Assembly: GCA_045596285.1 (NCBI GenBank)
Contig: JAZOCA010000025.1
Location: 30,613 to 94,612 of the forward strand
Origin: Christensenellaceae bacterium
GTDB lineage: Bacteria > Bacillota > Clostridia > Christensenellales > Borkfalkiaceae
Reading direction: 5' to 3'
DNA: 64,000 nt
The position numbers and the translations under genes are program-made. Below the pieces are notes generated by a model. It made no database searches, was not told where the DNA came from, and was given only the letters and a program-made list of their open reading frames with translations. Shown here one piece after another: positions 1 to 64,000 of this stretch (positions are counted from its first letter, which is position 1; every line of letters begins with the position of its first letter).

Positions 1-696
1 TATTTCGCGAATATAACTGTTATCGTAATTTTTATTCCACTTATAATAGAACTTTTCCATCGTTGCAAAAGAACGATTTTTGCGTGCTTTTCTGGCATCT
101 TTATCACTCCATTCGTGATAAATTTCCTGCCCCCAACTGCCCGCTTCATATTCTTCCCCATCAAAGGTTTCCGAAAGAGAAAATCTAAAATGAACAAAAT
201 CAAAAATATTTCCGTTTTCGTTGCAAAATTCACGCCTTGAAGTATTACCGCGCATTCTAATGCCAACTTCTTCGTAATAATACTCTTTACCGTTTACGGT
301 TATCGTTAAATTACACTTTCTATAAGTATCCGCCTTATAGGTATTACCGTTGCGATAATCGTCGTACGCTTCATCTATTTTACTTAGTTCGTAAGGAGCA
401 ATATCAACGTATAAGCCGATTTTTACCTCCGAATCCCAAAGACTATAATAAAGTTCCTTTTCTTCGGCAGAATAATCGCTATAAAAATCTTCGTTTAAAG
501 CGCTATACTCATCACCGAAAAATGCGCTTTCGTCATTTTGAGTTTGGTCATTATCTTTAACGCTGGAATCGACTGCCTCTTCGTCAATTGAACTTGAAGA
601 GTTTTGTGTGATTTGTTCTTCACTGCTATTTTTAGCGCAACCGATACCCCCTGCGATAATTAGCAAAGATAAAATTAAACAAAATAATTTCTTCAT
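1..696 (-). CDS. CotH-like secreted/lipoprotein, N-terminal 232 codons; the C-terminus lies beyond the window start
   Basis: Absent from the ORF track because it is open at the window edge. My hand translation from the reverse-strand ATG at 694-696 gives MKKLFCLILSLLIIAGGIGCAKNS (signal peptide with Cys), then ...VGIRMRGNTSRREF...FRFSL...DNSYIREI. This resembles the CotH core as I remember it. Confidence 0.5.
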   Translation of the reverse strand, partial: MKKLFCLILSLLIIAGGIGCAKNSSEEQITQNSSSSIDEEAVDSSVKDNDQTQNDESAFFGDEYSALNEDFYSDYSAEEKELYYSLWDSEVKIGLYVDIAPYELSKIDEAYDDYRNGNTYKADTYRKCNLTITVNGKEYYYEEVGIRMRGNTSRREFCNENGNIFDFVHFRFSLSETFDGEEYEAGSWGQEIYHEWSDKDARKARKNRSFATMEKFYYKWNKNYDNSYIREI

Positions 697-744
697 ACCC
701 TACCTATTTCTTTCCCTGATTTTTATTTTACTGCGTTATACCGC

Positions 745-772
745 GTTAATCGCGCTATAGGGCAACTTTTTT
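745..772 (-). repeat. Dispersed 27-bp intergenic motif (family A), copy a
   Basis: The reverse complement reads AAAAAAGTTGCCCTATAGCGCGATTAAC. It overlaps the stop codon of the GNAT gene. Confidence 0.8.
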
Positions 773-1223
773 ATTTATGGATATACATTCTTGTCATATT
801 TGGTTCGCCGTCGCCTTGAACCATACACAAAAATTCCCAACCGTATCTTTCGTAAAAGCCAACGTGATCGGTAACCAAATACACGGGTGAAATACCCTTT
901 GCTTTTAAATCGTTAACCGCCATATTAAGTAGCGCGCCGGCAATACCCTTTTTGCGATGTTTTTCTTCGGTGTAAACGGCGCACACGTTGGGAGTAAGAT
1001 CCTTTCTATCATGAAAATCGTTTTCGATAACACCTAATCCGCCAACGATATCGTCGCCATGCATACATATATACCAACCGTATTCCGTTTGATTGCTTAT
1101 GTATGCCTGAATGCAATCTAAATAGGCTTGCACGGGCACACCCCATTTACTGTTAAACCATTTTGCCACGCAAAGCGCAAGTTCGGGTTTTTGTTTTAAA
1201 GTTATAAACGCGTAGTCCATCAC
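771..1223 (-). CDS. GNAT family N-acetyltransferase
   Basis: 150 aa. The acetyl-CoA motif A-like segment is HRKKGIAGALLNMAV, and size and layout are typical of GNAT proteins. Confidence 0.75.
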   Translation of the reverse strand: MMDYAFITLKQKPELALCVAKWFNSKWGVPVQAYLDCIQAYISNQTEYGWYICMHGDDIVGGLGVIENDFHDRKDLTPNVCAVYTEEKHRKKGIAGALLNMAVNDLKAKGISPVYLVTDHVGFYERYGWEFLCMVQGDGEPNMTRMYIHK

Positions 1224-1434
1224 CTTTACTCCTTAACGTCATTATTTTTTAAATGGCTATCTAATAAAAAATACTAAAAAACAAGTGTCTTTTAACAAAT
1301 CAACTGTTATGATATCGCCTAAAATTTTGAACTTTTATAAAACAATACTATAATTGTACTATTCTTTTTAATTTTTGTCAACCCCTATTCTTATTATTCC
1401 TTTTACCTATTGTGCATTTTAAATTACACTTTTT

Positions 1435-1467
1435 TTATAAAAAAAGCACCTGCATAAACAGGTGCTG
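1435..1467 (-). terminator. Rho-independent terminator downstream of rpsI
   Basis: The minus strand reads AGCACCTG-TTTATG-CAGGTGCT followed by TTTTTTT. Confidence 0.75.
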
Positions 1468-1494
1468 ATTTTGTAAATTTGAAAAGATAAGAAA

Positions 1495-1905
1495 TTATCT
1501 CTTTGAGAATTGAGGTGCTCTACGAGCTTTCTTAAGACCGGGTTTCTTTCTTTCTTTCATTCTGGGATCTCTGGTTAAGTAACCTTCTTTCTTAAGAGCA
1601 GAACGAAGTTCAGGTTCAGCAACTATAAGCGCTCTTGAAATACCGTGACGGATAGCGCCTGCTTGACCGGTGAAACCACCGCCGTTTACGTTTACGAATA
1701 CGTCGTAAGCAGCTTCCTTACCCGTTAAAACAAGGGGTTGACGGATAACTAACTTTAAAGTACCTAAATCGCAGTATTCATCTATAGTTCTGCCGTTGAT
1801 GATAATGTTACCTGTTCCGCCGGGGATGAGTCTAACTCTTGCAACAGCTTTTTTTCTTCTGCCGGTTCCCCAATATTGAACCTTTTTCTTTGCAGTTTTA
1901 GCCAT
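1495..1905 (-). CDS. rpsI: 30S ribosomal protein S9
   Basis: 136 aa, with [19 protein letters not shown] and the C-terminal [12 protein letters not shown] signature. Confidence 0.97.
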
Positions 1906-1921
1906 TTCTTTTTACCTCCCT

Positions 1922-2356
1922 TTAGCCTTCAATGGTAAGCACTTCGGGTTTTTGAGCAACGTGATCGTGCTGTTCACCCTTAAATACTCTTAACTTCTTA
2001 AGCATTTGTTTACCGAGTTTGTTTTTGGGAAGCATACCCTTAACAGCTTCGAAAACAACAACGTCTGATTTGTTTGCCATCATAGTTTTATAGGGGATTT
2101 GTTTAAGACCACCAACGTAACCGGTGTGATAGGTGTACATCTTGTCTTCTAATTTATTACCCGTTAAAACAACTTTGTCTGTATTGATTACGATAACGTA
2201 GTCTCCCATATCTACGTTGGGAGTGAACGTGGGTTTGTGTTTACCTCTGATAACGCTTGCAACTTGTGAAGCAAGACGACCAAGAGTTACGCCCGCAGCG
2301 TCAACAACATACCACTTTACTTCTGCCTTGCCCGGCTTTTCCATAAAGGTATTCAT
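1922..2356 (-). CDS. rplM: 50S ribosomal protein L13
   Basis: 144 aa. It has the WYVVDA...LGRLAS N-terminal signature and sits immediately upstream of rpsI, as in most bacteria. Confidence 0.97.
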   Translation of the reverse strand: MNTFMEKPGKAEVKWYVVDAAGVTLGRLASQVASVIRGKHKPTFTPNVDMGDYVIVINTDKVVLTGNKLEDKMYTYHTGYVGGLKQIPYKTMMANKSDVVVFEAVKGMLPKNKLGKQMLKKLRVFKGEQHDHVAQKPEVLTIEG

Positions 2357-2550
2357 TCTAAATGTCTCCTGAAAATTTTAAATTTTAATTTTGTGTTTGC
2401 TCGCTTAAATTCAAGGTTATATCCACACGAAAAAAACCTTTTTATTTTAACGAATGGCGTTTTAGCGCCCATATATTAAAAAGAAAAATCTTCCGAAAAA
2501 GAGGGGCTAGTTCCCTTTCATCAATTTCTCCAGATAATCATAGCCTATAT

Positions 2551-2579
2551 ATTTTATCGAACTTTCAAAGTATAGTCAA
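2551..2579 (-). promoter_or_regulatory. Candidate sigma-A promoter for rplM-rpsI
   Basis: The minus strand reads TTGACT-17 nt-TAAAAT, about 195 nt upstream of the rplM ATG. Confidence 0.4.
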
Positions 2580-2606
2580 GCGTTTTTAGGCGGTTTTTTG
2601 CACTTT

Positions 2607-3365
2607 TTAATAAATTTTAGGGAATTTTACCCCTTTATAATAAACTTTTTTGAGCATAAGCCCTTTTGCGGGCATAGTTTTACCCGCATCTAAGCGCGAT
2701 TTGCCTTCTATAATATCTTTCACCTTTTCGGGTGCAAATCTACCTTCGCCAACGTAAAGCAAAGTTCCGGCGATAGTTCTTACCATATTATATAGAAAGC
2801 CGTTACCGCAAACTTCTAAAGTAATTAAGTTGTTTTTCTTTTTAACTTTGCAGTAATACACAGTTCTAACCGTATCTTTTACCGAACTGTTAGAAGCCAA
2901 AAAACATTTAAAATCGTGCGTGCCTTCGATATATTTTGCGCCCGCTTGCATTTTATCTACGTCCACTTTACCTACTATTCTTTGCGCGTAATCATCCGTT
3001 AAAGGTAAATTTACTTCGCTTTGGTAAAAGGTGTATACGTAAGTTTTTTTCTTCGCCGAAAAGCGCGAATGAAAATCATCTTTTGCCTGCATACTGAATA
3101 AAACTTGCACGTCGCTTGGTAAAAGACCGTTTAAAGCGCAAGCAAACTTTTGGGGTGGAATGGTGCTTTGGGTATCAAAATGCGCAACTTGGCAAAGGGC
3201 GTGCACTCCGCTATCCGTTCTACCGCTTCCCTGCACAGAAATATTTTCACCCGTGAGTTTTTTAAGCGCATCTTCTAAAGTTTGTTGCACGGTTCTTCCG
3301 TTGGGCTGGATTTGCCAACCGCAAAAATCTTTACCGTTATATTGTATTCCTAAAATCACTCTCAT
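2607..3365 (-). CDS. truA: tRNA pseudouridine(38-40) synthase TruA
   Basis: 252 aa with the GSGRTDSGVHA catalytic Asp motif. A 4-nt ATGA overlap with ecfT suggests translational coupling. Confidence 0.93.
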   Translation of the reverse strand: MRVILGIQYNGKDFCGWQIQPNGRTVQQTLEDALKKLTGENISVQGSGRTDSGVHALCQVAHFDTQSTIPPQKFACALNGLLPSDVQVLFSMQAKDDFHSRFSAKKKTYVYTFYQSEVNLPLTDDYAQRIVGKVDVDKMQAGAKYIEGTHDFKCFLASNSSVKDTVRTVYYCKVKKKNNLITLEVCGNGFLYNMVRTIAGTLLYVGEGRFAPEKVKDIIEGKSRLDAGKTMPAKGLMLKKVYYKGVKFPKIY

Positions 3366-4189
3366 AATATTTTGGAAAACACTCCGTTAAGATATATAAC
3401 CGCGCCTATAAGAACGCCAAAAATCAAGGTCGCAATTAAATCGCGGTAAGATAGTTTCATTTTTTTGTAACGCGTTCTGCCTTTAGACCCGCTGTAACAT
3501 CTTGCATCCATAGCGTCGCCTAATTCTTCCGCACGCCTAAACGAACTAACGAGTAAGGGTATTAAAATAGGAATCATCGCTTTTGCGCGTTTTAATAAAT
3601 TACCGCTTTCAAAATCTGCGCCACGCGCTTTTTGCGCGCACATAATTCTATCTGTTTCTTCTGCTAAGGTAGGAATAAAGCGAAGCGCAATACTCATAAT
3701 CAGCGCGAGTTCATGCACGGGGAATTTTATAAGTTTAAGGGGGAAAAGCAAACTTTCAAGCCCGTCCGTTAGTTCTACAGGGGTTGTGGTTAAGGTTAAA
3801 ATCGAACTGCCCATAACTAAAATTGAAAGGCGCAACGCCATAAAAAGGGCAAAATTAACTGATGCGTCCGTAAGGGTTATAAAGTCGCCTACTTTCCAGT
3901 AAACAACGTTGTATTCACCGCCGTAGAAAAATAAATTTAACACTACCGTAAAGAGTATTAAAAACAAAATACCCTTTATGCTTTTTAATACTTTTAAAAT
4001 CGGCACGCGCGAAAAGGCTACTGCAAGCACCAAAAAAATTCCGCAAGCCAAAAAGCCCCAGAAATTTTTAACGGTGAACACCGCCACGAAGTATGCAATT
4101 AAAAGCAGTATTTTAATTCGTGAATCCATTTTATGCACAAAAGATTCCGTTTGGTAATACTGCCCGAACGATATGTTGTTTTTTAGCAT
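3362..4189 (-). CDS. ecfT: Energy-coupling factor transporter, transmembrane T component
   Basis: 275 aa, multi-TM, with the RxAxxARG-like coupling helices (QKARGADFESG). It sits in the conserved position after the two ecfA genes. Confidence 0.88.
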   Translation of the reverse strand: MLKNNISFGQYYQTESFVHKMDSRIKILLLIAYFVAVFTVKNFWGFLACGIFLVLAVAFSRVPILKVLKSIKGILFLILFTVVLNLFFYGGEYNVVYWKVGDFITLTDASVNFALFMALRLSILVMGSSILTLTTTPVELTDGLESLLFPLKLIKFPVHELALIMSIALRFIPTLAEETDRIMCAQKARGADFESGNLLKRAKAMIPILIPLLVSSFRRAEELGDAMDARCYSGSKGRTRYKKMKLSYRDLIATLIFGVLIGAVIYLNGVFSKIL

Positions 4190-4208
4190 GCCTTTTGTTT
4201 AAGTTATA

Positions 4209-4236
4209 GGCGATAATCGCCTTATAGCCCTACTTT
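4209..4236 (-). repeat. Family A motif, copy m (partly palindromic)
   Basis: The reverse complement reads AAAGTAGGGCTATAAGGCGATTATCG. It lies between ecfA2 and ecfT. Confidence 0.65.
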
Positions 4237-4253
4237 ATCCTTTTATTTTTAAG

Positions 4254-5123
4254 TTATTGTTTAATTTTTTTATACTCTTGCGCCACGGAATTAACGAAAT
4301 CATCCATATCGAAAGATTTTAAATCTACGTCAACCCCATTTTTTAAAAGCGCCATTTTTAATTTAGAAAGAAGCGGCTTAGAAAGATTTTCTTGTAATTC
4401 GGTATCGCAAAACACTTCTTCCGGCGTGCCTGTTTTTATTATAGTTCCACCGCTCATAACGGCAATACGCGAACAGTTTTCACACACTTCATCCATATCG
4501 TGCGAAACGATAATAACCGTTCTTTTACCGTCCATTAATGAATGAAGCAGTTGCATAAGTTCCCTTTTACCTTGAGGATCTAAGCCCGCAACGGGTTCAT
4601 CTAAAACCAAAATTTCGGGGTTAGTAACCAAAACTCCAGCGATTGCAACCCTGCGCTTTTGCCCGCCGGATAAATCGAAAGGCGATTTATCTTTGATTTC
4701 GAAATAGTTTAGCCCAACGAGTTCTATTGCAGTTTTAACTTTAACGGCTGTTTCTTCCGCGCTAAGTTCAGGAAAAAAATTTCTAACGCCAAAAGCCACG
4801 TCTTCAAACACCGTTTCTGCAAAAAGTTGGTATTCGGGGTACTGAAAAACCATTCCTACCTTACTTCTTAAACTCTTTAGGTTCTTTTTATAATCTTTAT
4901 TCTTTGTAGAAAGATCGTATTCGCCTATTAAAAGTTCCCCTTCCTGTAAGGGAATTAGCGCGTTAAGATGTTGAATAAAAGTGCTTTTTCCGCTACCCGT
5001 ATGCCCTATTATGCCAAAAAACTCCCCTTCTTCTACTGTAAGGTTAATATTTTGGTTTGCATATACGGTATTTTTCTTGCTTGGAGAATACGAAAAACTT
5101 AAGCCTTTGCAAAGGATTCGCAT
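4254..5123 (-). CDS. ecfA2: ECF transporter ATPase component 2
   Basis: 289 aa with Walker A GHTGSGKST, the LSGGQKRRVAIA signature and Walker B LVLDEP. Confidence 0.9.
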   Translation of the reverse strand: MRILCKGLSFSYSPSKKNTVYANQNINLTVEEGEFFGIIGHTGSGKSTFIQHLNALIPLQEGELLIGEYDLSTKNKDYKKNLKSLRSKVGMVFQYPEYQLFAETVFEDVAFGVRNFFPELSAEETAVKVKTAIELVGLNYFEIKDKSPFDLSGGQKRRVAIAGVLVTNPEILVLDEPVAGLDPQGKRELMQLLHSLMDGKRTVIIVSHDMDEVCENCSRIAVMSGGTIIKTGTPEEVFCDTELQENLSKPLLSKLKMALLKNGVDVDLKSFDMDDFVNSVAQEYKKIKQ

Positions 5124-5935
5124 AATAGCACCTCCAACTCTTTATCGGTAAAACATCTTGCGTTGCAAGGTATAACCCCACGCTCTTTCAAGCGATTTGC
5201 TATATAGGTTGCGCGTGGCAAGCATAGCCCGCAATCTTGAAGATCTTTTTCGCGAGAAAAAACTTCTTCAGCACTACCTTCAAAAGCAATTTTTCCGCCC
5301 TTCATAACGATAACGCGATCTGCTTCAAAAGCTTCTTCCATATAGTGCGTAACAGTTATTACCGTTATGCCTTTTTCTTTATTAAGTGCCCGTATAACTT
5401 CGTTAACTTCACTTCTGCCCCTTGGATCGAGCATTGAAGTGGCTTCATCTAATATCAAAATTTTAGGGCTAATTGCAAGCACTCCGGCAATAGCAACCCT
5501 TTGTTTTTGCCCGCCAGAAAGTTGTGTTGCAGGTCTGTTTCTAAACTGCTCTGTTTGAGTAGCTTTTAAAGCAAACTCTATTCTATTTTTTATTTCTTCC
5601 CTACTAAGCCCTATGTTTTCTGGGCCAAAAGCCACGTCGTCTTCAACTATAGTTGCAACCATCTGGTTATCTGGATTTTGAAACACCATTCCCACTTGCT
5701 TGCGTATTTCAAACAAAGCCTTTTTATTTAAAGTGCTTTTTCCAAAAACTTCAACGCTTCCGCTTTTAGGCGTAAGAAGCCCGTTTATAAGTTTTGCAAC
5801 CGTGCTTTTACCGCTACCGTTTCTACCAACGATTGCAATATATTCCCCTTCGTTTACTTGCAAAGAAAGATCGTTTACCGCGTAAAGCCCCTCTTCGTAA
5901 GCAAACGTTAGATTTTCTATTTTTATCGCTTGCAT
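5099..5935 (-). CDS. ecfA1: ECF transporter ATPase component 1
   Basis: Walker A GRNGSGKST, signature LSGGQKQRVAIA, Walker B LILDEA. I moved the start to MQAIKIENL at 5935, which has AAGGAG 8 nt upstream. The track start at 5968 has no Shine-Dalgarno (SD) sequence. Confidence 0.9.
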   Translation of the reverse strand: MQAIKIENLTFAYEEGLYAVNDLSLQVNEGEYIAIVGRNGSGKSTVAKLINGLLTPKSGSVEVFGKSTLNKKALFEIRKQVGMVFQNPDNQMVATIVEDDVAFGPENIGLSREEIKNRIEFALKATQTEQFRNRPATQLSGGQKQRVAIAGVLAISPKILILDEATSMLDPRGRSEVNEVIRALNKEKGITVITVTHYMEEAFEADRVIVMKGGKIAFEGSAEEVFSREKDLQDCGLCLPRATYIANRLKERGVIPCNARCFTDKELEVLLCESFAKA

Positions 5936-6140
5936 TATAAACTGCTCCTTAACCGTTTTTATAAGCAAAAAAATTTTTACCTTCGACTTTTATCATGCTT
6001 TCAATTTAATATTATACCATTTTTTTGCAATCTTTAGCAACTGTTTTTAATCACTAAAAGAAAAACCCTTTGATTGCTTGCTTTAATCGCAACAGTCGTT
6101 TCCACCATAAATAAACCATAGACCTGCAATATTTACCACC

Positions 6141-6422
6141 CTATAATAACAAAAGCGCAACCGCAGACCACAATCTACGCTTACGCTTTACGTTAATTTC
6201 ATCTATTTTGTTTTTTAATTCAAGATATTCTATTTGTTCTGGTAAAACGCCTTCTAATATATCTGTTTGTGTTAATTGCTCGGCTTCCTCTAAAACCATA
6301 TCAAAAGAAAAAGATTCTTCTGCTATAACCTTATCTTGAGTAGAATTTTTATAATTACTTAAAATAAAAAAACAAAGTACTATTAAATTTATAATCAAAC
6401 ATCTATTTATCCATTTTGTCAT
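6141..6422 (-). CDS. Hypothetical small membrane-anchored protein
   Basis: 93 aa, with an N-terminal hydrophobic segment (CLIINLIVLCFFIL), an acidic middle and a hydrophobic C-terminal tail. I recognise no motif. Confidence 0.5.
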   Translation of the reverse strand: MTKWINRCLIINLIVLCFFILSNYKNSTQDKVIAEESFSFDMVLEEAEQLTQTDILEGVLPEQIEYLELKNKIDEINVKRKRRLWSAVALLLL

Positions 6423-6456
6423 AAAATAAACCTCCTTAATTATTACTGTTTTTTCT

Positions 6457-7125
6457 TCATTGAATCAAGATATTTATTTCCACTTCAATTTCGGCTGATT
6501 TATAGTTAATATAATCTTCCTTTTTTAGGTAGTCACTACTATCAACGATTATCGTTACATCGTAAGACCCAGACATCACAAGCCCCCCCAAAAACTCATT
6601 AATGCTAGAAAAACCAAGAACGCTGTATTTAGAGAAATATATCTTCTCGCCTTCATATTCACAATATAAAGGTAAAACAAAGTGGGGGTTTCCATCATAT
6701 ATGTAAACGTAACTATCGTTATCTTTATATTCAATTGCCCCATTTGGGGCTAATACCAAGGTGGGGGTTTTTCTTTCGTCAATAAATTCTACTGCGATTT
6801 TTTTTCTTGCCAGTTCTATATCCGCTTCATAAGGAATATATGCAGGATAGCGAAAAACGTTTTCCCTTTGAACTTCTTCATTTTTTATTTCGTTAACAAT
6901 TACCTTATAAAACCCCTTTGGCCGGCAAGGAATTTGAACGGAATTTTCTTTATCTTGGGCTATTTCGATCGTTTTATCAAAAATAACGCTTTCATCTTCT
7001 TCCCAAATAACAGTAATTTCAGCAACCCATTCATCTGCTCCTTTTATTAATGTACATCCGCTTAACGCAAATATCCCCATAACAACAATCAACAATAAGC
7101 ATAATTTGTTTCTTATTTCTTTCAT
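6457..7125 (-). CDS. Hypothetical lipoprotein, tandem paralog B
   Basis: 222 aa with lipobox FALSGC. It is a paralog of 7176..7841. Confidence 0.7.
   Translation of the reverse strand: MKEIRNKLCLLLIVVMGIFALSGCTLIKGADEWVAEITVIWEEDESVIFDKTIEIAQDKENSVQIPCRPKGFYKVIVNEIKNEEVQRENVFRYPAYIPYEADIELARKKIAVEFIDERKTPTLVLAPNGAIEYKDNDSYVYIYDGNPHFVLPLYCEYEGEKIYFSKYSVLGFSSINEFLGGLVMSGSYDVTIIVDSSDYLKKEDYINYKSAEIEVEINILIQ
6845..7019. repeat. 175-bp near-identical segment shared by the two tandem lipoprotein genes (copy 1)
   Basis: Aligned by eye to 7561..7735 at an offset of 716 bp, with 4 mismatches in 175 bp. The flanking gene parts are much more diverged. Confidence 0.85.
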
Positions 7126-7175
7126 TTTTTCGCCTTTTTTGCACCTTTTTAGATTTATTTATAATATAAGATTTT

Positions 7176-7841
7176 TTACTTTACAATCTCAATATATATT
7201 TCTAACTCAATTGACTTATATTTGATATAATTTTGTTTTTCTACGTAATACTCACTATCGATTCTTATTATTACAGCATAAAAACCAACCGCAACAACCC
7301 CTCCAAAATATTCACTGATATCTGAAAGCCCATCTATTTCATATTTAGAAAAAAATATCTTCTCCCCTTCATATTCACAATATAAAGGCTTAACAAAATG
7401 GAGTTCTTCGTCATATTTGTATACGTAAGTAACGTTATCTTTATATTCAATCGCCCCATTTGGGTCTAATACCAAGGTGGGGGTTTTTCTTTCATCAACA
7501 AATTTTATGGTAACTTCTTGATCTATAACTTTAGCGCTTGTTTCAAAACTAACGTGCGCGGGATAACGAAAAACGTTTTCCCTTTGAACTTCTTCATTTT
7601 TTATTTCGTTAACAATTACCTTATAAAACCCCTTTGGCCGGCAAGGAATTTGAACGAAATTTTCTTCATCTTGGGCTATTTCGATCGTTTTATCAAAAAC
7701 AACGCTTTCATCTTCTTCCCAAATAACAGTAATTTGCGCGCTGTATTTATTAAATATTTCTAAAAACTCACAACCACTTAATAAAGAAACGTTTAAAACG
7801 CCTATTAATAATAAGCATAGTACTCGTTTGCAAATTTTCAT
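7176..7841 (-). CDS. Hypothetical lipoprotein, tandem paralog A
   Basis: 221 aa with lipobox LLSGC. It shares ITVIWEEDESV.FDKTIEIAQD...CRPKGFYKVIVNEIKNEEVQRENVFRYPA with 6457..7125. Confidence 0.7.
   Translation of the reverse strand: MKICKRVLCLLLIGVLNVSLLSGCEFLEIFNKYSAQITVIWEEDESVVFDKTIEIAQDEENFVQIPCRPKGFYKVIVNEIKNEEVQRENVFRYPAHVSFETSAKVIDQEVTIKFVDERKTPTLVLDPNGAIEYKDNVTYVYKYDEELHFVKPLYCEYEGEKIFFSKYEIDGLSDISEYFGGVVAVGFYAVIIRIDSEYYVEKQNYIKYKSIELEIYIEIVK
7561..7735. repeat. 175-bp near-identical segment (copy 2)
   Basis: See 6845..7019. Confidence 0.85.
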
Positions 7842-7944
7842 GTTTTTATTCTCCCATATCGTTTTATACTTAAGTACTTTTATATTTATTATTATATCAT
7901 CTTTTTAATTATTGTCAACACATAACTAGGGATATGCGTAAATA

Positions 7945-7980
7945 GTAAAAAATAAAAGCCCTTAGCAAAAAACCAAGGGC
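7945..7980 (-). terminator. Rho-independent terminator downstream of spoIVA
   Basis: The minus strand reads GCCCTTGG-loop-AAGGGC followed by TTTTATTTTTT. Confidence 0.6.
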
Positions 7981-8002
7981 AATAAAATTATACGTTTTTA
8001 GC

Positions 8003-8030
8003 AAAAAAGTGGGGGTATAGCGCGATTAAA
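8003..8030 (+). repeat. Family A motif, copy b
   Basis: AAAAAAGTGGGGGTATAGCGCGATTAAA, ending 8 nt from the spoIVA stop codon. Confidence 0.75.
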
Positions 8031-8037
8031 AGCATCA

Positions 8038-9513
8038 TTATATAGTTACGCAAATAAGCGCGCTCTTCTTTTCGTTAACAATTTTTGCAACCGTCTTTTT
8101 AAGTTTATCTCTAAAGGGGGCTTTCATTCCACCTGCTTTATCAAAAATTTCTTCACTTACAAAACTGTATATGGGGCGACCAAATAAATCCACCTTCATA
8201 ATTCCCTGCGGATTTTCTTGATACTTTTGTTTTAAACTTTCAACGTAATCACTGCATTGTTTTTCTTTACCCACAACAGAATTTACTTCCGCTCCGATTT
8301 CTACCCTTACAATATGTAATGATGGCGCTGTTGCTTTTATTTTTACCCCGTATGAATTACCGGTTTTTACCATTTCGGGCTCGGCAAGAACTATTTCTTC
8401 TTCTGCAGGGGCAACTATGCCGTAACCCGTTTGCGAGGCTTCTTCTAACGCGCCTTTTATCTTTTCGTAAGAATTTTTTGCAATAGCAGAACTCTTAACG
8501 AATTTCATAAGCGCAAGCCTTTCATCAATAACTTCCCCAGATGCCAGCGATAAAGCAGAATAAAAAGCCTCGTCTGTTGGTAAGAAATTAATTCGCATAA
8601 CCCCTTCGCCTAAATCTAATTCACTACTTGCGCCAAGCGCAAAGTCAAGTTTTTCTAAGTTAGCGCAAATCAATTCATAATCGCTCATTCTTTTAATTTT
8701 TGGCAAAATCTCGCGAATGTTTTGCAAAAGTGGGGCTATAAGGCGATTATCTGCATCTTCAATTCTCATCCAATCGGGAATATCAACGTATAAAGAACGC
8801 ACGGGGAAGTCCATAAGCAATCCTTCCATAATCTCTTCAACGTCACTCTCGTCTATGGTGGTAAGATTTTTTATTAGCACGCACACACCGTATTTTATGC
8901 GCAGTTTTTCGCAAAGTTCAAGCGCGTTTTTATCGTTCACATCTAACACGTTAAGTATTATTATAAATGGTTTGCCCTGCTCTTTTAACTCCTTAACGGT
9001 GCGCTCTTCGGCTACTTGATAAGCATCTCTATCTATACCGCTAAAAGATCCGTCCGTCGTTACAACCACGCCCACGGTAGAATGTTCTTTAATAACCTTG
9101 CGCGTGCCTATTTCGCCCGCCTTTTCAAAGGGGATAAGATCTTCACTCCAAGGAGTTTTAACCATTCTTGGTTTTCCTTCTTCTTCTGCGCCAAGCGCTC
9201 CATCTACCATATATCCAACACAATCGATAAGTCGCACTCGCGCTTTAATCTTTCCACCAAGCTTAATCGGGGTAGAATCCGAAGGCAAAAATTTGGGTTC
9301 TACGGTGGTTACCGTTTTACCGCTTGCAGACTGCGGAATGCTATCTTCCGCTTCTTGCTTTTTGCTTTTTGAAGTTATGTTAGGAATAACCGCCCTTTGC
9401 ATAAAGTTGGCGATAAATGTAGATTTACCGGTGCGCACAGGGCCAACCACCCCGATATACAAATCGCCGTTTGTTCTTTTTTCAATGTCTTTATAAATAT
9501 CGTATTTCTGCAT
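8038..9513 (-). CDS. spoIVA: Stage IV sporulation protein A (spore coat morphogenetic ATPase)
   Basis: MQKYDIYKDIEKRTNGDLYIGVVGPVRTGKSTFI matches the characteristic SpoIVA N-terminus and Walker A, and the length is about 490 aa. I set the start at 9513 (GGGAGGACGT upstream) rather than the track start at 9525. Confidence 0.93.
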   Translation of the reverse strand: MQKYDIYKDIEKRTNGDLYIGVVGPVRTGKSTFIANFMQRAVIPNITSKSKKQEAEDSIPQSASGKTVTTVEPKFLPSDSTPIKLGGKIKARVRLIDCVGYMVDGALGAEEEGKPRMVKTPWSEDLIPFEKAGEIGTRKVIKEHSTVGVVVTTDGSFSGIDRDAYQVAEERTVKELKEQGKPFIIILNVLDVNDKNALELCEKLRIKYGVCVLIKNLTTIDESDVEEIMEGLLMDFPVRSLYVDIPDWMRIEDADNRLIAPLLQNIREILPKIKRMSDYELICANLEKLDFALGASSELDLGEGVMRINFLPTDEAFYSALSLASGEVIDERLALMKFVKSSAIAKNSYEKIKGALEEASQTGYGIVAPAEEEIVLAEPEMVKTGNSYGVKIKATAPSLHIVRVEIGAEVNSVVGKEKQCSDYVESLKQKYQENPQGIMKVDLFGRPIYSFVSEEIFDKAGGMKAPFRDKLKKTVAKIVNEKKSALICVTI

Positions 9514-9814
9514 ACGTCCTCCCACGGCGACTAAAGCCGTTAACTTTATAATCTATTATTATGCGCCCTTTTTTTATATATGCCTTTTTACGATATTTTT
9601 CCGCTTGGCTTTTTTATTTTATAGCAATTTTAAAAACTTTCTTTCATCATATATAATTAATTTACCTTTGATCCTTACCTTACTTTTTGCAATTGTTCAC
9701 TTAAACACCACGTACGTTTATGATAATTACTTTTTTCATACTTTGTCCTACACCGCCTATTGTTCCATCTTGTTATATCAGCCCCACTCCACCCATAGTA
9801 CCAACGTATTTTTT

Positions 9815-10138
9815 AGTCCTACACCGCCTATCGCTTCAATTAATACCGTTCATTAACTAACAACAGGGCTTTACCTTCCCCACCACCATAAGTTAACTAC
9901 CAACAGGCTCTTTACCTTCCCCACCACCGTGAGTTAACTACCAACAGTCGCTTTGCATTTTCCACCGCCGTGAGCCAACTACCAACAGTCGCTTTATCTT
10001 CCCCACCGCCGTGAGCCAACTACCAACAGGCGCTTTACCTTCTCCACCACCGTGAGCCAACAACCAACAGTCACTTTACCTTCCCCACCACCGTGAGTTA
10101 ACTACCAACACTCGCTTTGCATTTTCCACCGCCGTGCA
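9815..10138 (+). repeat. Noncoding tandem array 1: a 38-bp head plus 7 units of a 41-bp repeat
   Basis: The head is AGTCCTACACCGCCTATCGCTTCAATTAATACCGTTCA. The units (9853-10138) have the consensus TTAACTACCAACAGTCGCTTTACCTTCCCCACCACCGTGAG. The period is not a multiple of 3, no spacers separate the units, and no long ORF spans the array. Confidence 0.9.
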
Positions 10139-10151
10139 ATACGAATTCTTT

Positions 10152-10176
10152 AAAACTACGCCTATAGGTCGATTAT
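10152..10176 (+). repeat. Family A motif, copy c
   Basis: AAAACTACGCCTATAGGTCGATTAT. Confidence 0.65.
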
Positions 10177-10191
10177 CTAACTTTCTATAAA

Positions 10192-10216
10192 TAAAAAAGG
10201 CGCGGAAACCGCGCCC
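10192..10216 (-). terminator. Rho-independent terminator ending the island operon
   Basis: The minus strand reads GGCGCGG-TTT-CCGCGCC followed by TTTTTT, 9 nt after the stop at 10225. Confidence 0.8.
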
Positions 10217-10224
10217 TAAAAATA

Positions 10225-11256
10225 TTATCTTCTACTGCTAACCGTTTGTGAATTTTGATTGTCTTCTTTTTGATCATTATTAGCACTTACTTCGTTTTGA
10301 ATGCTCTGAGAAGAACCCTTTTTATCTTCTATCGACCAAGTATTATTGATTGAATTAACTTGCTTTTTTACTGCCTCTTCTTTAAGTTCTGTATAGTTCT
10401 TTTTGCTTTCATCTGCTTTGTTATTTTCTAATTTGGCTTTTTCATATTGAGCATTTGATATATCTTTGATTTCAGATGAAAACACCTTTGCCCCCTCTGA
10501 CCAAGATTGAGTTTCCCCGTTGTTTCTTATTAAATTCATATTTTGTTTAGCGTAATTATAAGTATCTTGCGACCCTAAAGAAAAAGCCAACGTTTTTGCA
10601 AAAGAATTACTTTCTTTGTTTAACCCATCACGATATTCTTTTAAAAGAACTTTACCAGACTCTACATCTATGTTATACCTCGTTGCGATAGCCTCTGCAA
10701 ACTCGTCTAAGACCTGCCCATTAGAATGATGTACTAAACTATTTTTGTTCAAAAAGAAACTATCCATCCTGTTTTGTCTTTCTTGATAGTTTTCAGCAAG
10801 TTTTGCTTTTAATAATGAATATATTTTTTTATCTTCATGCGATAAATCTTTCATTTTTTCTATCTCCGCCTTTTTCTCTTTTGATAAATCTTGATATTTT
10901 TCTTTTAAGTTAATTTCAACTCTATTTTTAGCTGAATTAGTGCCTGAAAGAAAAACGCTTTTTGTTCTTGTATTAAAAGCACTTTGAAGCGAATATTTCC
11001 AGTTGTTTAAATGTGTTTGTTTATGTTCTTCTCTTGTTAAAAATTGAATATTATTGACTTCGCATGCAAGTTCCGGATGTTTGCTAACACTTTGAATATG
11101 ATGCCCAATAAAACCCTTAACTCTCCCGGTAGTCAATAACTCGTGTTGCTGATAAAGGTCCCACTCGCGACTACCTTTTCCTTGCTTTACAAGTCGAATT
11201 TCTTCCGCCCAGGCATCACGAACTCCTTTTGCCCTTAAATACTTTAAACTTGACAT
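10225..11256 (-). CDS. Putative HNH/EndoVII-fold nuclease toxin of the xHH (GHH/AHH/LHH) clade, with the toxin domain N-terminal and a long low-complexity/coiled-coil tail
   Basis: GFIGHHIQSVSKHPELACEVNNIQFLTREEHKQTH fits the [GAL]HH...N-I...L...H...H pattern of Aravind-type polymorphic-toxin nucleases, recalled from memory. The gene sits next to a SUKH/SMI1 gene. I chose the start at MSSLKY (11256). The track start at 11283 has no SD and would overlap the upstream gene. No signal peptide, LXG, WXG or RHS module is visible. Confidence 0.5.
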   Translation of the reverse strand: MSSLKYLRAKGVRDAWAEEIRLVKQGKGSREWDLYQQHELLTTGRVKGFIGHHIQSVSKHPELACEVNNIQFLTREEHKQTHLNNWKYSLQSAFNTRTKSVFLSGTNSAKNRVEINLKEKYQDLSKEKKAEIEKMKDLSHEDKKIYSLLKAKLAENYQERQNRMDSFFLNKNSLVHHSNGQVLDEFAEAIATRYNIDVESGKVLLKEYRDGLNKESNSFAKTLAFSLGSQDTYNYAKQNMNLIRNNGETQSWSEGAKVFSSEIKDISNAQYEKAKLENNKADESKKNYTELKEEAVKKQVNSINNTWSIEDKKGSSQSIQNEVSANNDQKEDNQNSQTVSSRR

Positions 11257-11264
11257 AATTATAC

Positions 11265-11702
11265 CTACCCAAGCTGTTCCCATTCGTTAATTTCGTCTTG
11301 AATAAAGCACTTAAAATCATTCCAGTCTTGATAAAATTCCTTATTTTCCTTATCCCACAAGAATATTTTTTGGGGACGCACCAAGTTTACACATAGCCAA
11401 TCGCCGTAATTTGTTTCACCTATTATAAGAAAATTGTTAAGCAATCCACTCTCTTTGCGAAAATTCCCCTTGTTTTCTTGTAATAAATCGTGATATGAGT
11501 TTTTACCCACACCGTAAATCACGCTACCGGGAATAAACAATTCGCCACCGTTAAAATGTTTTAACAGTTCAAGATAATTAGGCGGAAATTCAACACCAAG
11601 TTCGTTTTGTGCATTACTAATATCTTCTTCCGTTGCCGGTGGATATAAAACAACTACCGCACTGCTATAACGTGTAAGTTTGTTAATAAGTTCTTTCATC
11701 AC
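11265..11702 (-). CDS. SMI1/KNR4 (SUKH-1) family immunity-type protein
   Basis: 145 aa. The pattern ATEEDISNAQNELGVEFPPNYLELLKHFNGGELF...IIGETNYGDWLCVNL...IFLWDKE matches the SUKH-1 family. Confidence 0.8.
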   Translation of the reverse strand: MMKELINKLTRYSSAVVVLYPPATEEDISNAQNELGVEFPPNYLELLKHFNGGELFIPGSVIYGVGKNSYHDLLQENKGNFRKESGLLNNFLIIGETNYGDWLCVNLVRPQKIFLWDKENKEFYQDWNDFKCFIQDEINEWEQLG

Positions 11703-11730
11703 ACACCCTCAAGTTTAACTTTTAATTAGA

Positions 11731-14700
11731 CTACTCTAATTCAATAATTCCATCTGAACAAACAATTTCTTCAATACCCCATAAATAAATGTTATCAATT
11801 GTAACCACGTATTCTCCCATCGATCCCAAATCGACAGTAATTGAGAAATTATTTATAAGATCCCATTGTTCCATTGTACCCAAGTAGATAATGCTTGAAA
11901 CATTCTCGATGTATTCAAAATTAGAAGAGCCTATATAAGTTATAGAATTAGGCAACGTTACGCTTATTAATTTATTACAGTCTTCAAACGCCCCGGTACC
12001 TATCACTTTGCAATTTTCATCAACAACCGCCGTAAAAAGGTCTTTATCCACACTTGCCAAATAAAGATGTGGATTAAATTCATTACCTAAATATTTCAAT
12101 CCATCCCATTCATTATAAACAAGATTGTTGCAATATTCAAACGCACGTGAACCGATAAACATTATACTTTCTGGGATACTTACACTTACCAAATTATTAC
12201 AGCCATAAAACGCGTAATCATCTATTATTGTTACGCCCTCTGGAATACTTACACTTGCTAAGTTACCACAATTCCTAAACGCACTGTTTCCTATTGCAAT
12301 TACGCCTTCGGGAATACTTACACTTGCTAAGTTATCACAGTCATAAAACGCGTAATCACCTATTATAGTTACTCCTTCGGGGATAATAAAAGAACTATCT
12401 GTTTTGCCACCGGCATACCTAACCAAGGTCTTACCATCCTTAGAGTATAAATTTCCATCTATAGATTTATAATTAGGATTGTTTTCCGCAACTTCTATAT
12501 AATATAGATCATCCCAACTATCAACTGAATCAATCACTTCCACCGTTGAAGGAATAACTAACCAATCTAAATCCTCTGCCATATACAAATCTGGTATTCT
12601 TTTTGCTTTTGTTAACTCCAAATAAATTATGTTACAATAATACCAATCTCCATCTACAAATGAAAATAAATAGCGAAAATCGCAAGTTTCATCATCGTCT
12701 ACTGTTTTACCTATAAAAGGCGTAACGAGCGAACTCAAGTTCCAACAATCAGCAAAAATACCCCTACCGATACTTTCTACAGAAGATGGAATCGAAATAC
12801 CCTTTATACCCGACCCAACAAAAGCATAATCGCAAATAGTTTGCAACCCTTCAGGCAGGTCAAGTTCAACAATATTACTTCTATATGCAAAAGCGTAACT
12901 TTCTATTTGTTTTATCGTATTAGGAAATTGAAGTTGTAATTGTACGTTATAAGAATTAGTTGTGAACGCATATTCTTTAATATTTTCAGTACCTTCAAGT
13001 ATTTCATAATAATCTAAAAATTTAAATGGTGGAAAGCATATTAAATCCTTGCCGTCTTTACTGTATAAAACCCCGTCTACAGCCTTATAATTTTCATTAT
13101 ATGGTGAAACGAAAATATTTGAAACGCAACTATCAAAGAATACTTCAGCCGAAACGTCTTTAACAGTTGATGAAAGATTAACCACTTCAATCCGACGTTC
13201 GGACGTAAAGAGATAATCGCAAAGCGTTTCAACCCCTTCGGGAACTGTAAATTCGTTGTATTCCGCCCATTCATCTTGGGATATTGCAAGCAATGTTTTA
13301 CCGTCTTTACTATATAAATCACCATTTACAGATTTGTAATTTTGATTGTTAGAATCCACTCTTATTTCTGGTATCGAACAAGAATAAAAAGCCCCCGATA
13401 GTATTTTATTGACGTTTGCAGGTATAAATATCTCACCGTAATAGTCCATAACGGCAAGCGACAATATGCCAACGGTATCATATCTTAAATCTATGTAATT
13501 TAAATTTGAGTTTACTCTATAAAGCCAGTTATTGACGTAATAAGCGCCGTTATATTCCGTGATTAATCTTTCACAGTTTTCAAAAATCCCATAGCCTACT
13601 TCTTCTAAAGAATCTGGTATGTTAATTTCTGAAAGGTGAGAACAATTTACAAATGCGGAATCACCTATTTTTATTATACCTTCGTTAAGAGATAGCTTTG
13701 ATAACTTATTATTACCGTAAAACGATAGCGCTTCATCGGCAATTTCAATTGCATCTGTTATCGTTAGAGTCTTTAGGTTTTCATAATCATCTATTAAAGT
13801 CATTAATTTCAAATTCTCTTGCCGATTAAAACCTATAAAAGGAATCTCTAAGTTTTCTAAAAGAGGACAATTGTAGATGAAAGAATCCCCTATCTTTTGA
13901 ACGCTTTTGGGTATCACAACAGATTTTAAACTGGGGCAATTATAAAAAACATATGATTCAACTTCTAAAAGTCCATCTAAAAAAGTTACGTTTTGAATAC
14001 TTTCGCATCCATAAAAAGAATCTTCTTCAAGTCGTGTTTCATTAGTTACAACCACGTCCTTTAATGAATATGGAACGCCATAACTAAATATGCTATTAAA
14101 TCGACTAGAGCCATCTTCTCCATCTGCAATTTCTTGTTTCGTTCCAACGAAAGGAAGGGTTATTTTACATAAAGAAGTACACTCTTCAAACACTCCACTT
14201 TGTATTTCTGTAACGCTGTTAGGAATAATGATTTCGTTTAATGAAGTACAACCTTTAAATGCGCGGTAACGAATTTTTAATACACTATTTGGCAATTTTA
14301 TAAAATTAACATTTTCACAACCACTAAACGCCTCGATTGAAATTTCTGCGCCATCTAATATATCTATTTCCCTTAAGGATGCTGGGATATTTTCTTCTCC
14401 GCCAAAAATATAATTAAAAGATTGTTCTTTTATCCTTATTTGCATATCGTTCCAATTATAAAGATCATCATAGTTCACGTCATAATCTTCACTTCTTTGC
14501 TTCCCTACAAACGGTATGGTAATTTTTGTTAGAGATTCGCATTCCTGAAAAGCATATTCATTAATTACCCTAACTGAAGTAGGGATATAGATTTCAAGCA
14601 AATCACAACCCGAAAAAGTTCCACTTGCAATAGAAATAACTTTTGTTCCTTCTATTTCAGAAGGAATTTCTAAACTTGTGCTTATAGAATTATCATATGA

Positions 14701-15042
14701 GATCGCTTCATACCCCTTTAAACTTCTATTATACGAGTAAGTAACGCCATCTATTGTTTTATCCCATTTTACAGTAAAAACAACTATGGGCAAAATAACC
14801 CCTATAATTACAACAACTGCAACGATGGGAATTAAGTGTGCACGAATATAGTTTGCTGTTTTATTTAACCTATATTTTAAGGAGTTTCCTGCTTTACTGC
14901 ATAAGAAAGCAATTTTTGAAAAAATAATCTTCAAAAAATTTCCAAAACTTGCATTTTGAGAGTTATAATACTCCTCGTCACTTTGCTCTATATCTTCTAT
15001 TTCTTCTTCGTTAAATCTACCGTAACCCTTTGGTATTTTCAT
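11731..15042 (-). CDS. Giant BspA-type leucine-rich-repeat (LRR_5/TpLRR) protein, type II membrane topology
   Basis: 1103 aa. One strongly hydrophobic segment (LIPIVAVVVIIGVILPIVVFTV, about aa 70-92) follows an acidic N-terminus. Dozens of units fit the pattern IP.SV..IG..AF..C..L, with recurrent N.NYKS.DG.LYSKDGKTL modules. The SD sequence GGAGG lies inside the end of the upstream gene. Confidence 0.85.
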   Translation of the reverse strand: MKIPKGYGRFNEEEIEDIEQSDEEYYNSQNASFGNFLKIIFSKIAFLCSKAGNSLKYRLNKTANYIRAHLIPIVAVVVIIGVILPIVVFTVKWDKTIDGVTYSYNRSLKGYEAISYDNSISTSLEIPSEIEGTKVISIASGTFSGCDLLEIYIPTSVRVINEYAFQECESLTKITIPFVGKQRSEDYDVNYDDLYNWNDMQIRIKEQSFNYIFGGEENIPASLREIDILDGAEISIEAFSGCENVNFIKLPNSVLKIRYRAFKGCTSLNEIIIPNSVTEIQSGVFEECTSLCKITLPFVGTKQEIADGEDGSSRFNSIFSYGVPYSLKDVVVTNETRLEEDSFYGCESIQNVTFLDGLLEVESYVFYNCPSLKSVVIPKSVQKIGDSFIYNCPLLENLEIPFIGFNRQENLKLMTLIDDYENLKTLTITDAIEIADEALSFYGNNKLSKLSLNEGIIKIGDSAFVNCSHLSEINIPDSLEEVGYGIFENCERLITEYNGAYYVNNWLYRVNSNLNYIDLRYDTVGILSLAVMDYYGEIFIPANVNKILSGAFYSCSIPEIRVDSNNQNYKSVNGDLYSKDGKTLLAISQDEWAEYNEFTVPEGVETLCDYLFTSERRIEVVNLSSTVKDVSAEVFFDSCVSNIFVSPYNENYKAVDGVLYSKDGKDLICFPPFKFLDYYEILEGTENIKEYAFTTNSYNVQLQLQFPNTIKQIESYAFAYRSNIVELDLPEGLQTICDYAFVGSGIKGISIPSSVESIGRGIFADCWNLSSLVTPFIGKTVDDDETCDFRYLFSFVDGDWYYCNIIYLELTKAKRIPDLYMAEDLDWLVIPSTVEVIDSVDSWDDLYYIEVAENNPNYKSIDGNLYSKDGKTLVRYAGGKTDSSFIIPEGVTIIGDYAFYDCDNLASVSIPEGVIAIGNSAFRNCGNLASVSIPEGVTIIDDYAFYGCNNLVSVSIPESIMFIGSRAFEYCNNLVYNEWDGLKYLGNEFNPHLYLASVDKDLFTAVVDENCKVIGTGAFEDCNKLISVTLPNSITYIGSSNFEYIENVSSIIYLGTMEQWDLINNFSITVDLGSMGEYVVTIDNIYLWGIEEIVCSDGIIELE
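12172..12378. repeat. Three tandem 69-bp (23-aa LRR) units with high DNA identity inside the 1103-aa gene
   Basis: The protein repeat is SVSIPEGV.IIGDYAFY.C.NLA, three times. The DNA units were aligned by eye. Confidence 0.75.
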
Positions 15043-15046
15043 GATT

Positions 15047-18000
15047 TCATTCCTCCGTAACAGAAATATTTATAACTCCATCGGAACATATGAGCTTTTT
15101 TTCCTTAGCATTTTTACCAAAACAATATCGTTTTTTAATTGCATTCCACTGCCGTTTTGTTCCCTCATACGTAATACTCGATAAATTATCACAATAAAAA
15201 GCATTTACAGATTCAATAGAAACAACGCTTTTCGGGATAGTTATTTCTTTTAAACTATTACACTCACAAAAAGCTTGCGATTCAATGGTTGTAACGTTTT
15301 TGGGAATAATTATCTCTGATAACTTTTTGCAATACCAAAAGGCAAAAGAAGGGATAACCGTTAAATTTTCTGGTAGCGTTACACTTGTTAAATTATCGCA
15401 ATAAGCAAAAACACTACGCCCTATTATCGTTACACTATTTGGTATATTAATACTTGTTAAATTTTTACACTCTTCAAAAGCATATTCTTCAATCGTAGTT
15501 ACGCTATTTGGTATTACAATATCTTTTAGGGTACGGTTTCTGTAAAAAGCACTTTCGCCTATAACATTGACGTGATTTGGTATAGTAAAAGAACTCTCTT
15601 TCTTTCCAGGCGCATAACAAATTAAGGTTTTTCCATCTTTACTATACAAATTTCCGTCTATCGCCTTAAAATTAAGATTATCTGTACTTACTTTTATCTC
15701 TTGCAGTGAGCTACAATAAAAAGCATTTGTAGATTCAATAGAAACAACGCTTTTCGGGATAGTTATTTCTTTTAAACTATTACATTTATAAAAAGCTTGC
15801 AATTCAATGGTTGTAACGTTGTTGGGAATAATTACCTCTGATAAATTTTCGCAATGCCCAAAGGCAAAAGAAGGGATAACCGTTAAATTTTCTGGTAGCG
15901 TTACGCTTGTTAAATTATCGCAATAAGCAAAAACTCTATACCCTATTGTCGTTACACTATTTGGTATATTAATACTTGTTAAATTTTTACAATTTGCAAA
16001 AGCATCTTCTTCAATCGTAGTTACGCTATTTGGTATTACAATATCTTTTAGCGCGCGATTATCACAAAACGCGTGTGAACCTATAGTATTTACGTGATTA
16101 GGTATAACAAAAACAGCATCTTTTTTTCCAGGAGCATAGCGAACTAATACTTTTCCATCTTTACTATATAAGTTGCCATCTATAGACGTATAATTAGGAT
16201 TGTGTTTGTTTACGTTTATATTCTCAAGTTCTATACAACCATTAAAAGCTTTTTCGTGTATAACTTTTATACTTTCTTCTATATTTACCTCGCTAACAGA
16301 ATCACAAAGAGCACCGGCCCTCCTCCATCCCCCTGCTCTCTTATTATTATAATCAGTAATATACCAAAAAGCTAATCTATCAAGTTTATCTCCGTTATTA
16401 ACAGTTATTTTTTTAACGTTAAATTTTGTTAAAGATTGTATAGCACCCACAGGGCATTCAACCTGGTTAACATTGTAACACCCATAGAATATATCTTTGC
16501 CAATATTCTTAATTTTACATTGTATACTTATATTTTGAAGAGCGGCGCAACCGTAAAAAGCATAGTCGCCAATAAATTTTATATTTTCGGGAATTACAAT
16601 ACTCGTAAGCGACTTACAATTTAAAAAGGCGAAACTATCGATGCGAGATATATTGTTAGGAATCACAACGTTTGTAAGCGTTTCTCGATTAGTTGAAAGG
16701 TAGCTGTAAAAATCATCTTCTTTACTTTTTTTGTGTTTTGTTTTTTTATAAAACACTCTTTTTTTACCAATATCTTCTATTCCACGTATTTTTTTCCAGC
16801 TCTTTCGTGTACCATAATAAACCACGTGAACAACCTTAGAACACCCTTTAAATGCACCTCTCCAAATATAATTAAGCTCATTATACACCGTTATATGGCT
16901 AAGAGCTTTACAACCATCAAAGGCAAATAAGCCAATCTCTTTTAAACTTGTGGGAAAAACAACTTTTTTTAATGAATAACAATTCTTAAAAGCCTCGTCG
17001 CCTATTTTGTTTAAATTATTCGGCATTTTTATATCTTCTAATGAATTACATCTTTCAAATAACCCTCTTTCGATTTCGTTTAATTTATCGGGTAACGCTA
17101 TACATTTTAAACGAGTGCAGTTATAAAAAGCTCCCCTTTTTATTGAATTAACACTATTTGGGAGCACAACGTGTTCTAACTGTTTACAATTACTAAATGC
17201 AAAAATATCGATTTCGGTAACGCTATTAGGTATTATTATACATTTTAGGTTGCAATAAGAAAAAGCATGTGGCCCTATCGTTTTAGTTCCATCTGGCACG
17301 ATAAAAGTTTCTTCCGACTTACCGTTTGCATATTGAATTAACGTTTTACCGTCTTTAGAATATAAATCTCCATCAATAGATTTGTAATTTGAATTACCTG
17401 ATTCCACCTTTATTTCCACCAACTGATTACAACCCATAAAAGCATAATAACCTATTGTTTTAACGTTGTTGGGAATAATCACACTGTTGATTTCATTATG
17501 ATATATTAGGGCTTCGTTAGCAATAATTTTACAATTATCATTTATTTGTACATAGTCAATTTTCTCTGTTCCTTTAATCAAACATAAATATGGGTTTTCA
17601 TCATTACCTAAATATTTTAATCCGTTAAGTTCATTATAGGAAAGATTATTGCATTCATTGAAAGATAATGCCCCTATTGATTCTATACCGTTAGGCATTG
17701 TTATTTTTTTTAGTCCAAAACATTTCTCGAAGGCTCTTTTTCCTATATATTGTATATCTTCAGGTATATCAATAGCGGTTAAATTCACACATCCACTAAA
17801 CGCTCTTTCTTCTATTTCCTCTAAATTTTTAGGAAGTGTTACGCTTAATAAATTCACACATCCTCTAAACGCTCTTTCTCCTATTATCTTTAAATTTTTA
17901 GGAAAAGTTACGCTTAATAAATTCACACATCCACCAAACGCGCTTTCTCCTATTCCCTCTAAATTTTTAGGAAGAGTTACGCTTAATAAATTATCATAAT

Positions 18001-18589
18001 CAGCAAAAACAATTTCATTTATGTAATCCACTGGATATCCATAAATATCATCTTTTATGATAATTTCGGTTGAGTTGCCTCTATACTCGCTCACGAAGAA
18101 AGAGTTTGTTTCCTCATCATAAACATATTCAATACCATCTTCTTCATACACTAACGACGAATTTATAAGAATAGCTCCATCACAACAGAAAACCCAATCA
18201 CACACAAGGCTCTCGTCTTTATTGATTTGAGCCCACTGATCCTTTGTTCCACCAAAGGTTATATTTACTATTGTTTTACACCTACTAAAAGCTCCGTTAA
18301 CAATCAAACCTACACTTTTCGGTATAATCATATTTCTAACTAAATTACAGTTTGTAAACATATCCTCTGTAATAACGGCTACACCTTCTAAAACAGTTAT
18401 ACTTTCAAAAGATGAATAATTATTATAATCTGAACTGTTAGGTATAGTTTCACCATATATTACTAGCCCATTCTTGGCGTTGTTTTTTGTAAAAACGTAA
18501 TCATTACTAGCATTTTCTTCCGTTTTGTTGCAGTTGTTTATATCAAATTCTTCTCCAATAGCTCGGCTATACTCTTTTGGGATCTTCAT
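15047..18589 (-). CDS. Giant BspA-type LRR_5 protein with no recognisable signal peptide or TM segment
   Basis: 1180 aa with the same LRR_5 unit pattern. The first 60 residues are hydrophilic (MKIPKEYSRAIGEEFDINNCNKTEENASNDY...). It shares the MKIPK.Y.R opening with the downstream paralog. The SD is AAGGAGAA. Confidence 0.85.
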   Translation of the reverse strand: MKIPKEYSRAIGEEFDINNCNKTEENASNDYVFTKNNAKNGLVIYGETIPNSSDYNNYSSFESITVLEGVAVITEDMFTNCNLVRNMIIPKSVGLIVNGAFSRCKTIVNITFGGTKDQWAQINKDESLVCDWVFCCDGAILINSSLVYEEDGIEYVYDEETNSFFVSEYRGNSTEIIIKDDIYGYPVDYINEIVFADYDNLLSVTLPKNLEGIGESAFGGCVNLLSVTFPKNLKIIGERAFRGCVNLLSVTLPKNLEEIEERAFSGCVNLTAIDIPEDIQYIGKRAFEKCFGLKKITMPNGIESIGALSFNECNNLSYNELNGLKYLGNDENPYLCLIKGTEKIDYVQINDNCKIIANEALIYHNEINSVIIPNNVKTIGYYAFMGCNQLVEIKVESGNSNYKSIDGDLYSKDGKTLIQYANGKSEETFIVPDGTKTIGPHAFSYCNLKCIIIPNSVTEIDIFAFSNCKQLEHVVLPNSVNSIKRGAFYNCTRLKCIALPDKLNEIERGLFERCNSLEDIKMPNNLNKIGDEAFKNCYSLKKVVFPTSLKEIGLFAFDGCKALSHITVYNELNYIWRGAFKGCSKVVHVVYYGTRKSWKKIRGIEDIGKKRVFYKKTKHKKSKEDDFYSYLSTNRETLTNVVIPNNISRIDSFAFLNCKSLTSIVIPENIKFIGDYAFYGCAALQNISIQCKIKNIGKDIFYGCYNVNQVECPVGAIQSLTKFNVKKITVNNGDKLDRLAFWYITDYNNKRAGGWRRAGALCDSVSEVNIEESIKVIHEKAFNGCIELENINVNKHNPNYTSIDGNLYSKDGKVLVRYAPGKKDAVFVIPNHVNTIGSHAFCDNRALKDIVIPNSVTTIEEDAFANCKNLTSINIPNSVTTIGYRVFAYCDNLTSVTLPENLTVIPSFAFGHCENLSEVIIPNNVTTIELQAFYKCNSLKEITIPKSVVSIESTNAFYCSSLQEIKVSTDNLNFKAIDGNLYSKDGKTLICYAPGKKESSFTIPNHVNVIGESAFYRNRTLKDIVIPNSVTTIEEYAFEECKNLTSINIPNSVTIIGRSVFAYCDNLTSVTLPENLTVIPSFAFWYCKKLSEIIIPKNVTTIESQAFCECNSLKEITIPKSVVSIESVNAFYCDNLSSITYEGTKRQWNAIKKRYCFGKNAKEKKLICSDGVINISVTEE
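15185..16212. repeat. In-frame tandem duplication, 2 x 522 bp (174 aa), inside the 1180-aa LRR gene
   Basis: ACAATAAAAAGCATTT... recurs at 15191 and 15713 (offset 522). The two copies are roughly 90% identical by eye over about 500 bp. Confidence 0.85.
17781..17987. repeat. Three tandem 69-bp LRR-unit repeats inside the 1180-aa gene
   Basis: The protein repeat is LLSVTLPKNLE.IGE.AF.GCVN, three times. The shadow plus-strand ORF 17649..17999 shows the same threefold periodicity. Confidence 0.8.
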
Positions 18590-18615
18590 GGTTCTCCTTT
18601 CCTGTGTGAAATAGA

Positions 18616-20076
18616 TTAGATTTCTTTTTTAAATGGGTCTACCTTTAAAAAGAATGGATTGCTTTGCTCTTTTGCTCCGTATTTTCTGGCAAGGCGAACA
18701 ATACATTCGCCAACGTCTAAATTTAAAATATCCCAGTCTTCAACAACGTTTGCTTTTTCTACGCTTTCTATAACTCCACGGCTAGAAATTGCCGAAAGAT
18801 ACGCTATTCTCTTCTTGTTTTGCCCAAGAGTGTCAACGATATATTTTCTTGTTTCATAATCGGCAACGCGATATGCAATTATAGAGGAAAAACCACTTAA
18901 AATATTTTTTGCGTTATCTTCACCGTAATTGTTAATAATTTGAGAGATGTTCTGAACGCCTATAATAAATTTAACGCCTATGCTTCTACCAAAATTAACT
19001 GCGTCGTCTATGTGATTTAAATTAGGAAGAAGTTTAAACTCATCAACTATAAAATACGCATTTCCTTTTTTACCGTGGCGACTTTCTAAAGATTCTTTAA
19101 TTGCTAAATCCACAAGTAAAGAATAAATGGGAGTTAAAACACTACCTTCCGTTATATCGTACTGAATATATATTTTTTTACCACCGCGTTCGCGAACTGC
19201 TTCACGTATAGAAAAACTACCTTCTTTTGCAAAATTACCAATAAAAATTTCATCTATTACCATTTGCAATTCTGCAATTATACCTTGCGTTTGTCCGTTA
19301 TTTTCTACTTTATCACCCGCAGTTAAATAGCTTAAAGCTCCTCTTTCTCTTTTTGAAAGCAAATATGCTAAAACATCTAAAACGTTATTAGACCTAACGC
19401 ACTCTAATCCAATATTTTCACCGTTAAATAAGGCTTTTAAAAGTTTGTTAGATAATGGCATGTCTAAAGCCATTTCACAACGTTTTAATTCACGCAAAAT
19501 GGCAGCAAAAATAGCTTTTGCCGCTTGCGGGAAGAATGGATTAGAAGATTTTTTTATTGCATCAGCAAAAATCATTCCGGCAATTTCATTAGAACTTTCG
19601 GTTAATTTATCTTCATCTAATTCTTTAAAGATATTCCATATTTCTTCTTTTGAAGAAACCTTTTCGTGCCCTTTAGCGTCTTTTAGGGGCGCGTTAGATA
19701 AAAAGATATCCTTTCTATTTTCATGACTTCCAAAAGTATTATAAAAATCACCCTTTGTGTCAAAAATAACCATTACGTCTTTTTCCGTACACTTATCAAT
19801 AAGTTGGTCGGTCATAGATAAAAAGGTATTAGTTTTTCCCATACCTATACCACCAACTATTAAAAAATGCTTACTTAAAACGTCACTATCAATTTGAACT
19901 TTTATATCTTTAAAACCCTTATCTATACCGTTAAATTCTTCTTCAGGCTCAGGTTTTACGTTCGTTTTTCCGCTTAAAACAATCTGTGGATCGCTTGCTG
20001 AATTACCGTCATAAAATTTATCATACTCTGGGCCCGTATAAACAGTTTCTATTTTGAAATCCTTTCTGTTTTGCAT
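18616..20076 (-). CDS. Soluble P-loop ATPase of the TraG/TraD/VirD4 (type IV coupling protein, T4CP) family, lacking the usual N-terminal membrane anchor
   Basis: 486 aa with Walker A GGIGMGKTN and Walker B YFIVDEF. The downstream block GRSIGVKFIIGVQNISQIINNYGEDNAKNI...DYETRKYIVDTLG aligns by eye with the TrwB/VirD4 block (GR..G....G.Q..SQL...YG...A......D..T......LG). I see no hydrophobic segment. Confidence 0.7.
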   Translation of the reverse strand: MQNRKDFKIETVYTGPEYDKFYDGNSASDPQIVLSGKTNVKPEPEEEFNGIDKGFKDIKVQIDSDVLSKHFLIVGGIGMGKTNTFLSMTDQLIDKCTEKDVMVIFDTKGDFYNTFGSHENRKDIFLSNAPLKDAKGHEKVSSKEEIWNIFKELDEDKLTESSNEIAGMIFADAIKKSSNPFFPQAAKAIFAAILRELKRCEMALDMPLSNKLLKALFNGENIGLECVRSNNVLDVLAYLLSKRERGALSYLTAGDKVENNGQTQGIIAELQMVIDEIFIGNFAKEGSFSIREAVRERGGKKIYIQYDITEGSVLTPIYSLLVDLAIKESLESRHGKKGNAYFIVDEFKLLPNLNHIDDAVNFGRSIGVKFIIGVQNISQIINNYGEDNAKNILSGFSSIIAYRVADYETRKYIVDTLGQNKKRIAYLSAISSRGVIESVEKANVVEDWDILNLDVGECIVRLARKYGAKEQSNPFFLKVDPFKKEI

Positions 20077-20090
20077 AATATCTCCTCTTC

Positions 20091-20753
20091 TTAAGCGTAA
20101 TCGCCACGTTCTTGTAAGGTTGCAATTCTTCCGTTAATTACTTCAACAAATTCATAAAAGTTTTTTTCAATAGGAATTGCATTGTAAATAATAGTAGTGC
20201 CGTTTGAAACTAAAGTCGTTCTGCGAATATGCCCGGCAGTTCCACCCATAATCGTTATATTTCCTATGGTAATTTTGTAATTTCTTGCACGATACTTAAA
20301 CGCCCTATAAATCAAATATGCCCCAAGAGCCCCAAAGAGAGCTAAAGTTAAAAAACCCCATCCCCAAATTCCTTCAACTGTAAATATAAACACACTTAAT
20401 ATCAAAGAAAATAATGAAACAATTATCCCCCAAATAAAGGCTAAATAGTTAAACGGTTTATCGTAACTTGCGCAAACGGTTCCTATATTTCTAATACTTG
20501 TACTAGCAAAAGAATAGTGGCTACCTCTATGATTTTTAGATTCTGGGTAATCTACCATAAAATATAATCGTTGTGCAGAAAGAACGAAGTATCCAACGCT
20601 TATACCTCCTTCAAACCAATCCGAAGCACCCACAAAACACTTATACACGTTTTTAGTTTCTTCATCTGGAGCTGCGTCTTCATGCCCGTAAATTCTTTTG
20701 TTGAGCCGTTGAATGACTCGCATCTGCTCTTCGGATATCTTTTTTTCAGCCAT
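20091..20753 (-). CDS. Hypothetical membrane protein with a central 2-TM hairpin; first gene of the island operon
   Basis: I set the start at MAEKKISEEQ (20753), which has AAAGGAGAAAAAAT upstream. The two hydrophobic helices are YLAFIWGIIVSLFSLILSVFIFTV and WGFLTLALFGALGAYLIYRAF. Soluble domains of about 95 aa (N-terminal) and about 70 aa (C-terminal) flank them. The stop is 14 nt before the ATPase start. Confidence 0.65.
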   Translation of the reverse strand: MAEKKISEEQMRVIQRLNKRIYGHEDAAPDEETKNVYKCFVGASDWFEGGISVGYFVLSAQRLYFMVDYPESKNHRGSHYSFASTSIRNIGTVCASYDKPFNYLAFIWGIIVSLFSLILSVFIFTVEGIWGWGFLTLALFGALGAYLIYRAFKYRARNYKITIGNITIMGGTAGHIRRTTLVSNGTTIIYNAIPIEKNFYEFVEVINGRIATLQERGDYA

Positions 20754-20793
20754 ATTTTTTCTCCTTTTTATAAAATAAAATTGTCGCAATATG

Positions 20794-20822
20794 ATTTTAT
20801 CATAATAATTAATCAAAATCAA
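20794..20822 (-). promoter_or_regulatory. Candidate sigma-A promoter of the island operon
   Basis: The minus strand reads TTGATT-17 nt-TAAAAT with an upstream TG (extended -10), about 40 nt before the ATG at 20753. Confidence 0.45.
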
Positions 20823-20921
20823 CATAATTTTACGTAGCCAAGTAAAAATAAACTTAAATAAATAAGTATAAATTAAACTACTATTAGTTAATTACCTTAT
20901 TTTTACCGATCGATATTCCTG

Positions 20922-20947
20922 GAAAAGCCTGCTATAGCACGATTAAT
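20922..20947 (+). repeat. Family A motif, copy d
   Basis: GAAAAGCCTGCTATAGCACGATTAAT. Confidence 0.65.
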
Positions 20948-20998
20948 AAACTTTTTAAGATGTGCGCAATGATAAAAAACTTCTATAATATTTATCTA

Positions 20999-21239
20999 GT
21001 CCTACACCGCCTATCGTGCCGTTAATACCGTTCATTAACTACCAACAGTCGCTTTACCTTCCCCACCACCGTGAGTTAACTACCAACAGTCGCTTTACCT
21101 TCCCCACCGCCATGAGTTAACTACCAACAGTCGCTTTACCTTCTCCACCTCCGTAAGCCAACTACCAACAGTCGCTTTAGCTTCCCCACCTCCGTGAGCC
21201 AACTACCAACAGTCGCTTTATCTTCTCCACCACCGTGAG
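20999..21239 (+). repeat. Noncoding tandem array 2: a 36-bp head plus 5 units of the same 41-bp repeat
   Basis: The head is AGTCCTACACCGCCTATCGTGCCGTTAATACCGTTCA. The units lie at 21035-21239, in the same orientation and with the same consensus as the array at 9815-10138. Confidence 0.9.
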
Positions 21240-21274
21240 TGAAAAAGTAAAATTAAAAAAATGCTTAAAATAAA

Positions 21275-21303
21275 TTGACAAAGCTATAATGCAGTAATAT
21301 AAT
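21275..21303 (+). promoter_or_regulatory. Sigma-A promoter for the THI-box leader and thiT
   Basis: Perfect TTGACA-17 nt-TATAAT. Confidence 0.7.
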
Positions 21304-21317
21304 AATAGCATCAGACA

Positions 21318-21440
21318 ATAAACGGGGTGCTGTGTATTTGCAAACGTTCAAGACCGGTATTGAACGGCGAAAACACGGCTGAGATTATACCCATAATCGG
21401 GCGCGGTAATTCACGGCCGAGAAACAGTATTTTTCTTACG
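21318..21440 (+). promoter_or_regulatory. TPP (THI-box) riboswitch-like leader with an atypical 3' half
   Basis: ACGGGGUGC...(long P3 insert UGUGU...ACACG)...GCUGAGAUUAUACCC matches the GGGGUGC / GCUGAGA / ACCC core of the pyrimidine-sensing half. It lies directly upstream of a ThiT-type gene. The following CGGGCGCGGUAAUUCACGGCCGAGAAAC keeps a hairpin with a UAAU loop but not the conserved CCUGAUCUGG...CCAGCGUAGGGA sequence as I recall it. Confidence 0.55.
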
Positions 21441-21469
21441 CCCCTGAAATTTTTAGGAGGTGTTTTTTT

Positions 21470-22147
21470 ATGTCTGAACTGTTGTTTTTTAACTCTTTAG
21501 TGGAAGAAAGTTTTACCGATTACGTAACTATTTGTTCCACAATTCTAATCGTGTTGCTAATTGTTGCAATAGGCGTAATGATTGCAAAAAAGAAACTCGC
21601 AACCCAAGATATTGCCTATGCAGGCGTTGCGATATCGCTTTCTTTCGTGCTTTCGTTTATCAAATTTACACCCGTTCAATACGGTGGATCGATAACGCTT
21701 GCATCACTTGCCCCTCTGCTTATTTACGCTTACTATTTTGGCTTTGCAAAAGCGCTTGTTTGCGGTTTTATTTACGGCATTTTGCAGTTCTTGCAAGATC
21801 CATACATCCTTACACCCGCAACTTTTACGTTAGACTTTTTGCTTGCCTTTGCGTCTGTTAGCGTTATGGGGCTGTTTTCAAAAGCAAAATTAAACGTCGC
21901 AACGCTTACACTTGGCACAACGGCATCTATTGCAACAAGATTTTTTATGCACTTTATTTCTGGTATTTTATACTTTAATCACGGAAGCATCTGGGTAAAC
22001 CTACCCGCCGAAAGCGCGGTTTCATACTCATTGCTTTATCAAACGGTATATCTTGTGCCAGACTTTATAATTTGCCTTGCTGTTATGCTTATTCTTTACA
22101 AAACACGCGTTATAGAAAGAATTAAGCCAAAAAGCCTTCAAAAATAG
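21470..22147 (+). CDS. thiT: Thiamine ECF transporter S component (ThiT/YuaJ family)
   Basis: 225 aa with about 6 TM segments. GGSITLASLAPLLIYAYYFG...GFIYGILQFLQDPYILTP resembles ThiT. A THI-box-like leader lies upstream, and the ecfAA'T module is in the same window. Confidence 0.7.
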   Translation: MSELLFFNSLVEESFTDYVTICSTILIVLLIVAIGVMIAKKKLATQDIAYAGVAISLSFVLSFIKFTPVQYGGSITLASLAPLLIYAYYFGFAKALVCGFIYGILQFLQDPYILTPATFTLDFLLAFASVSVMGLFSKAKLNVATLTLGTTASIATRFFMHFISGILYFNHGSIWVNLPAESAVSYSLLYQTVYLVPDFIICLAVMLILYKTRVIERIKPKSLQK

Positions 22148-22170
22148 GTAAATTAAAAAGCAAAATGCGT

Positions 22171-22197
22171 GTTAACCGCACTATAGGCGCACTTTTT
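22171..22197 (-). repeat. Family A motif, copy e
   Basis: The reverse complement reads AAAAAGTGCGCCTATAGTGCGGTTAAC. Confidence 0.75.
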
Positions 22198-22214
22198 AAC
22201 TTTATTTAAACAAA

Positions 22215-22252
22215 AAAACGCTTTCCTTTTTTTTTGGGGTAAGCGTTTTTTA
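22215..22252 (+). terminator. Rho-independent terminator after thiT
   Basis: AACGCTT...AAGCGTT stem followed by TTTTTT. Confidence 0.55.
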
Positions 22253-22303
22253 ATTTTTTATAAAATGTAGTTTTTTATATACAATTTAATTGTGTTTATT
22301 GCA

Positions 22304-22330
22304 GTTAATCGTGCTATAGCCACACTTTTT
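22304..22330 (-). repeat. Family A motif, copy f
   Basis: The reverse complement reads AAAAAGTGTGGCTATAGCACGATTAAC. Confidence 0.75.
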
Positions 22331-22351
22331 ATTTTAAACTACAAATAATAA

Positions 22352-23350
22352 CTAATTAGCGTTTGACTTTACGTAATTTTTTAACGCATCAACCTTTTGA
22401 TTGCATTCGGCTTCATCGCCTTTATGAATATACAGTAATAGGTTGATTTCTATTTTCCTGCCGTAATATTCTATCGTATGCCACGACGTAGCGCCATACA
22501 ATTTAACTAATTCAACTTCGCCTGTTTTAAGATTATAATAAGCTTCTTGAGTTATAGAACAATCTGAATTCGAAATCGACGCATATAATAATGAAAAATC
22601 TTTATTTACTCCCGATGGAATATTAAAGAAAGGTGCGGTCTGCTTAAACACAATATAATTTTCGTATAGTTTGTATTCTCTGGTCACAAATTCATTAATA
22701 TCATACGTTTTATCGTTAAGTTCATACGGTTCGTAATTTTTAAAGAAAGTTGATTGTGAAATAAGATTTCTTAAATAAACCGCTCTTACTTGCATTTCGC
22801 ATAATTCAGTTCCGTTAGTGGGAAATATCGGGTACTCTTTTGAACTGTATCTTACAACCCCATTAGCACCGGATTCAGAGCCGTTAAACGCTTTTTCGTC
22901 CTTATAGGTATATTTATTAAAAGAACTCATTTCAAAACTATTATCTTCTAATTTTTTTGAATAATTATACTCTTCAACTACTAAAACGGCGTCATCACCT
23001 TCTTTTTTGGCTCTGAATTCATATAATTCAGCGCTATCAAGATAATAAGCATTCATATTTACATAGGACTTACTTTCGTCGCCTAATTTCGTTTCAGCTA
23101 CACACGAAAGTTTTTTCCCAACCTTATAATTTACAAACCCTATTTTATCAAATATTTCATAAAAGTCTGCCGTTTTATCACAGGTAATTTCTTCCCCTTC
23201 GCTAGTTTCAATAACCACCGAATCGACTTCCTTGCCCAAAACGATTTCTTTAGCTTTTACAATATCAAATTCATCTTGACCGCCTTTATTACAAGAAGCC
23301 ATTGACAAAAGCAATATAAACGCCAAGAAAACAACTATAAACTTCTTCAT
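22352..23350 (-). CDS. Hypothetical lipoprotein
   Basis: 332 aa with signal peptide and lipobox LLLSMASC. I recognise no catalytic motif. Confidence 0.6.
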   Translation of the reverse strand: MKKFIVVFLAFILLLSMASCNKGGQDEFDIVKAKEIVLGKEVDSVVIETSEGEEITCDKTADFYEIFDKIGFVNYKVGKKLSCVAETKLGDESKSYVNMNAYYLDSAELYEFRAKKEGDDAVLVVEEYNYSKKLEDNSFEMSSFNKYTYKDEKAFNGSESGANGVVRYSSKEYPIFPTNGTELCEMQVRAVYLRNLISQSTFFKNYEPYELNDKTYDINEFVTREYKLYENYIVFKQTAPFFNIPSGVNKDFSLLYASISNSDCSITQEAYYNLKTGEVELVKLYGATSWHTIEYYGRKIEINLLLYIHKGDEAECNQKVDALKNYVKSNAN

Positions 23351-23694
23351 TTTTTACCACTCCATTACGTACTAGGCGCTATAAAATTACTTACCTTTAA
23401 GCACCAGTTTTACTTGCTTAAACGAATTTTTATCGCAAAATCAAGTTGAATTAATTATACAACAACACTACCGAAAAATCAATACAAATAATAAAAAATA
23501 TTACAAAAAACCAAATAAATATACCCTTACGATTAGCGGTTGATTAAACTATATGAAAATTTAACAAACACCACGCTCCGTTAGCCCTTCCAACCGCAAC
23601 CATCTAAATAAAGTATATAAACTCTTTTTATAACCGTCGCATTGTTTGCTTTTTTGAATATAAAACAGTCTTTATTTTTTATAAAGAACACTAT

Positions 23695-23720
23695 AAAAGT
23701 GCCCCTATAGAGCGATTAAC
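23695..23720 (+). repeat. Family A motif, copy g
   Basis: AAAAGTGCCCCTATAGAGCGATTAAC. Confidence 0.75.
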
Positions 23721-23767
23721 GAATATTTAACTATATTTTACGGCTATTTTTTGTTTTAAAAATATAC

Positions 23768-25537
23768 TTAGCCAAGGTCTGGCTTATCTAAAAATTCAAC
23801 CCAAAAATCAGTTACACAATCCGATTCAAAAACAAGAATTTCATTTATGCCCGTTTTTAAAATGGGGGCAGGAACAAACAATGTTTTTTGCGGGCCGGCG
23901 CTGTTAAAATATCTACCTAAATTAAAGCCGTTAATTTTAACGAATCCCTTACTAAAACCGCTAAGGCGAATAAAAGTATCTGCAGGTGTATCATTTATTT
24001 TCAACACCCCGCGAACGAAGGTTGGCGAAATGATTTTATTTTTAGGCGCTTTTTTAAACTTAAGATTTTTAAGTTCTTCTTCCATAGGTAGGCAATATAT
24101 CTTCCAACCAAAATGATACTGTCCGCCCAGTCTAACACCGCTAATGCCCTTTCTATCCTTTTGCAAATTCGGCCCGTAATTTACACGCCCCATATTTTCT
24201 GCAAGAATATCGAGTTTTACGCTTTCGCCCTTTTTTAGTTCAAGCGAAACTTTTTGCTCTTCATCTGGCATTTCCCATCTACAATAGGTGCTTTTTAATT
24301 TCTGATCAAAGAAAATTTGAGCGCGGTCGTGAACCTTTTCTATGGTTAAAGTTCTTTTTTCACACTCCCCTTCTAAAGTGGAACTATATAAAATATATCC
24401 GTAATTTTGCCCAAATTCTTCCATATACGTTGGAACTGAAGAACTTATGGGAGTTGATATGTTGCCGATATTTTCAAACAAGGGTGCAACTTCGGTAAGT
24501 TCAACTTTGCCATACGCCACCTTTTTTGTTTCTTTAGCGGTAAGTTCGGGAACGCTTCCGCAATGCTTTGCTATAATTTCTCTTACGGCGTAATAATTTG
24601 ACGTGCGATCGCCCGCTTCGTTTAAAAGCGCGCAATAATCATAACTAGTAACCGTGGGCATATATTTTTCATCGTAGTTAGCGCCATTCATAAACCCAAA
24701 ATTCGTGCCACCGTGAAACATATAAAAATTAAATGATGCGTTAAGTTTAAAAAAGTTTTCAAAATCGGCGCAAAGATCTTCTGACGTGCGCGTATGATGT
24801 TTTTCATACCAATGATCGAACCACCCGCACCAGTATTCTCCACACATAAGTGGTTGATTAGCCTTAAATTTTTTAAGCATAGAAAGGTTATCTTTGGAAT
24901 TAGAACCAAAGTTAACAACGGTTAAATATTCTTCCAAACTTCCGCCCGAAAGCATCGTTTCGCACGCTCCGTCAGAAGTAAAATAAATACAGTCTATGCC
25001 GTTTTCTTCATATATTTTAGCGATTGCACGAAGATAATCTTTATCATTGCCGTATGAGCCGTATTCGTTTTCAATTTGAATCATTATTATAGGCCCGCCG
25101 TTAGAGGAAAGATATTTGCGCACTTTACAAAGAAGCGTGTTTAAATAATTTTTTAATTTAGATATATAAAGATCGTCTTTACAGCGAAGCACCATTTTTT
25201 CGTATTTAAGTAACCACGCGGGAAAACCGCCAAATTCCCATTCCGCACAAATATATGGGCCTGGGCGCAATATGACGTTTAAACCAAGATCTTTTGCAAT
25301 CGCTATATATTCTTCAATATTAAGATTGTTTGAAAAATCAAACTGCCCTTCTTTAGGCTCGTGAAGATTCCAAGGAATATAAGTTTCAACGGTATTTAAA
25401 CCGCACTCTTTGAGCTTCAATAATCTATCATACCAATAGTCCTTGGGAACGCGGAAATAATGCATCGCGCCTGCGCGAACGGTATATTTCTCACCATCCA
25501 TATAAAAATCGTTATCTTTATAAGTAAGTATGCCCAT
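23768..25537 (-). CDS. Beta-galactosidase, glycoside hydrolase family 35
   Basis: GAMHYFRVPKDYWYDRLLKLKECGLNTVETYIPWNLHEPKEGQFDF...RPGPYICAEWEFGGFPAWL...IQIENEYGSYG is the classic GH35 signature. I set the start at MGILTYKD (25537). Confidence 0.9.
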   Translation of the reverse strand: MGILTYKDNDFYMDGEKYTVRAGAMHYFRVPKDYWYDRLLKLKECGLNTVETYIPWNLHEPKEGQFDFSNNLNIEEYIAIAKDLGLNVILRPGPYICAEWEFGGFPAWLLKYEKMVLRCKDDLYISKLKNYLNTLLCKVRKYLSSNGGPIIMIQIENEYGSYGNDKDYLRAIAKIYEENGIDCIYFTSDGACETMLSGGSLEEYLTVVNFGSNSKDNLSMLKKFKANQPLMCGEYWCGWFDHWYEKHHTRTSEDLCADFENFFKLNASFNFYMFHGGTNFGFMNGANYDEKYMPTVTSYDYCALLNEAGDRTSNYYAVREIIAKHCGSVPELTAKETKKVAYGKVELTEVAPLFENIGNISTPISSSVPTYMEEFGQNYGYILYSSTLEGECEKRTLTIEKVHDRAQIFFDQKLKSTYCRWEMPDEEQKVSLELKKGESVKLDILAENMGRVNYGPNLQKDRKGISGVRLGGQYHFGWKIYCLPMEEELKNLKFKKAPKNKIISPTFVRGVLKINDTPADTFIRLSGFSKGFVKINGFNLGRYFNSAGPQKTLFVPAPILKTGINEILVFESDCVTDFWVEFLDKPDLG

Positions 25538-25637
25538 ACTACCCCTACCGTTATAAAATAATCTTAATGAAAGTATTATATCACAGTTATCGAACAAAAT
25601 CAATACAATTTATAGATTTCACTTTAACGGATTTCCA

Positions 25638-25685
25638 CAAAAAAAGCCTTACAAATTTGAGCCAAAGCGTTCTATTGTAAGGCTT
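25638..25685 (-). terminator. Hairpin plus T-run between the URO-D-like gene and the GH35 gene (possible internal terminator or attenuator)
   Basis: AGCCTTACA...TGTAAGGCT stem with a large loop. TTTTTTT follows on the minus strand. Confidence 0.45.
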
Positions 25686-25692
25686 TTTATTT

Positions 25693-26700
25693 TTAATATT
25701 TTTTAAATTCGTTTAACATTGCTATTACGTTTTCAGGTGGAACGTCCTGCGGGATAGCATGTGTAGGTGCAAGAATAAAACCACCGCCAGTCTTCATAAT
25801 TTCTACCGTTTTTTTAATGATTTCTTTTAACTGCTTGGGCGTTTTATTTGTTAAGTCTTGCTGGGTTGATATAGTTCCCCAAAAGGCTAATCTATCACCA
25901 TATTTTTCTTTAATTTCTTTTAAGTTATAAATTTCAGGTTGAACGGTTTGGTAACAGTCTAATCCTATTTCTATTAAATCTTCAAATACTTCTTGAATAT
26001 CGCCACAAGAATGTTGAAGCACAAACTTTCCGTTCTTTTTTGCGCGAGCATACATTTTTGCCATTCTTGGTTTAATGAATTCACGCCATAAAGGAGCGCC
26101 CATAATCATACCCTTTTGCTGGCCCCAGTCGTCGCCAAAATAAATACCGTCGAATGGATATTCGTTAAAAATATCAATAACTTTAAGATTGAACTCGCAA
26201 ATTTTATCCAACAAATCGTGAACAAACTCTTTTTCCGTGATCATATATATTAATGCATCTTCCATGCCTAAATAACTCCATAAGCGTTCAAACATAGAAA
26301 ATCCGATTCCAACAAAACAGAATTTATCGCCCTTTGTTTTAAGCAAATTTTCGCATTCTTCCCTTATTCTTTTTTCATTTAAATAAGGAGTAGGATATAA
26401 AGAAATATCCGGTTCGCTAATAACTGGATTATCCACTACGCCGATATCTTTATCGGCGCCACTTCTATTCCAAGTAACCCCAAAATCATCTTTAAAATGT
26501 TCTCTTTTATCGGGCAGTTCGGTTGGATATCCCCAATATTGAGCATAATGTAAATATCCATCGTACTTATCGAAAAAATTCTCATCTTTGGTGTAATTTA
26601 CCATATTTTCATACTCTTGTAAGGTAAATTCCGCATGATATGGCACTTTTAAAGATTCTTTGTGTAAAAGGGCTTGAATAACTATTTCTCTTTTTGTCAT
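25693..26700 (-). CDS. Uroporphyrinogen decarboxylase (URO-D)-like family protein (MtaA/CmuA-type methyltransferase fold)
   Basis: 335 aa. The size and the C-terminal pattern (HSCGDI...; ILAPTHAIPQDVPPENV) are typical of URO-D-like TIM-barrel proteins. It is embedded in the glycan operon. Confidence 0.6.
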   Translation of the reverse strand: MTKREIVIQALLHKESLKVPYHAEFTLQEYENMVNYTKDENFFDKYDGYLHYAQYWGYPTELPDKREHFKDDFGVTWNRSGADKDIGVVDNPVISEPDISLYPTPYLNEKRIREECENLLKTKGDKFCFVGIGFSMFERLWSYLGMEDALIYMITEKEFVHDLLDKICEFNLKVIDIFNEYPFDGIYFGDDWGQQKGMIMGAPLWREFIKPRMAKMYARAKKNGKFVLQHSCGDIQEVFEDLIEIGLDCYQTVQPEIYNLKEIKEKYGDRLAFWGTISTQQDLTNKTPKQLKEIIKKTVEIMKTGGGFILAPTHAIPQDVPPENVIAMLNEFKKY

Positions 26701-26726
26701 AACTTTCTCCTACTTATATTAAGTAA

Positions 26727-27623
26727 TCACTTTATACAAATTTTACCCTCTTTTAACTCAAAGGGATAAACGACGGCGTGAACGTTTTGCCAACCTTCGG
26801 TTTTACCTTCATCAAACATATGAAATGCAATATAATCTTTCTTTCCATCAGAAAAAACAGAACAATGCCCCGGACCGTTAAACCCATCTGCCTGAGAAAG
26901 AACGGGAGTAGGATGCTTAACCCAACTTTCCCTTTTCATAGGATCTTCCCCAACTAAAGTTAACATACCTATACAATAATTATTCCAATTTGAATGCGAA
27001 CCGGAATAAAAAATATGAAGTTTATCATTCTTTATATATGCACACGCACCTTCGTTAATATAAGGAACGTTAATACCGTCGCAATTCATTCTTTCCCATT
27101 CGTGATCTGGCTCTGAAATCAATACTCTTTCGGAAGAAATCGTATAAGCGTCTTCCATTTTTGCAATATACATATTTTGGCAAACGTTTTCGTCACCTTC
27201 CCAACCAGACCACATCATATACATAACGCCTTTCCATTTAAAAACTGTAGCGTCTATCGCCCATTTATCTGGCTTTGCGGCTATTTTTCCCGCCATTTTA
27301 TACCTATCTGTAGGATTATTACTACCGTTTTCTAACACGTACATACGGTGGTTATAATTATCACCGTCGTCACAAGCGACGTAAATATAGCATTTTCCAT
27401 CTATCACGTGTAGCTCAGGAGCCCAAAGCTCTTTGCTATATTCTTTATTTTTTTCCGGCTCGTATACTACGACTGGCTCTGCAGTTAACAACCCTTCTAC
27501 CGTAGAAGATTGCGTAACACAAAGTTTCTCTGCATTATTAGTAAAGCAATGATAAAAACTTCCATTATGAAAAATTACCCAAGGGTCGCGAGCTTCATAT
27601 CCGCCACTTTTCTTTAACAACAT
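26727..27623 (-). CDS. Glycoside hydrolase family 43 protein (intracellular; no signal peptide)
   Basis: 298 aa. RDPWV, LWAPELH, AIDATVF and YINEGA match the GH43 five-bladed propeller catalytic motifs. Confidence 0.8.
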   Translation of the reverse strand: MLLKKSGGYEARDPWVIFHNGSFYHCFTNNAEKLCVTQSSTVEGLLTAEPVVVYEPEKNKEYSKELWAPELHVIDGKCYIYVACDDGDNYNHRMYVLENGSNNPTDRYKMAGKIAAKPDKWAIDATVFKWKGVMYMMWSGWEGDENVCQNMYIAKMEDAYTISSERVLISEPDHEWERMNCDGINVPYINEGACAYIKNDKLHIFYSGSHSNWNNYCIGMLTLVGEDPMKRESWVKHPTPVLSQADGFNGPGHCSVFSDGKKDYIAFHMFDEGKTEGWQNVHAVVYPFELKEGKICIK

Positions 27624-27767
27624 AACTTAATAGCTCCTTTTTATTATTATAATACCAAAATAACGTTGTTTTCGCTATAAATTTTACACAAAAACAACGT
27701 TATTAGGCATACTTAGGATATGAACGGGCTATATTTTTTGATTACAGCCCGTTCATCAAAAAATCAA

Positions 27768-30560
27768 TTAGTCTTCTTTTCTCTTCTTTAGTAAAACTGC
27801 GATTACACCTAAACCAATAGTCATTACTACTGATCCACTAACTGAAGATTGACAGCTTGAAACGCCTGCTTCAGAAGAACCGGGTTGTTCACCTGCTGCT
27901 ACGTGTTCGATTTCGAAAGTAGCGGTTAATTCTGTATTTGCATTAAATTCTACAGTTACAACGTATTTACCAGCTGTTTCAGCATCATAACCTTCGGGCA
28001 TTACGATTGTGTATTCGTTAGAAGATAAAGTTTGTTTTGTACCGTCGTTATAAACAACCTTAACAACTAATTCTGCAGTATTTAAAGCTTCGCCAACGTT
28101 TAATTGAGTTTTAACGTCTTCAGCGTTGATTTCTAATGAAACAACTTCTTTTTCTGCTTTAACAACAACGTCAAAGGTAGCGGTAACTTCTTCTGCGCCG
28201 ATTACTTTTACGGTAATGGTGTAAGTACCGGGTTCGTTAACGTTATAGCCTTCGGGGTAAACGATTTCGTATTCGTTGTAATTTAACGCTTTAACGTCTT
28301 CGCCATATTTAGCATTAACTGCTAATTTAGCAACGTTAAGGGTTTCGCCACATTCAAGTTCGAGGTTCATATTTGAAAGGTCGAGTTCAATTGAATCGGG
28401 AGTAACGAATTTTACAAGATTAAATCCATTAAAGTCAAACGCGCTTTCTGCACCTGAACAAATAATAGACATTTTTTGTAATCCTGCTTCAAGATTTACT
28501 AAAACTGCCGTTTTACCTTCTGCGTCAACGGTTACTTCTTGTTGTTGTTCGCCGATAGCTAATGTAAATTTCTTTGCTTCGGTTAATTCTGCAGTATTGA
28601 AAGTAAATTGATATTTACCTGCTTCAGCTACGTCAAGATAGTAAGAAAGCATACGATCGGTTTCTTTACCAACCCATACACCTTTATCCATTGAGTCAAT
28701 ACCGTAACGAATACCGTCTTTTGCTTCATAGGTAGCTTTTAATTGAGCGTCGATAGCGCAAACTTCAAATTCGTCCCACCAAATTGAGTATTGATTTTGA
28801 GTTTTAAATACTATTTCATTTTCGCCTTCTTTAAGATTTACTTCGAAAATGTAAGGTTGACCACCTCTTGAATGAAGGTTTACTTCACGAGCTACACCGT
28901 TTTCGGTAATGGTTGCTTTATCATAGTCGTAATTATTTGCCGTGGCATACGATTTAAATAAGTACTTGCCTGCAGCACCGGTATTGTTAATTCTAATAGT
29001 CATGGTAACTTGTCTGTTTTCAGCAGCGCCAGCACCGTTTGAACCAATTCTGAAATATCCGTCTGTTACTCTGTAACTTTCAATAATATAGAAAATTCTA
29101 CCTGCACACTCATCAGTTCCTTCGCCCTTGATGCCTGCGTTCATATAATACGAAAGCTTGCCAGTGCTATTAACACCGTCAAATTCAACTACCTTACCTT
29201 CGTATTCGGTTCCTTCGTTACTAACTACTACGGTATAACTTGCCTTTAAATCAGAATCTACCATTTCAACAACAACTTCTTTAGAGCCAAAGTCTCTTAA
29301 GCTGGGAACTGAAACAGTATATTGATCTGCGGTAAGAAGAGTTTTTTGAGTTCCTTTTACGTAGTATACAGCAAGACCTTCTGCAGAGAATTCTCTATCA
29401 GGGTTGTATGAAGTTTTAGCCTTTGAAGTATCAATTTCAAGGAAAATTTCTTGTTTTTCTTCAATTGTAATTTGGTGCATCCACCAGTTACTTACGTATA
29501 CGCCGTCAGCAGCGCCTGCATCTAATTCTTCAGTTCTTGCTGCGTTAACGTAGGTTAATTGATTTTCAATTTTTAAAGTATTTAAACCTTCGTTTAAGGT
29601 TACGTTAAAATGGTTCCAAGAATCGCCAGACCAACCAGCAGCGGTTGAGAATGAATAGTAAGGCTTGCCATCAAAAGTAAGAACTTCACCGTTTAAAGTG
29701 TATTTAGCGCGGTTAGCTAATCCGTTACCTGCCATAACTGCAAAGCCAAGAGTATATTCGCCAGCTTTAGGAGCAAATACGTTATAAACAGCACCACCTT
29801 GTTTGCCATAATCTGCAGCGTTATCAAATGCGTTAAGACCTAAAACGTCATGAGAAAGTGCTGCATCGCCAAAATGTTCAGCAACGATACCCATGGGATA
29901 AGTCATCTTCTTGCCTTCTATAGCCTGTATTGCAGACTTAAAGGGAGATACGCAGAAACTGTATAACCAACAGGTATAGTTTTCACCCATGGTTAAAACG
30001 ATTGTGTTCATTCCTTTTACAAGAGTAACTTCCAATACGGTAGGATCTGCGGGAGCACCGGTTTTTAAAAGTTTATTATCTTTAATGTTTACGTCTACAG
30101 CTTCGCCATCGTTTACAACGAGTTTAGCACCGCCGGTAGCACCGTCCCAACATTCAGAGTATAAGTAAAGATAAGCAGTGCCTTCTACAGTAGAATCAAT
30201 TTTGAAAGTTACGGCAAGATTACTTCTTTTATCGCCACTATTAGAACCGAACGGATGAGACCCCGTACCGCAATCCATCCAAGTATTAGCGTAGCCGCCA
30301 AACATCCATGCTTGACCGTCTACACCAGCATAAGCTTGCGCACCGAAACGGATAGTAGGCTTGCCATCGTAGGGAATTGCAAATGCTTCGGTTTTAGGAG
30401 CTTCTACGTTGATAATAGAAGTGTCGTTATGAGTAGGTTTAACTTCCTCTACAACTTCGTCTTCAGCATGTACAACTTTATTAGTTGCCATACTTACTGC
30501 GCTACCTGCAAAGCAGGTAATTGCTAGCGTAGCTAGCAAAATAGCTAAGAATTTTCTCAT
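27768..30560 (-). CDS. Large secreted cell-surface protein with CBM-like beta-sandwich modules, two Big-type Ig-like repeats and a C-terminal Cys-containing TM anchor
   Basis: I set the start at MRKFLAILLATLAITCFAG (30560), which has GGAGGAATGAAA upstream. Repeated Ig-like modules fit the pattern ...EY.IV.PEGY....G.Y..TV......TATF.V. The protein ends SSCQSSVSGSVVMTIGLGVIAVLLKKRKED. Confidence 0.7.
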   Translation of the reverse strand: MRKFLAILLATLAITCFAGSAVSMATNKVVHAEDEVVEEVKPTHNDTSIINVEAPKTEAFAIPYDGKPTIRFGAQAYAGVDGQAWMFGGYANTWMDCGTGSHPFGSNSGDKRSNLAVTFKIDSTVEGTAYLYLYSECWDGATGGAKLVVNDGEAVDVNIKDNKLLKTGAPADPTVLEVTLVKGMNTIVLTMGENYTCWLYSFCVSPFKSAIQAIEGKKMTYPMGIVAEHFGDAALSHDVLGLNAFDNAADYGKQGGAVYNVFAPKAGEYTLGFAVMAGNGLANRAKYTLNGEVLTFDGKPYYSFSTAAGWSGDSWNHFNVTLNEGLNTLKIENQLTYVNAARTEELDAGAADGVYVSNWWMHQITIEEKQEIFLEIDTSKAKTSYNPDREFSAEGLAVYYVKGTQKTLLTADQYTVSVPSLRDFGSKEVVVEMVDSDLKASYTVVVSNEGTEYEGKVVEFDGVNSTGKLSYYMNAGIKGEGTDECAGRIFYIIESYRVTDGYFRIGSNGAGAAENRQVTMTIRINNTGAAGKYLFKSYATANNYDYDKATITENGVAREVNLHSRGGQPYIFEVNLKEGENEIVFKTQNQYSIWWDEFEVCAIDAQLKATYEAKDGIRYGIDSMDKGVWVGKETDRMLSYYLDVAEAGKYQFTFNTAELTEAKKFTLAIGEQQQEVTVDAEGKTAVLVNLEAGLQKMSIICSGAESAFDFNGFNLVKFVTPDSIELDLSNMNLELECGETLNVAKLAVNAKYGEDVKALNYNEYEIVYPEGYNVNEPGTYTITVKVIGAEEVTATFDVVVKAEKEVVSLEINAEDVKTQLNVGEALNTAELVVKVVYNDGTKQTLSSNEYTIVMPEGYDAETAGKYVVTVEFNANTELTATFEIEHVAAGEQPGSSEAGVSSCQSSVSGSVVMTIGLGVIAVLLKKRKED

Positions 30561-30605
30561 TTTCATTCCTCCATATTTTTTTACAGGTTGCACCTGTTAG
30601 AGCCT

Positions 30606-32798
30606 TTATTTATTGAATACAGAGTTGCCCCCGTAAACTTCAATTCGTTCGATTTCGATATCTTCAAACGAGTTAAGAATAAGTTTAAATTCGTGTGCCC
30701 CTTCACCAGCATATAAGTATGCAATAGCGCAGTTACCTTCGTTATAGTCTGCATTTGCACCTTGTGCGGGTAGAGGTATAGTACCTATATCTTTGCCATC
30801 GATTTGCATTTCAGCAATAGCCAAGGTTGAAGTAGGATTGTTGTAGTAAATCTTAAACGTTTGATATCCTGCCATACCTTCGAAATCAAAACGTAGACCG
30901 CCCATACAAACTAAGGTAACGGTTTTTTCGTTTACGATAGCATCTGTAGATACGTAATAATCGTTTACGTCATATTGTTGATAATATGCATCAGTTAAGT
31001 GAGTTACGTCTTCTACGTAGAAGTCATCAATGAATAAAGAGCTTGAATAACTTACGTCAGTTCCGGGCATATATTCAATACCGATTAATTCGTTTGCCTG
31101 TTCTGCGGTGAAATATAATTCAAGTTTTACAAACACGTCAGCGGTAATGGGGTTAATATATGAACGATACTTATTGCCTGCAAATAAACGCATTTCTCTA
31201 TCTGCACCGCCAAGAACCCAAAGGGTTACGCGATAACGGTTGCCGGGGATAAGTGAAACTTTTTGATATGCTTTACATTTTTCTTCAGTAGAAGGAGTTT
31301 CAAGCATACCGCCATATTCGCCTAAATGCGCTTTAGCTGCGGTAGCTGCAAAGGTTGTGCCTTCATCGCCTTCAAAAGACCAGCCGTGGGTATCTCCACG
31401 TTCAAAACTACGGTTGGTAAGAGATACTTGAGGAATTTCTTCAGCGTTTTGAACCGCAACTGTGTATTTATCTTGACCGATTGAACCACCACGCGCTACG
31501 ATTTGAGCTTCTAAGTTTTTAACGGTTACATCAGTAATTTCGTTAAAAGTTAAGGTGTTGGGGAAGTTTTTACCGCAGTATGCGAAAGCACCCCAGTAAA
31601 CGCCTAACTCGTCTGAGTTAGCATTTGTATAGTTATGATATTTAGATTCTCCGTTCATGTAGTCTTGATACTTAAGAGGTAAATTCTTAAATCCGTGCAT
31701 AAGGCCGATTAAACCGCCTACGGTACAAGCCGTACAGTCACCGTCTAAGCCAGCAAGTGAAGTTATCTTAACACTCTTTTCGAAATCGTTTTCGCCGTAA
31801 ATTAAACCTAAGAAAATCATACCGGCATTTGCATTAATAGAGAAACCTGCTTTATCTGATTGATTAACAAGTTTGGGGAAAACTAATCTTTCAACAACAC
31901 CAGCACAAGCCTTTCTCCAATCCACGCCGTCTTCATAGCAGTTAACAACGTATTTATAAATTTCATAAATTTCGTTGTTTTTATCCATACGATCAAAAGC
32001 AGCTTCTAAAACATCTCTGGGATTATCGTATTGCCAAGCAAGAGAGTACATTAATGCACATAATTTACCTAAGTATAAGCATAGCGCATCCCCTTGTACG
32101 GGAGTGAAAATTTCAGCGTATGCTTCTGCAGCCAAAGGCATATATGGGAAGATAGAACCAAGAGTTTCGTTTTCAATCCAAGATTCGGTTACCCAATATC
32201 CTCTATTACCATACATTCTTTGGCCGGTATAAGGTGCCATATATCCGTTATTGCGAATAGTATCAAGAACAGTTTCACCGCCACCAACGTCAGCAACTGA
32301 ATAATGATCCCAAGCAGCCGCAATATCTTGAGCACCAAGATCGGGACCGTAATCACGGAAAATAAATTGATTTAATACGTCTACGTGCATATCGTCATCT
32401 GAGTATACAGTATTATAAGTAACACGGGGATCACAGATAGGTCCGGTACGTAATGCGTTAACGCCAATACTACCTGAAGCAATTGCTCCGTTAGGTTCCC
32501 AATATTTATCATCCATAGCAATGTAAGCAATCGTGCCGGGAACAACAACAGCATCTAAGGGTTTAGCGTTGTTGGTCGTTCTGCAATATTCGTAACCGCT
32601 ACCTAAACCTATTGCGCTACCCGTCCACATGCCAAGTAGTTTATCGCGAACGGTTTCTTTATCTAATTCAACAGTTTCGCTTGCTACGTAGTTTTGTCTA
32701 TCATTCCAGTTTCCTTTCATAGTACCTTTAGATCCCTCCGTACAAGCAGCAGAAAATAACATCATGCCTGCTAATAAAAATCCTATTGCTTTTTTCAT
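30606..32798 (-). CDS. Lipoprotein with an ADP-ribosylglycohydrolase (ARH/DraG) fold domain plus a C-terminal CBM-like region
   Basis: 730 aa with lipobox LFSAAC. WTGSAIGLGSGYEY near the N-terminus and GLDGDCTACTVGGLIGLMHG resemble the two metal-binding ARH signatures (GDAlG.p.E / GGDtDT.a.i.Ga..G). The C-terminal ~280 aa has a jelly-roll-like repeat pattern. Confidence 0.6.
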   Translation of the reverse strand: MKKAIGFLLAGMMLFSAACTEGSKGTMKGNWNDRQNYVASETVELDKETVRDKLLGMWTGSAIGLGSGYEYCRTTNNAKPLDAVVVPGTIAYIAMDDKYWEPNGAIASGSIGVNALRTGPICDPRVTYNTVYSDDDMHVDVLNQFIFRDYGPDLGAQDIAAAWDHYSVADVGGGETVLDTIRNNGYMAPYTGQRMYGNRGYWVTESWIENETLGSIFPYMPLAAEAYAEIFTPVQGDALCLYLGKLCALMYSLAWQYDNPRDVLEAAFDRMDKNNEIYEIYKYVVNCYEDGVDWRKACAGVVERLVFPKLVNQSDKAGFSINANAGMIFLGLIYGENDFEKSVKITSLAGLDGDCTACTVGGLIGLMHGFKNLPLKYQDYMNGESKYHNYTNANSDELGVYWGAFAYCGKNFPNTLTFNEITDVTVKNLEAQIVARGGSIGQDKYTVAVQNAEEIPQVSLTNRSFERGDTHGWSFEGDEGTTFAATAAKAHLGEYGGMLETPSTEEKCKAYQKVSLIPGNRYRVTLWVLGGADREMRLFAGNKYRSYINPITADVFVKLELYFTAEQANELIGIEYMPGTDVSYSSSLFIDDFYVEDVTHLTDAYYQQYDVNDYYVSTDAIVNEKTVTLVCMGGLRFDFEGMAGYQTFKIYYNNPTSTLAIAEMQIDGKDIGTIPLPAQGANADYNEGNCAIAYLYAGEGAHEFKLILNSFEDIEIERIEVYGGNSVFNK

Positions 32799-32814
32799 TT
32801 TTTTTCTCCTTTAT

Positions 32815-33720
32815 TTATTCTTTTACACCAGAAAAGGATATTCCCTCTACAAAATAACGCTGTGCAAACAAGTACAAGAAGAGCGTGGGTAAGGTTGCTA
32901 TACAAGCACCTGCCATTTGTACGCCCCATTTAGTACCCGCAGTATCGTTAAGCATAGAGATCATTTGTTGCAAAGTTTTTAGTTCCATTTTGCCTGTTAA
33001 ATATAACATCGGCCCAGTATAATCGTTGTATCCGCCTAAAAAGCCGAACATAAAGTTAGTAATAAGTACTGGCATAGAAAGCGGTACTTCTATTTTCCAG
33101 AAAATACCCCACCAGCCCATGCCGTCTACCTTAGCAGCCTCTTCTAAAGAACTGGGTATTCCAAGCATAAACTGTCTTGTGAAGAAAATCGCACTTGCCC
33201 CGCCAAACATACCTGGAACCATAAGCGGAAGCCACGTGTTTGTCCATTTTAATTCGTTATATAGCATATAAGAAGGAATCATGGTAATAATTCCCGGTAT
33301 TGCCATAGTTGCAACTAGAGCAAAAAAGATTTTATCTCTTCCTGGAAATTGAATTTTAGCAAATGAAAACGCCGCTAAAGCCGCCGTAAGTACGCCAACT
33401 ATAGTAGAAGGAACTACCATAATAATAGTATTTCTAAAACCTATCCATAAATTTACGTATTCTGAAGCAGCAAACAATTCTTTATAATTTTCAATAGTCC
33501 ACGTTTTGGGAATCCACGATATAGGAACGGTGAATATTTCTTTATATTCTTTAAAAGAAGTACTAAGCATCCATAAGAAAGGAAGTAAGAATATAAATCC
33601 ACCAAGAGCCAACATTGCGTATAAAAATATCTTATAAGAAATTCGTTTTACTTTACGTTTTCTTTGCTCTTTTAAATTATTAGGTACTGCCTGTAAATTA
33701 GTTTTTCTACCGTTAATCAC
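32815..33720 (-). CDS. Carbohydrate ABC transporter permease (CUT1, MalG-like)
   Basis: 301 aa, 6 TM segments, EAA loop LEEAAKVDGMGWWGIFWKIEVP. Confidence 0.88.
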   Translation of the reverse strand: MINGRKTNLQAVPNNLKEQRKRKVKRISYKIFLYAMLALGGFIFLLPFLWMLSTSFKEYKEIFTVPISWIPKTWTIENYKELFAASEYVNLWIGFRNTIIMVVPSTIVGVLTAALAAFSFAKIQFPGRDKIFFALVATMAIPGIITMIPSYMLYNELKWTNTWLPLMVPGMFGGASAIFFTRQFMLGIPSSLEEAAKVDGMGWWGIFWKIEVPLSMPVLITNFMFGFLGGYNDYTGPMLYLTGKMELKTLQQMISMLNDTAGTKWGVQMAGACIATLPTLFLYLFAQRYFVEGISFSGVKE

Positions 33721-34609
33721 TGTAATGCACCCACCTTTTTGAACTTATAAACGTTCCGGCCACTAATACGATTATAAATAGACCAGTTAGCCACGACATT
33801 GCAGTAGCATAAGTATAATCATACCCATACTGAGAACTGAACGCCGTTTGATAGATGTAAAGAACAGGAGTTAAGGTTGAATAATCAGGCCCACCATTGT
33901 TCATGAGTTTGTATCTTGCAAAATCAGATACCGTTCCAATAATTGTAGTTACTAGTATATAGAACGTAGTGGGTGAAACACAAGGTAAAGTAATATGGAA
34001 AAAACGTTGAAAAGCGTTTGCTCCGTCTATTTCTGCGGCTTCGTAAAATTGTCTGGGCGCATTTTTAAGCCCTGCAATATACATAACCATACCACCGCCG
34101 ATTCCCATCCAAATGCCTTGAATAATCATAGAAATCATTGCTACCCTGGTATCAATTAACCACCCTACTTTATCTAATCCTAAACCCGTTAATAATCCGT
34201 TAAGTATTCCAAAGTCATAGTTATATACCCATTTCCATACTAACGTTACAGCTACGGATGAACAAAGTGAAGGAATGAAGAATAATGCCCTAAAGAACGT
34301 AACGCCCTTTACCTTTGCCGTTAATAATAAAGCTACGCCTAACATAACCGCAATTTGAATTAGAACGCCACCAAGTGCAATACAAATATTTCCTAACGAT
34401 TTAAAGAAAAGTTCATCTTCTATTGCGCGAGCATATCCTTCAAAACCTATTAGGTTAATTTCACCCGTAAAAAAATCATATTCAGAAAAGGATAACACTA
34501 AAGAAAACACTATGGGAATAAAACTAAAAAGCATAAACCCAATTATCGGGGGGGCAATAAATAAATACCCCGCTAAATAATCTTTTTTCTTTATTGAAGA
34601 TCTTTTCAT
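33713..34609 (-). CDS. Carbohydrate ABC transporter permease (CUT1, MalF-like)
   Basis: 298 aa, EAA loop YEAAEIDGANAFQRFFHITLP. It overlaps the next permease gene by 8 nt. Confidence 0.88.
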   Translation of the reverse strand: MKRSSIKKKDYLAGYLFIAPPIIGFMLFSFIPIVFSLVLSFSEYDFFTGEINLIGFEGYARAIEDELFFKSLGNICIALGGVLIQIAVMLGVALLLTAKVKGVTFFRALFFIPSLCSSVAVTLVWKWVYNYDFGILNGLLTGLGLDKVGWLIDTRVAMISMIIQGIWMGIGGGMVMYIAGLKNAPRQFYEAAEIDGANAFQRFFHITLPCVSPTTFYILVTTIIGTVSDFARYKLMNNGGPDYSTLTPVLYIYQTAFSSQYGYDYTYATAMSWLTGLFIIVLVAGTFISSKRWVHYSD

Positions 34610-34624
34610 TCTAATACCTACTCG

Positions 34625-36082
34625 TTATTTGTTAAAAAGTTGAGGATCGCTCTTTTTAATAGATGCATTTACTTGTTTACTAACACCGCTCATCAATGCT
34701 TCGTAAGTTGCAATTTCGCCAGTGAAGTATAAGCTTAATTTAGATTCGAACGTTTCGATCCAGTTAGAAGAAGTTAATCTTGCAGCATTGTTAATACGTG
34801 CAGTCTTTGCCATATTGAAGAAAACTTTTGCACTTGCTTCATCTAAAACGCTACCGTTAGTTTGAGGATTAGCAAATGCTTCTTCAGTAATTAAAGACAT
34901 TCTACCGGGTACGTTATAGTTAAGTTCGTTCATAACGCGATAGCCTTCTAAACTGGTTAGATATTGAATGAGCTTCCACGCCATTTCGCCGTTTTTACAG
35001 TTTCTGCTTACGCCGTAACCAATAGTAGAACACCAACCTACAGATTCGCCTCTAGTTCCGTCTTCTTTTTCAACTACGGGCATAGGAATACAGTAATAAT
35101 CCATATTAGCAGCGTCATAGTTAGGAACCATCCAACGACCGCTCCAGTACATTGCAATACGGTCTGTCATGAACATACTCATTTCATCTTGGCTTGCAAC
35201 TGAAGAAACGGGAGTATAAGGAGCACAATAATCTGCGCCACCTTCGGTTACCATTGCTTTTGAATATTCAAAAACTTCTTTTAAAACTTTACTTTCGGTG
35301 TTTAACTGATAATCTTCAGTTAAAATATCATCGCCTGCAGACCAAACGTAAGATTCCCAATAAATACGGTTAGTTCCGTAAATATTGTATTCGCTGTTGT
35401 TAGGATCAAGTTTGGTTAATTTCTTAGCAACGTTTAAATACTGTTCATAAGTCATGGGGTTAACTTGATCGGTTACTAACTTATAATCTTCTTCGGTTAA
35501 AGCACCTCTTTCTTTTGCTTCGTTAACGAGTTTGCGGTTTACAAATATACCGTTAACACCCATATCTTTAGGCAATGCAAACAAATCGCCACTGCCACGA
35601 ACGCCTGCATTTGTATCGAAAGAATACATTTCGATAAGTTGAGGCCAGTAATCTGAAGTATCAAAGTTATCTCTTTCTACAAGGGGTTGAACGGACTGTA
35701 AAGCACCCGCTTTTGCCCAACTTCCAAAGTCAGGGCTTTCCATTTGAATAACGTCAGGTGCAGTACCACTCAATAATTGCGTATATAAAACGTCCATATC
35801 GTTAATGGTAACTTTTTCAACCTTTATGCCGGGGTTTTGTTTTTCAAAACCATCGATTAACTTATCCCAAAGCCTTAATTCTACTTGACCGCCACCAACG
35901 TGGAAAGAAACGGTACCCGTTGCAGAGCCAAGGTTATCCATAATGTTAAGACCTTTATATTTAAATCCGCTACCGCTGCCGCTACTACCGCTTGAATCTT
36001 TGCTGCCACTATTACAAGCAGCCATGCTGAATAACATTATTACAGAGCATAAAATGCTTAAAATTTTAATTTTCTTTTTCAT
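34625..36082 (-). CDS. Extracellular solute-binding lipoprotein of the sugar ABC transporter
   Basis: I set the start at MKKKIKILSILCSVIMLFSMAAC (36082). It has a lipobox followed by a Ser/Gly linker. Its size and its position ahead of two CUT1 permeases fit this call. Confidence 0.82.
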   Translation of the reverse strand: MKKKIKILSILCSVIMLFSMAACNSGSKDSSGSSGSGSGFKYKGLNIMDNLGSATGTVSFHVGGGQVELRLWDKLIDGFEKQNPGIKVEKVTINDMDVLYTQLLSGTAPDVIQMESPDFGSWAKAGALQSVQPLVERDNFDTSDYWPQLIEMYSFDTNAGVRGSGDLFALPKDMGVNGIFVNRKLVNEAKERGALTEEDYKLVTDQVNPMTYEQYLNVAKKLTKLDPNNSEYNIYGTNRIYWESYVWSAGDDILTEDYQLNTESKVLKEVFEYSKAMVTEGGADYCAPYTPVSSVASQDEMSMFMTDRIAMYWSGRWMVPNYDAANMDYYCIPMPVVEKEDGTRGESVGWCSTIGYGVSRNCKNGEMAWKLIQYLTSLEGYRVMNELNYNVPGRMSLITEEAFANPQTNGSVLDEASAKVFFNMAKTARINNAARLTSSNWIETFESKLSLYFTGEIATYEALMSGVSKQVNASIKKSDPQLFNK

Positions 36083-36110
36083 CTTTTTATCTCCCAATCT
36101 ATACGTTTAA

Positions 36111-37781
36111 TTATTTGTTCTTTTTTGTTAAACAAATAACTGCAAAACCTAAAGCAATAACGGCAATAGGAAGGCTACCTACTGATGAAGAACATCCTTT
36201 TTTCGTCTCTACGGTTTCTTTTGCTTTAACGTAACCGTCTTCTTCTTCACCAAACGCACCGCCCATTTCTACACTTACGTTTGTGCCGTCTTTATACTCT
36301 TCAACTTTTGAACCAAAGTCTACGTAGTCAATTTCTACGTAAGAACCTTTAATTCTAATAAAATCGCCAACTTTTAAGCCAACTGTAGTTACTAAAGTTC
36401 CTTCTTCTTCAAACACACCCCAATCGGTTATGTGTTCTGCAAGATAATCTTTATAAACTTGTAATCTACCAGTTCTTCCATAAGTTCCTGCTAAAACAGT
36501 AATCTTTGAACCTTCTAACTGAGTTGCGTAACGAATCTTAATTTCGTAAGTGCCGTCTTCAGTAATTTTAACGGGGATATCAACGTAACAACTGTCGTTA
36601 TCAAAACTTCCTACGAAGCCTCTACTTGAATAATAATCGTTGCCGTAATCGTTAAGGTATCCGCCACCTTTTCTGATTGCGTTAATAACTATTGCTTCTT
36701 CTGCTTCATAACGAACGTAACCTTCTTCTGCGGCAGGAGCAGAGCCCTTCTTTTCGCCACCTTGTTTCCAATCGCCTACTTTAGCGCCAATTTCGATAAA
36801 GTCAAGTTGAGCAAAGTTTTGTCCGCGTTGAATTTCGATAGTGTTTTCGCCTGCGCGTAAAGAAACCAAGCCTATTACTAAAGCGTCTTTTGTAAAGTTA
36901 CCCCAGCCAAGTTTTATATCACAACGAACTGCAGAATAATATCCTTCATCGTTAAAAATACGTAACGTTGCTGCAGGAAAAGAGGGTTCAATAGCATAAG
37001 CTAAACCTATTTCGTATTCGCCGTCTGCCGCTACGGTAACGGTGAATTTAACTTTACTTGTAGAAAGGTCAAGGTTACCTGCATATCCGCTTCCAGAGAA
37101 TACGCCTGAATCATACTTAACGCCGTCTGTAATTTCTGCGTCTTCTGCTTCATAACGGGTAAAGCCCGCAGAGGGTTTACGAATGTCGCTATCGGTAGCG
37201 GAAGAATCACGGTAATCACCAATACGCTTACCTATTTCGATATAGTCAAGTTCAACGTAACCGTTACCTTTTCCTATCTTTAAACTGTTTTCACCAGCAT
37301 TCAAGCTTACGCTGGTTACTGCTAAAGGAGTGATATCAAATTTACCCCAATCAGAAACGTAAGGGCATTTTACGTTTGCAAACAATCCCTTATCGTTATA
37401 TACTTTTAAGGTTGCGCCCGTCATAGCGGTTGCATAACGTAAATAAAGTTCGTATTCGCCTGATGTTTCTACCGTTACGTTAAAAATCATTGCAGAATCG
37501 GGAAAGTCTATACAACCGATAAAACCTGTGCCCGAATAAACGCCGTAATCAGCTTCCGTGCCTGCGCCTTTAAGTGTAACAGCCTTAAGATCTGCGTCTT
37601 CTGCTTCATAGCGCGTTCCAAAAGATTCCTCGAAGGGGTCTTTTTCAACTGTAGAATCTTCCTCTTCTTGCACAGCGCTATCTTCAGCCGCTACTTTAAC
37701 AAGGGCAGAAAAAGGTGCGCTAATCAAGAACGCAAAAGCCAAAACCATAAGCGTTACTAAAAGAAGTACTCTTTTTTTCAT
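36111..37781 (-). CDS. Secreted protein with three CBM6/CBM35-like modules and a C-terminal Cys-containing TM anchor
   Basis: 556 aa with a signal peptide. RYEAEDA occurs three times, each followed by a beta-sandwich of about 130 aa ending in LDYIEIG/IDYVDFG, as in CBM6/35 modules. The protein ends KKGCSSSVGSLPIAVIALGFAVICLTKKNK. Confidence 0.7.
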   Translation of the reverse strand: MKKRVLLLVTLMVLAFAFLISAPFSALVKVAAEDSAVQEEEDSTVEKDPFEESFGTRYEAEDADLKAVTLKGAGTEADYGVYSGTGFIGCIDFPDSAMIFNVTVETSGEYELYLRYATAMTGATLKVYNDKGLFANVKCPYVSDWGKFDITPLAVTSVSLNAGENSLKIGKGNGYVELDYIEIGKRIGDYRDSSATDSDIRKPSAGFTRYEAEDAEITDGVKYDSGVFSGSGYAGNLDLSTSKVKFTVTVAADGEYEIGLAYAIEPSFPAATLRIFNDEGYYSAVRCDIKLGWGNFTKDALVIGLVSLRAGENTIEIQRGQNFAQLDFIEIGAKVGDWKQGGEKKGSAPAAEEGYVRYEAEEAIVINAIRKGGGYLNDYGNDYYSSRGFVGSFDNDSCYVDIPVKITEDGTYEIKIRYATQLEGSKITVLAGTYGRTGRLQVYKDYLAEHITDWGVFEEEGTLVTTVGLKVGDFIRIKGSYVEIDYVDFGSKVEEYKDGTNVSVEMGGAFGEEEDGYVKAKETVETKKGCSSSVGSLPIAVIALGFAVICLTKKNK

Positions 37782-37930
37782 TTTCTTCCTCCAAAATATT
37801 TTTATTTTTGTTTCGTAAGGCTAAAAATTTTGAAAACCTTACAAAATAAATCCAAATTATAAATTCACTTCGTTTAAGTTTATTAATAGCGATTTATCTT
37901 TTTCGCGTAAATCTTTGTTTACAGAAGTGA

Positions 37931-39739
37931 CTACTTTTTACAAATAGGTAACTCCGTCATACGAAGCGTAGTTGAGCCATAGGGTTGGAAAAACATTTTA
38001 ACGTTACCGTTAGTACGTCCACCCCTAGGTAATCTTGCTGCTAAAAATCTATGATCTTTCTCTTCTCCCCAGTCGATCGGCGCGAGATTTAAATAGATTT
38101 TTAACGGGGGATTTTCACGGCTAAAGGCATTACTGTACGCACATTCTTCCACCTCAAATTCCCCTTCTCCTGCAAAAGCAAATTCCCAAGCAGAATCCGG
38201 ATATATTTCATAATCGCAGTAAGGAAACTTTCTTTCCACGCCATCTTTTACGTACTCTTTTACCACTTTTCTTTCTTTAATGGGTAAAGCAAAAATTAGT
38301 GAACCGTATTGAAGAGCATATAACCCCATCGGTCTTTCAACCAGTTTTGGTTTACGCTCTAACGTAAGAAGAAATTCTTTTTGGCCTTTTTCGATCTTCG
38401 TAACTAAAAATCCGTCGTGTTTTTCCATTCCGCATACGTATAAATCATCTGAATTAGGAATTCTTACACGCAACGTCCATTCACCTTCGCTTTCGCTATG
38501 CACCTTTATCTTGACGCGGTTTCTAAAAGGATATTCCGTTTCAACTTCTACGTTTACCTTTGAGCCTTTCCATTCGCTTTCTATTTTAAGTGGCACACAG
38601 GATAAAATTATTATTCCGTCTTTATCCTTACCAATTGCCGAGCGAGCAAACTTGGGCCATGCCTGATTAAAATTCGCCGTGCAACACCCAAAATTAGGTT
38701 CTAGACCAAAACAGTTTGATTCTGGACCATTAGTCCCAAAAATAGGCGCATCTGGGAAAGAAACGGCTGCAATTTGATTTGTAAGTTGATCATATTGATG
38801 CGTCCACATATCTTCGCTAATGGTAGCCGGAAGCGCGTTGAACGCTAATTTTTCTAATCTCTCTGCCCATACGGGGTTTTTAGTAATAGAAAATAGCAAT
38901 TCATAACTATACATCGCTTCTGCAATTCCGCAAAGTTCAGTACCCTGTATCGGGCTATCGCCTGCAAGACATTCATCTCCCGTAAAATGCCCGTATACGG
39001 TTGAATGATATTTCATCAATAGATTGTAAAGTTTTTCGGCTTCTCCCGTACTTTCTTTGCCTAAAAATGCAGAATAAAGCGCCTCTCCTTTAAGAGCCAT
39101 TGCAGCATTAACAACGTGCGTTTCAAAACTCCATTCCTTAACGACGGTATCCCAAAGCTGTGATACGTTTTCATAATCAGCTCCTTGTGAGCGTAATCTT
39201 TTTGCTAATTCTTTAAGCCACTCTTCGGGGCGCCTTTCATATATCCAACAAATTGAAATTAAGCATTCATACCATCTTGATGCAGCCCATTGTTTGATCG
39301 TGCAACTCTTTAAAAAATAATGAAGATTTTTAAGAGCGCGATATATACAGTCTTCAACACGATCATCCCCGCTACAATCAGCGTAAACGACTAAAACTTT
39401 GGTCATCAAAAACAACGCCCAAACGTCATACGTAGTACGTTCTTCATCCGTGCAAGGACAAATCCAACCATCTTCTTTTTGCCCTTCCATAATTGCATTT
39501 ATGTACTTTTTTACTCGTTCCTTCATGTCGGCGTCGTCTAAAAGATAAGCAAGCGGAATAAAACCGTCTAACCAATAAGGCACACGCTCCCATCCTTCTC
39601 TATCTCCGCCAATCCACTTACTGTTCTGAACGTCAGGCCATATTTTATCTAAATTACCACTTAACCCTGCAGCTTGAATTTCTAATTGCTTTTTTAACCA
39701 TCCTTGGGGCTTTATTTCATTTGCATTAAAAAATCTCAT
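37931..39739 (-). CDS. GH127/GH146-like (DUF1680, beta-L-arabinofuranosidase family) glycoside hydrolase
   Basis: 602 aa with no signal peptide. GTELCGIAEAMY and FGCCTANFNQ resemble the E-x-C and C-C-x-x-N zinc/cysteine-nucleophile motifs of HypBA1-type enzymes, recalled from memory. Confidence 0.6.
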   Translation of the reverse strand: MRFFNANEIKPQGWLKKQLEIQAAGLSGNLDKIWPDVQNSKWIGGDREGWERVPYWLDGFIPLAYLLDDADMKERVKKYINAIMEGQKEDGWICPCTDEERTTYDVWALFLMTKVLVVYADCSGDDRVEDCIYRALKNLHYFLKSCTIKQWAASRWYECLISICWIYERRPEEWLKELAKRLRSQGADYENVSQLWDTVVKEWSFETHVVNAAMALKGEALYSAFLGKESTGEAEKLYNLLMKYHSTVYGHFTGDECLAGDSPIQGTELCGIAEAMYSYELLFSITKNPVWAERLEKLAFNALPATISEDMWTHQYDQLTNQIAAVSFPDAPIFGTNGPESNCFGLEPNFGCCTANFNQAWPKFARSAIGKDKDGIIILSCVPLKIESEWKGSKVNVEVETEYPFRNRVKIKVHSESEGEWTLRVRIPNSDDLYVCGMEKHDGFLVTKIEKGQKEFLLTLERKPKLVERPMGLYALQYGSLIFALPIKERKVVKEYVKDGVERKFPYCDYEIYPDSAWEFAFAGEGEFEVEECAYSNAFSRENPPLKIYLNLAPIDWGEEKDHRFLAARLPRGGRTNGNVKMFFQPYGSTTLRMTELPICKK

Positions 39740-39973
39740 AATAAGGTCGCTCCATTTTATTTCGCACTATAATAATAAAACATATTTCAAGCCATTGCAA
39801 TATCGATTTTAACCATAATTATTGCAATTATCACCCTATCATTACCCGCTTTGTTTATCAATTAGTTGATTATTTTCACTTTTAAAGTCGTTTATTTGTG
39901 TTTTAAAGGTATAAACGAACTAAAATTGATGTTTTTTATTGCAAACACTCACTTTTTTCGCAAAAAAAAAGTA

Positions 39974-40002
39974 TTGCAAATATTTAAATCGTATGTTATA
40001 AT
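39974..40002 (+). promoter_or_regulatory. Candidate sigma-A promoter of the AraC regulator gene
   Basis: TTGCAA-17 nt-TATAAT, about 60 nt upstream of the ATG at 40061. Confidence 0.55.
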
Positions 40003-40060
40003 TAAAAAAATCCCAAAATTACAAAAGTAATCACAACTTTGAAAAGGATTAGGAGCAAAA

Positions 40061-40792
40061 ATGTATTTATCTTTCGATAGCCTACCTCAATTTATTTGCT
40101 TTTCACCGCGCAAATTTTACGCAGGAGAACACCATATGGACCGCCGTATAAACGAATCGGTGTTGCTTTTAATAAAAAGTGGAACATTAAATTTTGAAGA
40201 AGACGGTGTTCCTATTTCTTTATCTGCCGGAGAATATTATATTCAACGACCTTCGCTTCGCCAAACCGGAAAAGCCGTAAGCCTTTCGCCTAATTATTAC
40301 TATATTCATTTCTTTGGAAGTTTTGGAGATAGTGGGCTACCCTTACGCGGCACTTTTGACATGGAGATTATTCAAAAATACATCGACGAATTAATAACGA
40401 TAGGCCATGATGCACCAAAGATGGAACTTCACAAAAACCTTTACTGCATCCTTTCTGACCTATCAAAACCTGAAAAAGATACCACGGCTCACGACATTAA
40501 AAAATATATATTGCGCAATTATAACAAAGCAATTACTCTTGATCAAATTTGCGAAGCACTAAACTTTAGTAAAAATCACCTAATCCGCGTTTTTAAAAAG
40601 CAGTATGGAAAAACGCCCTATCAATTCTTGATAGAATATCAGTTGGAACAAGCGCGTCAACTTTTACTCACAACTAACCGTTCGTGCGAACAAATCGCAT
40701 ATTCCGTTGGGTTTGAAGATTATTCAGTTTTTTACAGAGCCTTTAAAAAACGCTTCAACGTTGCACCAACTCATTACGGGCACAATAACTAA
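40061..40792 (+). CDS. AraC family transcriptional regulator, divergent from the glycan operon
   Basis: 243 aa with an N-terminal cupin-like sensor and a C-terminal double HTH (ITLDQICEALNFSKNHLIRVFKK...SCEQIAYSVGFEDYSVFYRAFKK). Confidence 0.85.
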   Translation: MYLSFDSLPQFICFSPRKFYAGEHHMDRRINESVLLLIKSGTLNFEEDGVPISLSAGEYYIQRPSLRQTGKAVSLSPNYYYIHFFGSFGDSGLPLRGTFDMEIIQKYIDELITIGHDAPKMELHKNLYCILSDLSKPEKDTTAHDIKKYILRNYNKAITLDQICEALNFSKNHLIRVFKKQYGKTPYQFLIEYQLEQARQLLLTTNRSCEQIAYSVGFEDYSVFYRAFKKRFNVAPTHYGHNN

Positions 40793-40900
40793 CGATATTA
40801 TACCTTTTGATTTAAGCGCGATAATTTTAACATAGCCTTTACGATTAAACGTTTGTCGTTTTGTTATCAACGATTAAAATTATAATATGCAAAAATAACC

Positions 40901-40931
40901 GCCAAGTAGATTTATTCTGCTTGGCTTTTTT
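40901..40931 (+). terminator. Weak rho-independent terminator after the AraC gene
   Basis: GCCAAG-13 nt-CTTGGC followed by TTTTTT. Confidence 0.4.
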
Positions 40932-40994
40932 GCTGTCCTTTTAAGCCGTTTTATAATAAAAATCATAAAAAAGTCAGGCTATAAGGCGATTAAC
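40908..40994 (+). repeat. Composite dispersed element of about 87 bp (tail module plus family A copy h)
   Basis: GATTTATTCTGCTTGGCTTTTTTGCTGTCCTTTTAAGCCGTTTTATAATAAAAATCATAAAAAAGTCAGGCTATAAGGCGATTAAC aligns by eye at roughly 85% identity with 57697..57783. Confidence 0.8.
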
Positions 40995-41234
40995 GCCCCA
41001 TTTTTCCTTATATTGAATTATGCATCCTAATATATTTTGTGTTGATTACACATAAACAATGTTTTTGCCGAAAGGAAAAATAATTCTTTTAAACACATGG
41101 CAAAAAAGAGAACTTCAAAGGTAATATATACAAAACACAGACCGATGAATAAAAAACAAGAAAGGGTTTAGTAGCCACCAAAAAAATAAACGTTAGCTAC
41201 TCTGTTTTGTATAAACTTTAAGGCTAAAACAACT

Positions 41235-41261
41235 AAAAAGTGCCCCTATATGTCGATTAAC
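41235..41261 (+). repeat. Family A motif, copy i
   Basis: AAAAAGTGCCCCTATATGTCGATTAAC. Confidence 0.75.
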
Positions 41262-41501
41262 AACTATTTCACAACAAGAAAAAACCGTAATTTAAATAAA
41301 GGTATCTACCTATCCCTTAACTACTACTGCTGCTACGATTTACGCTAAGACCTAATTCACGATATATATGGTTATTTTTTTCCCAACGGTTTTAATAATT
41401 ACGTTAATTATAAATCATAAGCCATACGGCGAATCGCTTAAATTTAACGGCTTTTATCACAAGAAAAGCAAATTATTAGAATCAGATAACAAAAAACGCC
41501 C

Positions 41502-41526
41502 AAAAGTGGGCGTATAAGTCGATTAT
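41502..41526 (+). repeat. Family A motif, copy j
   Basis: AAAAGTGGGCGTATAAGTCGATTAT. Here GTGGGCG also pairs with an upstream CGCCCA. Confidence 0.7.
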
Positions 41527-41612
41527 TAAAGGTTTTGTTCAAAATTTAAGATCATATCATTATAAAATAAGTCTTAAAAAAATGATTTAAACATAGAACA
41601 GTTAAACGGTAG

Positions 41613-41645
41613 AAAAAAGCACTTGGTAATTTCCAAGTGCTTTTT
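41613..41645 (-). terminator. Bidirectional rho-independent terminator after the PfkB kinase gene
   Basis: GCACTTGG-TAATTT-CCAAGTGC, flanked by an A-run and a T-run. Confidence 0.8.
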
Positions 41646-41657
41646 AAATTATTATAA

Positions 41658-42671
41658 TTATAGTTCTTTAAACTGTTTTACAAATGCAAGAACGTCTTCA
41701 CAGTGGCGCAAACCGTCGCTACCGTTATTTTCACTTAGCGAACACGTTGCAGTTGCGCGTGCTAATTTCATTGCTTGAGTAATTGTTTGATTACAATATG
41801 CAGAATATAAAATACCACAGCAATAAGCGTCACCCGCCCCCGTTGTGCCTTTAATGAAACCTTGTGGAAGTTCAAAACTTTTTAAACTAACAAATTCATT
41901 TTTTTCAACGTCATAACCAAAACTTATCTTTGGCGAATGAATAACTATCCATTTTGAAACGCCAAAATCACGTAGTTTAAACATTGCCCTTTTTACTTCT
42001 TCAAGCAAAAATTCGCCCTTTCTATCTAAAAGATTTATTTCGGTAACCGACTGCGCTTCAAATTCGTTTATACAGCAAATATCGGTATATTTAAGTGCGC
42101 TTTTTATAATTTTTTGCGCTCTGTCACTCTGTTCTGAAACGATATCTATAGAGGTAAGCATTCCCTTCTCTTTTGCCTTGCAAAGCATTTTTGCGCCGTT
42201 TGTACCGTATTCTTCGTTAAATGCGTCGATTTTTTTCATAAGTAGCAAATATTCTAAATGAAAAATTTTTGCTGAAATATTTTCCCAATCAACGCAGTTT
42301 TCATCAAAAACGTCGCTTGCACCCGGGATAAAAAAGAAGGTTCTTTGCTTTGTGTCGCTTGCATTCATAACTATTGTAACGCTACTTTCGCCATCTACGG
42401 TAATACCCGAGCGATCAATATTATCATATTTTGATAGCGTAGAAATTAAATGTTTACCATTATCATCTGCACCAACTACAGCATAAACTTTAACGGGTAA
42501 ATCCTTATCAAGCTTAGCCAAATCTAAAATCAAGTTACCCGAACCGCCAACGTAGTGTGCGGTATCGCGAACGTTCACAAGCAAACCTTGTTCAGGATAG
42601 GTATCAATTTGATAAAAAACGTCTGAAATAAGCGAACCCGCTATGGCAATTCCCTGTTTTTGATTTTGCAT
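41658..42671 (-). CDS. PfkB-family carbohydrate (phospho)sugar kinase
   Basis: 337 aa. The ribokinase-like N-terminus is IAGSLISD...GGSGNL, and the C-terminal motif is GAGDAYCCGILY. Confidence 0.8.
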   Translation of the reverse strand: MQNQKQGIAIAGSLISDVFYQIDTYPEQGLLVNVRDTAHYVGGSGNLILDLAKLDKDLPVKVYAVVGADDNGKHLISTLSKYDNIDRSGITVDGESSVTIVMNASDTKQRTFFFIPGASDVFDENCVDWENISAKIFHLEYLLLMKKIDAFNEEYGTNGAKMLCKAKEKGMLTSIDIVSEQSDRAQKIIKSALKYTDICCINEFEAQSVTEINLLDRKGEFLLEEVKRAMFKLRDFGVSKWIVIHSPKISFGYDVEKNEFVSLKSFELPQGFIKGTTGAGDAYCCGILYSAYCNQTITQAMKLARATATCSLSENNGSDGLRHCEDVLAFVKQFKEL

Positions 42672-42672
42672 A

Positions 42673-43554
42673 TTACACCTTTAAACTAAAAATTTCTATT
42701 GCTTTTTTAACGTCTTCTTTCATTGCTTCAATGGCAATTAGCGGTAAATCGTGGTAAAATAACGGACTGCCCTTAGGTAAATTTTCAATATATTCTTTTA
42801 CCGCTTTGCCACCGGCAAGCGCCATATAAGTATAATAATTTACTTTGCGAATACCGTTTTTGATTGCAGTTTGAAATTCTTCTTTAGTTAAGCCCGATCC
42901 GCCGTGCATAACGAGAGGAACAGAAGTCTTTTCACTTATTTTTTTAATTCTGTCTAGGTCAAGTTTTGGTTTTTTCTGATAAACGCCGTGTGCAGTTCCA
43001 AAAGCAATTGCAAGCGCGTCTACACCTGTTCTTTCAACAAAATCTTTGGCTACGTCTGGATTCGTATAAACGTCTTCTTCGCTATTATAATTGCTTAAAC
43101 TTTCTTGCTCTTTTGCACCCCCAACACCTATATCTGACGAGAAAATATGCCCAAGTTCGGCTTCAACGGTAACGCCAACCGAATGGGCTAACTTACAAAT
43201 AAGCGCGGTTTGTTTGACGTTTTCTTCGTAATCTGCGCTTGAAGCATCAAGCATAACTGAAGTAAAACCTAACTGAATAGCCCTTAAACAAGATTCAACG
43301 CTACTGCCGTGATCTAAATGTACGCATATAGGAACTGTTGCATTTTTTGCAAGATTTATCATTATAGGCGCAATTTCAGTAATGGAAACAAGGGGTGAAT
43401 GAACTTCTGCCCAGTTAAAAACTATTCCCTGCTTCATTTCTTCAGCCGCTTTAACAACCGCAACGGCGGATTCATAATTGCATGCGTTAAACGCGCCTAC
43501 CGCGTAACCTTTTGCCCTTGCGTCATTCATTAGTTCGGTAAGTGATACTAACAT
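42673..43554 (-). CDS. Class II ketose-bisphosphate aldolase (FbaA/GatY/KbaY family)
   Basis: 293 aa with AKGYAVGAFN, HLDHG and MHGGSG motifs. Confidence 0.85.
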   Translation of the reverse strand: MLVSLTELMNDARAKGYAVGAFNACNYESAVAVVKAAEEMKQGIVFNWAEVHSPLVSITEIAPIMINLAKNATVPICVHLDHGSSVESCLRAIQLGFTSVMLDASSADYEENVKQTALICKLAHSVGVTVEAELGHIFSSDIGVGGAKEQESLSNYNSEEDVYTNPDVAKDFVERTGVDALAIAFGTAHGVYQKKPKLDLDRIKKISEKTSVPLVMHGGSGLTKEEFQTAIKNGIRKVNYYTYMALAGGKAVKEYIENLPKGSPLFYHDLPLIAIEAMKEDVKKAIEIFSLKV

Positions 43555-43564
43555 TATTTTCTCC

Positions 43565-44959
43565 TTAAATTAAATCAATTTTGTAGTCAAGATAATTGCT
43601 AAACGCTTCTACAACAGATTTAGCATAGTTGCCCCTTGTTACTGCAACGTGATGACGATAGCCATTTTGCGCCATATATTTAAGCATACCGTTAACGTCT
43701 GCCTTTTCAAAAACTGCGCCACAACCGAAAAATTCTTTTGGCAATATATCTTCCGTAAGATTGCCTTCGGTAACAAACGAACAAACTTCACCGTTTTCAG
43801 TTTTTAAGCTACCAACAGTCATTTCGCCAGTTATAAATTTACCTTTGTTTATACCTACGCCAGAACCTTCGCCGTATGACTTTTTAAACATAAGATGCTC
43901 TTCAATTTTACCTTTTCCTTGCATAAGAGCAGCTGGCGCAGGCCCGCAATGGAATAAAATGAGCTTATCTGGATGATTTTCGTAGTTATTATTAACGTCA
44001 AGTAGCATAACGGGATAATCTGCGGCTAAATACATTGCGCGCATCATAACTGCGTTGGTTACGTCTAGCTCACAACTTGCCGAAATACCGCGATTATTAA
44101 GTTCGCCTAAAATAAGACAAGGGGCTATTCCATAACGCTTTTGTAATTCATCCCAGCATCTTACTGCAACAGAGTGTAAATCTAATTCTTCAATAAGTTC
44201 GTCAATGGCAACGCCAAGTCGCGCAATATTTTCAAGTTTTTGCGGTGGATAATTACCAAAATCAGAAATTTGTGAGTAAAGTTCCTTTTTGCTTTCAAGT
44301 TTTTTCTGGTCTGCGTTATCCATCAATGCAAACACGCGAGACATATCTATCGTTTCTACGTTGATACGCTTATTTTGAAAGGCAATTTCATCAAATCTAA
44401 CCGTTTTAAATGCAGTTGTGCGCGCGCCGATAGCGCCAACGTTAAACTTTCTCATTCCGTTTACCACACGGCAAGTTCCGGCAAATAAACGCAAATCTTC
44501 TTTAAATTCTTCACTATAAGGATCTACGCAAAAACTCTTTGTAAGGGTGAATTTTACCTTCATTTGGCGTAGCACGTTACACATTGCAAGTTTACCACAC
44601 ATTGCATCACGCCTATGGGCAAAATCCATTTTATCCATTTCATCAGGAAATGCGTGTACTAAAATGGGTACTGTTACGTCCTTAAATGCAACTGAAGCGC
44701 CGTTTTCATCACCAAAGTTCGGAAGTGATAAAATAATACCGTCATATCTCCCTTCATTTTCCTTCAAAAAGCGAGCATAAGCCTTACCTTCGTTAATTGT
44801 TTCAACTGCGCCGTAGCGTGTTAAGTTTTCATCCATTATTAAATAGTCGTAACCGTTTTCTTCTAAAACTTTGCATAACGCAATTCGCGCAGACGCAATT
44901 AGTTCACCTGGGAAAAAACCGCGGTTACCAAAATATAAAGCAAAAGTAGTTTTTTTCAT
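43565..44959 (-). CDS. L-fucose/L-arabinose isomerase family protein
   Basis: 464 aa. The N-terminus ALYFGNRGFFPGELI and the overall length are typical of the short FucI-like isomerase family. It is the first gene of an isomerase-aldolase-kinase operon. Confidence 0.6.
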   Translation of the reverse strand: MKKTTFALYFGNRGFFPGELIASARIALCKVLEENGYDYLIMDENLTRYGAVETINEGKAYARFLKENEGRYDGIILSLPNFGDENGASVAFKDVTVPILVHAFPDEMDKMDFAHRRDAMCGKLAMCNVLRQMKVKFTLTKSFCVDPYSEEFKEDLRLFAGTCRVVNGMRKFNVGAIGARTTAFKTVRFDEIAFQNKRINVETIDMSRVFALMDNADQKKLESKKELYSQISDFGNYPPQKLENIARLGVAIDELIEELDLHSVAVRCWDELQKRYGIAPCLILGELNNRGISASCELDVTNAVMMRAMYLAADYPVMLLDVNNNYENHPDKLILFHCGPAPAALMQGKGKIEEHLMFKKSYGEGSGVGINKGKFITGEMTVGSLKTENGEVCSFVTEGNLTEDILPKEFFGCGAVFEKADVNGMLKYMAQNGYRHHVAVTRGNYAKSVVEAFSNYLDYKIDLI

Positions 44960-45070
44960 AAAAGCCTCCCTATAGGTTTATATACTTATAATAGCACTTT
45001 TTTTCCGTTAATAATAGTAAGAAATATCACTAAAAATAGTAAAATCTTCCCAAAATATGATATTATACCC

Positions 45071-45099
45071 TTGCTTGAGCGCAAAAACTATGTTATAAT
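45071..45099 (+). promoter_or_regulatory. Candidate sigma-A promoter of the PocR-AraC gene
   Basis: TTGCTT-17 nt-TATAAT, 21 nt before the ATG at 45120. Confidence 0.5.
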
Positions 45100-45119
45100 T
45101 CAATAGGGGTAATAATCGT

Positions 45120-45974
45120 ATGTTAATAAATTTTAACCTGCCTAAACTTAATAAACTTCTTGCCGATTTTTATACGCTTACCGGTATGACTATAAGCGTT
45201 TGGGATGCAAATTTTAATCAACTTTCTTACTATCCGTTAGAAATGCAACCCTTTTGTAATATGATAAAACAATCTAAGATCGGCAAAAAAAGATGTTTTG
45301 AATGTGATAAAAATCTTTGCGCCGAATGCGTTAAAACAAATAGTCCCGTTACTCACTACTGCCATACTGGGCTTATAGATACTGCGCTACCCATCAAATT
45401 TAAAGATAACGTTTTAGGCTACGTTATGTTTGGGCAAGTTTTGGAAAAACAGGATAATAACGCTTCTTCGCGTATAAAAAAACTTTGCAAAGAACTTAAA
45501 TTAGATTACAATATCCTTTTTGAAAACTACTGCAAACTAAAAATCTACGATAGGCAAAAAATTGCATCCGCAGGCAATATTTTGATTACCGCAACACGCA
45601 ATTTGTGGCTTTCTGACTACGTTGAAATCGGCTACAATACCTTAGCTTCTAAAATAAACGACTATATTCGCAAAAATCTTTCTGGTGACCTTTCTTTACA
45701 AGCAATTTGCTTAGCAATCGGTGTTTCTAAAAATAAACTGTATGAAGTTACGCACGAACAGTTTGGTTGCACTATCGGTCAACAAGTTTCTAAAATTCGC
45801 ATTGATGAAGCAAAAAAACTTCTTTCTACCACAGATTACCCTATAAGCGAAGTAAGCGATTTAGTAGGTATGACGGATTACAACTATTTTACTAAGTTTT
45901 TTAAATTACACACAGGCACTACCCCGCTTAAGTATCGAAAGCAGTTTCCTTTTAGTTTGCACGATTACGTATAA
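45120..45974 (+). CDS. AraC family regulator with an N-terminal PocR sensory domain
   Basis: 284 aa. The PocR-like block is CFECDKNLCAECVKTNSPVTHYCHTGLIDTALPIKFKDNVLGYVMFGQ, followed by a C-terminal AraC double HTH. It is divergent from the isomerase operon. Confidence 0.8.
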   Translation: MLINFNLPKLNKLLADFYTLTGMTISVWDANFNQLSYYPLEMQPFCNMIKQSKIGKKRCFECDKNLCAECVKTNSPVTHYCHTGLIDTALPIKFKDNVLGYVMFGQVLEKQDNNASSRIKKLCKELKLDYNILFENYCKLKIYDRQKIASAGNILITATRNLWLSDYVEIGYNTLASKINDYIRKNLSGDLSLQAICLAIGVSKNKLYEVTHEQFGCTIGQQVSKIRIDEAKKLLSTTDYPISEVSDLVGMTDYNYFTKFFKLHTGTTPLKYRKQFPFSLHDYV

Positions 45975-46118
45975 ATCAAAAAATAATAACTTTAGTTGAA
46001 AGTGCTAGCAAAAAAGACCTGATGAAGAAACATTAGGCCTTTTTATATTACGAATAATTTATGAATTTGAAAATAAAAAACCGTGGAAAATCCACGGCTT
46101 TATTCTATTAAATATCTA

Positions 46119-46760
46119 TTATTTACCTGAACAAATTTCAAGTGCTACGTCTGCAGCAGAAGCAGCGTCTGGAGTGTAGTAATCTGCACCGATACTATCA
46201 CAGAATGATTGAGTAATAGGCGCGCCACCGATCATAATCTTAACGCTTTCTCTAATGCCTTCTTTTTCTGCTTTTTCAACAACTGATTTCATTTCCATCA
46301 TAGTGGTGGTTAAAAGCGCTGAACAACAAATAATTTGAGCATTGTGTTCTTTTGCCTTTTCAACAAAAGTATCAGCAGAAACGTCTACGCCAAGATCGAT
46401 AACGGTTAAGCCCTTGCCTTCAAGCATCATTTTAACAAGGTTTTTACCAATGTCGTGTAAATCGCCTTTTACAGTACCTATAACGGCAACACCTTTAGCG
46501 GTTACACCGCTTGCAACTAAATATGGGCGTAAAACTTCAACACCTGCGTTCATAGCGCGTGCAGCAACTAAAACTTCGGGTACGAAAACTTCATTTCTTT
46601 TAAACTTTTCGCCAACAACGCCCATTGCAGCAAGCAAGCCTTCTTCTAAAATAACCTTAGGTTCAACACCTTCTTCAATTGCCTGAGCAACAAGTTCTTT
46701 AACCTTAGGTGCTCTACCGCGCTGTAAAAATGCGCTAATATCTTCTAAAATAACACTCAT
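46119..46760 (-). CDS. Corrinoid (B12)-binding protein, MtaC/MtbC/MtvC-like
   Basis: 213 aa with an N-terminal helical cap and a Rossmann-like B12 domain carrying the D-x-H-x-x-G motif (GDLHDIGKNLV). Confidence 0.88.
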   Translation of the reverse strand: MSVILEDISAFLQRGRAPKVKELVAQAIEEGVEPKVILEEGLLAAMGVVGEKFKRNEVFVPEVLVAARAMNAGVEVLRPYLVASGVTAKGVAVIGTVKGDLHDIGKNLVKMMLEGKGLTVIDLGVDVSADTFVEKAKEHNAQIICCSALLTTTMMEMKSVVEKAEKEGIRESVKIMIGGAPITQSFCDSIGADYYTPDAASAADVALEICSGK

Positions 46761-46867
46761 ATCTTACTCCTTAATTTTTTGGGCGCATACGCACCCGTTT
46801 GTATTTTTTACCTTTTAATTATAACATTTTTTATTTAAACCGAGTAAAAAAATATTATTCTTTTTAA

Positions 46868-46966
46868 AAAAATATTCTCTTATTTATTATAACCTTTTTG
46901 CAAAAATATTCTTTTATTTATTATAACCTTTTCGCAAAAATATTCTTTTATTTATTATAATTATAG
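46868..46966. repeat. 2.8 tandem copies of a 34-bp AT-rich direct repeat upstream of the corrinoid-protein gene
   Basis: The unit is AAAAATATTCT(C/T)TTATTTATTATAACCTTTT(T/C)GC, at 46868-46901 and 46902-35, with a partial copy at 46936-66. Each unit carries TATAAT on the minus strand. Confidence 0.85.
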
Positions 46967-46968
46967 TA

Positions 46969-46993
46969 GATAATCGACCTATACGGCCACTTC
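46969..46993 (-). repeat. Family A motif, copy k, overlapping the last codons and stop of the DUF2284 gene
   Basis: The reverse complement reads GAAGTGGCCGTATAGGTCGATTATC. GAA GTG GCC GTA TAG supplies the residues ...EVAV and the stop codon. Confidence 0.7.
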
Positions 46994-47521
46994 ATTAAAT
47001 AAAATTACAGAAAAATATGTAACCGTGTTAACGGCGTTCTTATAATTAATATTGCAATCTTTTGCAAGGTCAACAACGCTTATGCCGTTTGCTTCAACCG
47101 AAGAACGCGCCTTTTGGGGAAATCTGCAAGGAGCGTTTGGATAGGTGCATTCCTTACATAAACCACAACCTTCTGCCGATAGAATTCTTATTTTTTCGCC
47201 TTCAAAAAGCAAGGCTACCTGGTCTGTTATTTTTTCATGCACAATTCTGCCTGCATTCATTCCTTCAATATCAAAAGAATCTTCCAAGGGGTGGCAAGTT
47301 GTAAAAACCAACCCTTTTTCGTACTGCAAACATTTTTGCTTAAGTTCTTCGCGCGTGCCAACCCCTGGCGGGCATTGCCACGTTTTATTGTACATACCGC
47401 AATAATTCATTGCGCATGCTTCTAAAACGTAATCCCTAAAGGGAATATCCTTAGAGTTTACAACGGCATATTCATGCACTAATTTTGCAACTTTTTCTAA
47501 TATATCTCTTTGCATATTCAC
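46979..47521 (-). CDS. DUF2284-type Cys-rich metal-binding protein
   Basis: 180 aa. The Cys pattern is CAMNYCGMYNKTWQCPP...CGLCKECTYPNAPC. Proteins of this kind are commonly adjacent to corrinoid methyltransferase genes. Confidence 0.6.
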   Translation of the reverse strand: MNMQRDILEKVAKLVHEYAVVNSKDIPFRDYVLEACAMNYCGMYNKTWQCPPGVGTREELKQKCLQYEKGLVFTTCHPLEDSFDIEGMNAGRIVHEKITDQVALLFEGEKIRILSAEGCGLCKECTYPNAPCRFPQKARSSVEANGISVVDLAKDCNINYKNAVNTVTYFSVILFNEVAV

Positions 47522-49024
47522 CTAAAACATCATATTTTCTACGTATTTATCTTGAAAAACTTTTGAAAAAGAAAGTTCTACTATTTGCAAAGAATTCGCT
47601 ATATTTTGAACTTTTTCAAAGGCGTTATCATCAATTAAACAAAGTTTAACCCCTGAAAGAGAAGTATTGCCAACTACTTTAGCAACCTTTTGCAAATCTT
47701 TTGGCAAAAGCCCAACGTTGCAAGCGTTTTCTATATTCATATAAAAGCCAAGCCCACCTGCAATATAAAGACTTTGAATATCTTTTATATCCACGTCCTT
47801 TTCAATAAGCATAGTTTCTATGCCCGCGCAAATTGCAGACTTTGCAAGTTGAAATTGCCTTATATCTTTTTGCGAAAGATATATGTCTTCGGTTAGGTAA
47901 AATCTATCATCTTTCAAAGCGCTTATAAACCTACTTTCACTATCGTAATTAAACGCTCCCGTTTCATCAATAATATCTTCGCTACGCAGTAACGCGATTA
48001 AATCTATTAGTCCGCTACCGCAAATTCCAACCGGTTTTTTATCTTCAATAGTGCTAAAAGAAATTGCGTCATTTTTAATAAAAAACCCGTCTATAGCACC
48101 GTTAACGCCACCTATACCACATTCTATACAAGCACCTTCTAACGCTGGGCCGGCTGCGGTTGAAGTTGCGTAAAGCACACCGTTTTTAGCCAAAACTATC
48201 TCTCCGTTAGTGCCTACGTCTACAAGAATAGAAATTTGTTTTTTATCACTTTGATCCAAAGCCAAAACCCCAGCCGTTATATCGCTACCAACGTATGCTG
48301 AAGCAGAAGCTAATAAGCACACCTTTTCTACAGGCAACCCAAGTTCTTTTCCCGATAAAGTTTTACCGCAAGTAAACACGGGAGTAAAGGGATATTTTCC
48401 TATGCTTTCTGGGTTAACACCCAAAAATAAATGCAACATAGTGGTGTTTGCAGAAAGGTATAATTCTTTTACTTTTTCGCCGTTTGCAAGCAAATTAATA
48501 AGTTCTTTGGTTTTATCTATTATAAGAGATTGAAGTAAAGAAAGTTTTCCACTTTCACAGGCGTTTATTCTGCTTAAAACGTCCGCTCCGCAAACGGACT
48601 GAGGATTAAGCGCGGAAATCTTTTTAAGAGTTTTACCACTTTGTAAATCCACCAAACAAGCGCCCAACGTAGTAGTTCCTATATCTAAAGCAACGCCAAG
48701 CCCTTCTTTTGCTCCCTTAAAAACTTCATTACTACCTTTTTCTTCTTCAAACTGAGTAAGTCCACCGCCCGACTGCTGATTAAAATAAACGGTTACGTCT
48801 TCTTTAATTTTAGCCTTACAAGAAAGAATGAATCCGTTTTCATCTGGAATTTGCCCTTCTACTTCACCGCTAATAAGTTTTACTTTACACTTACCGCAAG
48901 TGCCTTTACCTCCACAAGAAGCAGGAAGGTAATAGTTGGCTAAGGCAAGCGCATCTGAAAGCGTTTGCCCTTTTTTGCAAACTATTGTATCACGTTTTGG
49001 TAAAAGTGTAATTTTATATTCCAT
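47522..49024 (-). CDS. Reductive activator of corrinoid enzymes (RamA/AcsV-like; 2Fe-2S ferredoxin plus ASKHA ATPase)
   Basis: 500 aa with an N-terminal plant-type ferredoxin motif (SCGGKGTCGKCKV) and an ASKHA phosphate-1 motif (LGVALDIGTTT). Its stop abuts the DUF2284 start. Confidence 0.8.
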   Translation of the reverse strand: MEYKITLLPKRDTIVCKKGQTLSDALALANYYLPASCGGKGTCGKCKVKLISGEVEGQIPDENGFILSCKAKIKEDVTVYFNQQSGGGLTQFEEEKGSNEVFKGAKEGLGVALDIGTTTLGACLVDLQSGKTLKKISALNPQSVCGADVLSRINACESGKLSLLQSLIIDKTKELINLLANGEKVKELYLSANTTMLHLFLGVNPESIGKYPFTPVFTCGKTLSGKELGLPVEKVCLLASASAYVGSDITAGVLALDQSDKKQISILVDVGTNGEIVLAKNGVLYATSTAAGPALEGACIECGIGGVNGAIDGFFIKNDAISFSTIEDKKPVGICGSGLIDLIALLRSEDIIDETGAFNYDSESRFISALKDDRFYLTEDIYLSQKDIRQFQLAKSAICAGIETMLIEKDVDIKDIQSLYIAGGLGFYMNIENACNVGLLPKDLQKVAKVVGNTSLSGVKLCLIDDNAFEKVQNIANSLQIVELSFSKVFQDKYVENMMF

Positions 49025-49080
49025 GGTAAATTTCCGTTAATAATTTATAACTGTAAGCGTATATTGCAAGCAAGGGCAAG

Positions 49081-50091
49081 TTATTTATTTTGATTATAAT
49101 ATTCGTCAACCGCTTCAAAAAAGGCTTCGATATTAGCCCAAGGGCTTGCAGGGGGAATATCGCAACCAGAAGAAATTACGAAGTTAGAGTAGCTGCAACA
49201 TTCATTCATAATTTCCGTAGTTGAATCTTTAACAGATTGTGGATTACCGTTGCAAATTTGACCTGCGGGATCTACGTTACCCATAACCACCCTATCTTTT
49301 GGCATTTTTTCAAGCATATCACGCATTTTAACTGAATTACCAAAGTGATAAGCGGCCGAGCCGGTTCTTAAAATAGAATCCGTCATTAATAAAATATTAT
49401 CCCCACAGTTGTGGTAAACAACCAAGAAATCATCCGTTTGAACTGCATCTACAATGCGTTTAACGTAAGTTTCTGAAAATTCTTCAACTAAAGAAGGCGA
49501 AAGCATCCCCGCAAGAGGTTCTGCCATAAACACGCCGTTTGCGCCAACTTTTTTGTATTCGTTAATATATTCAATAATAAAGTCGGTAACCTTTTGAAGC
49601 ACAACGTGCACCATATCGGGATCAACGTAGCAGTTAATCATGGCTTCGCTAACGTCCATAAGTCTGCCAGCCAAAGAGAAAGGACCTATAACGCCTGCGA
49701 AAACAGGTCTATCTGTAATAAGTTCTTTAGCCTTCTTAATGGCTTCGACGTATATAGGGCAACGGCCTGCGTTAACAGAAGGAATTTCAAGTGCTTCTGC
49801 TTCTTCTAAGGAAGTAACCAAAGCGCCAACTACGGTTGGAACTTCGTCATCTGAAAAACGAACTTGAGCGCCAAAAGCTTGCGCTTCAACAGATAAGTCC
49901 ATCATACTAACTGACGCCAAAGTATCGTGTTTTTTTGCAATAAGACTCATGCCCTTTGCCTGCAAATCACTATTTGCAGTAATTTCTTTAACGCTTACGC
50001 CTAAAAGGCTAACGCTTGGGAAAGAAAGTACGGGCATAGGTTTTTTAATTTTACTATTTTTAACTTCTTCAAGCCAAAGTTTCATATTCAT
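49081..50091 (-). CDS. MtaA/CmuA-family (URO-D-like) corrinoid methyltransferase
   Basis: I set the start at MNMKLWLEEV (50091), which has AGGAGAG upstream. The URO-D-like TIM-barrel pattern includes PFSLAGRLM, VYHNCGD and ISSGCDIPP. Confidence 0.7.
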   Translation of the reverse strand: MNMKLWLEEVKNSKIKKPMPVLSFPSVSLLGVSVKEITANSDLQAKGMSLIAKKHDTLASVSMMDLSVEAQAFGAQVRFSDDEVPTVVGALVTSLEEAEALEIPSVNAGRCPIYVEAIKKAKELITDRPVFAGVIGPFSLAGRLMDVSEAMINCYVDPDMVHVVLQKVTDFIIEYINEYKKVGANGVFMAEPLAGMLSPSLVEEFSETYVKRIVDAVQTDDFLVVYHNCGDNILLMTDSILRTGSAAYHFGNSVKMRDMLEKMPKDRVVMGNVDPAGQICNGNPQSVKDSTTEIMNECCSYSNFVISSGCDIPPASPWANIEAFFEAVDEYYNQNK

Positions 50092-50127
50092 AACGAAATC
50101 TCTCCTGAAATACAATTTATATATTTT

Positions 50128-51258
50128 TTATACAGTAGTGGCGATTTTTTCGCGGAATTCTTTTGGAGAAAGCCCCGTTTCAGCCTTAAACTGTTTTGTA
50201 AAATAACTTTGATTTTCAAACCCCGTGAGAGTTGCTATTTGTGCAATAGATAACGAACCGTCGCGAAGCAAAGTCTTGCTTCTATTTACGCGGAACTTGT
50301 TAACGTAAACGGAAATACTCACACCCATTTCTTCATTGAAAATCTTGCTTACGTGCGATTTACTCATATACACGAAGTCCGCAATATCATCTAGGGTTAT
50401 TTTTTTCATATAATTACTGCGAATATACCCTATAATTTTATGCAAAGTTACGCTGTGGCGAATATCCTTAAATTCAAAAACGTAACTAACGAAACGGTTA
50501 ATAACGCTTGAAAGCCAAACGCCTAACTTTTCAACGGTGTTAAACTTTTCTATTTCTTTTATAAAACTGTTGTTAAGTAAGAAAATATGTTCAGTATCTG
50601 CACCGCCTTCTATTGCAGAGCGGGAAAGAAGCACCACAAGCTCTAACGCGCGCGCCTTTATAATTGAAAAATCTCCGTTTGAACGGAAGAAAATTTCACC
50701 TAAAAGCCTGTTAAGGTACTCCTTAGCGTTCTTTTCATCCCCCTGAGTTATTGCTTCTTGAAGTTTTTTTTCTAACTTCATGGGATACTCTTCGTGCTTG
50801 GGTAAAATTTCCAACTCTTTATAAATTGAGTTAAGGAAATCGCCAACTTCTTCCATTTCTTGCGGTTTTTCGTTTGAAGAAAACAACGCACTTGCAACTT
50901 CCGCAAGGTCGTTTACCTTGCCGGTTTCCATTCTTGGCAAATTATACGTTTGCTGATCTTCTTCGTATTCCCCCATAAGCACAGGCCCTAAAACGACGGC
51001 CGAAACAAGTATTCCGTATTCGTCGAAAATAGGAACGGAAACAAAAATAAAATCCATCGGACAGTAATAAATATACCTATTATCCCAACGCGCAGATTCG
51101 TAAGAAGCGTAAAGATGGGTATTTTTATAATCGCATTTTTTAGGGCAGTTAGCGCAAAAAGTGGAATTGAAACTTTCAAACGTTTTAAGTTTAACGTCAA
51201 ACACGTTTGCGTTTACGCCCGTAAGCGAAGCAAAATGTTTTATTTTTTTCTCTTGCAT
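50128..51258 (-). CDS. AraC family regulator with a PocR sensory domain; first gene of the corrinoid operon
   Basis: 376 aa with an N-terminal Cys-rich PocR-like segment (FCANCPKKCDYKNTHLYASYESARWDNRYIYYCPMDFIFVSVPIF) and a C-terminal AraC HTH pair. Confidence 0.78.
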   Translation of the reverse strand: MQEKKIKHFASLTGVNANVFDVKLKTFESFNSTFCANCPKKCDYKNTHLYASYESARWDNRYIYYCPMDFIFVSVPIFDEYGILVSAVVLGPVLMGEYEEDQQTYNLPRMETGKVNDLAEVASALFSSNEKPQEMEEVGDFLNSIYKELEILPKHEEYPMKLEKKLQEAITQGDEKNAKEYLNRLLGEIFFRSNGDFSIIKARALELVVLLSRSAIEGGADTEHIFLLNNSFIKEIEKFNTVEKLGVWLSSVINRFVSYVFEFKDIRHSVTLHKIIGYIRSNYMKKITLDDIADFVYMSKSHVSKIFNEEMGVSISVYVNKFRVNRSKTLLRDGSLSIAQIATLTGFENQSYFTKQFKAETGLSPKEFREKIATTV

Positions 51259-51596
51259 TACTACCCCCCTATTTGAAATTTTTTTTGTTAATGATAAAAC
51301 AAGGATTTACCCTATTTTTTACTTAAGTTAATTGTAACATACTTTTTGCAAAAATAATATAAAAATATCATTTTTTTTAGAAAAAAATTCTTTATTCGCT
51401 TTGTATAAGCAAAAAAGAAGTTAAATACAACACTACCCCTAAAAAAAGAAGACGGCATAGAAGTAAGGATAAATATTGATTTTGCTACTAATATAATTTT
51501 AACGAAAGCAATAAGAGCCTATTAATCGAAAACACAAAGACCGATGGGATGATCTCTTAAATAAAAAACACTTTGCATGATGAAGCCCAAACATGT

Positions 51597-51672
51597 TTGA
51601 ATGAAATCAAATACGCCTATCTATAACCTTGTAAGGCAAGATTTCATCCGCCTATAGTGGATTTATGCCGTC
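51597..51672 (+). repeat. Dispersed hairpin module (family B), copy 1
   Basis: GAATGAAATCAAATACGCCTATCTATAACC...GATTTCATCCGCCTATAGTGGATTTATGCCG aligns by eye at about 75% identity with 57624..57712. Confidence 0.65.
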
Positions 51673-51802
51673 GCAAGAAAATTTAATTAAAAACGTTAAG
51701 TAATAACTTGTCGTTTTTTTGTTCAATATAAAACTCGTTGATGCAATGGCCCGTCTAGATGAATTACTATGCACAATTGTTGCCGTTTTTGCTTGTAACC
51801 AA

Positions 51803-51831
51803 TTGAAAAATTTATAAAAATATGGTATAAT
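51803..51831 (+). promoter_or_regulatory. Candidate sigma-A promoter of the Crp/Fnr gene
   Basis: TTGAAA-17 nt-TATAAT with an extended -10 TG. Confidence 0.55.
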
Positions 51832-51862
51832 ACGAAAAAGTCATTTGAAAGGAGTAGAATCC

Positions 51863-52528
51863 ATGCCGCTTGAAAAATTCTACGAAACCTATTTTCCATT
51901 CTGGAGCGTGCTTACCGATGCAGATAAGCAGCTACTGTGCGAAAATACGGCAGAAAAGCACTTTGATCGTTCTCAGCCCGTCCACGACAATATGGGTTGC
52001 ACCGGACTTTTTATTGTGCGCTCGGGCAAGCTTCGTCTCTATATACTTTCCGAAGACGGAAAGGAGATTACACTCTATCGCCTCTCGCCAGGTGACATAT
52101 GTATGCTTTCGGCTTCCTGCGTTTTGCAGAGCGTTACCTTCGACGTATATGTAGACGCAGAGGAGAAGACCAACTGTTATCATATCAGTGCATCTGCCTT
52201 TAGCGACGTCAGCAACCGCTATCTTGAAGTAAAAAATTACGCTTTGGAAACCGCCGTTAGCCGGTTTTCCGATGTCATGTGGATTATGCAACAGGTCGTT
52301 TTTATGAGCATGGACAAACGACTTGCTATCTTCCTTCTTGAAGAAGCCCAATCGAATGACACGGGAAGCGTGAATATGACGCACGAAACCATAGCACGTC
52401 ACCTTGGAACTGCCCGCGAGGTGATTACGAGGATGCTAAAGCACCTTGCCGCTGACGGCGTAATTGAGGTCACTAGAAAGGGCATCCTGATTACAGACAA
52501 AAAGAAACTGCGGAGCATTGCCTATTGA
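51863..52528 (+). CDS. Crp/Fnr family transcriptional regulator
   Basis: The cNMP-binding-like barrel (GLFIVRSGKLRLY..SEDGKEITLYRLSPGD) is followed by a C-terminal HTH (THETIARHLGTAREVITRMLKHL). I set the start at the ATG at 51863, which has AAGGAG 8 nt upstream. The track uses a TTG at 51845. Confidence 0.85.
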   Translation: MPLEKFYETYFPFWSVLTDADKQLLCENTAEKHFDRSQPVHDNMGCTGLFIVRSGKLRLYILSEDGKEITLYRLSPGDICMLSASCVLQSVTFDVYVDAEEKTNCYHISASAFSDVSNRYLEVKNYALETAVSRFSDVMWIMQQVVFMSMDKRLAIFLLEEAQSNDTGSVNMTHETIARHLGTAREVITRMLKHLAADGVIEVTRKGILITDKKKLRSIAY

Positions 52529-52544
52529 CTTTGCCCCGCAGGTA

Positions 52545-52940
52545 TTATTCTGTTACCGTTCCGTATTTCCAATCGTTGATACCGCCGAACTCTTTAACAT
52601 TAGTATAGCCTAACGCCGCAAGCTCATTTGCGGCGTTTTTACTTCTCCTTCCGCTTCGACAATAGACGAGGATCAGTTGATCTTTATTTGTTAGAACTTT
52701 CTCGGCTTTCTCTGCGATCTCATAATCGGGAATCAAGATAGCTCCTTCAATATGTCCCTCGGCAAACTCCTCTGGAGTTCGCACGTCTAAAATGACGTAT
52801 CCTTCCTCGCTTTCCATAATCTCTTTTGCTTCGGCAGGAGTGATCTGTTCATAAGCTCTTTTATTATTACCGTTGCACGCTACAAATAGAGTAACGAGCA
52901 TTAACGCAACCGATACTACAATTATAATGCGTTTCATCAT
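52545..52940 (-). CDS. Rhodanese-domain lipoprotein (exported sulfurtransferase)
   Basis: 131 aa with lipobox LFVAC and the active-site loop YCRSGRRS. Confidence 0.8.
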   Translation of the reverse strand: MMKRIIIVVSVALMLVTLFVACNGNNKRAYEQITPAEAKEIMESEEGYVILDVRTPEEFAEGHIEGAILIPDYEIAEKAEKVLTNKDQLILVYCRSGRRSKNAANELAALGYTNVKEFGGINDWKYGTVTE

Positions 52941-53239
52941 ACAAGCTCCGCAAGAATAGCAGCTTTGGGTTTTGCTCCGACGATTCTTGTTTTTTCTTTT
53001 CCGTCCTTAAAAACGATCAGCGTAGGAATACTCATCACACCATATTTTATAGCAAGGGCGTTTTCATCGTCTACGTTCACCTTACCAACGGTAATATCAC
53101 TTCTTTGCTCGGCAATCTCGTCCACGATGGGAGAAATCATACGGCAAGGACCGCACCAATCGGCGTAAAAATCCACGAGAGCCGTACCTCTTTCGATTGC
53201 GTTATTAAAATTATATTGATGTAGTTTTTGTACTGACAT
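52937..53239 (-). CDS. trxA: Thioredoxin
   Basis: 100 aa with the WCGPC active site. It overlaps the rhodanese gene by 4 nt. Confidence 0.9.
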   Translation of the reverse strand: MSVQKLHQYNFNNAIERGTALVDFYADWCGPCRMISPIVDEIAEQRSDITVGKVNVDDENALAIKYGVMSIPTLIVFKDGKEKTRIVGAKPKAAILAELV

Positions 53240-53256
53240 AAGATATATCTCCTTTT

Positions 53257-54939
53257 TTATTTACATTCGGTGCAGATGTACTCGGGCACCGTTTTTTCAT
53301 TTATGACTGACTCGTACAGGCGCCATCCGCCTGCGAGATTGTAACATTCAAATCCGTTGCCAGCAAGGATGCGACAAGCGATATAGGAGCGCAAACCACT
53401 GTGACAATGCACGTACACGGGCTTTCCCTTGGGAATCTCTGCAATTCGGGAGCGTAGAGAATCAAGTGGAATGTGCATAAAGCCGTCGATTTTACCGCGT
53501 GCGACCTCGGTGTCGGTTCGGGTGTCAAGAAGGGTGACGCTATCGTCGCGAGGTAGCTTTTCTACGTCGTGCCAGAAGAATTGCCCTATTTTCCCCGTGA
53601 TGACGTTTTCAGCAACAAAACCCACCATATTTACGGGGTCTTTGGCAGAGCCAAAGGGCGGCGCATAACAAAGCTCGAACTGGGCAAGATCTGTTACCTT
53701 CGCACCGAGTCGTATCGCAGTAGCGATCACGTCCATACGCTTATCCACACCGTCAAAGCCCACGATTTGCGCACCGAGGATCTTGTGAGTTATTTTATCC
53801 CACAGCACTTTGACCGACATCATAGACGCTCCAGGATAGTAGGAAGCGTGGGACGCGGAATAGGTGTAAGTCTTATCGTAGTCATAACCTGCGGTAGTCG
53901 CGCTCTTTTCGTTGAGCCCCGTGGTAGCAATCGTCATATCAAAGAGCTTTAGCACCGACGAACCCTGTGTGCCCTTGTACTCTGAGGAAATACCGCAGAT
54001 ATTATCCGCCGCAATGCGTCCTTGCTTGTTGGCAGGACCCGCAAGCGGAATAAAGGAGGGCTCACCCGTTACAAAATTCTTGACGGTTACAGCATCACCC
54101 ACGGCGTAAACGTCGGGAGCACTCGTTTGCATTTTCTCATTCACAATGATACTGCCACGTTCGTTCGTTTCAATTCCGGCAGACTTTATAAAAGCGGTAT
54201 CGGGGCGAACGCCTACTGATAGAATAACCATATCCGTGTTAATCATGCCTCTGTTCAGCTCTACGGTCAAACCTTTTCCATTCTCCTGAATAGCTACAAC
54301 ACCGTTACCAAGTGCTAGCTTGATTCCTTTTGATTTGATATATCGGTGAACATCAGCGGCCATATCGAAATCAATGGGAGCGATAAGATGGTCAGATAAT
54401 TCAACAACGGTCACATTAAGTCCTGCGTTGGCAAGATTTTCAGCCATTTCCACGCCGATATATCCACCGCCGACAACCACCGCAGATTTCGGATGGTTAT
54501 CTTCTATATATTGCTTAATCTTAATAGTGTCGGGAATGTTGCGTAGTGTAAAAACCTTATCGCTATCGATTCCATCAATATTCGGACGAATGGGAGAAGC
54601 TCCCGGAGAAAGAACCAAGCTATCGTATTGCTCGGTGTATTCCTCACCTGTTTTTAGATCTCTAACCGTAACGGTCTTGTTTTCTGTGTCTATGGAAACC
54701 GCCTCATTGAATATGCGAACGTCGATATTGAAACGAGCCTTTAAACTTTCGGGTGTTTGCAGAGTGAGATTTGCCTTCTTAGTGATCTCACCACCAATAT
54801 AATAAGGAAGACCGCAGTTTGCAAAGGAAATGAATTCTCCGCGCTCCAATATAATGATCTCGGCTTTTTCGTTAAGCCGTCTGAGTCTTGCCGCGCAGGA
54901 CGCCCCGCCGGCCACGCCTCCTATGATTAACGTCTTCAT
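53257..54939 (-). CDS. CoA-disulfide reductase / NAD(P)H persulfide reductase with a C-terminal rhodanese domain (CoADR-RHD)
   Basis: FAD motif IIGGVAGGASCA, redox Cys SFANCGLPYYIGG, and C-terminal rhodanese loop HCHSGLRS. I set the start at MKTLIIGG (54939), with GGAGGTG upstream. Confidence 0.85.
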   Translation of the reverse strand: MKTLIIGGVAGGASCAARLRRLNEKAEIIILERGEFISFANCGLPYYIGGEITKKANLTLQTPESLKARFNIDVRIFNEAVSIDTENKTVTVRDLKTGEEYTEQYDSLVLSPGASPIRPNIDGIDSDKVFTLRNIPDTIKIKQYIEDNHPKSAVVVGGGYIGVEMAENLANAGLNVTVVELSDHLIAPIDFDMAADVHRYIKSKGIKLALGNGVVAIQENGKGLTVELNRGMINTDMVILSVGVRPDTAFIKSAGIETNERGSIIVNEKMQTSAPDVYAVGDAVTVKNFVTGEPSFIPLAGPANKQGRIAADNICGISSEYKGTQGSSVLKLFDMTIATTGLNEKSATTAGYDYDKTYTYSASHASYYPGASMMSVKVLWDKITHKILGAQIVGFDGVDKRMDVIATAIRLGAKVTDLAQFELCYAPPFGSAKDPVNMVGFVAENVITGKIGQFFWHDVEKLPRDDSVTLLDTRTDTEVARGKIDGFMHIPLDSLRSRIAEIPKGKPVYVHCHSGLRSYIACRILAGNGFECYNLAGGWRLYESVINEKTVPEYICTECK

Positions 54940-55263
54940 AAGCACACCTCCGTTTTCTTTCTGCGAGTATATTTTACCATACTTTTTTCGTATCCGCTGT
55001 GACTTTTGTCACTCAAGCATATTATATCATGAGTAAAAATGCTTGCTTGCAAGGGCATTTTTACGACCTGATTCAATAACACAGCCGCGCAGGGCGCGGA
55101 AGGTGCGTTAGCACAAAGACTTGCGAAGCAAGGATTTCTGTGTATATTATATCATATTTTGTGCTACATATCAACACGAAAGTAGCTTGTGACATAAGTC
55201 ACGGACGGGACTCTGTTTTTGTGTTAAAATAAAGCCGTAATAAAAACACAAGGAGGACACAAA

Positions 55264-55584
55264 ATGAGTGTTTTCAATATATTCGCACGCAAGGATATTA
55301 ACGAAGGGGTGCGAAACTTCCGTAAAAACAAAAACGCATTTCTTATCGACGTCAGAACGAGAGAAGAATACGCTGGCGGACATATTGATGGAAGCCAAAA
55401 TCTTCCGCTTGACGAGATCGACAAAGTGGATTCGATTATAAAGAATAAAAACACTCCTCTATACGTCCATTGCCTAAGTGGTGGACGAAGCGCACGCGCG
55501 GTGGCATATCTGAAAGACAAGGGATATCGGGAGGTTCATGATATCGGCGGTATCGGATCGTACAGGGGTAAGATCGTTGTTTGA
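55264..55584 (+). CDS. Single-domain rhodanese (cytoplasmic sulfurtransferase)
   Basis: 106 aa with the active-site loop HCLSGGRS. The SD is AGGAGGA. Confidence 0.85.
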   Translation: MSVFNIFARKDINEGVRNFRKNKNAFLIDVRTREEYAGGHIDGSQNLPLDEIDKVDSIIKNKNTPLYVHCLSGGRSARAVAYLKDKGYREVHDIGGIGSYRGKIVV

Positions 55585-55675
55585 AGATGCAAAGAAAAGC
55601 CCAATCGGTTGAAAATATTATAGAAATATGATATAATCAACTCACCGATAGCACGAATTTAACGAGGTAGTATAG

Positions 55676-56374
55676 ATGAATGAAGAATGTTTGATTTGCA
55701 AAGCTCCGCTTGAATACCTTGATGCTGACGAGGAAATGGAATGTGTGCTTTGCCACAAAAAACAATACAGCAAAACAAGATGCGTAGGCGGTCATTTCGT
55801 CTGCGATGAATGCCATACAAGCGGAATGGACAGCATCATTGCAATTTGTCTGAACAGCAAATCCGATGATCCAATTGAAATTTTAGAAGAAATGATGAAT
55901 ATGCCGTCTTGCCATATGCACGGCCCCGAACACCATACAATGGTCGGCTCGGCGCTTTTGACCGCTTATAAAAACGCAGGCGGTGAAATTGATCTGGCGT
56001 CCGCGCTTGGAGAAATGCAGAAAAGAGGAAAGCAAGTCCCCGGCGGCGCCTGCGGATTTTGGGGCGCATGCGGTGCAGGCATCAGCACGGGAATGTATAT
56101 CTCCATTGCCTTGAAAGCCACTCCTTTGGCAGGTGAAGCTTGGGGATTATCCAACCAAATGACAGCAAGAGCATTGGATGCGATAGGCAAAAATGGCGGC
56201 CCCCGTTGCTGCAAAAGGGATTCCTATCTTGCCATCATCGAAGCGGTCAAATTCACGAGCGAAAAATTACATATCGATATGAAACTGAACTCTGTGATCT
56301 GCACTCGCTCACACTTGAACAATCAATGCAGACAGGAAAAATGCCTTTTCCACAAAAACTATACAGAGTATTAA
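55676..56374 (+). CDS. Cys-rich putative redox protein (DUF5714-like / C_GCAxxG_C_C-like)
   Basis: 232 aa with an N-terminal double CxxC zinc-ribbon pattern (CLICK...CVLCH...CDEC) and an internal GACGFWGACGAG. The family assignment is from memory only. Confidence 0.45.
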   Translation: MNEECLICKAPLEYLDADEEMECVLCHKKQYSKTRCVGGHFVCDECHTSGMDSIIAICLNSKSDDPIEILEEMMNMPSCHMHGPEHHTMVGSALLTAYKNAGGEIDLASALGEMQKRGKQVPGGACGFWGACGAGISTGMYISIALKATPLAGEAWGLSNQMTARALDAIGKNGGPRCCKRDSYLAIIEAVKFTSEKLHIDMKLNSVICTRSHLNNQCRQEKCLFHKNYTEY

Positions 56375-56616
56375 ATTCCAATTTTGCGATGTGAAGTAGA
56401 GTAATTCAGCAGTTCAACGAATACCACTCTTTTAACGATAGGAAGACACTACACCTTGACGGGGAGTAGTGCTTTTCTGCATTTGGGGCATCCGAGGCAC
56501 AAGATATAGGCACCGCTTATAATGAAATACAATAAAAAAAGCCCTTTGTAAATCAAGGGTTTTCATCTAATTTTTGATCGCTCTAATTCAAATCCCTACC
56601 CTTTATCTTCCACAAT

Positions 56617-56650
56617 AAAAAAGTGCAAGTGAACCACTTGCATTTTTTTT
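56617..56650. terminator. Bidirectional rho-independent terminator between the convergent Cys-rich-protein and methyltransferase genes
   Basis: AAAAAAG-TGCAAGTG-AAC-CACTTGCA-TTTTTTTT. Confidence 0.85.
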
Positions 56651-56714
56651 GTGAAAGGGCTACGAAAAGGCATGTGATTTCACGCTGTTGCCTGCTCTAC
56701 AAATTGGACTTTGA

Positions 56715-57500
56715 TCAATTCTTTTTGTATTCAAACAAGCGATACAGTTTTTTTGAGAAACCGCCTGCATAAAGCTTCGCAAATATGAACCTTTCAAAAC
56801 CTTTCAACTTGTCTATATATTTCTGCGGTATCATGGTGTGTTCTTTTACGAAAGCAAGCTTCTCGCTTTGATAAGATCGTGGGTTGTCTATACCGTAAAC
56901 CTTTGTAACGCCTACGTCATTTATAGGGTTTCTTCGCTTTGACATTTTAGCGGCAAAAGAGGTATAGGCATCCACTAAAAGCATAATGCTTTCAAAATGA
57001 GTGCAAAGGCTATCTGTTAAAGTTCGCATTTCATCTGTGGTCAAATACATACTCACGCCTTCCATAACGACAATGGCAGATTTCTTCTCTGGGATAGCTG
57101 TCAGCCAACAACAATCTCTTGCATCGCCTGCAATCATTTTATAGTTATCCGTTTCGGCATAGTAGCGTTTTCTTTCTTCAATAACTTCCGTAAAATCCAT
57201 GTCATACCACTTGTGATCTTTATCTCCGACTCTTATGACTCGGCTATCCATTCCGCACCCGATATGAATGATCACGGCATTCGATGCATTTGATATTTGC
57301 TGCTTTACCCATTCATCAAATACGGCAGAACGAACTCCCATATAATAAGCAAGCCATTTGGATTTGGATTTACCCTTCAGCGAAAATCCTTCTGCCTCCC
57401 AAATCTCTTCGGCTTTTTTATCATCAAGGAACAAGCCCTTCTTGCTCACGTAAGACTTACCGTATAAGGGGATGTATAGTGTTTTGTTTACGCTATTCAT
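56715..57500 (-). CDS. Class I SAM-dependent O-methyltransferase (LCM/TcmP-like)
   Basis: 261 aa. The motif I-like segment is VIIHIGCGMDSRV, followed by MEGVSMYL, as in the leucine carboxyl methyltransferase family. Confidence 0.6.
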   Translation of the reverse strand: MNSVNKTLYIPLYGKSYVSKKGLFLDDKKAEEIWEAEGFSLKGKSKSKWLAYYMGVRSAVFDEWVKQQISNASNAVIIHIGCGMDSRVIRVGDKDHKWYDMDFTEVIEERKRYYAETDNYKMIAGDARDCCWLTAIPEKKSAIVVMEGVSMYLTTDEMRTLTDSLCTHFESIMLLVDAYTSFAAKMSKRRNPINDVGVTKVYGIDNPRSYQSEKLAFVKEHTMIPQKYIDKLKGFERFIFAKLYAGGFSKKLYRLFEYKKN

Positions 57501-57547
57501 ATATACTCCTGCAAATTCTTATTGATCGGTTAGATTATATCACCTTT

Positions 57548-57783
57548 TTATGTATAAATCAAGGCGGAAGCATTGTATATTTAATGAAATCGTGCTATGC
57601 ACGATAAAATCCGAAAAGGCTCGGATGAAATCAAATCCGTCTATCCTAACCCCGTATTAGCGGGATTTCATCGCGTAGCGATTTCATCCACGAAGTGGAT
57701 TTATTCCGCTTGGCTTTTTTGTTGCCTTTTTAAACTCTTTTATAATAAAAATCACAAAAAAGTGCGCCTATAACGCGATTAAC
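57548..57783 (+). repeat. Composite of dispersed intergenic modules: family D (57548-57590), family B (57624-57712), tail module plus family A copy l (57697-57783)
   Basis: Each part has a counterpart elsewhere in the window (63695-63737; 51597-51672; 40908-40994). Copy l reads AAAAAAGTGCGCCTATAACGCGATTAAC. Confidence 0.75.
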
Positions 57784-57896
57784 AGCACTTTTAACATTTA
57801 AATTACTATATTTATTTCCTTTTTTTTAGCTTAAACCGAACACGATATAATCTTTAATTTCAAAATTTCACTCTCTTTATTTTTGTAAATTTTGCA

Positions 57897-57944
57897 ATAA
57901 AAAAGCCTTACAATCGAACACTTGTGGTTCGTATTTATAAGGCT
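57897..57944 (-). terminator. Rho-independent terminator after rhaA
   Basis: The minus strand shows an AGCCTTATAA...TTGTAAGGCT stem with a nested GAAC/GTTC hairpin, followed by TTTTTT. Confidence 0.5.
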
Positions 57945-58009
57945 ATTCACTCAAGGCCGAGCGGATTTTTATTTTAATCCACTCGGCTTTTTTTGTGTTA
58001 TATATTTTT

Positions 58010-59254
58010 TTAATTACGTTTAAGTAAAACTTCACGTTCGTATTTTTGAACTTCTTCAAGCCAGTTTTCATCTAAACCTTGGCGCGATAGATATTCTTCC
58101 CAAATAGCACCCCAAGGCATTGATTTAAATTTTTCATTTAAATACATTATCTTTGTAAAGTTGTTTTCATCTTGCAACTGTTTAAGTTCTTCGTTTGGAA
58201 GAAGCATTGCAAATAAAAGTGCTTTTTGCATTGCTCTAACGCCCGTAACCCAAGCGCATAAGCGGTTAATGCTTGCATCAAAATAATCAAGCCCAATAAT
58301 TACCTTGTTATCTGCGTTGTTTCTTACAATTTCCTTTGCGATTTCTTTTAACTCGTCATCCAAAATAACAACGTGATCGCTATCCCAACGAACAGGGCGC
58401 GATACGTGAAGCGCAACTTTTTCATAAAAAGCAAGAAGTGAAGAAATTTTATCTGAAACAACTTCGGTAGGATGGTAATGCCCAGTATCAAGCAAGCAAC
58501 AAATACCTTTTGAAGATGCGTAGTTTTGGTAAAATTCGTTATTGCCAACGGTATAACTTTCAAGCCCAATGCCAAACACCTTACTTTCTACTGCGGGAAT
58601 AACCCACTCTTTATTGTAATCTTGCAAAATTTCATCTAAACTTGCTTTTAGTCTTAATCTTGGTGAAAGTCTGTCTGCAGGAATATCTTTATAACCATCT
58701 GGAATCCAAATATTAACAAGACAAGGGCTGTTCATAGCCTTACCCATTTCTTCGGCAATCTTTAAGCAAGCCTTGCCGTGATTAATCCAAAACCTTCTTG
58801 TTTCTTCATCCGGTGAAGAAAGTGAAAGCCCGTTTTTCATTTTTGGATGAGCAAAGAAAGTGGGGTTAAAATCTACGCCAACAGCGCCTATTTTCTTTGC
58901 AAAATCTACCCAAGGTTTAAAGTGCTTATAGGTATATGCATCTCTATCTACCTTACCCTTATCTTCGCCTAAAAAAGCATAGCACGCGTGAACGTTAATG
59001 CGCTTTTTACCAGGCATTAACGAAAAGGCTTTTTCTATATCTGCAAAGAGTTCTTCAGGCGTTCTTGCTCTACCTGGGTAATTACCCGTAGTTTGAATAC
59101 CACCGGATAGCGAATCGCTACCGTCAAAACCGATAACGTCATCCCCTTGCCAACAGTGAACACTTACTGAAATGTTAGATAATCGACCTATAGCCCCTTC
59201 TACGTCTATATTCTGCGCTTCGTATATGCGCTTGCATTCTTCATAAAAACTCAT
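58010..59254 (-). CDS. rhaA: L-rhamnose isomerase
   Basis: 414 aa with the RhaA-typical N-terminus ...AIGRLSNISVSVHCWQGDDV. It follows rhaB and rhaD. Confidence 0.9.
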   Translation of the reverse strand: MSFYEECKRIYEAQNIDVEGAIGRLSNISVSVHCWQGDDVIGFDGSDSLSGGIQTTGNYPGRARTPEELFADIEKAFSLMPGKKRINVHACYAFLGEDKGKVDRDAYTYKHFKPWVDFAKKIGAVGVDFNPTFFAHPKMKNGLSLSSPDEETRRFWINHGKACLKIAEEMGKAMNSPCLVNIWIPDGYKDIPADRLSPRLRLKASLDEILQDYNKEWVIPAVESKVFGIGLESYTVGNNEFYQNYASSKGICCLLDTGHYHPTEVVSDKISSLLAFYEKVALHVSRPVRWDSDHVVILDDELKEIAKEIVRNNADNKVIIGLDYFDASINRLCAWVTGVRAMQKALLFAMLLPNEELKQLQDENNFTKIMYLNEKFKSMPWGAIWEEYLSRQGLDENWLEEVQKYEREVLLKRN

Positions 59255-59263
59255 AACTACCCC

Positions 59264-60076
59264 CTAATTTTTAAGCACGCCGTCCATTACGGTTAAGCCC
59301 CATAAATCGGCAAGCCCTTTAATTATTTCATCTGGAATTACGTTTACTGCCCTACCTAAAGTAAGCATATAAATTTGAGCGGTTTTTTCTACCGTTTCAA
59401 TCAACCCAAAGGCTTCATCTAAATTCTTGCCTGCGCCGTAAATTCCGTGGTTCGTCCAAACAACAAGGCGGTGATTATTCATTTTTTCAGCCGTTGCTCT
59501 GCCTATTTCTTCCGTTCCACAAATCATGCAAGGAAGAACGCCAACGCCATCTGGAAATACTACTACGCATTCGGTATTAGACTGCCAAAGCTTGTGAGTA
59601 AAATCTCTTTCATCCACTTCACAAACTGTGTTCATTGCAATAGTATAAGTGGGATGAGAGTGCATAACTACCCTATGCTCTTTATCTTGTTTCAAACGCG
59701 CAATATGGCTCATCATATGCGCGGGGAATTCAGAAGTAAATTTACCGCCGTCTTTATAACCCCAAAGAAGTTCTGCGTTTTTACCGTCATTTGCAATTCT
59801 TACTATACCAAGGTTAGTTTCGGGATCGTTTTGCACGTTTTTAAAATATTTACCCGTGCCTGTTACGATAAAGATTTTTCCTATAAGCTCGGTTGCATCA
59901 AAACCAGTAGGTATAACCCGTATAACCTTATTTAAATCTAAGTATTCGCCAACTTCTTTTTCATCTAACAAATAACTTATATTACCGCCGTTTCTTTCGT
60001 CCCAGCCAAGTCTATACATATTTGCCGTGGTTTGCCCCATTTCAACAACGAAAGGGGCTTTTGATATATCTTTCAT
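59264..60076 (-). CDS. rhaD: Rhamnulose-1-phosphate aldolase
   Basis: Class II aldolase/adducin fold with GWDERNGGNIS and the HSHP metal site. I set the start at MKDISKA (60076), 7 nt after AGGAAGG. Confidence 0.88.
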   Translation of the reverse strand: MKDISKAPFVVEMGQTTANMYRLGWDERNGGNISYLLDEKEVGEYLDLNKVIRVIPTGFDATELIGKIFIVTGTGKYFKNVQNDPETNLGIVRIANDGKNAELLWGYKDGGKFTSEFPAHMMSHIARLKQDKEHRVVMHSHPTYTIAMNTVCEVDERDFTHKLWQSNTECVVVFPDGVGVLPCMICGTEEIGRATAEKMNNHRLVVWTNHGIYGAGKNLDEAFGLIETVEKTAQIYMLTLGRAVNVIPDEIIKGLADLWGLTVMDGVLKN

Positions 60077-60093
60077 AATCATACCTTCCTTGA

Positions 60094-61464
60094 TTAATTA
60101 ACTTCTTTTACTTCAAAAGAATTTGCAACAAATTCTCTGCCTTGTGAAAGGCTTTCTATTTCATTAGCGCTAACCATTTGAACTATTAAATTGCCAAGCG
60201 CAGTTCCTTCGGTTGGCCCCGTTATAACACGCTTGCCCGTTTTTTGTTTGGTTAATTTATTTAAAAGTTCGTTCTTACTGCCACCGCCTATAATGTTCAG
60301 CGTTTGATATTTTTCGCCCGTCATTTGCTCTAAATCTTTAAGCGATTTATCGTAGTCGCAAGCTAAGCTATTAAATATACAGTAAGCGATTTGCCCGATA
60401 GTAAGATCGCATCCAACAGAACTCTTAATTTCCTCAATCATACTCTTAGGTGCTAAAAATCTTTGGTCGTTTACGTCTAAAAGTGCGTCTATAGGCTCGT
60501 TAACCGCCATTTCGGCAAGCTGAGAAAAAGAATATTTATCCCCAACTTCATGCCTTACTTGCTGTATCATCCAAAGCCCCATAATGTTCTTTTGAAGCCT
60601 AAAGGTAAAGTTTAATCCACCTTCGTTTGAATAGCCCGAAGCCATAGCATCTGCGCTTGTAAAGGCGTTATTTTGCTCTACACCAAGAAGTGACCAAGTA
60701 CCGCTTGAAATATAGGGTGTTTGCCCTTTTAACGGCGTTGCTATAACTGCGCTTGCCGTATCGTGAGTGGCGGGTAAAACAACCTTTGCATTATACCCAA
60801 CGAACAAAGCAACTTCCTTAGAAAAATCGCCAACAACAGTTCCCGGTTGTGATAAAGTGCCAAAAAGTTCTTTTTTTAGCCCAAGCGCTTGAATAATATC
60901 CCAATCCCATTCGTGAGTTTTAGCGTTAACTAAACCCGTTGTGGTGGCGTTGGTATATTCTTGAACTTTTTTACCAGTTAACCTAAAATGAAAATAATCG
61001 GGAATCATTAGCATTGAACTTGCCTTTTGCATTTTACCGCTTTTTAAATCGTGATAAAGCTGATAAATGCTATTAAAGGTTGTAAACGCAATGCCCGTTC
61101 TTTCAAAAAGTTTTTCAAAAGGCAAAATATCGTGTACTTGCGGAATTGAACTTTGCGTTCTATTATCGCGATAGCAATAAACGCTATCTATTACTTTATC
61201 GTTTTCATCAAGTAAAGCGTAATCCACGCCCCAAGTATCAATACCAACTGAATAGGGAATTTTACCAAGTTCGCCTGCCCTTTTTAAGCCGTTAAGTATT
61301 TCACTAAAAAGCCTTTCTACCTTCCACGTTAAAGAGCCGTTTGAATTTATAGGCGAATTTTCAAACCTATATATTTCTTCAATTTTAATTTTGTCGCCAT
61401 CTTTCCAGCTTAAAATATGCCTTCCCGATGATGCGCCTATATCTATTGCAAGAAAGTATTTCAT
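60094..61464 (-). CDS. rhaB: Rhamnulokinase (FGGY family)
   Basis: 456 aa with the N-terminal motif LAIDIGASSGRHIL, plus the operon context. Confidence 0.88.
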   Translation of the reverse strand: MKYFLAIDIGASSGRHILSWKDGDKIKIEEIYRFENSPINSNGSLTWKVERLFSEILNGLKRAGELGKIPYSVGIDTWGVDYALLDENDKVIDSVYCYRDNRTQSSIPQVHDILPFEKLFERTGIAFTTFNSIYQLYHDLKSGKMQKASSMLMIPDYFHFRLTGKKVQEYTNATTTGLVNAKTHEWDWDIIQALGLKKELFGTLSQPGTVVGDFSKEVALFVGYNAKVVLPATHDTASAVIATPLKGQTPYISSGTWSLLGVEQNNAFTSADAMASGYSNEGGLNFTFRLQKNIMGLWMIQQVRHEVGDKYSFSQLAEMAVNEPIDALLDVNDQRFLAPKSMIEEIKSSVGCDLTIGQIAYCIFNSLACDYDKSLKDLEQMTGEKYQTLNIIGGGSKNELLNKLTKQKTGKRVITGPTEGTALGNLIVQMVSANEIESLSQGREFVANSFEVKEVN

Positions 61465-61601
61465 ATTGCTCCTTTTTCCATTATAATTTAATAAAAAGTT
61501 GGGCTATACACTTTTACCGATAGTATTCCCTTTGAATTAGAATATTAAAGTATGTAGCATTTTTATTTTAACATACATTTCAAAATTTTACAAGATCTTT
61601 T

Positions 61602-62393
61602 CTACTTAGTTAAAAATTTTTGTTGATTACCAAAAATCTTTTTAGCAATCAAAACAAAATCATCAATACTATTTATGTATTTATCATAATTGTGAATCGG
61701 TCTATTAGAAATAAAATGTATCATATTTCTATTTGAATTTATTGTCTCCAACACTATTTTTTCTTCATTTGTTATTTCATTTTTATTTTCCATTTCATTG
61801 ATAATTTTTGGCACTTTTATATTATCTATTTTATTCAAGTCTTCTTTTTGCAAAAAATTTGAAAATTTTTCTCAACACACCGTAATATGGACTTTTAATA
61901 TTGCTTCTTGTATAGCCCCTAACAATGTCCATAAAAGTATTCGTTCCGTTTCAGATATACTTATTGGCTGGTTTATACAAATTTCTTCCTTATTGAAAAG
62001 TTCTATAATAAATTTTTTTATAAGTTTTGATTTAGAAATTATAGCATTAACTACTGATGGTGTTTTTGTCTCTGCTTTCCACCACCAGTTACTAATCATA
62101 TTGTTTACTAAATCATATAAAATTTTCACATTAGAATGTCCTATTATTTCCTTTTTCTCTATTTGAACACTACAATTTTCTGTAATAAAATCTCCAACCA
62201 TGCTATCAATATCTATCCAATTTTTTATGTGTTTAGTTATACTTATATTAGCATATCCTCCCAATTCACCTACTTTAATTGTTCTTTTTGCATAAAAATC
62301 ATAATATTCTTTAACACATTTTATTTGTTTGCAATTTTGCCCACAAACAACAAAATCGCCTATAAATTCAAAATTTTTGCTATAGTCACACAT
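61602..62393 (-). pseudogene. Hypothetical gene of about 264 codons interrupted by a single in-frame TGA (track ORFs 61872..62393 and 61602..61853)
   Basis: Both ORFs are in the same frame (both start coordinates are 2 mod 3) and are separated by only the TGA at 61872-61874 plus 6 sense codons. The downstream ORF begins with TTG and has no SD. The upstream ORF has an ATG with AAAGGA. TGA is a genuine stop elsewhere in the window (for example ecfT). Confidence 0.5.
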
Positions 62394-62669
62394 TATATAT
62401 CCTTTCTCTTAAAAAGTTTCATTGTTTTCCTTATTATAATACTTTTAAAATTTTAACGCAACAAAATGAAAAAGCAAGAACTTTTTATGGTTTTTGATTT
62501 TAAAAATGGTTAAATTTTATTAAAAAACACCATTGAAACTGATAAGCTTCAATAGTGCCTCACTTGCAAAAGAGCGACCAAAAGGATACAAAATCCTAAT
62601 GGGTTCATTTTGCAAAATGGATTCACTTTTTTGCAAAAAAATAGGTTCAAATTTAACGATTAGATCAAA

Positions 62670-63113
62670 CTATTCTTCAATTAAAGCTTTTGTTTCTTTA
62701 CCATTCTCGACTATGTAAATAAAACAATTTTCAAAATAATTCGAATACAGACCATTCGATTTTAAATTTTCAGGCCAATAGTTATACTTAATAATCACTT
62801 CAAATTTATCTGCAGATGTTTTAGGAATGATAAAAGGCAAAAAATCAATTGTTTGTTCTATGGTCTTAGGTTTTGAACCATCAATAGTTGAATTATATAC
62901 CTCTATGTTTTTTTCACAGCACGTACATTTTGCTTGAAGTATTAGCTGTTTGTTTTTCTTGATAATATAGGGGGCAAGTATTCCTTTTGTTTGCTTTCCC
63001 GTATGCGAAAAGACAAATTTATTGTTTCCACAAGTACAGAAAAGATTTGCGGATATGGAAACGCCGTTATGTTCTTGAATATTATTCAAGAATTCTAATA
63101 TTCTTAACTTCAT
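62670..63113 (-). CDS. Hypothetical protein with a CxC...CxxC zinc-ribbon-like pattern
   Basis: 147 aa with an ATG preceded by GGAG. It has CTCGNNKF ... KCTCCEKN. It is very AT-rich, and I recognise no family. Confidence 0.5.
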   Translation of the reverse strand: MKLRILEFLNNIQEHNGVSISANLFCTCGNNKFVFSHTGKQTKGILAPYIIKKNKQLILQAKCTCCEKNIEVYNSTIDGSKPKTIEQTIDFLPFIIPKTSADKFEVIIKYNYWPENLKSNGLYSNYFENCFIYIVENGKETKALIEE

Positions 63114-63157
63114 AATTAATTCTCCATATTAGATTTGTACGATAAATTGGAATTTGA

Positions 63158-63643
63158 TTAATAAAAAAATCTGTTTTTAACAAGAAAATCGACGAATGTA
63201 TATACGCCGTTTTCGTCTAATTCATCAAATAAAAAGGAAAATCCTATGGCTTGTTCATTAGACGCTTTGATTTTTTGTTTAAAATCATCCATTGACATAC
63301 CATTTGTGTAATAGTCATCTAAGTAGTTCTCTACTCCATACGCTTCAAACTCATATTTTTTTAGCAATGAATAATCAAAAGTTTCAGCTACATTTCTCGA
63401 TAATTTAGTTGAAATGGAAATCTTGTCGATCCCTACCTCTATATCACAACAGCCAATGATACTAATCACAGGAATGGGATAATACTCCATTTCATAATTA
63501 CCATCCTCATTCTTTGAGTAATGACCATTGAAAAAACCCATTTCACAATTATATTTCTCGATGGCTGATATAAATGGACTTCTTAAACTTTGAGCCTTGT
63601 TACAGAGTTTTCTATAAAACTCGTTCAGATTATTCTTATTCAT
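63158..63643 (-). CDS. Hypothetical protein
   Basis: I set the start at MNKNNLNEFY (63643), with GAGG 7 nt upstream. The track start at 63709 lacks an SD. I recognise no motif. Confidence 0.5.
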   Translation of the reverse strand: MNKNNLNEFYRKLCNKAQSLRSPFISAIEKYNCEMGFFNGHYSKNEDGNYEMEYYPIPVISIIGCCDIEVGIDKISISTKLSRNVAETFDYSLLKKYEFEAYGVENYLDDYYTNGMSMDDFKQKIKASNEQAIGFSFLFDELDENGVYTFVDFLVKNRFFY

Positions 63644-63694
63644 ATATTGCCTCGTCAAATTTTTATTTATCGATGAGTTTATTGTACCACACTT

Positions 63695-63737
63695 TTGTAT
63701 ATAAATCAAGGCGCAGCCTTGTATATCATCAATTCTG
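63695..63737 (+). repeat. Dispersed module family D, copy 2
   Basis: TTGTATATAAATCAAGGCGCAGCCTTGTATATCATCAA compares with TTATGTATAAATCAAGGCGGAAGCATTGTATATTTAATGAA at 57548. Confidence 0.6.
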
Positions 63738-64000
63738 CAAGGAATTGCATATGATCAAAACAGAATTTTGTATATCATCAAATCGCAGAAAATACAGCAT
63801 TCGGTTGATGCTATACGTCTTGCGGCAATGATACATCAAGTCTACGACTTTTTTGGCTGGGTGATGTCAAGGATTTGAATTCTTGCATTTTGCAAAGCAA
63901 TAACGCTATAAACTCATTCTTTGTGCTTTGCAAAAAGCTTCGGTCAGCCGCTAAAAACAGTGGGTTGCCACTGTTTTTTTACGCTCTTGTTCAAATCCCT

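Follow-up and report, generated by a model that had tools for sequence, protein, structure and literature searches.

A possible toxin-export operon built around a type IV coupling protein homologue in a Christensenellaceae bacterium

What is the role of an ATPase related to type IV coupling proteins (T4CPs) when it is encoded in one operon with a small membrane protein, two giant leucine-rich-repeat proteins, an immunity protein and a nuclease? This question is raised by a locus in a stretch of 64,000 nucleotides of DNA from a Christensenellaceae bacterium, hereafter the window, in which the following features were annotated.

20091-20753, minus strand: 2-TM protein, 220 aa (ORF call)
18616-20076, minus strand: ATPase, 486 aa (ORF call and Pfam)
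15047-18589, minus strand: LRR_5 protein, 1180 aa, without a hydrophobic segment (ORF call and Pfam)
11731-15042, minus strand: LRR_5 protein, 1103 aa, one transmembrane segment (TM) at about residues 70-92 (ORF call and Pfam)
11265-11702, minus strand: SUKH (SMI1/KNR4) immunity protein, 145 aa (ORF call and Pfam)
10225-11256, minus strand: Tox-GHH protein, 343 aa, predicted toxin and substrate (ORF call and Pfam)
10197-10217, minus strand: intrinsic terminator of the operon (9-pair stem, 7 GC pairs)
20794-20822, minus strand: candidate sigma-70-type promoter of the operon (consensus scan, 9/12 positions)
9815-10136, no strand: left repeat block, a head of about 38 bp (9815-9852) and seven tandem copies of a 41-bp unit (9853-10136; TRF)
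About 20998-21240, no strand: right repeat block, a head (about 20998-21034) and five tandem copies of the 41-bp unit (21035-21240; TRF)

All six ORFs were recovered where the sequence-only reading had placed them, as a tight minus-strand series from 20753 down to 10225, and its family assignments agree with the Pfam results. The gaps between the genes, claimed to be small (4-28 nt), measured 14, 26, 4, 28 and 8 nt in operon order. A Shine-Dalgarno sequence had been proposed before every start; good ones precede five starts, whereas that of the GHH gene (start 11256) is weak. Of the single promoter and single strong terminator also proposed, the terminator is clearly seen at 10217-10197, starting 8 nt past the GHH stop codon, with a 3-nt loop and then the T-run TTTTATTTAT. 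The promoter site at 20822-20794 (TTGATT-17-TAAAAT, with TG upstream) is weak evidence, since promoter-like sites in the operon region did not exceed the shuffled expectation in the consensus scan.

TRF and flank alignment agree that the block is bracketed by the same head and 41-bp array in the same orientation, as had been described. TRF reported a period of 41 with 7.0 copies and 84% matches on the left, where the sequence was also read directly, and with 5.0 copies and 90% matches on the right. A head of about 38 bp stands in front of each array, and homology in the flank alignment begins abruptly, at 9815 on the left and at about 20998 on the right. Within the 64-kb window the unit is confined to both arrays (chance expectation 0 matches), and the right array has 8 copies in strain L089, which is 98% identical to the window. 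At 32.7% GC versus 37.2% for the rest, the island is the lowest-GC 11-kb stretch of the window, which bears out its description as AT-rich, but the contrast is modest and the neighbouring ORFs 7176-7841 and 22352-23350 are equally low (31-33%). A thiT leader next to the block was not upheld by Rfam, which gave no match even at E<=1. The bracketed six-gene block contains no mobility or conjugation gene, as had been claimed.

The ATPase matched the Pfam families TrwB_AAD_bind (E 2e-43), T4SS-DNA_transf (1e-20) and TraG-D_C (9e-17) and carries a Walker A motif, GGIGMGKTN, and a Walker B motif, FIVDEF. Its AF2 model (pLDDT 81, pTM 0.83) matched TrwB(deltaN70) best among PDB folds (E 3e-19, TM-score 0.70-0.73), followed by Cag-beta and then HerA, and TrwB is also its best sequence match in the PDB. 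According to this model the protein is a soluble T4CP homologue of predicted TrwB/VirD4 fold. It shares this fold and the Pfam families with T4CPs such as TrwB of R388, VirD4 and Cag-beta. Unlike these, it has no TM anchor, i.e., no N-terminal TM domain, and falls far below all NCBIfam conjugation equivalog cut-offs, e.g., with 86.6 bits versus 521; NCBIfam also returned weak matches to CedB and CedD. In PADLOC, mad8 of the MADS system was matched at 1e-17 over most of the profile, and HerA models were also matched. The plasmid proteins most similar to the ATPase are annotated T4SS proteins. The family comprises more than 2,300 sequence clusters, and 2.9 million viral contigs contained a single relative.

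The 220-aa membrane partner consists of a GRAM/PH-like cytoplasmic domain interrupted by a TM hairpin and a conserved C-terminal helix that ends in ..LQERGDYA. Its AF2 model is of low confidence (pLDDT 63) and its Foldseek matches are weak, nearly all of them being PH domains. A family alignment joins it to the proteins of 270-430 aa that precede the ATPase at wider-family loci, and GRAM (PF02893) is a precomputed Pfam domain of its relatives. Of 57 wider-family loci whose upstream DNA is long enough to tell, 51 carry the GRAM-TM gene upstream of the ATPase gene on the same strand. No obvious channel-forming protein was found, the partner in the window's clade being a 2-TM hairpin only.

Both giant proteins consist almost wholly of LRR_5 repeats (Pfam E 1.5e-201 for the 1180-aa and 5e-117 for the 1103-aa, BspA-type protein), as do BspA-type adhesins, and both partially match the adhesin HupY/LrrG in NCBIfam. 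A Kyte-Doolittle hydrophobicity scan found no N-terminal Sec-like hydrophobic segment in either, an internal signal-anchor in the 1103-aa protein and no hydrophobic segment in the 1180-aa protein. The former has an acidic cytoplasmic N-terminus of about 69 aa starting with MKIPKGYGR, one TM at about residue 70 and an extracellular LRR_5 region, and is predicted to be type II-anchored. The latter starts with the same N-terminal peptide (MKIPKEYSR); its gene contains a 300-nt duplication (93% identity) and 69-bp repeats (90% identity), which are recent expansions. In contrast to BspA-type adhesins, the two proteins lack a cleavable signal peptide, lipobox and LPXTG, share a cytoplasmic N-terminal peptide and are encoded in an ATPase operon. 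The N-terminal and juxtamembrane motifs of the 1103-aa protein are common to L001, L091, L002, L177 and P0009, a single protein which joins ATPase, TM segment and LRR_5 domain in a consistent topology. In this fusion the motor is therefore physically linked to the anchored LRR, which argues that the latter is a structural partner rather than cargo.

The SUKH gene lies directly upstream of the GHH gene, and its 145-aa product matched SUKH_5, SMI1_KNR4 and SUKH_6 in Pfam (E 1e-16 to 1e-19). For the product of 10225-11256, Pfam placed Tox-GHH (E 4.9e-17) at residues 13-82 of a 352-aa ORF; the start at 11256, which yields 343 aa, is backed by P0141, P0144 and other homologues. The GHH and N..F.T..EH motifs are both intact in the 343-aa protein, whose N-terminal Tox-GHH (HNH/EndoVII) nuclease head is followed by a long charged low-complexity tail with the end ...QTVSSRR. 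It is the predicted toxin and substrate. A GHH head with a tail follows SUKH also in L177 and L093.

The ATPase co-occurs with the 2-TM and LRR_5 proteins in other genomes, as the sequence-only reading required. Locus L177, from another species, has counterparts of all six genes, arranged as in the window (2-TM protein, ATPase, soluble LRR, anchored LRR, SUKH, GHH). The ATPases of the two loci are 56% identical, the GHH heads 55%, the 2-TM proteins 34% and the SUKH proteins 31%; the soluble LRR paralogue of L177 occupies the position of the 1180-aa protein. A four-gene core of 2-TM protein, ATPase, LRR_5 and a tail protein of about 350 aa recurs in L001, L002, L004 and L091, four further unrelated contexts among unrelated housekeeping genes. 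L002 and L177 have flanks that are 84% identical and different cargo genes. On the evidence of gene order, the combination in the window is not accidental. The tail proteins of L001, L091 and L002 have no recognisable toxin head, and that of L004 is an AHH nuclease without an adjoining immunity gene. Four of the five aligned tail proteins (window, L001, L091, L002 and L004), and in addition that of L177, end in Arg, so that five of six proteins show this clade-specific pattern.

In the wider family, the informative loci of which come mostly from Clostridia, Tissierellia and Chloroflexota, the GRAM-TM and ATPase genes enclose an immunity gene (IFS, SUKH) and a gene for a highly variable protein. 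Cultured candidate carriers are Anaerococcus tetradius ATCC 35098 (L011), Peptoniphilus catoniae (L054) and Paenibacillus amylolyticus Y5S-7 (L176). Pfam gave no match for most of the variable proteins; the toxin-type domains recognised were Endonuclease_NS_2, ADP-ribosyl cyclase, DUF6782 and SprT peptidases, PD-(D/E)XK, GHH and AHH, and the small genes preceding them encode IFS immunity proteins in 4 loci and SUKH in 2. Of the 59 variable proteins, all but one lack a hydrophobic stretch at the N-terminus. Their tails are acidic (median net charge of the last 50 residues, -8) and lead into an extreme C-terminal motif, E-D-Y-x-Y-G-Y-G-Y. This Tyr/Gly motif, absent from the GHH tail of the window (…SSRR), is present in 24 of 59 variable proteins versus 8 of 1051 other ORFs, and as all eight are second cassette proteins, it is confined to the cassettes. 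The class of C-terminal motif follows the ATPase clade, a correlation that shared ancestry alone could cause. The products of the downstream genes are predicted to be type II-anchored and to bind cell wall or glycans: 37 of 55 have a single N-proximal TM, versus 150 of 898 in the background, and their domains include Zn-ribbon, SH3_3, YARHG, Amidase_3, LRR, lectin and FGE-sulfatase domains. On a 5.9-kb contig, SUKH is accompanied by a protein with GHH at its N-terminus and GMGY in its tail, and no ATPase or GRAM-TM gene is visible. ATPase relatives occur also outside conjugative elements, a point on which the earlier proposal depended: no relaxase, VirB4 or mating-pair gene is present in any of their Pfam-annotated neighbourhoods, and no conjugation family is recurrent among the 105 flanking proteins of the wider survey.

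We lean towards the interpretation that the six genes form a self-contained module for exporting and delivering a toxin, around a T4CP homologue that would work without a type IV secretion system. The wider cluster family in single-membrane bacteria most likely exports toxins against neighbouring cells; it is widespread and apparently undescribed, as we found no description of such a system. ATPase-driven toxin delivery had already been proposed from the sequence, and gains support from the C-terminal motif on signal-less toxin-like proteins, the adjoining immunity genes and the type II-anchored wall-binding proteins downstream. The operon of the window is an LRR_5-type variant, in which the immunity-toxin pair follows the motor gene rather than preceding it.

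The signals by which T4CPs recognise their protein substrates are C-terminal; they are Arg-rich in VirB/D4 substrates and Glu-rich in Dot/Icm substrates; XVIPCD serves as the C-terminal signal for the bacteria-killing T4SS of Xanthomonas, and EccC of the T7SS binds a C-terminal YxxxD/E tail, to which the Tyr/acidic signal of the present family may be analogous. By analogy to TrwB, the ATPase would form a hexamer. Its docking sites at the membrane would be the GRAM-TM protein and the cytoplasmic N-termini of the anchored proteins; in the window, the latter are represented by the MKIPK(E/G)Y(G/S)R peptide shared by the LRR_5 proteins. The ATPase would recognise the C-terminal tail of the toxin, i.e., the acidic stretch ending E-D-Y-x-Y-G-Y-G-Y in the wider family and a charged tail ending in Arg in the window's clade, and its use of ATP would drive the toxin across the single membrane. 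The SUKH protein would neutralise the GHH nuclease in the producer, while the anchored LRR_5 ectodomain, perhaps also the soluble paralogue, would serve in wall passage, surface display or target-cell contact.

Several known systems share parts of this arrangement. Effectors of the X-T4SS of Xanthomonas and Stenotrophomonas are antibacterial toxins with immunity genes alongside (PMC6536674, PMC6759196), and like them the toxin-like proteins of the family have an N-terminal enzyme head and a conserved C-terminal tail. Unlike in a T4SS, no VirB4, VirB6, VirB8, VirB1, other T4SS component or relaxase is linked, the partner of the ATPase is a GRAM/PH-like TM protein of a type unknown in T4SS, and the hosts are monoderm. 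In type VIIb secretion of Bacillota and Chloroflexota, signal-less polymorphic toxins that are encoded with immunity genes cross the single membrane, driven by the FtsK/HerA-superfamily ATPase EssC (PMC3482391, PMC10765036). The same combination of ATPase, signal-less toxin-like proteins, immunity genes and single-membrane hosts is found here. As the reverse-domain T7SS substrate TslA shows, a toxin domain can be N-terminal and the targeting region C-terminal (PMC10730906), and EsaC, with a bacterial PH-like fold, is listed among T7SS-neighbourhood components in PMC3482391. In contrast to the multi-domain EssC/EccC with FHA domains, the window ATPase is of a single-domain T4CP type, and no WXG100, LXG, EssA, EssB or EsaA homologue was present in any neighbourhood examined.

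The pairing of a Tox-GHH HNH/EndoVII toxin with SUKH and the variation of toxin heads at conserved loci resemble polymorphic toxin systems (Zhang et al. 2012, PMC3482391), and GHH heads of identical type occur at the C-termini of classical large polymorphic toxins, which speaks for a shared toxin pool. In the window protein the order is reversed, the toxin domain being N-terminal, and the immunity gene precedes the toxin gene. Of the trafficking domains that this survey lists, Pfam detected none on operon or variable proteins, and the terms 'TraG' and 'coupling' are absent from the accessible text of the survey.

Rather unlikely, in our view, is a surface-assembly machine in which the ATPase and GRAM-TM protein insert, translocate or display LRR_5/lectin-type proteins, including the signal-less 1180-aa LRR, with the immunity-toxin pairs accessory or merely linked. 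Within the window's clade, no neighbours are more constant than the surface-type proteins, anchored or soluble; the N-terminal peptide common to both LRR proteins could be a recognition tag, and the signal-less paralogue is conserved in L177. The P0009 fusion can be read in its favour too, but argues for the LRR as a fixed component, not a substrate. Type II signal-anchor proteins are normally inserted via Sec/YidC and need no dedicated ATPase. Moreover, the cassette-specific C-terminal motif is on toxin-like proteins rather than anchored ones, and the downstream anchored genes are short or absent at many wider-family loci.

Similarly improbable is an intracellular conflict or anti-phage (abortive-infection) system, in which invading DNA is sensed or pumped by the ATPase, perhaps under the control of the membrane and surface proteins, after which a nuclease or NADase effector is freed from its immunity protein. 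Nuclease and NAD-targeting effectors, both encoded in the wider family, are typical of abortive-infection systems, and a nuclease without an adjoining immunity gene occurs at some loci (L004). A tyrosine recombinase adjoins the system in 10 loci, suggesting mobile defence-island-like behaviour. A T4SS-DNA_transf domain has been reported, in a sensor role, in Menshen NsnA (PMC12065111). With the HerA/FtsK ATPases of MADS (mad8), Sir2-HerA and DUF4297-HerA, the window ATPase shares the P-loop superfamily, the PADLOC matches and HerA as a secondary fold match, but their partner proteins are absent here and its fold is nearer to TrwB. No PADLOC model was matched by the other operon proteins, essentially none by the 59 variable proteins, and viral contigs yielded the one relative only. 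SUKH and IFS confer immunity to secreted interbacterial toxins according to Pfam descriptions and PMC3482391. This scenario also leaves the extreme C-terminal motif with its acidic tail and the extracellular wall-binding partners unexplained.

We regard as very unlikely that the T4CP-like motor exports or imports DNA, like bona fide coupling proteins and archaeal Ced proteins, with the nuclease processing it. In its favour are the fold, which is shared with DNA-pumping ATPases (TrwB, HerA), the weak matches to CedB and CedD and the several nucleases among the linked enzymes. Against it, these enzymes also include NAD-targeting and peptidase domains, each with a dedicated immunity gene; neither a relaxase nor a DNA-binding accessory protein nor a competence gene is linked; and a conserved motif at the C-terminus of the proteins suggests that proteins are the substrates. 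Least credible is the remnant of a decayed integrative conjugative element (ICE), or else an adhesin island merely beside an unrelated toxin cassette, an alternative raised earlier for which the T4CP superfamily, the T4SS annotation of the best plasmid matches, the bracketing direct repeats and the somewhat lower GC could speak, but which is largely refuted by the absence of relaxase, VirB4 and mating-pair families from all annotated neighbourhoods, the distance from the conjugation cut-offs, the ATPase-GRAM-TM pairing and the same gene order across species, with intact ORFs at 34-56% protein identity.

The operon lies entirely on the minus strand, with intergenic gaps of 14, 26, 4, 28 and 8 nt in the order of transcription, and Pfam searches confirmed every gene assignment that a sequence-only reading had made in it.

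Features of the operon and its flanking arrays (coordinates in the window)
20091-20753, minus strand: 2-TM protein, 220 aa, first gene transcribed
18616-20076, minus strand: ATPase, 486 aa (Pfam)
15047-18589, minus strand: LRR_5 protein, 1180 aa, without a hydrophobic segment (Pfam)
11731-15042, minus strand: LRR_5 protein, 1103 aa, with one TM segment at about residues 70-92 (Pfam)
11265-11702, minus strand: SUKH protein, 145 aa (Pfam)
10225-11256, minus strand: protein with an N-terminal Tox-GHH nuclease, 343 aa (Pfam)
10217-10197, minus strand: strong terminator after the last gene (GHH)
Left array: head from 9815, 7 units at 9853-10136; homology starts sharply at 9815
Right array, next to thiT: head from about 20998, 5 units at 21035-21240; homology starts sharply

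The expression signals proposed for the operon were recovered in part. Five of the Shine-Dalgarno sequences are good, whereas that of the GHH gene is weak, and the terminator is strong, whereas just one promoter-like site, a weak one, precedes the first gene. The block had also been described as an AT-rich island; its GC content is indeed 32.7% compared to 37.2% in the remainder of the window, although the contrast is modest and two neighbouring ORFs are equally low. Three ORFs adjoining the island (6457-7125, 7176-7841 and 22352-23350; 221-332 aa) have no Pfam match and, at 31-33%, a GC content like that of the island. Both flanks are housekeeping genes: rpsI, rplM, truA, three ecf transporter genes, two unknown ORFs and spoIVA on one side, and thiT and glycoside hydrolases on the other. 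In line with the earlier reading of the block, Pfam found no conjugation gene or integrase in the six proteins or the flanks, and the same searches detected neither a relaxase nor an integrase/excisionase in island and flanks.

The claim that the same element brackets the operon on both sides holds: a head of about 38 bp is followed by tandem 41-bp units, in the same orientation at both ends, and the unit was not found elsewhere in the 64-kb window. The thiT-side array is a variable-number repeat: the window has 5 copies, and a 98%-identical strain (locus L089, 8714-9041) has 8. L089 and L090, both of the same species, are the only fetched loci with the unit, and an exact-pattern scan of JGI metagenomes returned 0 matches. 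The arrays are non-coding; the minus strand of the unit is G-rich (GGTGGTGGGGAAGG), and no significant secondary structure was detected for the array strand (z = -1.1). The nearest metagenome relatives of SpoIVA are at most 47% identical, and none has a thiT, ATPase or 2-TM gene within 10 kb. The thiT leader (window 21300-21470) contains TPP-riboswitch-like elements (GGGGUGC…CUGAGA…ACCC), upstream of which lies a perfect TTGACA-17-TATAAT promoter at 21275-21303. Searching the entire window against Rfam at gathering thresholds gave no match; at E ≤ 1 the leader remained empty and the left array region yielded marginal matches on the terminator alone. Thus, arrays and leader fit no curated RNA family, and the leader may be a divergent or atypical thiamine leader.

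The decisive result for the operon as a whole came from the metagenomic contig L177, which carries all six gene types in the same order as the window and thereby settles the earlier question of whether they co-occur elsewhere: the six genes form a unit and are not a chance neighbourhood. L177 encodes an ATPase 56% identical to that of the window, the 2-TM protein, a soluble LRR protein of 291 aa, an anchored LRR protein of 589 aa, a SUKH protein and an N-terminal GHH protein (337 aa, ending in …QTQSR). A four-gene core of 2-TM protein, ATPase, LRR_5 protein and a tail protein of 344-446 aa, the putative counterpart of the window GHH protein, is found in four more loci, each among different housekeeping genes, with ATPase identities to the window of 74% (L091), 66% (L001), 54% (L002) and 51% (L004). 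L004 joins its ATPase via a TM segment to an LRR_5 domain (protein P0009), and the gene that follows codes for an AHH nuclease whose tail is similar. L002 and L177 share one chromosomal site, and their flanks are 84% identical (L177 2395-4195 and 5737-7967 align to L002 19-1820 and 4479-6707), while the genes downstream of the ATPase differ, L002 carrying a tail protein and one LRR gene and L177 soluble LRR, anchored LRR, SUKH and GHH genes. A polymorphic cargo region would be expected to look like this.

Set against secreted or wall-anchored BspA-type LRR adhesins, which pair LRR_5 repeats with Sec signals and anchoring to wall or lipid, both giant proteins of the window clearly have the repeats, and a Kyte-Doolittle scan revealed no cleavable N-terminal signal in either; by the same scan one has an internal signal-anchor and the other no hydrophobic segment at all. 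Both share the N-terminal cytoplasmic peptide MK[IV]PKEY[GS]R with L001 and L091, the anchored window protein in the variant form MKIPKGYGR (E to G), and the anchored LRR proteins with this type of start have a common juxtamembrane motif. The gene for the soluble protein contains a 300-nt internal duplication (15191-15490 and 15713-16012) of 93% identity and, at 17780-17992, three 69-bp units (23-residue LRRs) of about 90% identity, which indicates very recent repeat expansion.

The window ATPase is homologous to coupling proteins and is not accompanied by a secretion system. It matched the Pfam families TrwB_AAD_bind (149 bits, cut-off 20.5), T4SS-DNA_transf (74 bits, cut-off 20.1) and TraG-D_C, each above the curated cut-off, as expected of the type IV coupling proteins (T4CPs), whose P-loop domain contains an inserted all-alpha domain. 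The AF2 model (pLDDT 81, pTM 0.83) superposed best on TrwB(deltaN70), with an E-value of 3e-19 and a TM-score of 0.70-0.73 over 430-478 alignment columns, followed by Cag-beta and then HerA. The N-terminal TM anchor of true T4CPs is missing, as no hydrophobic segment was found in the window protein or in its relatives of about 430 aa; in P0009 an anchor is supplied C-terminally instead. Relatives at E ≤ 1e-5 fall into more than 2,358 clusters at 90% identity, many of them from gut or rumen metagenome-assembled genomes, and the majority have a length of about 430 aa and an identity of 41-48% to the window protein. Scanning species-representative genomes gave 80 loci, mostly from Clostridia (Oscillospiraceae, Lachnospiraceae, Ruminococcus), Tissierellia (Anaerococcus, Peptoniphilus) and Chloroflexota (Anaerolineae, Roseiflexus), in which ORFs were called and compared.

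Among the 57 loci in which 4 kb or more of upstream DNA is available, 51 encode a homologue of the 2-TM protein upstream of the ATPase and on the same strand. Aligned, the family members show a beta-rich region with the signature '…G.L.VTNKRVIF…', 2-4 TM helices and a C-terminal helix bearing I..IQ..GD.[AG]I.KW; some also have a Zn-ribbon. The AF2 model of the window protein is of low confidence (pLDDT 63) because word-indexed searches returned few relatives (4, later 18), and its weak fold matches (E about 0.01) are nearly all PH domains. Together with the alignment and the Pfam GRAM domain precomputed on relatives, on which the assignment mainly rests, these matches point to a GRAM/PH-like domain split by a membrane hairpin, and we refer to the wider family as GRAM-TM proteins. 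In the plasmid relative examined, from Paenibacillus, the GRAM-TM partner lies directly upstream of the ATPase, whose RefSeq name is only 'type IV secretion system DNA-binding domain-containing protein', among hypothetical proteins. Seven Anaerolineae loci of the Chloroflexota (L031, L036, L044, L046, L065, L071 and L077) carry two paralogous GRAM-TM genes.

In the wider family, a small gene and a highly variable gene, the latter coding for 160-1040 aa, sit between the partner and ATPase genes. The small genes include IFS (immunity factor for SPN NADase) in 4 loci and SUKH in 2. Domains recognised in the variable proteins comprise Endonuclease_NS_2, ADP-ribosyl cyclase, DUF6782 and SprT peptidases, PD-(D/E)XK, GHH and AHH; most of the variable proteins gave no Pfam match, NCBIfam returned low-complexity matches only, and PADLOC gave 3 marginal matches and essentially no defence effectors. 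Mean column identity among 59 variable proteins is 7%, and just one of the 59 carries a hydrophobic stretch at its N-terminus. Over the final 50 residues the median net charge is -8, and the commonest extreme C-terminal motif is E-D-Y-x-Y-G-Y-G-Y-COOH, other forms being GMGM, GI(S/D)R, GLDR and GIGY. The Tyr/Gly motif is present in 24/59 variable proteins compared to 8/1051 other ORFs, and all 8 of these are second small proteins of the same cassette in Anaerolineae loci. In the seven Anaerolineae loci with paired GRAM-TM genes, both small proteins encoded between that pair and the ATPase (genes at position -2) end in …EEDY.YGYGM/Y, and this shared tail suggests two co-exported substrates and not an immunity-toxin pair. 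The class of C-terminal motif follows the ATPase clade, a correlation that could be explained by phylogeny alone.

Of the proteins encoded downstream of the ATPase, 37/55 have a single N-proximal TM segment, compared to 150/898 of all ORFs, often with an N-terminal Zn-ribbon. Their ectodomains include SH3_3, YARHG, Amidase_3, LRR, C-type and ricin lectins, FGE-sulfatase and beta-propellers. Ten loci of one wider-family clade share one orthologous tyrosine recombinase (Phage_integrase) within a few kb upstream of the GRAM-TM gene and in most cases directly adjoining it, with no relaxase there (L006 7008-8099, L010 4982-6076, L017 6437-7537, L020 3725-4822, L021 6186-7280, L027 6223-7212, L034 6549-7652, L045 6098-7051, L059 6703-7833 and L080 5405-6508). 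The enzyme, which has no counterpart in the window, might serve to mobilise the module or to shuffle toxin cassettes within it.

In the window clade the immunity-toxin pair has been displaced to a place downstream of the LRR genes. The Tox-GHH domain occupies residues 13-82 of a 352-aa ORF, with intact catalytic motifs and the SUKH gene upstream, 8 nt apart; the pair recurs in L177 and in two further loci (L093 and L094). Tail proteins of the clade have a weakly conserved central region and end in Arg (window …SSRR, L001 …NIKR, L091 …SNER, L004 …GQGR, L177 …QTQSR) or Met (L002 …NNLTM). Since pairwise BLAST matches among them are barely significant (2e-4 at best), their homology is tentative, based on position and a weak multiple alignment. 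An exhaustive HMMER search found the GHH head in two architectures, at the C-terminus of large classical polymorphic toxins and at the N-terminus of proteins of 200-450 aa with low-complexity tails. The latter end in …TVRR, …SKKR, …NTRR, …GQGR, …SQGR, …GMGY or …GQSM, and two of them have SUKH directly upstream. On the 5.9-kb contig L094 (1-5928), genes for a 1067-aa TM protein and a partial 302-aa protein precede a SUKH gene and an N-terminal GHH gene ending in …DDGMGY, and no T4CP-like ATPase or GRAM-TM gene is visible. Either the toxin architecture is delivered in another context here or the cassette is an orphan, and the tail motif is therefore not proven exclusive to the ATPase system.

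The operon shares with polymorphic toxin-immunity systems a toxin domain from the common pool beside an immunity gene (Tox-GHH/SUKH), as well as the diversification of toxin modules at a conserved locus, as seen for L002/L177 and the 59 variable proteins. Unlike classical polymorphic toxins, which have an N-terminal trafficking domain, a C-terminal toxin and a downstream immunity gene, the window protein has an N-terminal toxin head, its immunity gene lies upstream and the conserved element is a C-terminal tail. The proposed recruitment of effectors by a T4CP resembles the bacteria-killing X-T4SS, from which the system differs in having no VirB components or relaxase. T7SSb offers a second parallel: in monoderm bacteria, its FtsK-family ATPase exports polymorphic toxins that have no signal and whose genes lie with immunity genes, and its substrates include the reverse-domain TslA (PMC10730906); here, EssC, WXG100 and LXG proteins are missing. 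Membership in the T7SS was rejected, given the single-domain ATPase and the absence of WXG100, LXG or Ess families from the precomputed Pfam annotation of any neighbourhood. By analogy, the system may work like a cross between T4CP-dependent effector recruitment and T7SSb. It is not mentioned in the catalogue of trafficking modes of Zhang et al. 2012 (PMC3482391), nor in the part of the 2025 T4SS nomenclature review (PMC12857230) covered here. No description of this gene combination was found in the full-text literature, whose coverage leaves out most subscription journals, and the system appears undescribed.

Comparative genomics thus supports the earlier proposal of an ATPase-driven export and toxin-delivery module, and we consider toxin export the somewhat favoured reading of the operon. 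We count as established the conserved gene set, the domain content, the predicted topologies and the apparent absence of signal peptides, together with the cassette-specific C-terminal motif and the immunity partners. In this model the TrwB-like ATPase would assemble into a membrane-associated hexamer, for which the GRAM-TM partner and the N-terminal cytoplasmic parts of the anchored proteins would serve as attachment points; the P0009 fusion supports this contact. It would bind the C-terminal tail of the toxin and power its export by ATP hydrolysis. T4CPs bind C-terminal signals that are Arg-rich, Glu-rich or XVIPCD, and EccC of the T7SS binds a YxxxD/E tail. SUKH would shield the producer from the nuclease, and the LRR_5, lectin, SH3 or amidase ectodomains may serve wall passage or target contact. 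This reading has weak points: no channel-forming component is evident, the Tyr/Gly motif is absent from the window GHH tail, and some clade members have a tail protein without a recognisable toxin head or immunity gene; the L094 pair and the possible phylogenetic origin of the motif correlation, both noted above, belong here too.

The broader proposition, to which we assign even chances, is an unrecognised class of protein secretion in single-membrane bacteria, in which a stand-alone T4CP-type ATPase on a GRAM/PH-like protein exports polymorphic toxins and type II-anchored proteins that bind wall or glycans, among them the LRR_5 giants, provide the extracellular arm. Its hosts would be gut and rumen Clostridia, Tissierellia, Chloroflexota and some Bacilli, and its toxins would combine an N-terminal enzyme head with an acidic tail ending in …E-D-Y-x-Y-G-Y-G-Y-COOH or clade-specific variants.

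Among the alternatives, a machine that assembles the surface proteins themselves seems improbable to us. An intracellular anti-phage or abortive-infection system is similarly unlikely. It draws mainly on the match of the ATPase to mad8 in PADLOC (1e-17; HerA 1e-6 to 1e-7), on the T4CP-like domains that have been reported for defence proteins (PMC12065111) and on loci without an immunity gene. On the other side, SUKH gave a marginal partial match and the other four operon proteins none, and the operon does not match the full gene set of any catalogued anti-phage system (PADLOC v2). We regard a DNA-handling device, suggested by the fold matches to TrwB and HerA, as very improbable. An ICE remnant, the alternative raised by the sequence-only reading, is effectively excluded: the ATPase falls far below all NCBIfam conjugation equivalog cut-offs (best TraD_Ftype, 86.6 bits, cut-off 521; CD1115-type VirD4, 78.6 bits, cut-off 250) and is thus not an orthologue of a named conjugative T4CP; no mating-pair gene, relaxase or integrase lies in island and flanks; no VirB4, relaxase or mating-pair gene was found in any annotated neighbourhood, nor VirB4-type ATPases or VirB6-, VirB8- or VirB1-like proteins in those of 9 relatives; no conjugation family recurs among 105 flanking proteins of the wider family (25 most frequent of 201 families, single occurrences being possible); and relatives are rare in viruses (1 in 2.9 million viral contigs), while the nearest ones on plasmids, 33% identical, sit on non-mobilizable megaplasmids. 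An association of the system with phages, or of its close relatives with plasmids or conjugation, was likewise rejected.

If toxin export is the correct reading, the system would add a widespread route of interbacterial toxin delivery in Gram-positive-type bacteria and would assign a function to some of the BspA-type LRR_5 giants, which are abundant in Clostridia and so far unexplained. Were the broader proposition true, coupling proteins would be autonomous protein translocases and not merely substrate receptors for T4SS channels; the system would test whether a T4CP ATPase translocates protein without a T4SS channel, which bears on a long-standing question of T4CP mechanics. The pair of GRAM-TM protein and soluble T4CP of about 430 aa, together with the short C-terminal tag, would then be a searchable signature that could yield hundreds of new toxin/immunity families, as most variable proteins have no Pfam domain. 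As some carriers are in culture, among them Anaerococcus tetradius ATCC 35098 and Peptoniphilus catoniae, the idea can be put to direct test. Experiments could start from Paenibacillus amylolyticus Y5S-7, a cultured Bacillus-class organism whose 375-kb non-mobilizable megaplasmid pY5S7-1 (L176, record 289614-291843) encodes a GRAM-TM protein with a C-terminal Zn-ribbon and a soluble T4CP-like ATPase as a pair, among neighbours all annotated as hypothetical.

Follow-up and report, generated by a model that had tools for sequence, protein, structure and literature searches.

What does a coupling-protein-like ATPase do when it has neither a membrane anchor of its own nor a type IV secretion system (T4SS) around it? 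The question is raised by two genes in the 64-kb stretch of DNA analysed here (the window), which the original prediction described as an orphan type IV coupling protein (T4CP) that has lost its anchor, is paired with a separate protein of two transmembrane (TM) helices, and has been co-opted for a different substrate. Both open reading frames are present as described, that of the 2-TM protein spanning 20091-20825 on the minus strand with AAGGAG in front of the ATG at 20753. The pair forms the head of a six-gene operon on the minus strand, in which the membrane protein and the ATPase are followed by two BspA-type LRR proteins, a SUKH immunity protein and a Tox-GHH nuclease, and then by a terminator (Table 1). 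All six genes are closely spaced: 14 nt, with GAGGAG inside, lie between the 2-TM gene and the ATG of the ATPase, the 1180-aa LRR gene begins 26 nt past the ATPase stop, and a single strong terminator is located at the end. The LRR adhesins and the SUKH/Tox-GHH pair of this operon had been overlooked before. The promoter-like site 5' of the operon is weak evidence, since shuffled sequence yields such sites about as often. An Rfam scan of the entire window found no family. The genes ecfA-ecfT-truA lie near the module both in the window and in a related locus (L001), but their order and orientation differ, and this synteny was rejected as a coincidence.

Table 1. Coordinates in the window of the six genes and the flanking signals of the operon
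Feature	Position	Strand	Evidence
Promoter-like site, 5' of operon	20794..20822	-	TTGATT-17-TAAAAT with TG extension; consensus scan only
Membrane partner, 220 aa	20091..20753	-	RBS and start codon; AF2; hhalign; neighbour counts
Soluble T4CP-like ATPase, 486 aa	18616..20076	-	Sequence, profile, structure, phylogeny
BspA-type LRR protein, 1180 aa	15047..18589	-	Pfam LRR_5, E 1.5e-201
Single-pass membrane-anchored BspA-type LRR protein, 1103 aa	11731..15042	-	Pfam LRR_5, E 5e-117; one TM segment
SUKH (SMI1/KNR4) immunity protein, 145 aa	11265..11702	-	Pfam SUKH_5 9e-19, SMI1_KNR4 9e-19
Tox-GHH (HNH/EndoVII) nuclease toxin, 352 aa	10225..11283	-	Pfam Tox-GHH 4.9e-17
Intrinsic terminator closing operon	10197..10217	-	9-bp stem, 7 GC pairs, then T-run

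We then examine whether the ATPase belongs to the T4CPs. All motifs claimed for it occur in the protein and do not vary among 31 homologues: Walker A (GGIGMGKTN, aa 75-83), Walker B (FIVDEF, aa 342-347) and the GR..G....G.Q..SQ....YG block. The alignment of homologues has 84 invariant columns with all catalytic motifs among them. In Pfam the protein matches TrwB_AAD_bind (E 2e-43, aa 62-421), T4SS-DNA_transf (1e-20) and TraG-D_C (9e-17), and its best PDB sequence match is TrwB (E 1.5e-12). The AF2 model is complete and confident (pLDDT 85.5), and Foldseek aligns it with TrwB-deltaN70 at E 1.8e-18 and a TM score of 0.62-0.73, with Cag-beta and HerA ranking below. An all-alpha domain occupies about aa 150-290, seen in the model as a helical block at aa 149-296. 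On the whole, profile, sequence and structure comparisons agree on the TrwB/VirD4 likeness formerly judged by eye; the likeness exceeds chance by far, and the ATPase truly has the T4CP fold, a nucleotide-binding domain with an all-alpha domain inserted. By the curated NCBIfam models of T4CPs, it scores far under every cut-off (TraD_Ftype 86.6 bits vs 521, CD1115 78.6 vs 250, VirD4 34.7 vs 681, TraG-Ti 32.4 vs 686). The HerA models match at the P-loop region alone (aa 53-120, E 1e-5 or weaker); a HerA-type architecture of HAS barrel and RecA-like domain with a nuclease/SIR2 or NurA partner was not found, and neither NurA nor SIR2 is a neighbour.

As for the anchor, the 486-aa protein shows no TM segment, with a top 19-aa mean hydropathy of 1.35, while the same crude hydropathy test gives 2-3 N-terminal TM segments in all seven anchored reference T4CPs. 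A TM segment before Walker A is found in 0 of the 119 nearest homologues and in 1 of 121 representatives. The anchor-less ATPases form a clade of about 200 clusters at 50% identity, distributed in Clostridia, Bacilli, Actinobacteria and Chloroflexi, mainly monoderm lineages. The ATPase occurs in 223 GTDB species genomes, and among its cultured carriers are Paenibacillus amylolyticus Y5S-7 (plasmid pY5S7-1), Faecalibacterium sp. An122 and Ruminococcus callidus MSK.21.81. In a simple distance (NJ) tree with few references, 168 of 200 bootstraps (84%) recover the clade as monophyletic. It falls outside the relaxase-linked T4CP references TraD/MOBF, MPF_T and CD1115, with a TM-anchored, relaxase-adjacent sister group. 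The window ATPase scores 235-242 bits to members from Paenibacillus and Curtobacterium, and at most 102 bits to T4CPs of conjugative plasmids. Thus the loss of the anchor suggested by the original prediction is borne out, and this loss marks the entire clade and is no accident of the window gene. The same holds for the claim that the ATPase stands outside any T4SS context: the translations of the 64-kb window, judged by eye, show no gene for a T4SS, a relaxase or an integrase, relaxase, VirB4 and other T4SS families are absent from the conserved neighbours of 78 loci, and the Pfam assignments precomputed for 6 loci include no relaxase or T4SS family. Among the related loci the gene order is conserved, and gene starts overlap or lie close. 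A phage origin of the ATPase was also considered and rejected, as tblastn gave no match among 50,697 phage records.

In the 2-TM partner, a TM hairpin (aa 103-125 and 130-153) separates two soluble parts, one at each terminus, and the predicted topology is N-in/C-in. The N-terminal part is composed of a helix and beta strands in a PH-like manner, and the C-terminal part of strands and a helix, ending in LQERGDYA. No family is assigned by Pfam, NCBIfam or PADLOC. The AF2 model is of moderate confidence (pLDDT 71.8), and Foldseek gives no hit at E<=0.001; the top ones of its weak hits are all PH/PTB domains, the best at E 0.012, which weakly suggests that the modelled domain is PH-like. A word-indexed homologue search yielded 4 and then 18 relatives. 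By hhalign, the 2-TM form of the window aligns over its full length with a family form of 3-5 TM helices (95.6%, E 1.3e-8, 15 sequences), the match to the larger family with 5 sequences being weaker (78.6%). This family, PH-like with 2-5 TM helices, is found on the same strand and within 8 kb of the ATPase in 60 of the 64 loci with enough upstream sequence, as searched with HMMs over all ORFs, the high-GC loci L049, L051, L083 and L085 being read by hand. These profile and neighbourhood comparisons support the proposal of a separate membrane protein as the putative partner of the ATPase. Because of its PH-like cytoplasmic domain, the partner probably does more than anchor the ATPase.

It is of interest to ask which substrate such a motor could serve. 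In related loci, polymorphic toxin-immunity pairs sit between or after the genes of membrane partner and ATPase, and the gene directly upstream of the ATPase (-1) is variable in 53 loci. The recognisable -1 proteins are toxins, including Tox-GHH, AHH, Endonuclea_NS_2, ADP-ribosyl cyclase, PDDEXK and metallopeptidase-like proteins, and the -2 genes include IFS and SUKH immunity proteins, with IFS preceding the ADP-ribosyl-cyclase-like toxins; in most of the -1 and -2 proteins, no domain can be recognised. Some -2 proteins had looked like PqqD/RRE-like peptide binders on visual inspection, for which Pfam gave no support. Known toxin families with adjacent immunity genes, and variable domains joined to a conserved region, are the marks of polymorphic toxins, and both are found here. 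Relative to classical systems the polarity is reversed, with an N-terminal toxin domain and a C-terminal conserved tail. The toxins end with an acidic run and Y.YG[YMI]G[YM]. A Gly at position -4 is present in 62% of the module toxins vs at most 10% of the background, and a C-terminal G-hydrophobic-[GDSEN]-x in 52% vs 3.9%. The tail motif is common to unrelated toxins and is not present on the surface proteins. Loci of the same tail class have ATPases of 65.3% identity as against 59.4%, with unrelated toxin bodies (permutation p<0.0005, by a statistic that ignores kinship).

The window toxin belongs to a small subclade with its own C-terminal region. Its Tox-GHH domain is N-terminal (aa 13-82) with an intact GHH motif, followed by a 270-aa helical/polar region, and its end, TVSSRR, is without the G-hydrophobic-x-x tail. 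The domain is 55% identical to that of a GHH toxin in L089 (L089_GHH337), where a SUKH gene occupies the same position as in the window; L091 carries an AHH toxin, and L005 a protein with the C-region of the toxins. The GHH and AHH toxins of these sister loci have about 170 aa of C-terminal region in common (E 5e-21), to which the window toxin shows a weak match only (E 0.001 to L088_344). Since the linkage with toxin-immunity pairs recurs across the family, toxins are indicated as the 'different substrate' of the co-opted motor.

The window-like subclade is further marked by LRR genes, which are limited to it: LRR_5 genes lie 3' of the ATPase in L005, L088, L089 and L091. The 1103-aa and 1180-aa LRR proteins of the window are paralogues (27% identity, E 7e-78). 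The former has a TM segment at about aa 70-90, N-in, with the LRR region predicted to be extracellular, and the latter lacks both a signal peptide and a TM segment (crude TM count 0). They begin with MKIPKGYGR and MKIPKEYSR respectively, forms of an N-terminal motif MKIPKEYGR common to both and to the LRR protein of L088. In one protein, P0009, which was found in two independent samples, the ATPase continues at its C-terminus into a TM+LRR unit equivalent to the 1103-aa protein. Beyond this subclade, cell-wall-binding accessory proteins are common at related loci: single-pass partners, bearing Amidase_3, SH3_3 and YARHG domains, are present in 31 of 54 well-covered loci and absent from the remaining 23. 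The ATPase::TM::LRR fusion, the single-pass partners and their domains point to an involvement of the cell envelope.

Based on these results, we propose, with about even confidence, that the locus may be a six-gene member of a widespread T4CP-derived module for toxin export or delivery in monoderm bacteria; as far as we could find, the open-access literature holds no published description of it. In such a module, a hexameric T4CP-derived ATPase without a membrane anchor of its own would dock on a dedicated membrane protein with a PH-like cytoplasmic domain and 2-5 TM helices. The two together would pick toxins of the same operon by their C-terminal regions and expel them from the cell, and the co-encoded single-pass surface proteins, in the window subclade BspA-type LRR adhesins, may provide contact with the cell wall or the target cell. 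The producer would be shielded from the nuclease, which in the window is Tox-GHH, by a co-encoded immunity protein, in this case SUKH. More tentatively, and with somewhat less than even confidence, we suggest that the soluble ATPase and its PH-like polytopic partner could be the core of a self-sufficient, unnamed monoderm secretion system, which would read a short C-terminal acidic/aromatic-glycine tail, or a helical C-terminal domain in the window subclade, and export polymorphic toxins of reverse polarity, with LRR adhesins or cell-wall enzymes as envelope accessories. It would then be a T4SS-independent descendant of the coupling proteins, just as the T7SS descends from FtsK. Counting against export, no T4CP is known to transport proteins through a membrane in the absence of VirB components, and a partner of two TM helices is rather small to form a channel, unless as a multimer.

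Other readings of the locus have to be weighed against toxin export. The ATPase, tethered by its partner, might act in trans as an accessory coupling protein that brings the operon toxins to a conjugative-type T4SS elsewhere, e.g. of an ICE, in the manner of VirD4 and the XVIPCD toxins of Xanthomonas and Stenotrophomonas. We regard this as unlikely. The T4CP fold with its TraG-D_C region fits it, T4CPs are generally known to pass C-terminally tagged substrates to VirB channels, split anchoring has been proposed for pIP501, an integrase lies directly upstream in about 10 loci, and our view of the source genome is the 64-kb window; however, no VirB4, relaxase or T4SS family occurs among the conserved neighbours or in the Pfam lists mentioned above, the closest plasmid-borne copies of the ATPase are on non-mobilizable megaplasmids, the clade is apart from all sampled relaxase-linked T4CPs, and the module has dedicated membrane and cell-wall accessory genes. 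The fusion protein P0009 and the surface LRR, Amidase_3, SH3_3 and YARHG proteins, which indicate the envelope, speak against a role in intracellular conflict or phage defence by abortive infection, where a DNA-binding T4CP/HerA-like ATPase would sense invading DNA at the membrane and free nuclease or NADase effectors inside the producer. The effectors are indeed nucleases and NADases on mobile islands, some of them with integrases, the ATPase matches mad8 of PADLOC (E 1.3e-17) besides its weak HerA matches, and HerA-type ATPases with nuclease or SIR2 effectors are among its structural neighbours. Yet no other mad gene or PADLOC family is matched by the three other operon proteins scanned, TrwB and Cag-beta fit the structure better than HerA, and the effectors are polymorphic around a conserved C-terminal tail and paired with the classic interbacterial immunity proteins SUKH and IFS, so that we judge such a role quite unlikely.

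The surface proteins could instead be the true clients, with ATPase and partner inserting or exporting the LRR adhesins, which are without Sec signal peptides, and Zn-ribbon single-pass proteins, and with the toxin-immunity pairs as hitch-hiking cargo of a mobile island. This improbable reading would explain a 1180-aa member of a surface-protein family that has neither signal peptide nor TM segment, and it agrees with the MKIPKEYGR motif in both window LRR proteins and that of L088, the fusion of the ATPase to a TM+LRR unit in P0009, and the single-pass partners in 31 of 54 loci. But these partners are missing in the 23 others, in 53 loci the place beside the ATPase is taken by variable tailed proteins, the toxins and not the surface proteins bear the conserved terminal motif, and LRR genes occur only in the small window-like subclade. 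Another account, a decaying remnant of a conjugative element whose coupling-protein gene lost its 5' end and has no present function, would go with a T4CP homologue that has no T4SS nearby, but it is strongly disfavoured and very improbable: the anchor-less form is conserved over about 198 clusters at 50% identity together with the 84 invariant columns including the catalytic motifs, the gene order is kept with overlapping or close gene starts, and the AF2 model is confident and complete.

If the module does export toxins as we prefer to read it, monoderm bacteria would have one more, new way of secreting proteins and of antagonising other bacteria. Carriers of the module include the abundant gut commensals Faecalibacterium, Ruminococcus and Oscillospiraceae, whose competitive weaponry is poorly known. 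Moreover, a conjugative coupling protein would then be able to function without a VirB channel, which bears on the question of whether T4CPs are receptors only or translocases. The short C-terminal tail could be a predictive tag for new families of toxins and immunity proteins, as most tailed proteins have no recognisable domain, and could also be used to tag proteins for export from Gram-positive hosts. At the least, conjugation is not marked by the thousands of genes annotated as 'type IV secretion system DNA-binding domain-containing protein', and mobilome surveys should not count these as markers of it.

Finally, we compare the module with known systems. TrwB of R388, TraD of F and VirD4/Cag-beta have the same fold and Pfam families as the window ATPase, and the soluble clade members, at about 430 aa, equal the cytoplasmic portion of TrwB in size (436-437 aa in PDB chains). 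T4CPs in known systems are receptors for the C-terminal signals of T4SS substrates, and the same role is presumed for the window ATPase. The anchored references, unlike it, have 2-3 N-terminal TM segments (7 of 7) and adjoin TraI, MobF or VirB10/11, whereas the window ATPase has none and adjoins toxin-immunity pairs, with no relaxase or VirB gene. For the split anchor of ATPase and 2-TM partner, a proposed precedent is pIP501, where the T4CP TraJ is suggested to be attached to the membrane by a separate small membrane protein, TraI (PMC13037476). That pair, however, belongs to a complete 15-gene conjugative T4SS operon and serves DNA transfer, while the window locus is without T4SS, and the window partner differs from pIP501 TraI in its PH-like domain and in being of a family without a Pfam model.

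In the bacteria-killing T4SS of Xanthomonas and Stenotrophomonas, a VirD4-type ATPase is reported to recruit antibacterial toxins that have a conserved C-terminal recognition region and adjacent immunity genes (PMC6759196, PMC11253643, PMC8262851). Unlike the window module, it is a diderm system whose VirD4 is anchored and whose VirB1-11 channel is complete, and the XVIPCD signal is a folded domain, while the candidate signal of the module is a short acidic/aromatic-Gly tail. The T7SSb of Bacillota (EssC with LXG toxins), an exporter of antibacterial toxins, resembles the module in being monoderm, in having an ATPase of the FtsK/HerA superfamily with membrane partners, and in having polymorphic toxins beside immunity genes; PH-like accessory proteins are also reported in T7SS neighbourhoods, i.e. 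EsaC (PMC3482391). No EssC/FtsK multi-domain ATPase, WXG100 or LXG protein is found among the operon proteins by Pfam or among the conserved neighbours. In contrast to EssC, the window ATPase is of the T4CP branch with one ATPase domain, and in contrast to the T7SSb toxins, those of the module have the variable domain N-terminal and the conserved region C-terminal. The type VII lipase toxin TslA, interbacterial and Gram-positive, is exported by a T7SS via helical partner proteins, with no T4CP-like ATPase known to take part, and is in this respect unlike the window module; in having its toxin domain at the N-terminus and its targeting region at the C-terminus, it is like the module toxins (PMC10730906).

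The reading best supported by our analysis, in which we place about even confidence, is that the locus is a toxin export or delivery module derived from a type IV coupling protein (T4CP). The pair named in the original prediction, an anchor-less T4CP-like ATPase and a separate 2-TM protein, is real but is not the whole unit, since the operon comprises six genes (see table); the genes downstream of the ATPase share its strand and are spaced by 26, 4 and 28 nt, the last pair overlapping slightly. For the 2-TM protein, the start at 20753 (220 aa), whose ATG is preceded by AAGGAG, is preferred to the longest ORF, and its stop lies 14 nt from the ATPase ATG as predicted, with GAGGAG within the gap. 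The start of the GHH toxin is uncertain, because the longest ORF shares 19 nt with the SUKH gene and an internal ATG (MSSLKYL...) gives an 8-nt gap instead.

Features of the operon and its surroundings (window positions)
Feature	Position	Strand	Remarks
2-TM membrane partner	20091-20825	-	244 aa as longest ORF
ATPase	18616-20076	-	486 aa
BspA-type LRR protein	15047-18589	-	1180 aa; LRR_5 E 1.5e-201; no signal peptide or TM
LRR paralogue	11731-15042	-	1103 aa; 27% identity to the 1180-aa LRR protein; one N-terminal TM
SUKH immunity protein	11265-11702	-	9e-19
Tox-GHH protein	10225-11283	-	352 aa; nuclease domain N-terminal (aa 13-82, 4.9e-17)
Strong intrinsic terminator	10217-10197		after the GHH gene
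Tandem array	20996-21243		about six 41-nt units AACTACCAACAGTCGCTTTACCTTCCCCACCACCGTGAGTT; better copies 88-100% identical
Promoter of divergent gene at 21470	21275-21303		perfect TTGACA-17-TATAAT (sequence match)
Tandem lipoprotein genes	6457-7125 and 7176-7841		221-222 aa, very similar

The remaining genes of the window are housekeeping ones (rplM-rpsI, truA, ecfTAA, spoIVA, sugar utilisation). The array is intergenic, between the operon start and the divergent gene, with a period not divisible by 3, and Rfam has no match to it or to any other part of the window. The lipoprotein genes sit between spoIVA and the ecf operon, and their products share long identical stretches, e.g. ITVIWEEDESV.FDKTIEIAQD.EN.VQIPCRPKGFYKVIVNEIKNEEVQRENVFRYPA. 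Of 32 consecutive 2-kb bins, 31 show negative GC skew, and the minus strand carries nearly all genes; the window therefore probably belongs to a single replichore, its genes pointing the same way as replication. At 52-56 kb the GC content climbs to 0.44-0.47.

The likeness of the ATPase to TrwB/VirD4, first noticed by eye, proves strong in profiles, sequence and structure. Walker A (GGIGMGKTN), Walker B (FIVDEF) and the GR..G....G.Q..SQ....YG block are present and do not vary across 31 aligned homologues; in Pfam, TrwB_AAD_bind matches aa 62-421 at 2e-43, with further matches to T4SS-DNA_transf (1e-20) and TraG-D_C (9e-17). TrwB is the closest solved relative by sequence search (E 1.5e-12), and the AF2 model (pLDDT 85.5, pTM 0.86) matches TrwB-deltaN70 with Foldseek E 1.8e-18 and TM 0.62-0.73, ranking above Cag-beta (1.9e-14) and HerA (5.6e-12). 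A crude hydropathy test finds no TM segment in the ATPase, which bears out the missing N-terminal anchor, and the same test gives 2-3 N-terminal segments in F TraD, an MPF_T VirD4-type protein, a CD1115-family protein, two MOBF-linked T4CPs, a haloarchaeal T4CP and the homologue P0284.

We then consider the relatives of this ATPase. A word-indexed search returns 2358 at E<=1e-5, the nearest 120 being almost all 400-510 aa, and HMMER, run exhaustively on 1.84 billion representatives, gives 198, 715 and 2938 clusters (50% identity) at E<=1e-30, <=1e-10 and <=1e-3, respectively. A TM segment before Walker A occurs in 0 of 119 nearest homologues and 1 of 121 representatives. Among 72,556 plasmids, strong matches (235-242 bits) are found only on Paenibacillus and Curtobacterium megaplasmids, one of which, on inspection, is typed non-mobilizable; haloarchaeal proteins score 127-155 bits, and hundreds of conjugative-plasmid T4CPs reach at most 102 bits with 21-29% identity. 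The conjugative T4CPs sampled adjoin TraI, MobF, other relaxases or VirB10/11, and an annotated relaxase adjoins the haloarchaeal T4CP. All curated NCBIfam T4CP models score far under their own cut-offs for the ATPase, and phage records hold no match. In a simple NJ tree (415 columns, 200 bootstraps), the soluble clade is recovered in 84% of replicates, its sister being the TM-anchored haloarchaeal/P0284 pair (joint split 93.5%), and the subclade holding the window ATPase in 99.5%. The ATPase clade is distinct and anchor-less; from these scores, neighbours and tree we therefore place the ATPase, within the limits of such a tree, in a clade of its own and not in one always adjacent to relaxases. 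The clade also includes the fusions P0140 (540 aa), whose C-terminus is a YARHG-like segment attached without an intervening TM helix, and P0149 (806 aa), extended at the N-terminus by 400 disordered residues rich in Pro, Lys and Glu.

The window 2-TM protein has few close relatives (18) and no family in Pfam, NCBIfam or PADLOC. In related loci, the same upstream position encodes a protein of 230-450 aa, often with a zinc ribbon, with 2-5 TM helices, a motif like YxV...G.LqVTNKRviFra (weak GRAM match, E 0.11) and a C-terminal helix ...ELGAlIxDiQxLGDxaixKW. Profile-profile comparison joins the window-type family (15 sequences) to this upstream family (60) over 218 columns, i.e. full length, at 95.6% probability and E 1.3e-8. 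An HMM search of all ORFs places a family member within 8 kb of the ATPase on the same strand in 60 of the 64 non-redundant loci with at least 3.5 kb of upstream sequence, and in 62 of 66 cases the member is upstream of the ATPase; within the window-like subclade, the genes for the two either share 8 nt or are separated by 11-14 nt. The membrane protein is thus a conserved partner of the ATPase. In its AF2 model (pLDDT 71.8), beta strands flank the TM hairpin and a C-terminal helix follows; the charge distribution predicts both soluble parts to be cytoplasmic, and the Foldseek matches, weak as they are (best E 0.012), have PH/PTB domains in all top places, making the partner likely PH-like. 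A separate T4CP membrane anchor has already been proposed for TraI and TraJ of pIP501 (PMC13037476). Seven Anaerolineae loci (L031, L036, L045, L047, L069, L070, L076) have two tandem partner paralogues and two consecutive small proteins, both ending ...EEDYxYGYG(Y/M), a layout pointing to a membrane component that is heteromeric and to two clients with tails.

Genes were called in 80 genome loci and neighbours clustered. The usual layout is membrane partner, small variable protein (-2), variable protein (-1) and ATPase, frequently followed by a single-pass membrane protein. The 53 -1 proteins are mutually unrelated (7% mean column identity), and the recognisable ones are toxins: Tox-GHH, AHH, Endonuclea_NS_2, ADP-ribosyl cyclase, PDDEXK, SprT-like and DUF6782. 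The small -2 proteins include SUKH and IFS, the latter the immunity factor for SPN NADase. In the -1 toxins, the toxin domain is followed by acidic low-complexity sequence and then a tail (...DYDYDYGYGY, ...PKPNGMGM, ...SNDGIDR); Gly stands at -4 in 62% (background <=10%) and a C-terminal G-hydrophobic-[GDSEN]-x in 52% (background 3.9%). Judged from sequence, toxin polarity is reversed, the toxin domain being N-terminal and the conserved tail C-terminal. ATPases average 65.3% identity within a tail class against 59.4% between classes, with no BLAST hit between the toxin bodies (p<0.0005 by label permutation, which ignores shared ancestry), and this is compatible with tail recognition by the machinery. 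A -2 family of 150-200 aa in about 8-10 loci (L009 1177-1701, L054 7584-8108, L063 8374-8916, L093 10282-11429 and similar; Paenibacillus carries two in tandem) shows repeats of '...F.LS..Q.E.W..L..G...L.EI...', which to the eye look like PqqD/RRE peptide-binding domains and have no Pfam hit; these may be adaptors instead of immunity proteins. At L003 (131-8099), an IS1595 transposase, an 845-aa LHH-nuclease protein and a tyrosine integrase lie directly upstream of the module, and an integrase lies 4-6 genes upstream in about 10 loci; the module is therefore at times part of a mobile island.

The window subclade repeats this toxin logic. Partner and ATPase are followed by a TM-LRR and a 344-aa protein in L088 (ATPase 66% identical to the window's), by LRR, TM-LRR, SUKH and Tox-GHH in L089 (56%), and by a 387-aa protein and TM-LRR in L005 (54%). 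In L091 (51%) the partner precedes an ATPase-TM-LRR fusion and an AHH nuclease. This fusion, P0009 (688 aa; L091 8030-10096, also L092), found in two independent metagenome samples, consists of the ATPase followed C-terminally by a linker, one TM helix and an LRR_5 domain, an arrangement that fixes the topology with ATPase inside and LRR outside. The L089 GHH and L091 AHH toxins have about 170 C-terminal residues in common (E 5e-21) with different toxin domains, and the 387-aa L005 protein has the same region (E 2e-11 and 9e-9). The window GHH is 55% identical to that of L089 over the toxin domain; its C-terminal region is divergent (E 0.001 to the 344-aa L088 protein) and no G-hydrophobic motif is present in its tail (...TVSSRR); here the case for the window itself is at its weakest. 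The L088 TM-LRR (11492-13876) begins MKIPKEYGR, and with both window LRR proteins shares the start MKIPK(E/G)Y(G/S)R, which could be a docking or targeting peptide; the 1180-aa one belongs to a surface-adhesin family yet has neither signal peptide nor TM.

Other explanations have to be weighed. The ATPase might pass toxins to a type IV secretion system (T4SS) encoded elsewhere, an explanation that we regard as improbable. The 64-kb window, inspected by eye, shows no T4SS, relaxase or integrase gene, in agreement with the isolation originally described. An intracellular defence system, to which the resemblance of the ATPase to mad8/HerA would point, is slightly less probable than such a hand-over to a T4SS, being contradicted by immunity genes of interbacterial type and by the envelope accessories. 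The latter are single-pass proteins in 31 of 54 well-covered loci, with a cytoplasmic N-terminus, often a zinc ribbon, and a large external part; those sampled carry Amidase_3 (1.3e-34), bacterial SH3 (7e-7) or YARHG (1.2e-23), peptidoglycan-directed functions needless for a purely cytoplasmic system. The carriers are mainly monoderm, including many Clostridia (Oscillospiraceae, Lachnospiraceae, Ruminococcus, Faecalibacterium), Paenibacillus, Curtobacterium and Anaerolineae, besides a few short contigs assigned by binning to diderm phyla. Among cultured carriers are Faecalibacterium sp. An122, Ruminococcus callidus MSK.21.81 and Paenibacillus amylolyticus Y5S-7, the last with a 2-TM zinc-ribbon partner (HMM E 4.8e-33) immediately before the ATPase. 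That surface proteins such as the LRR pair, and not toxins, are the clients of ATPase and partner we consider a little less probable again, and a decayed conjugative remnant very improbable.

For the toxin export or delivery module, we suppose that a hexameric ATPase would be tethered to the membrane by the PH-like protein, with which it probably works jointly, and would choose toxins via their C-terminal region for translocation by the module; immunity proteins would guard the producer, and LRR adhesins or cell-wall enzymes would handle the envelope or target. No description of such a module is found in the open-access full texts searched, and it is absent from the 2012 polymorphic-toxin survey, the 2024 T7SS-variant survey, the 2025 T4SS nomenclature review and the pIP501 TraF paper. 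The T4CP fold, polymorphic toxins and split anchor are known kinds; what that literature leaves undescribed is their combination, toxins of reversed polarity ending in a short tail, and a module independent of any T4SS. Whether all this makes a stand-alone new secretion system we answer tentatively, with confidence somewhat short of even. The C-terminal region guides the choice of T4SS substrates by T4CPs and of T7SS substrates by EssC, and the toxins of this module would be selected in the same way.
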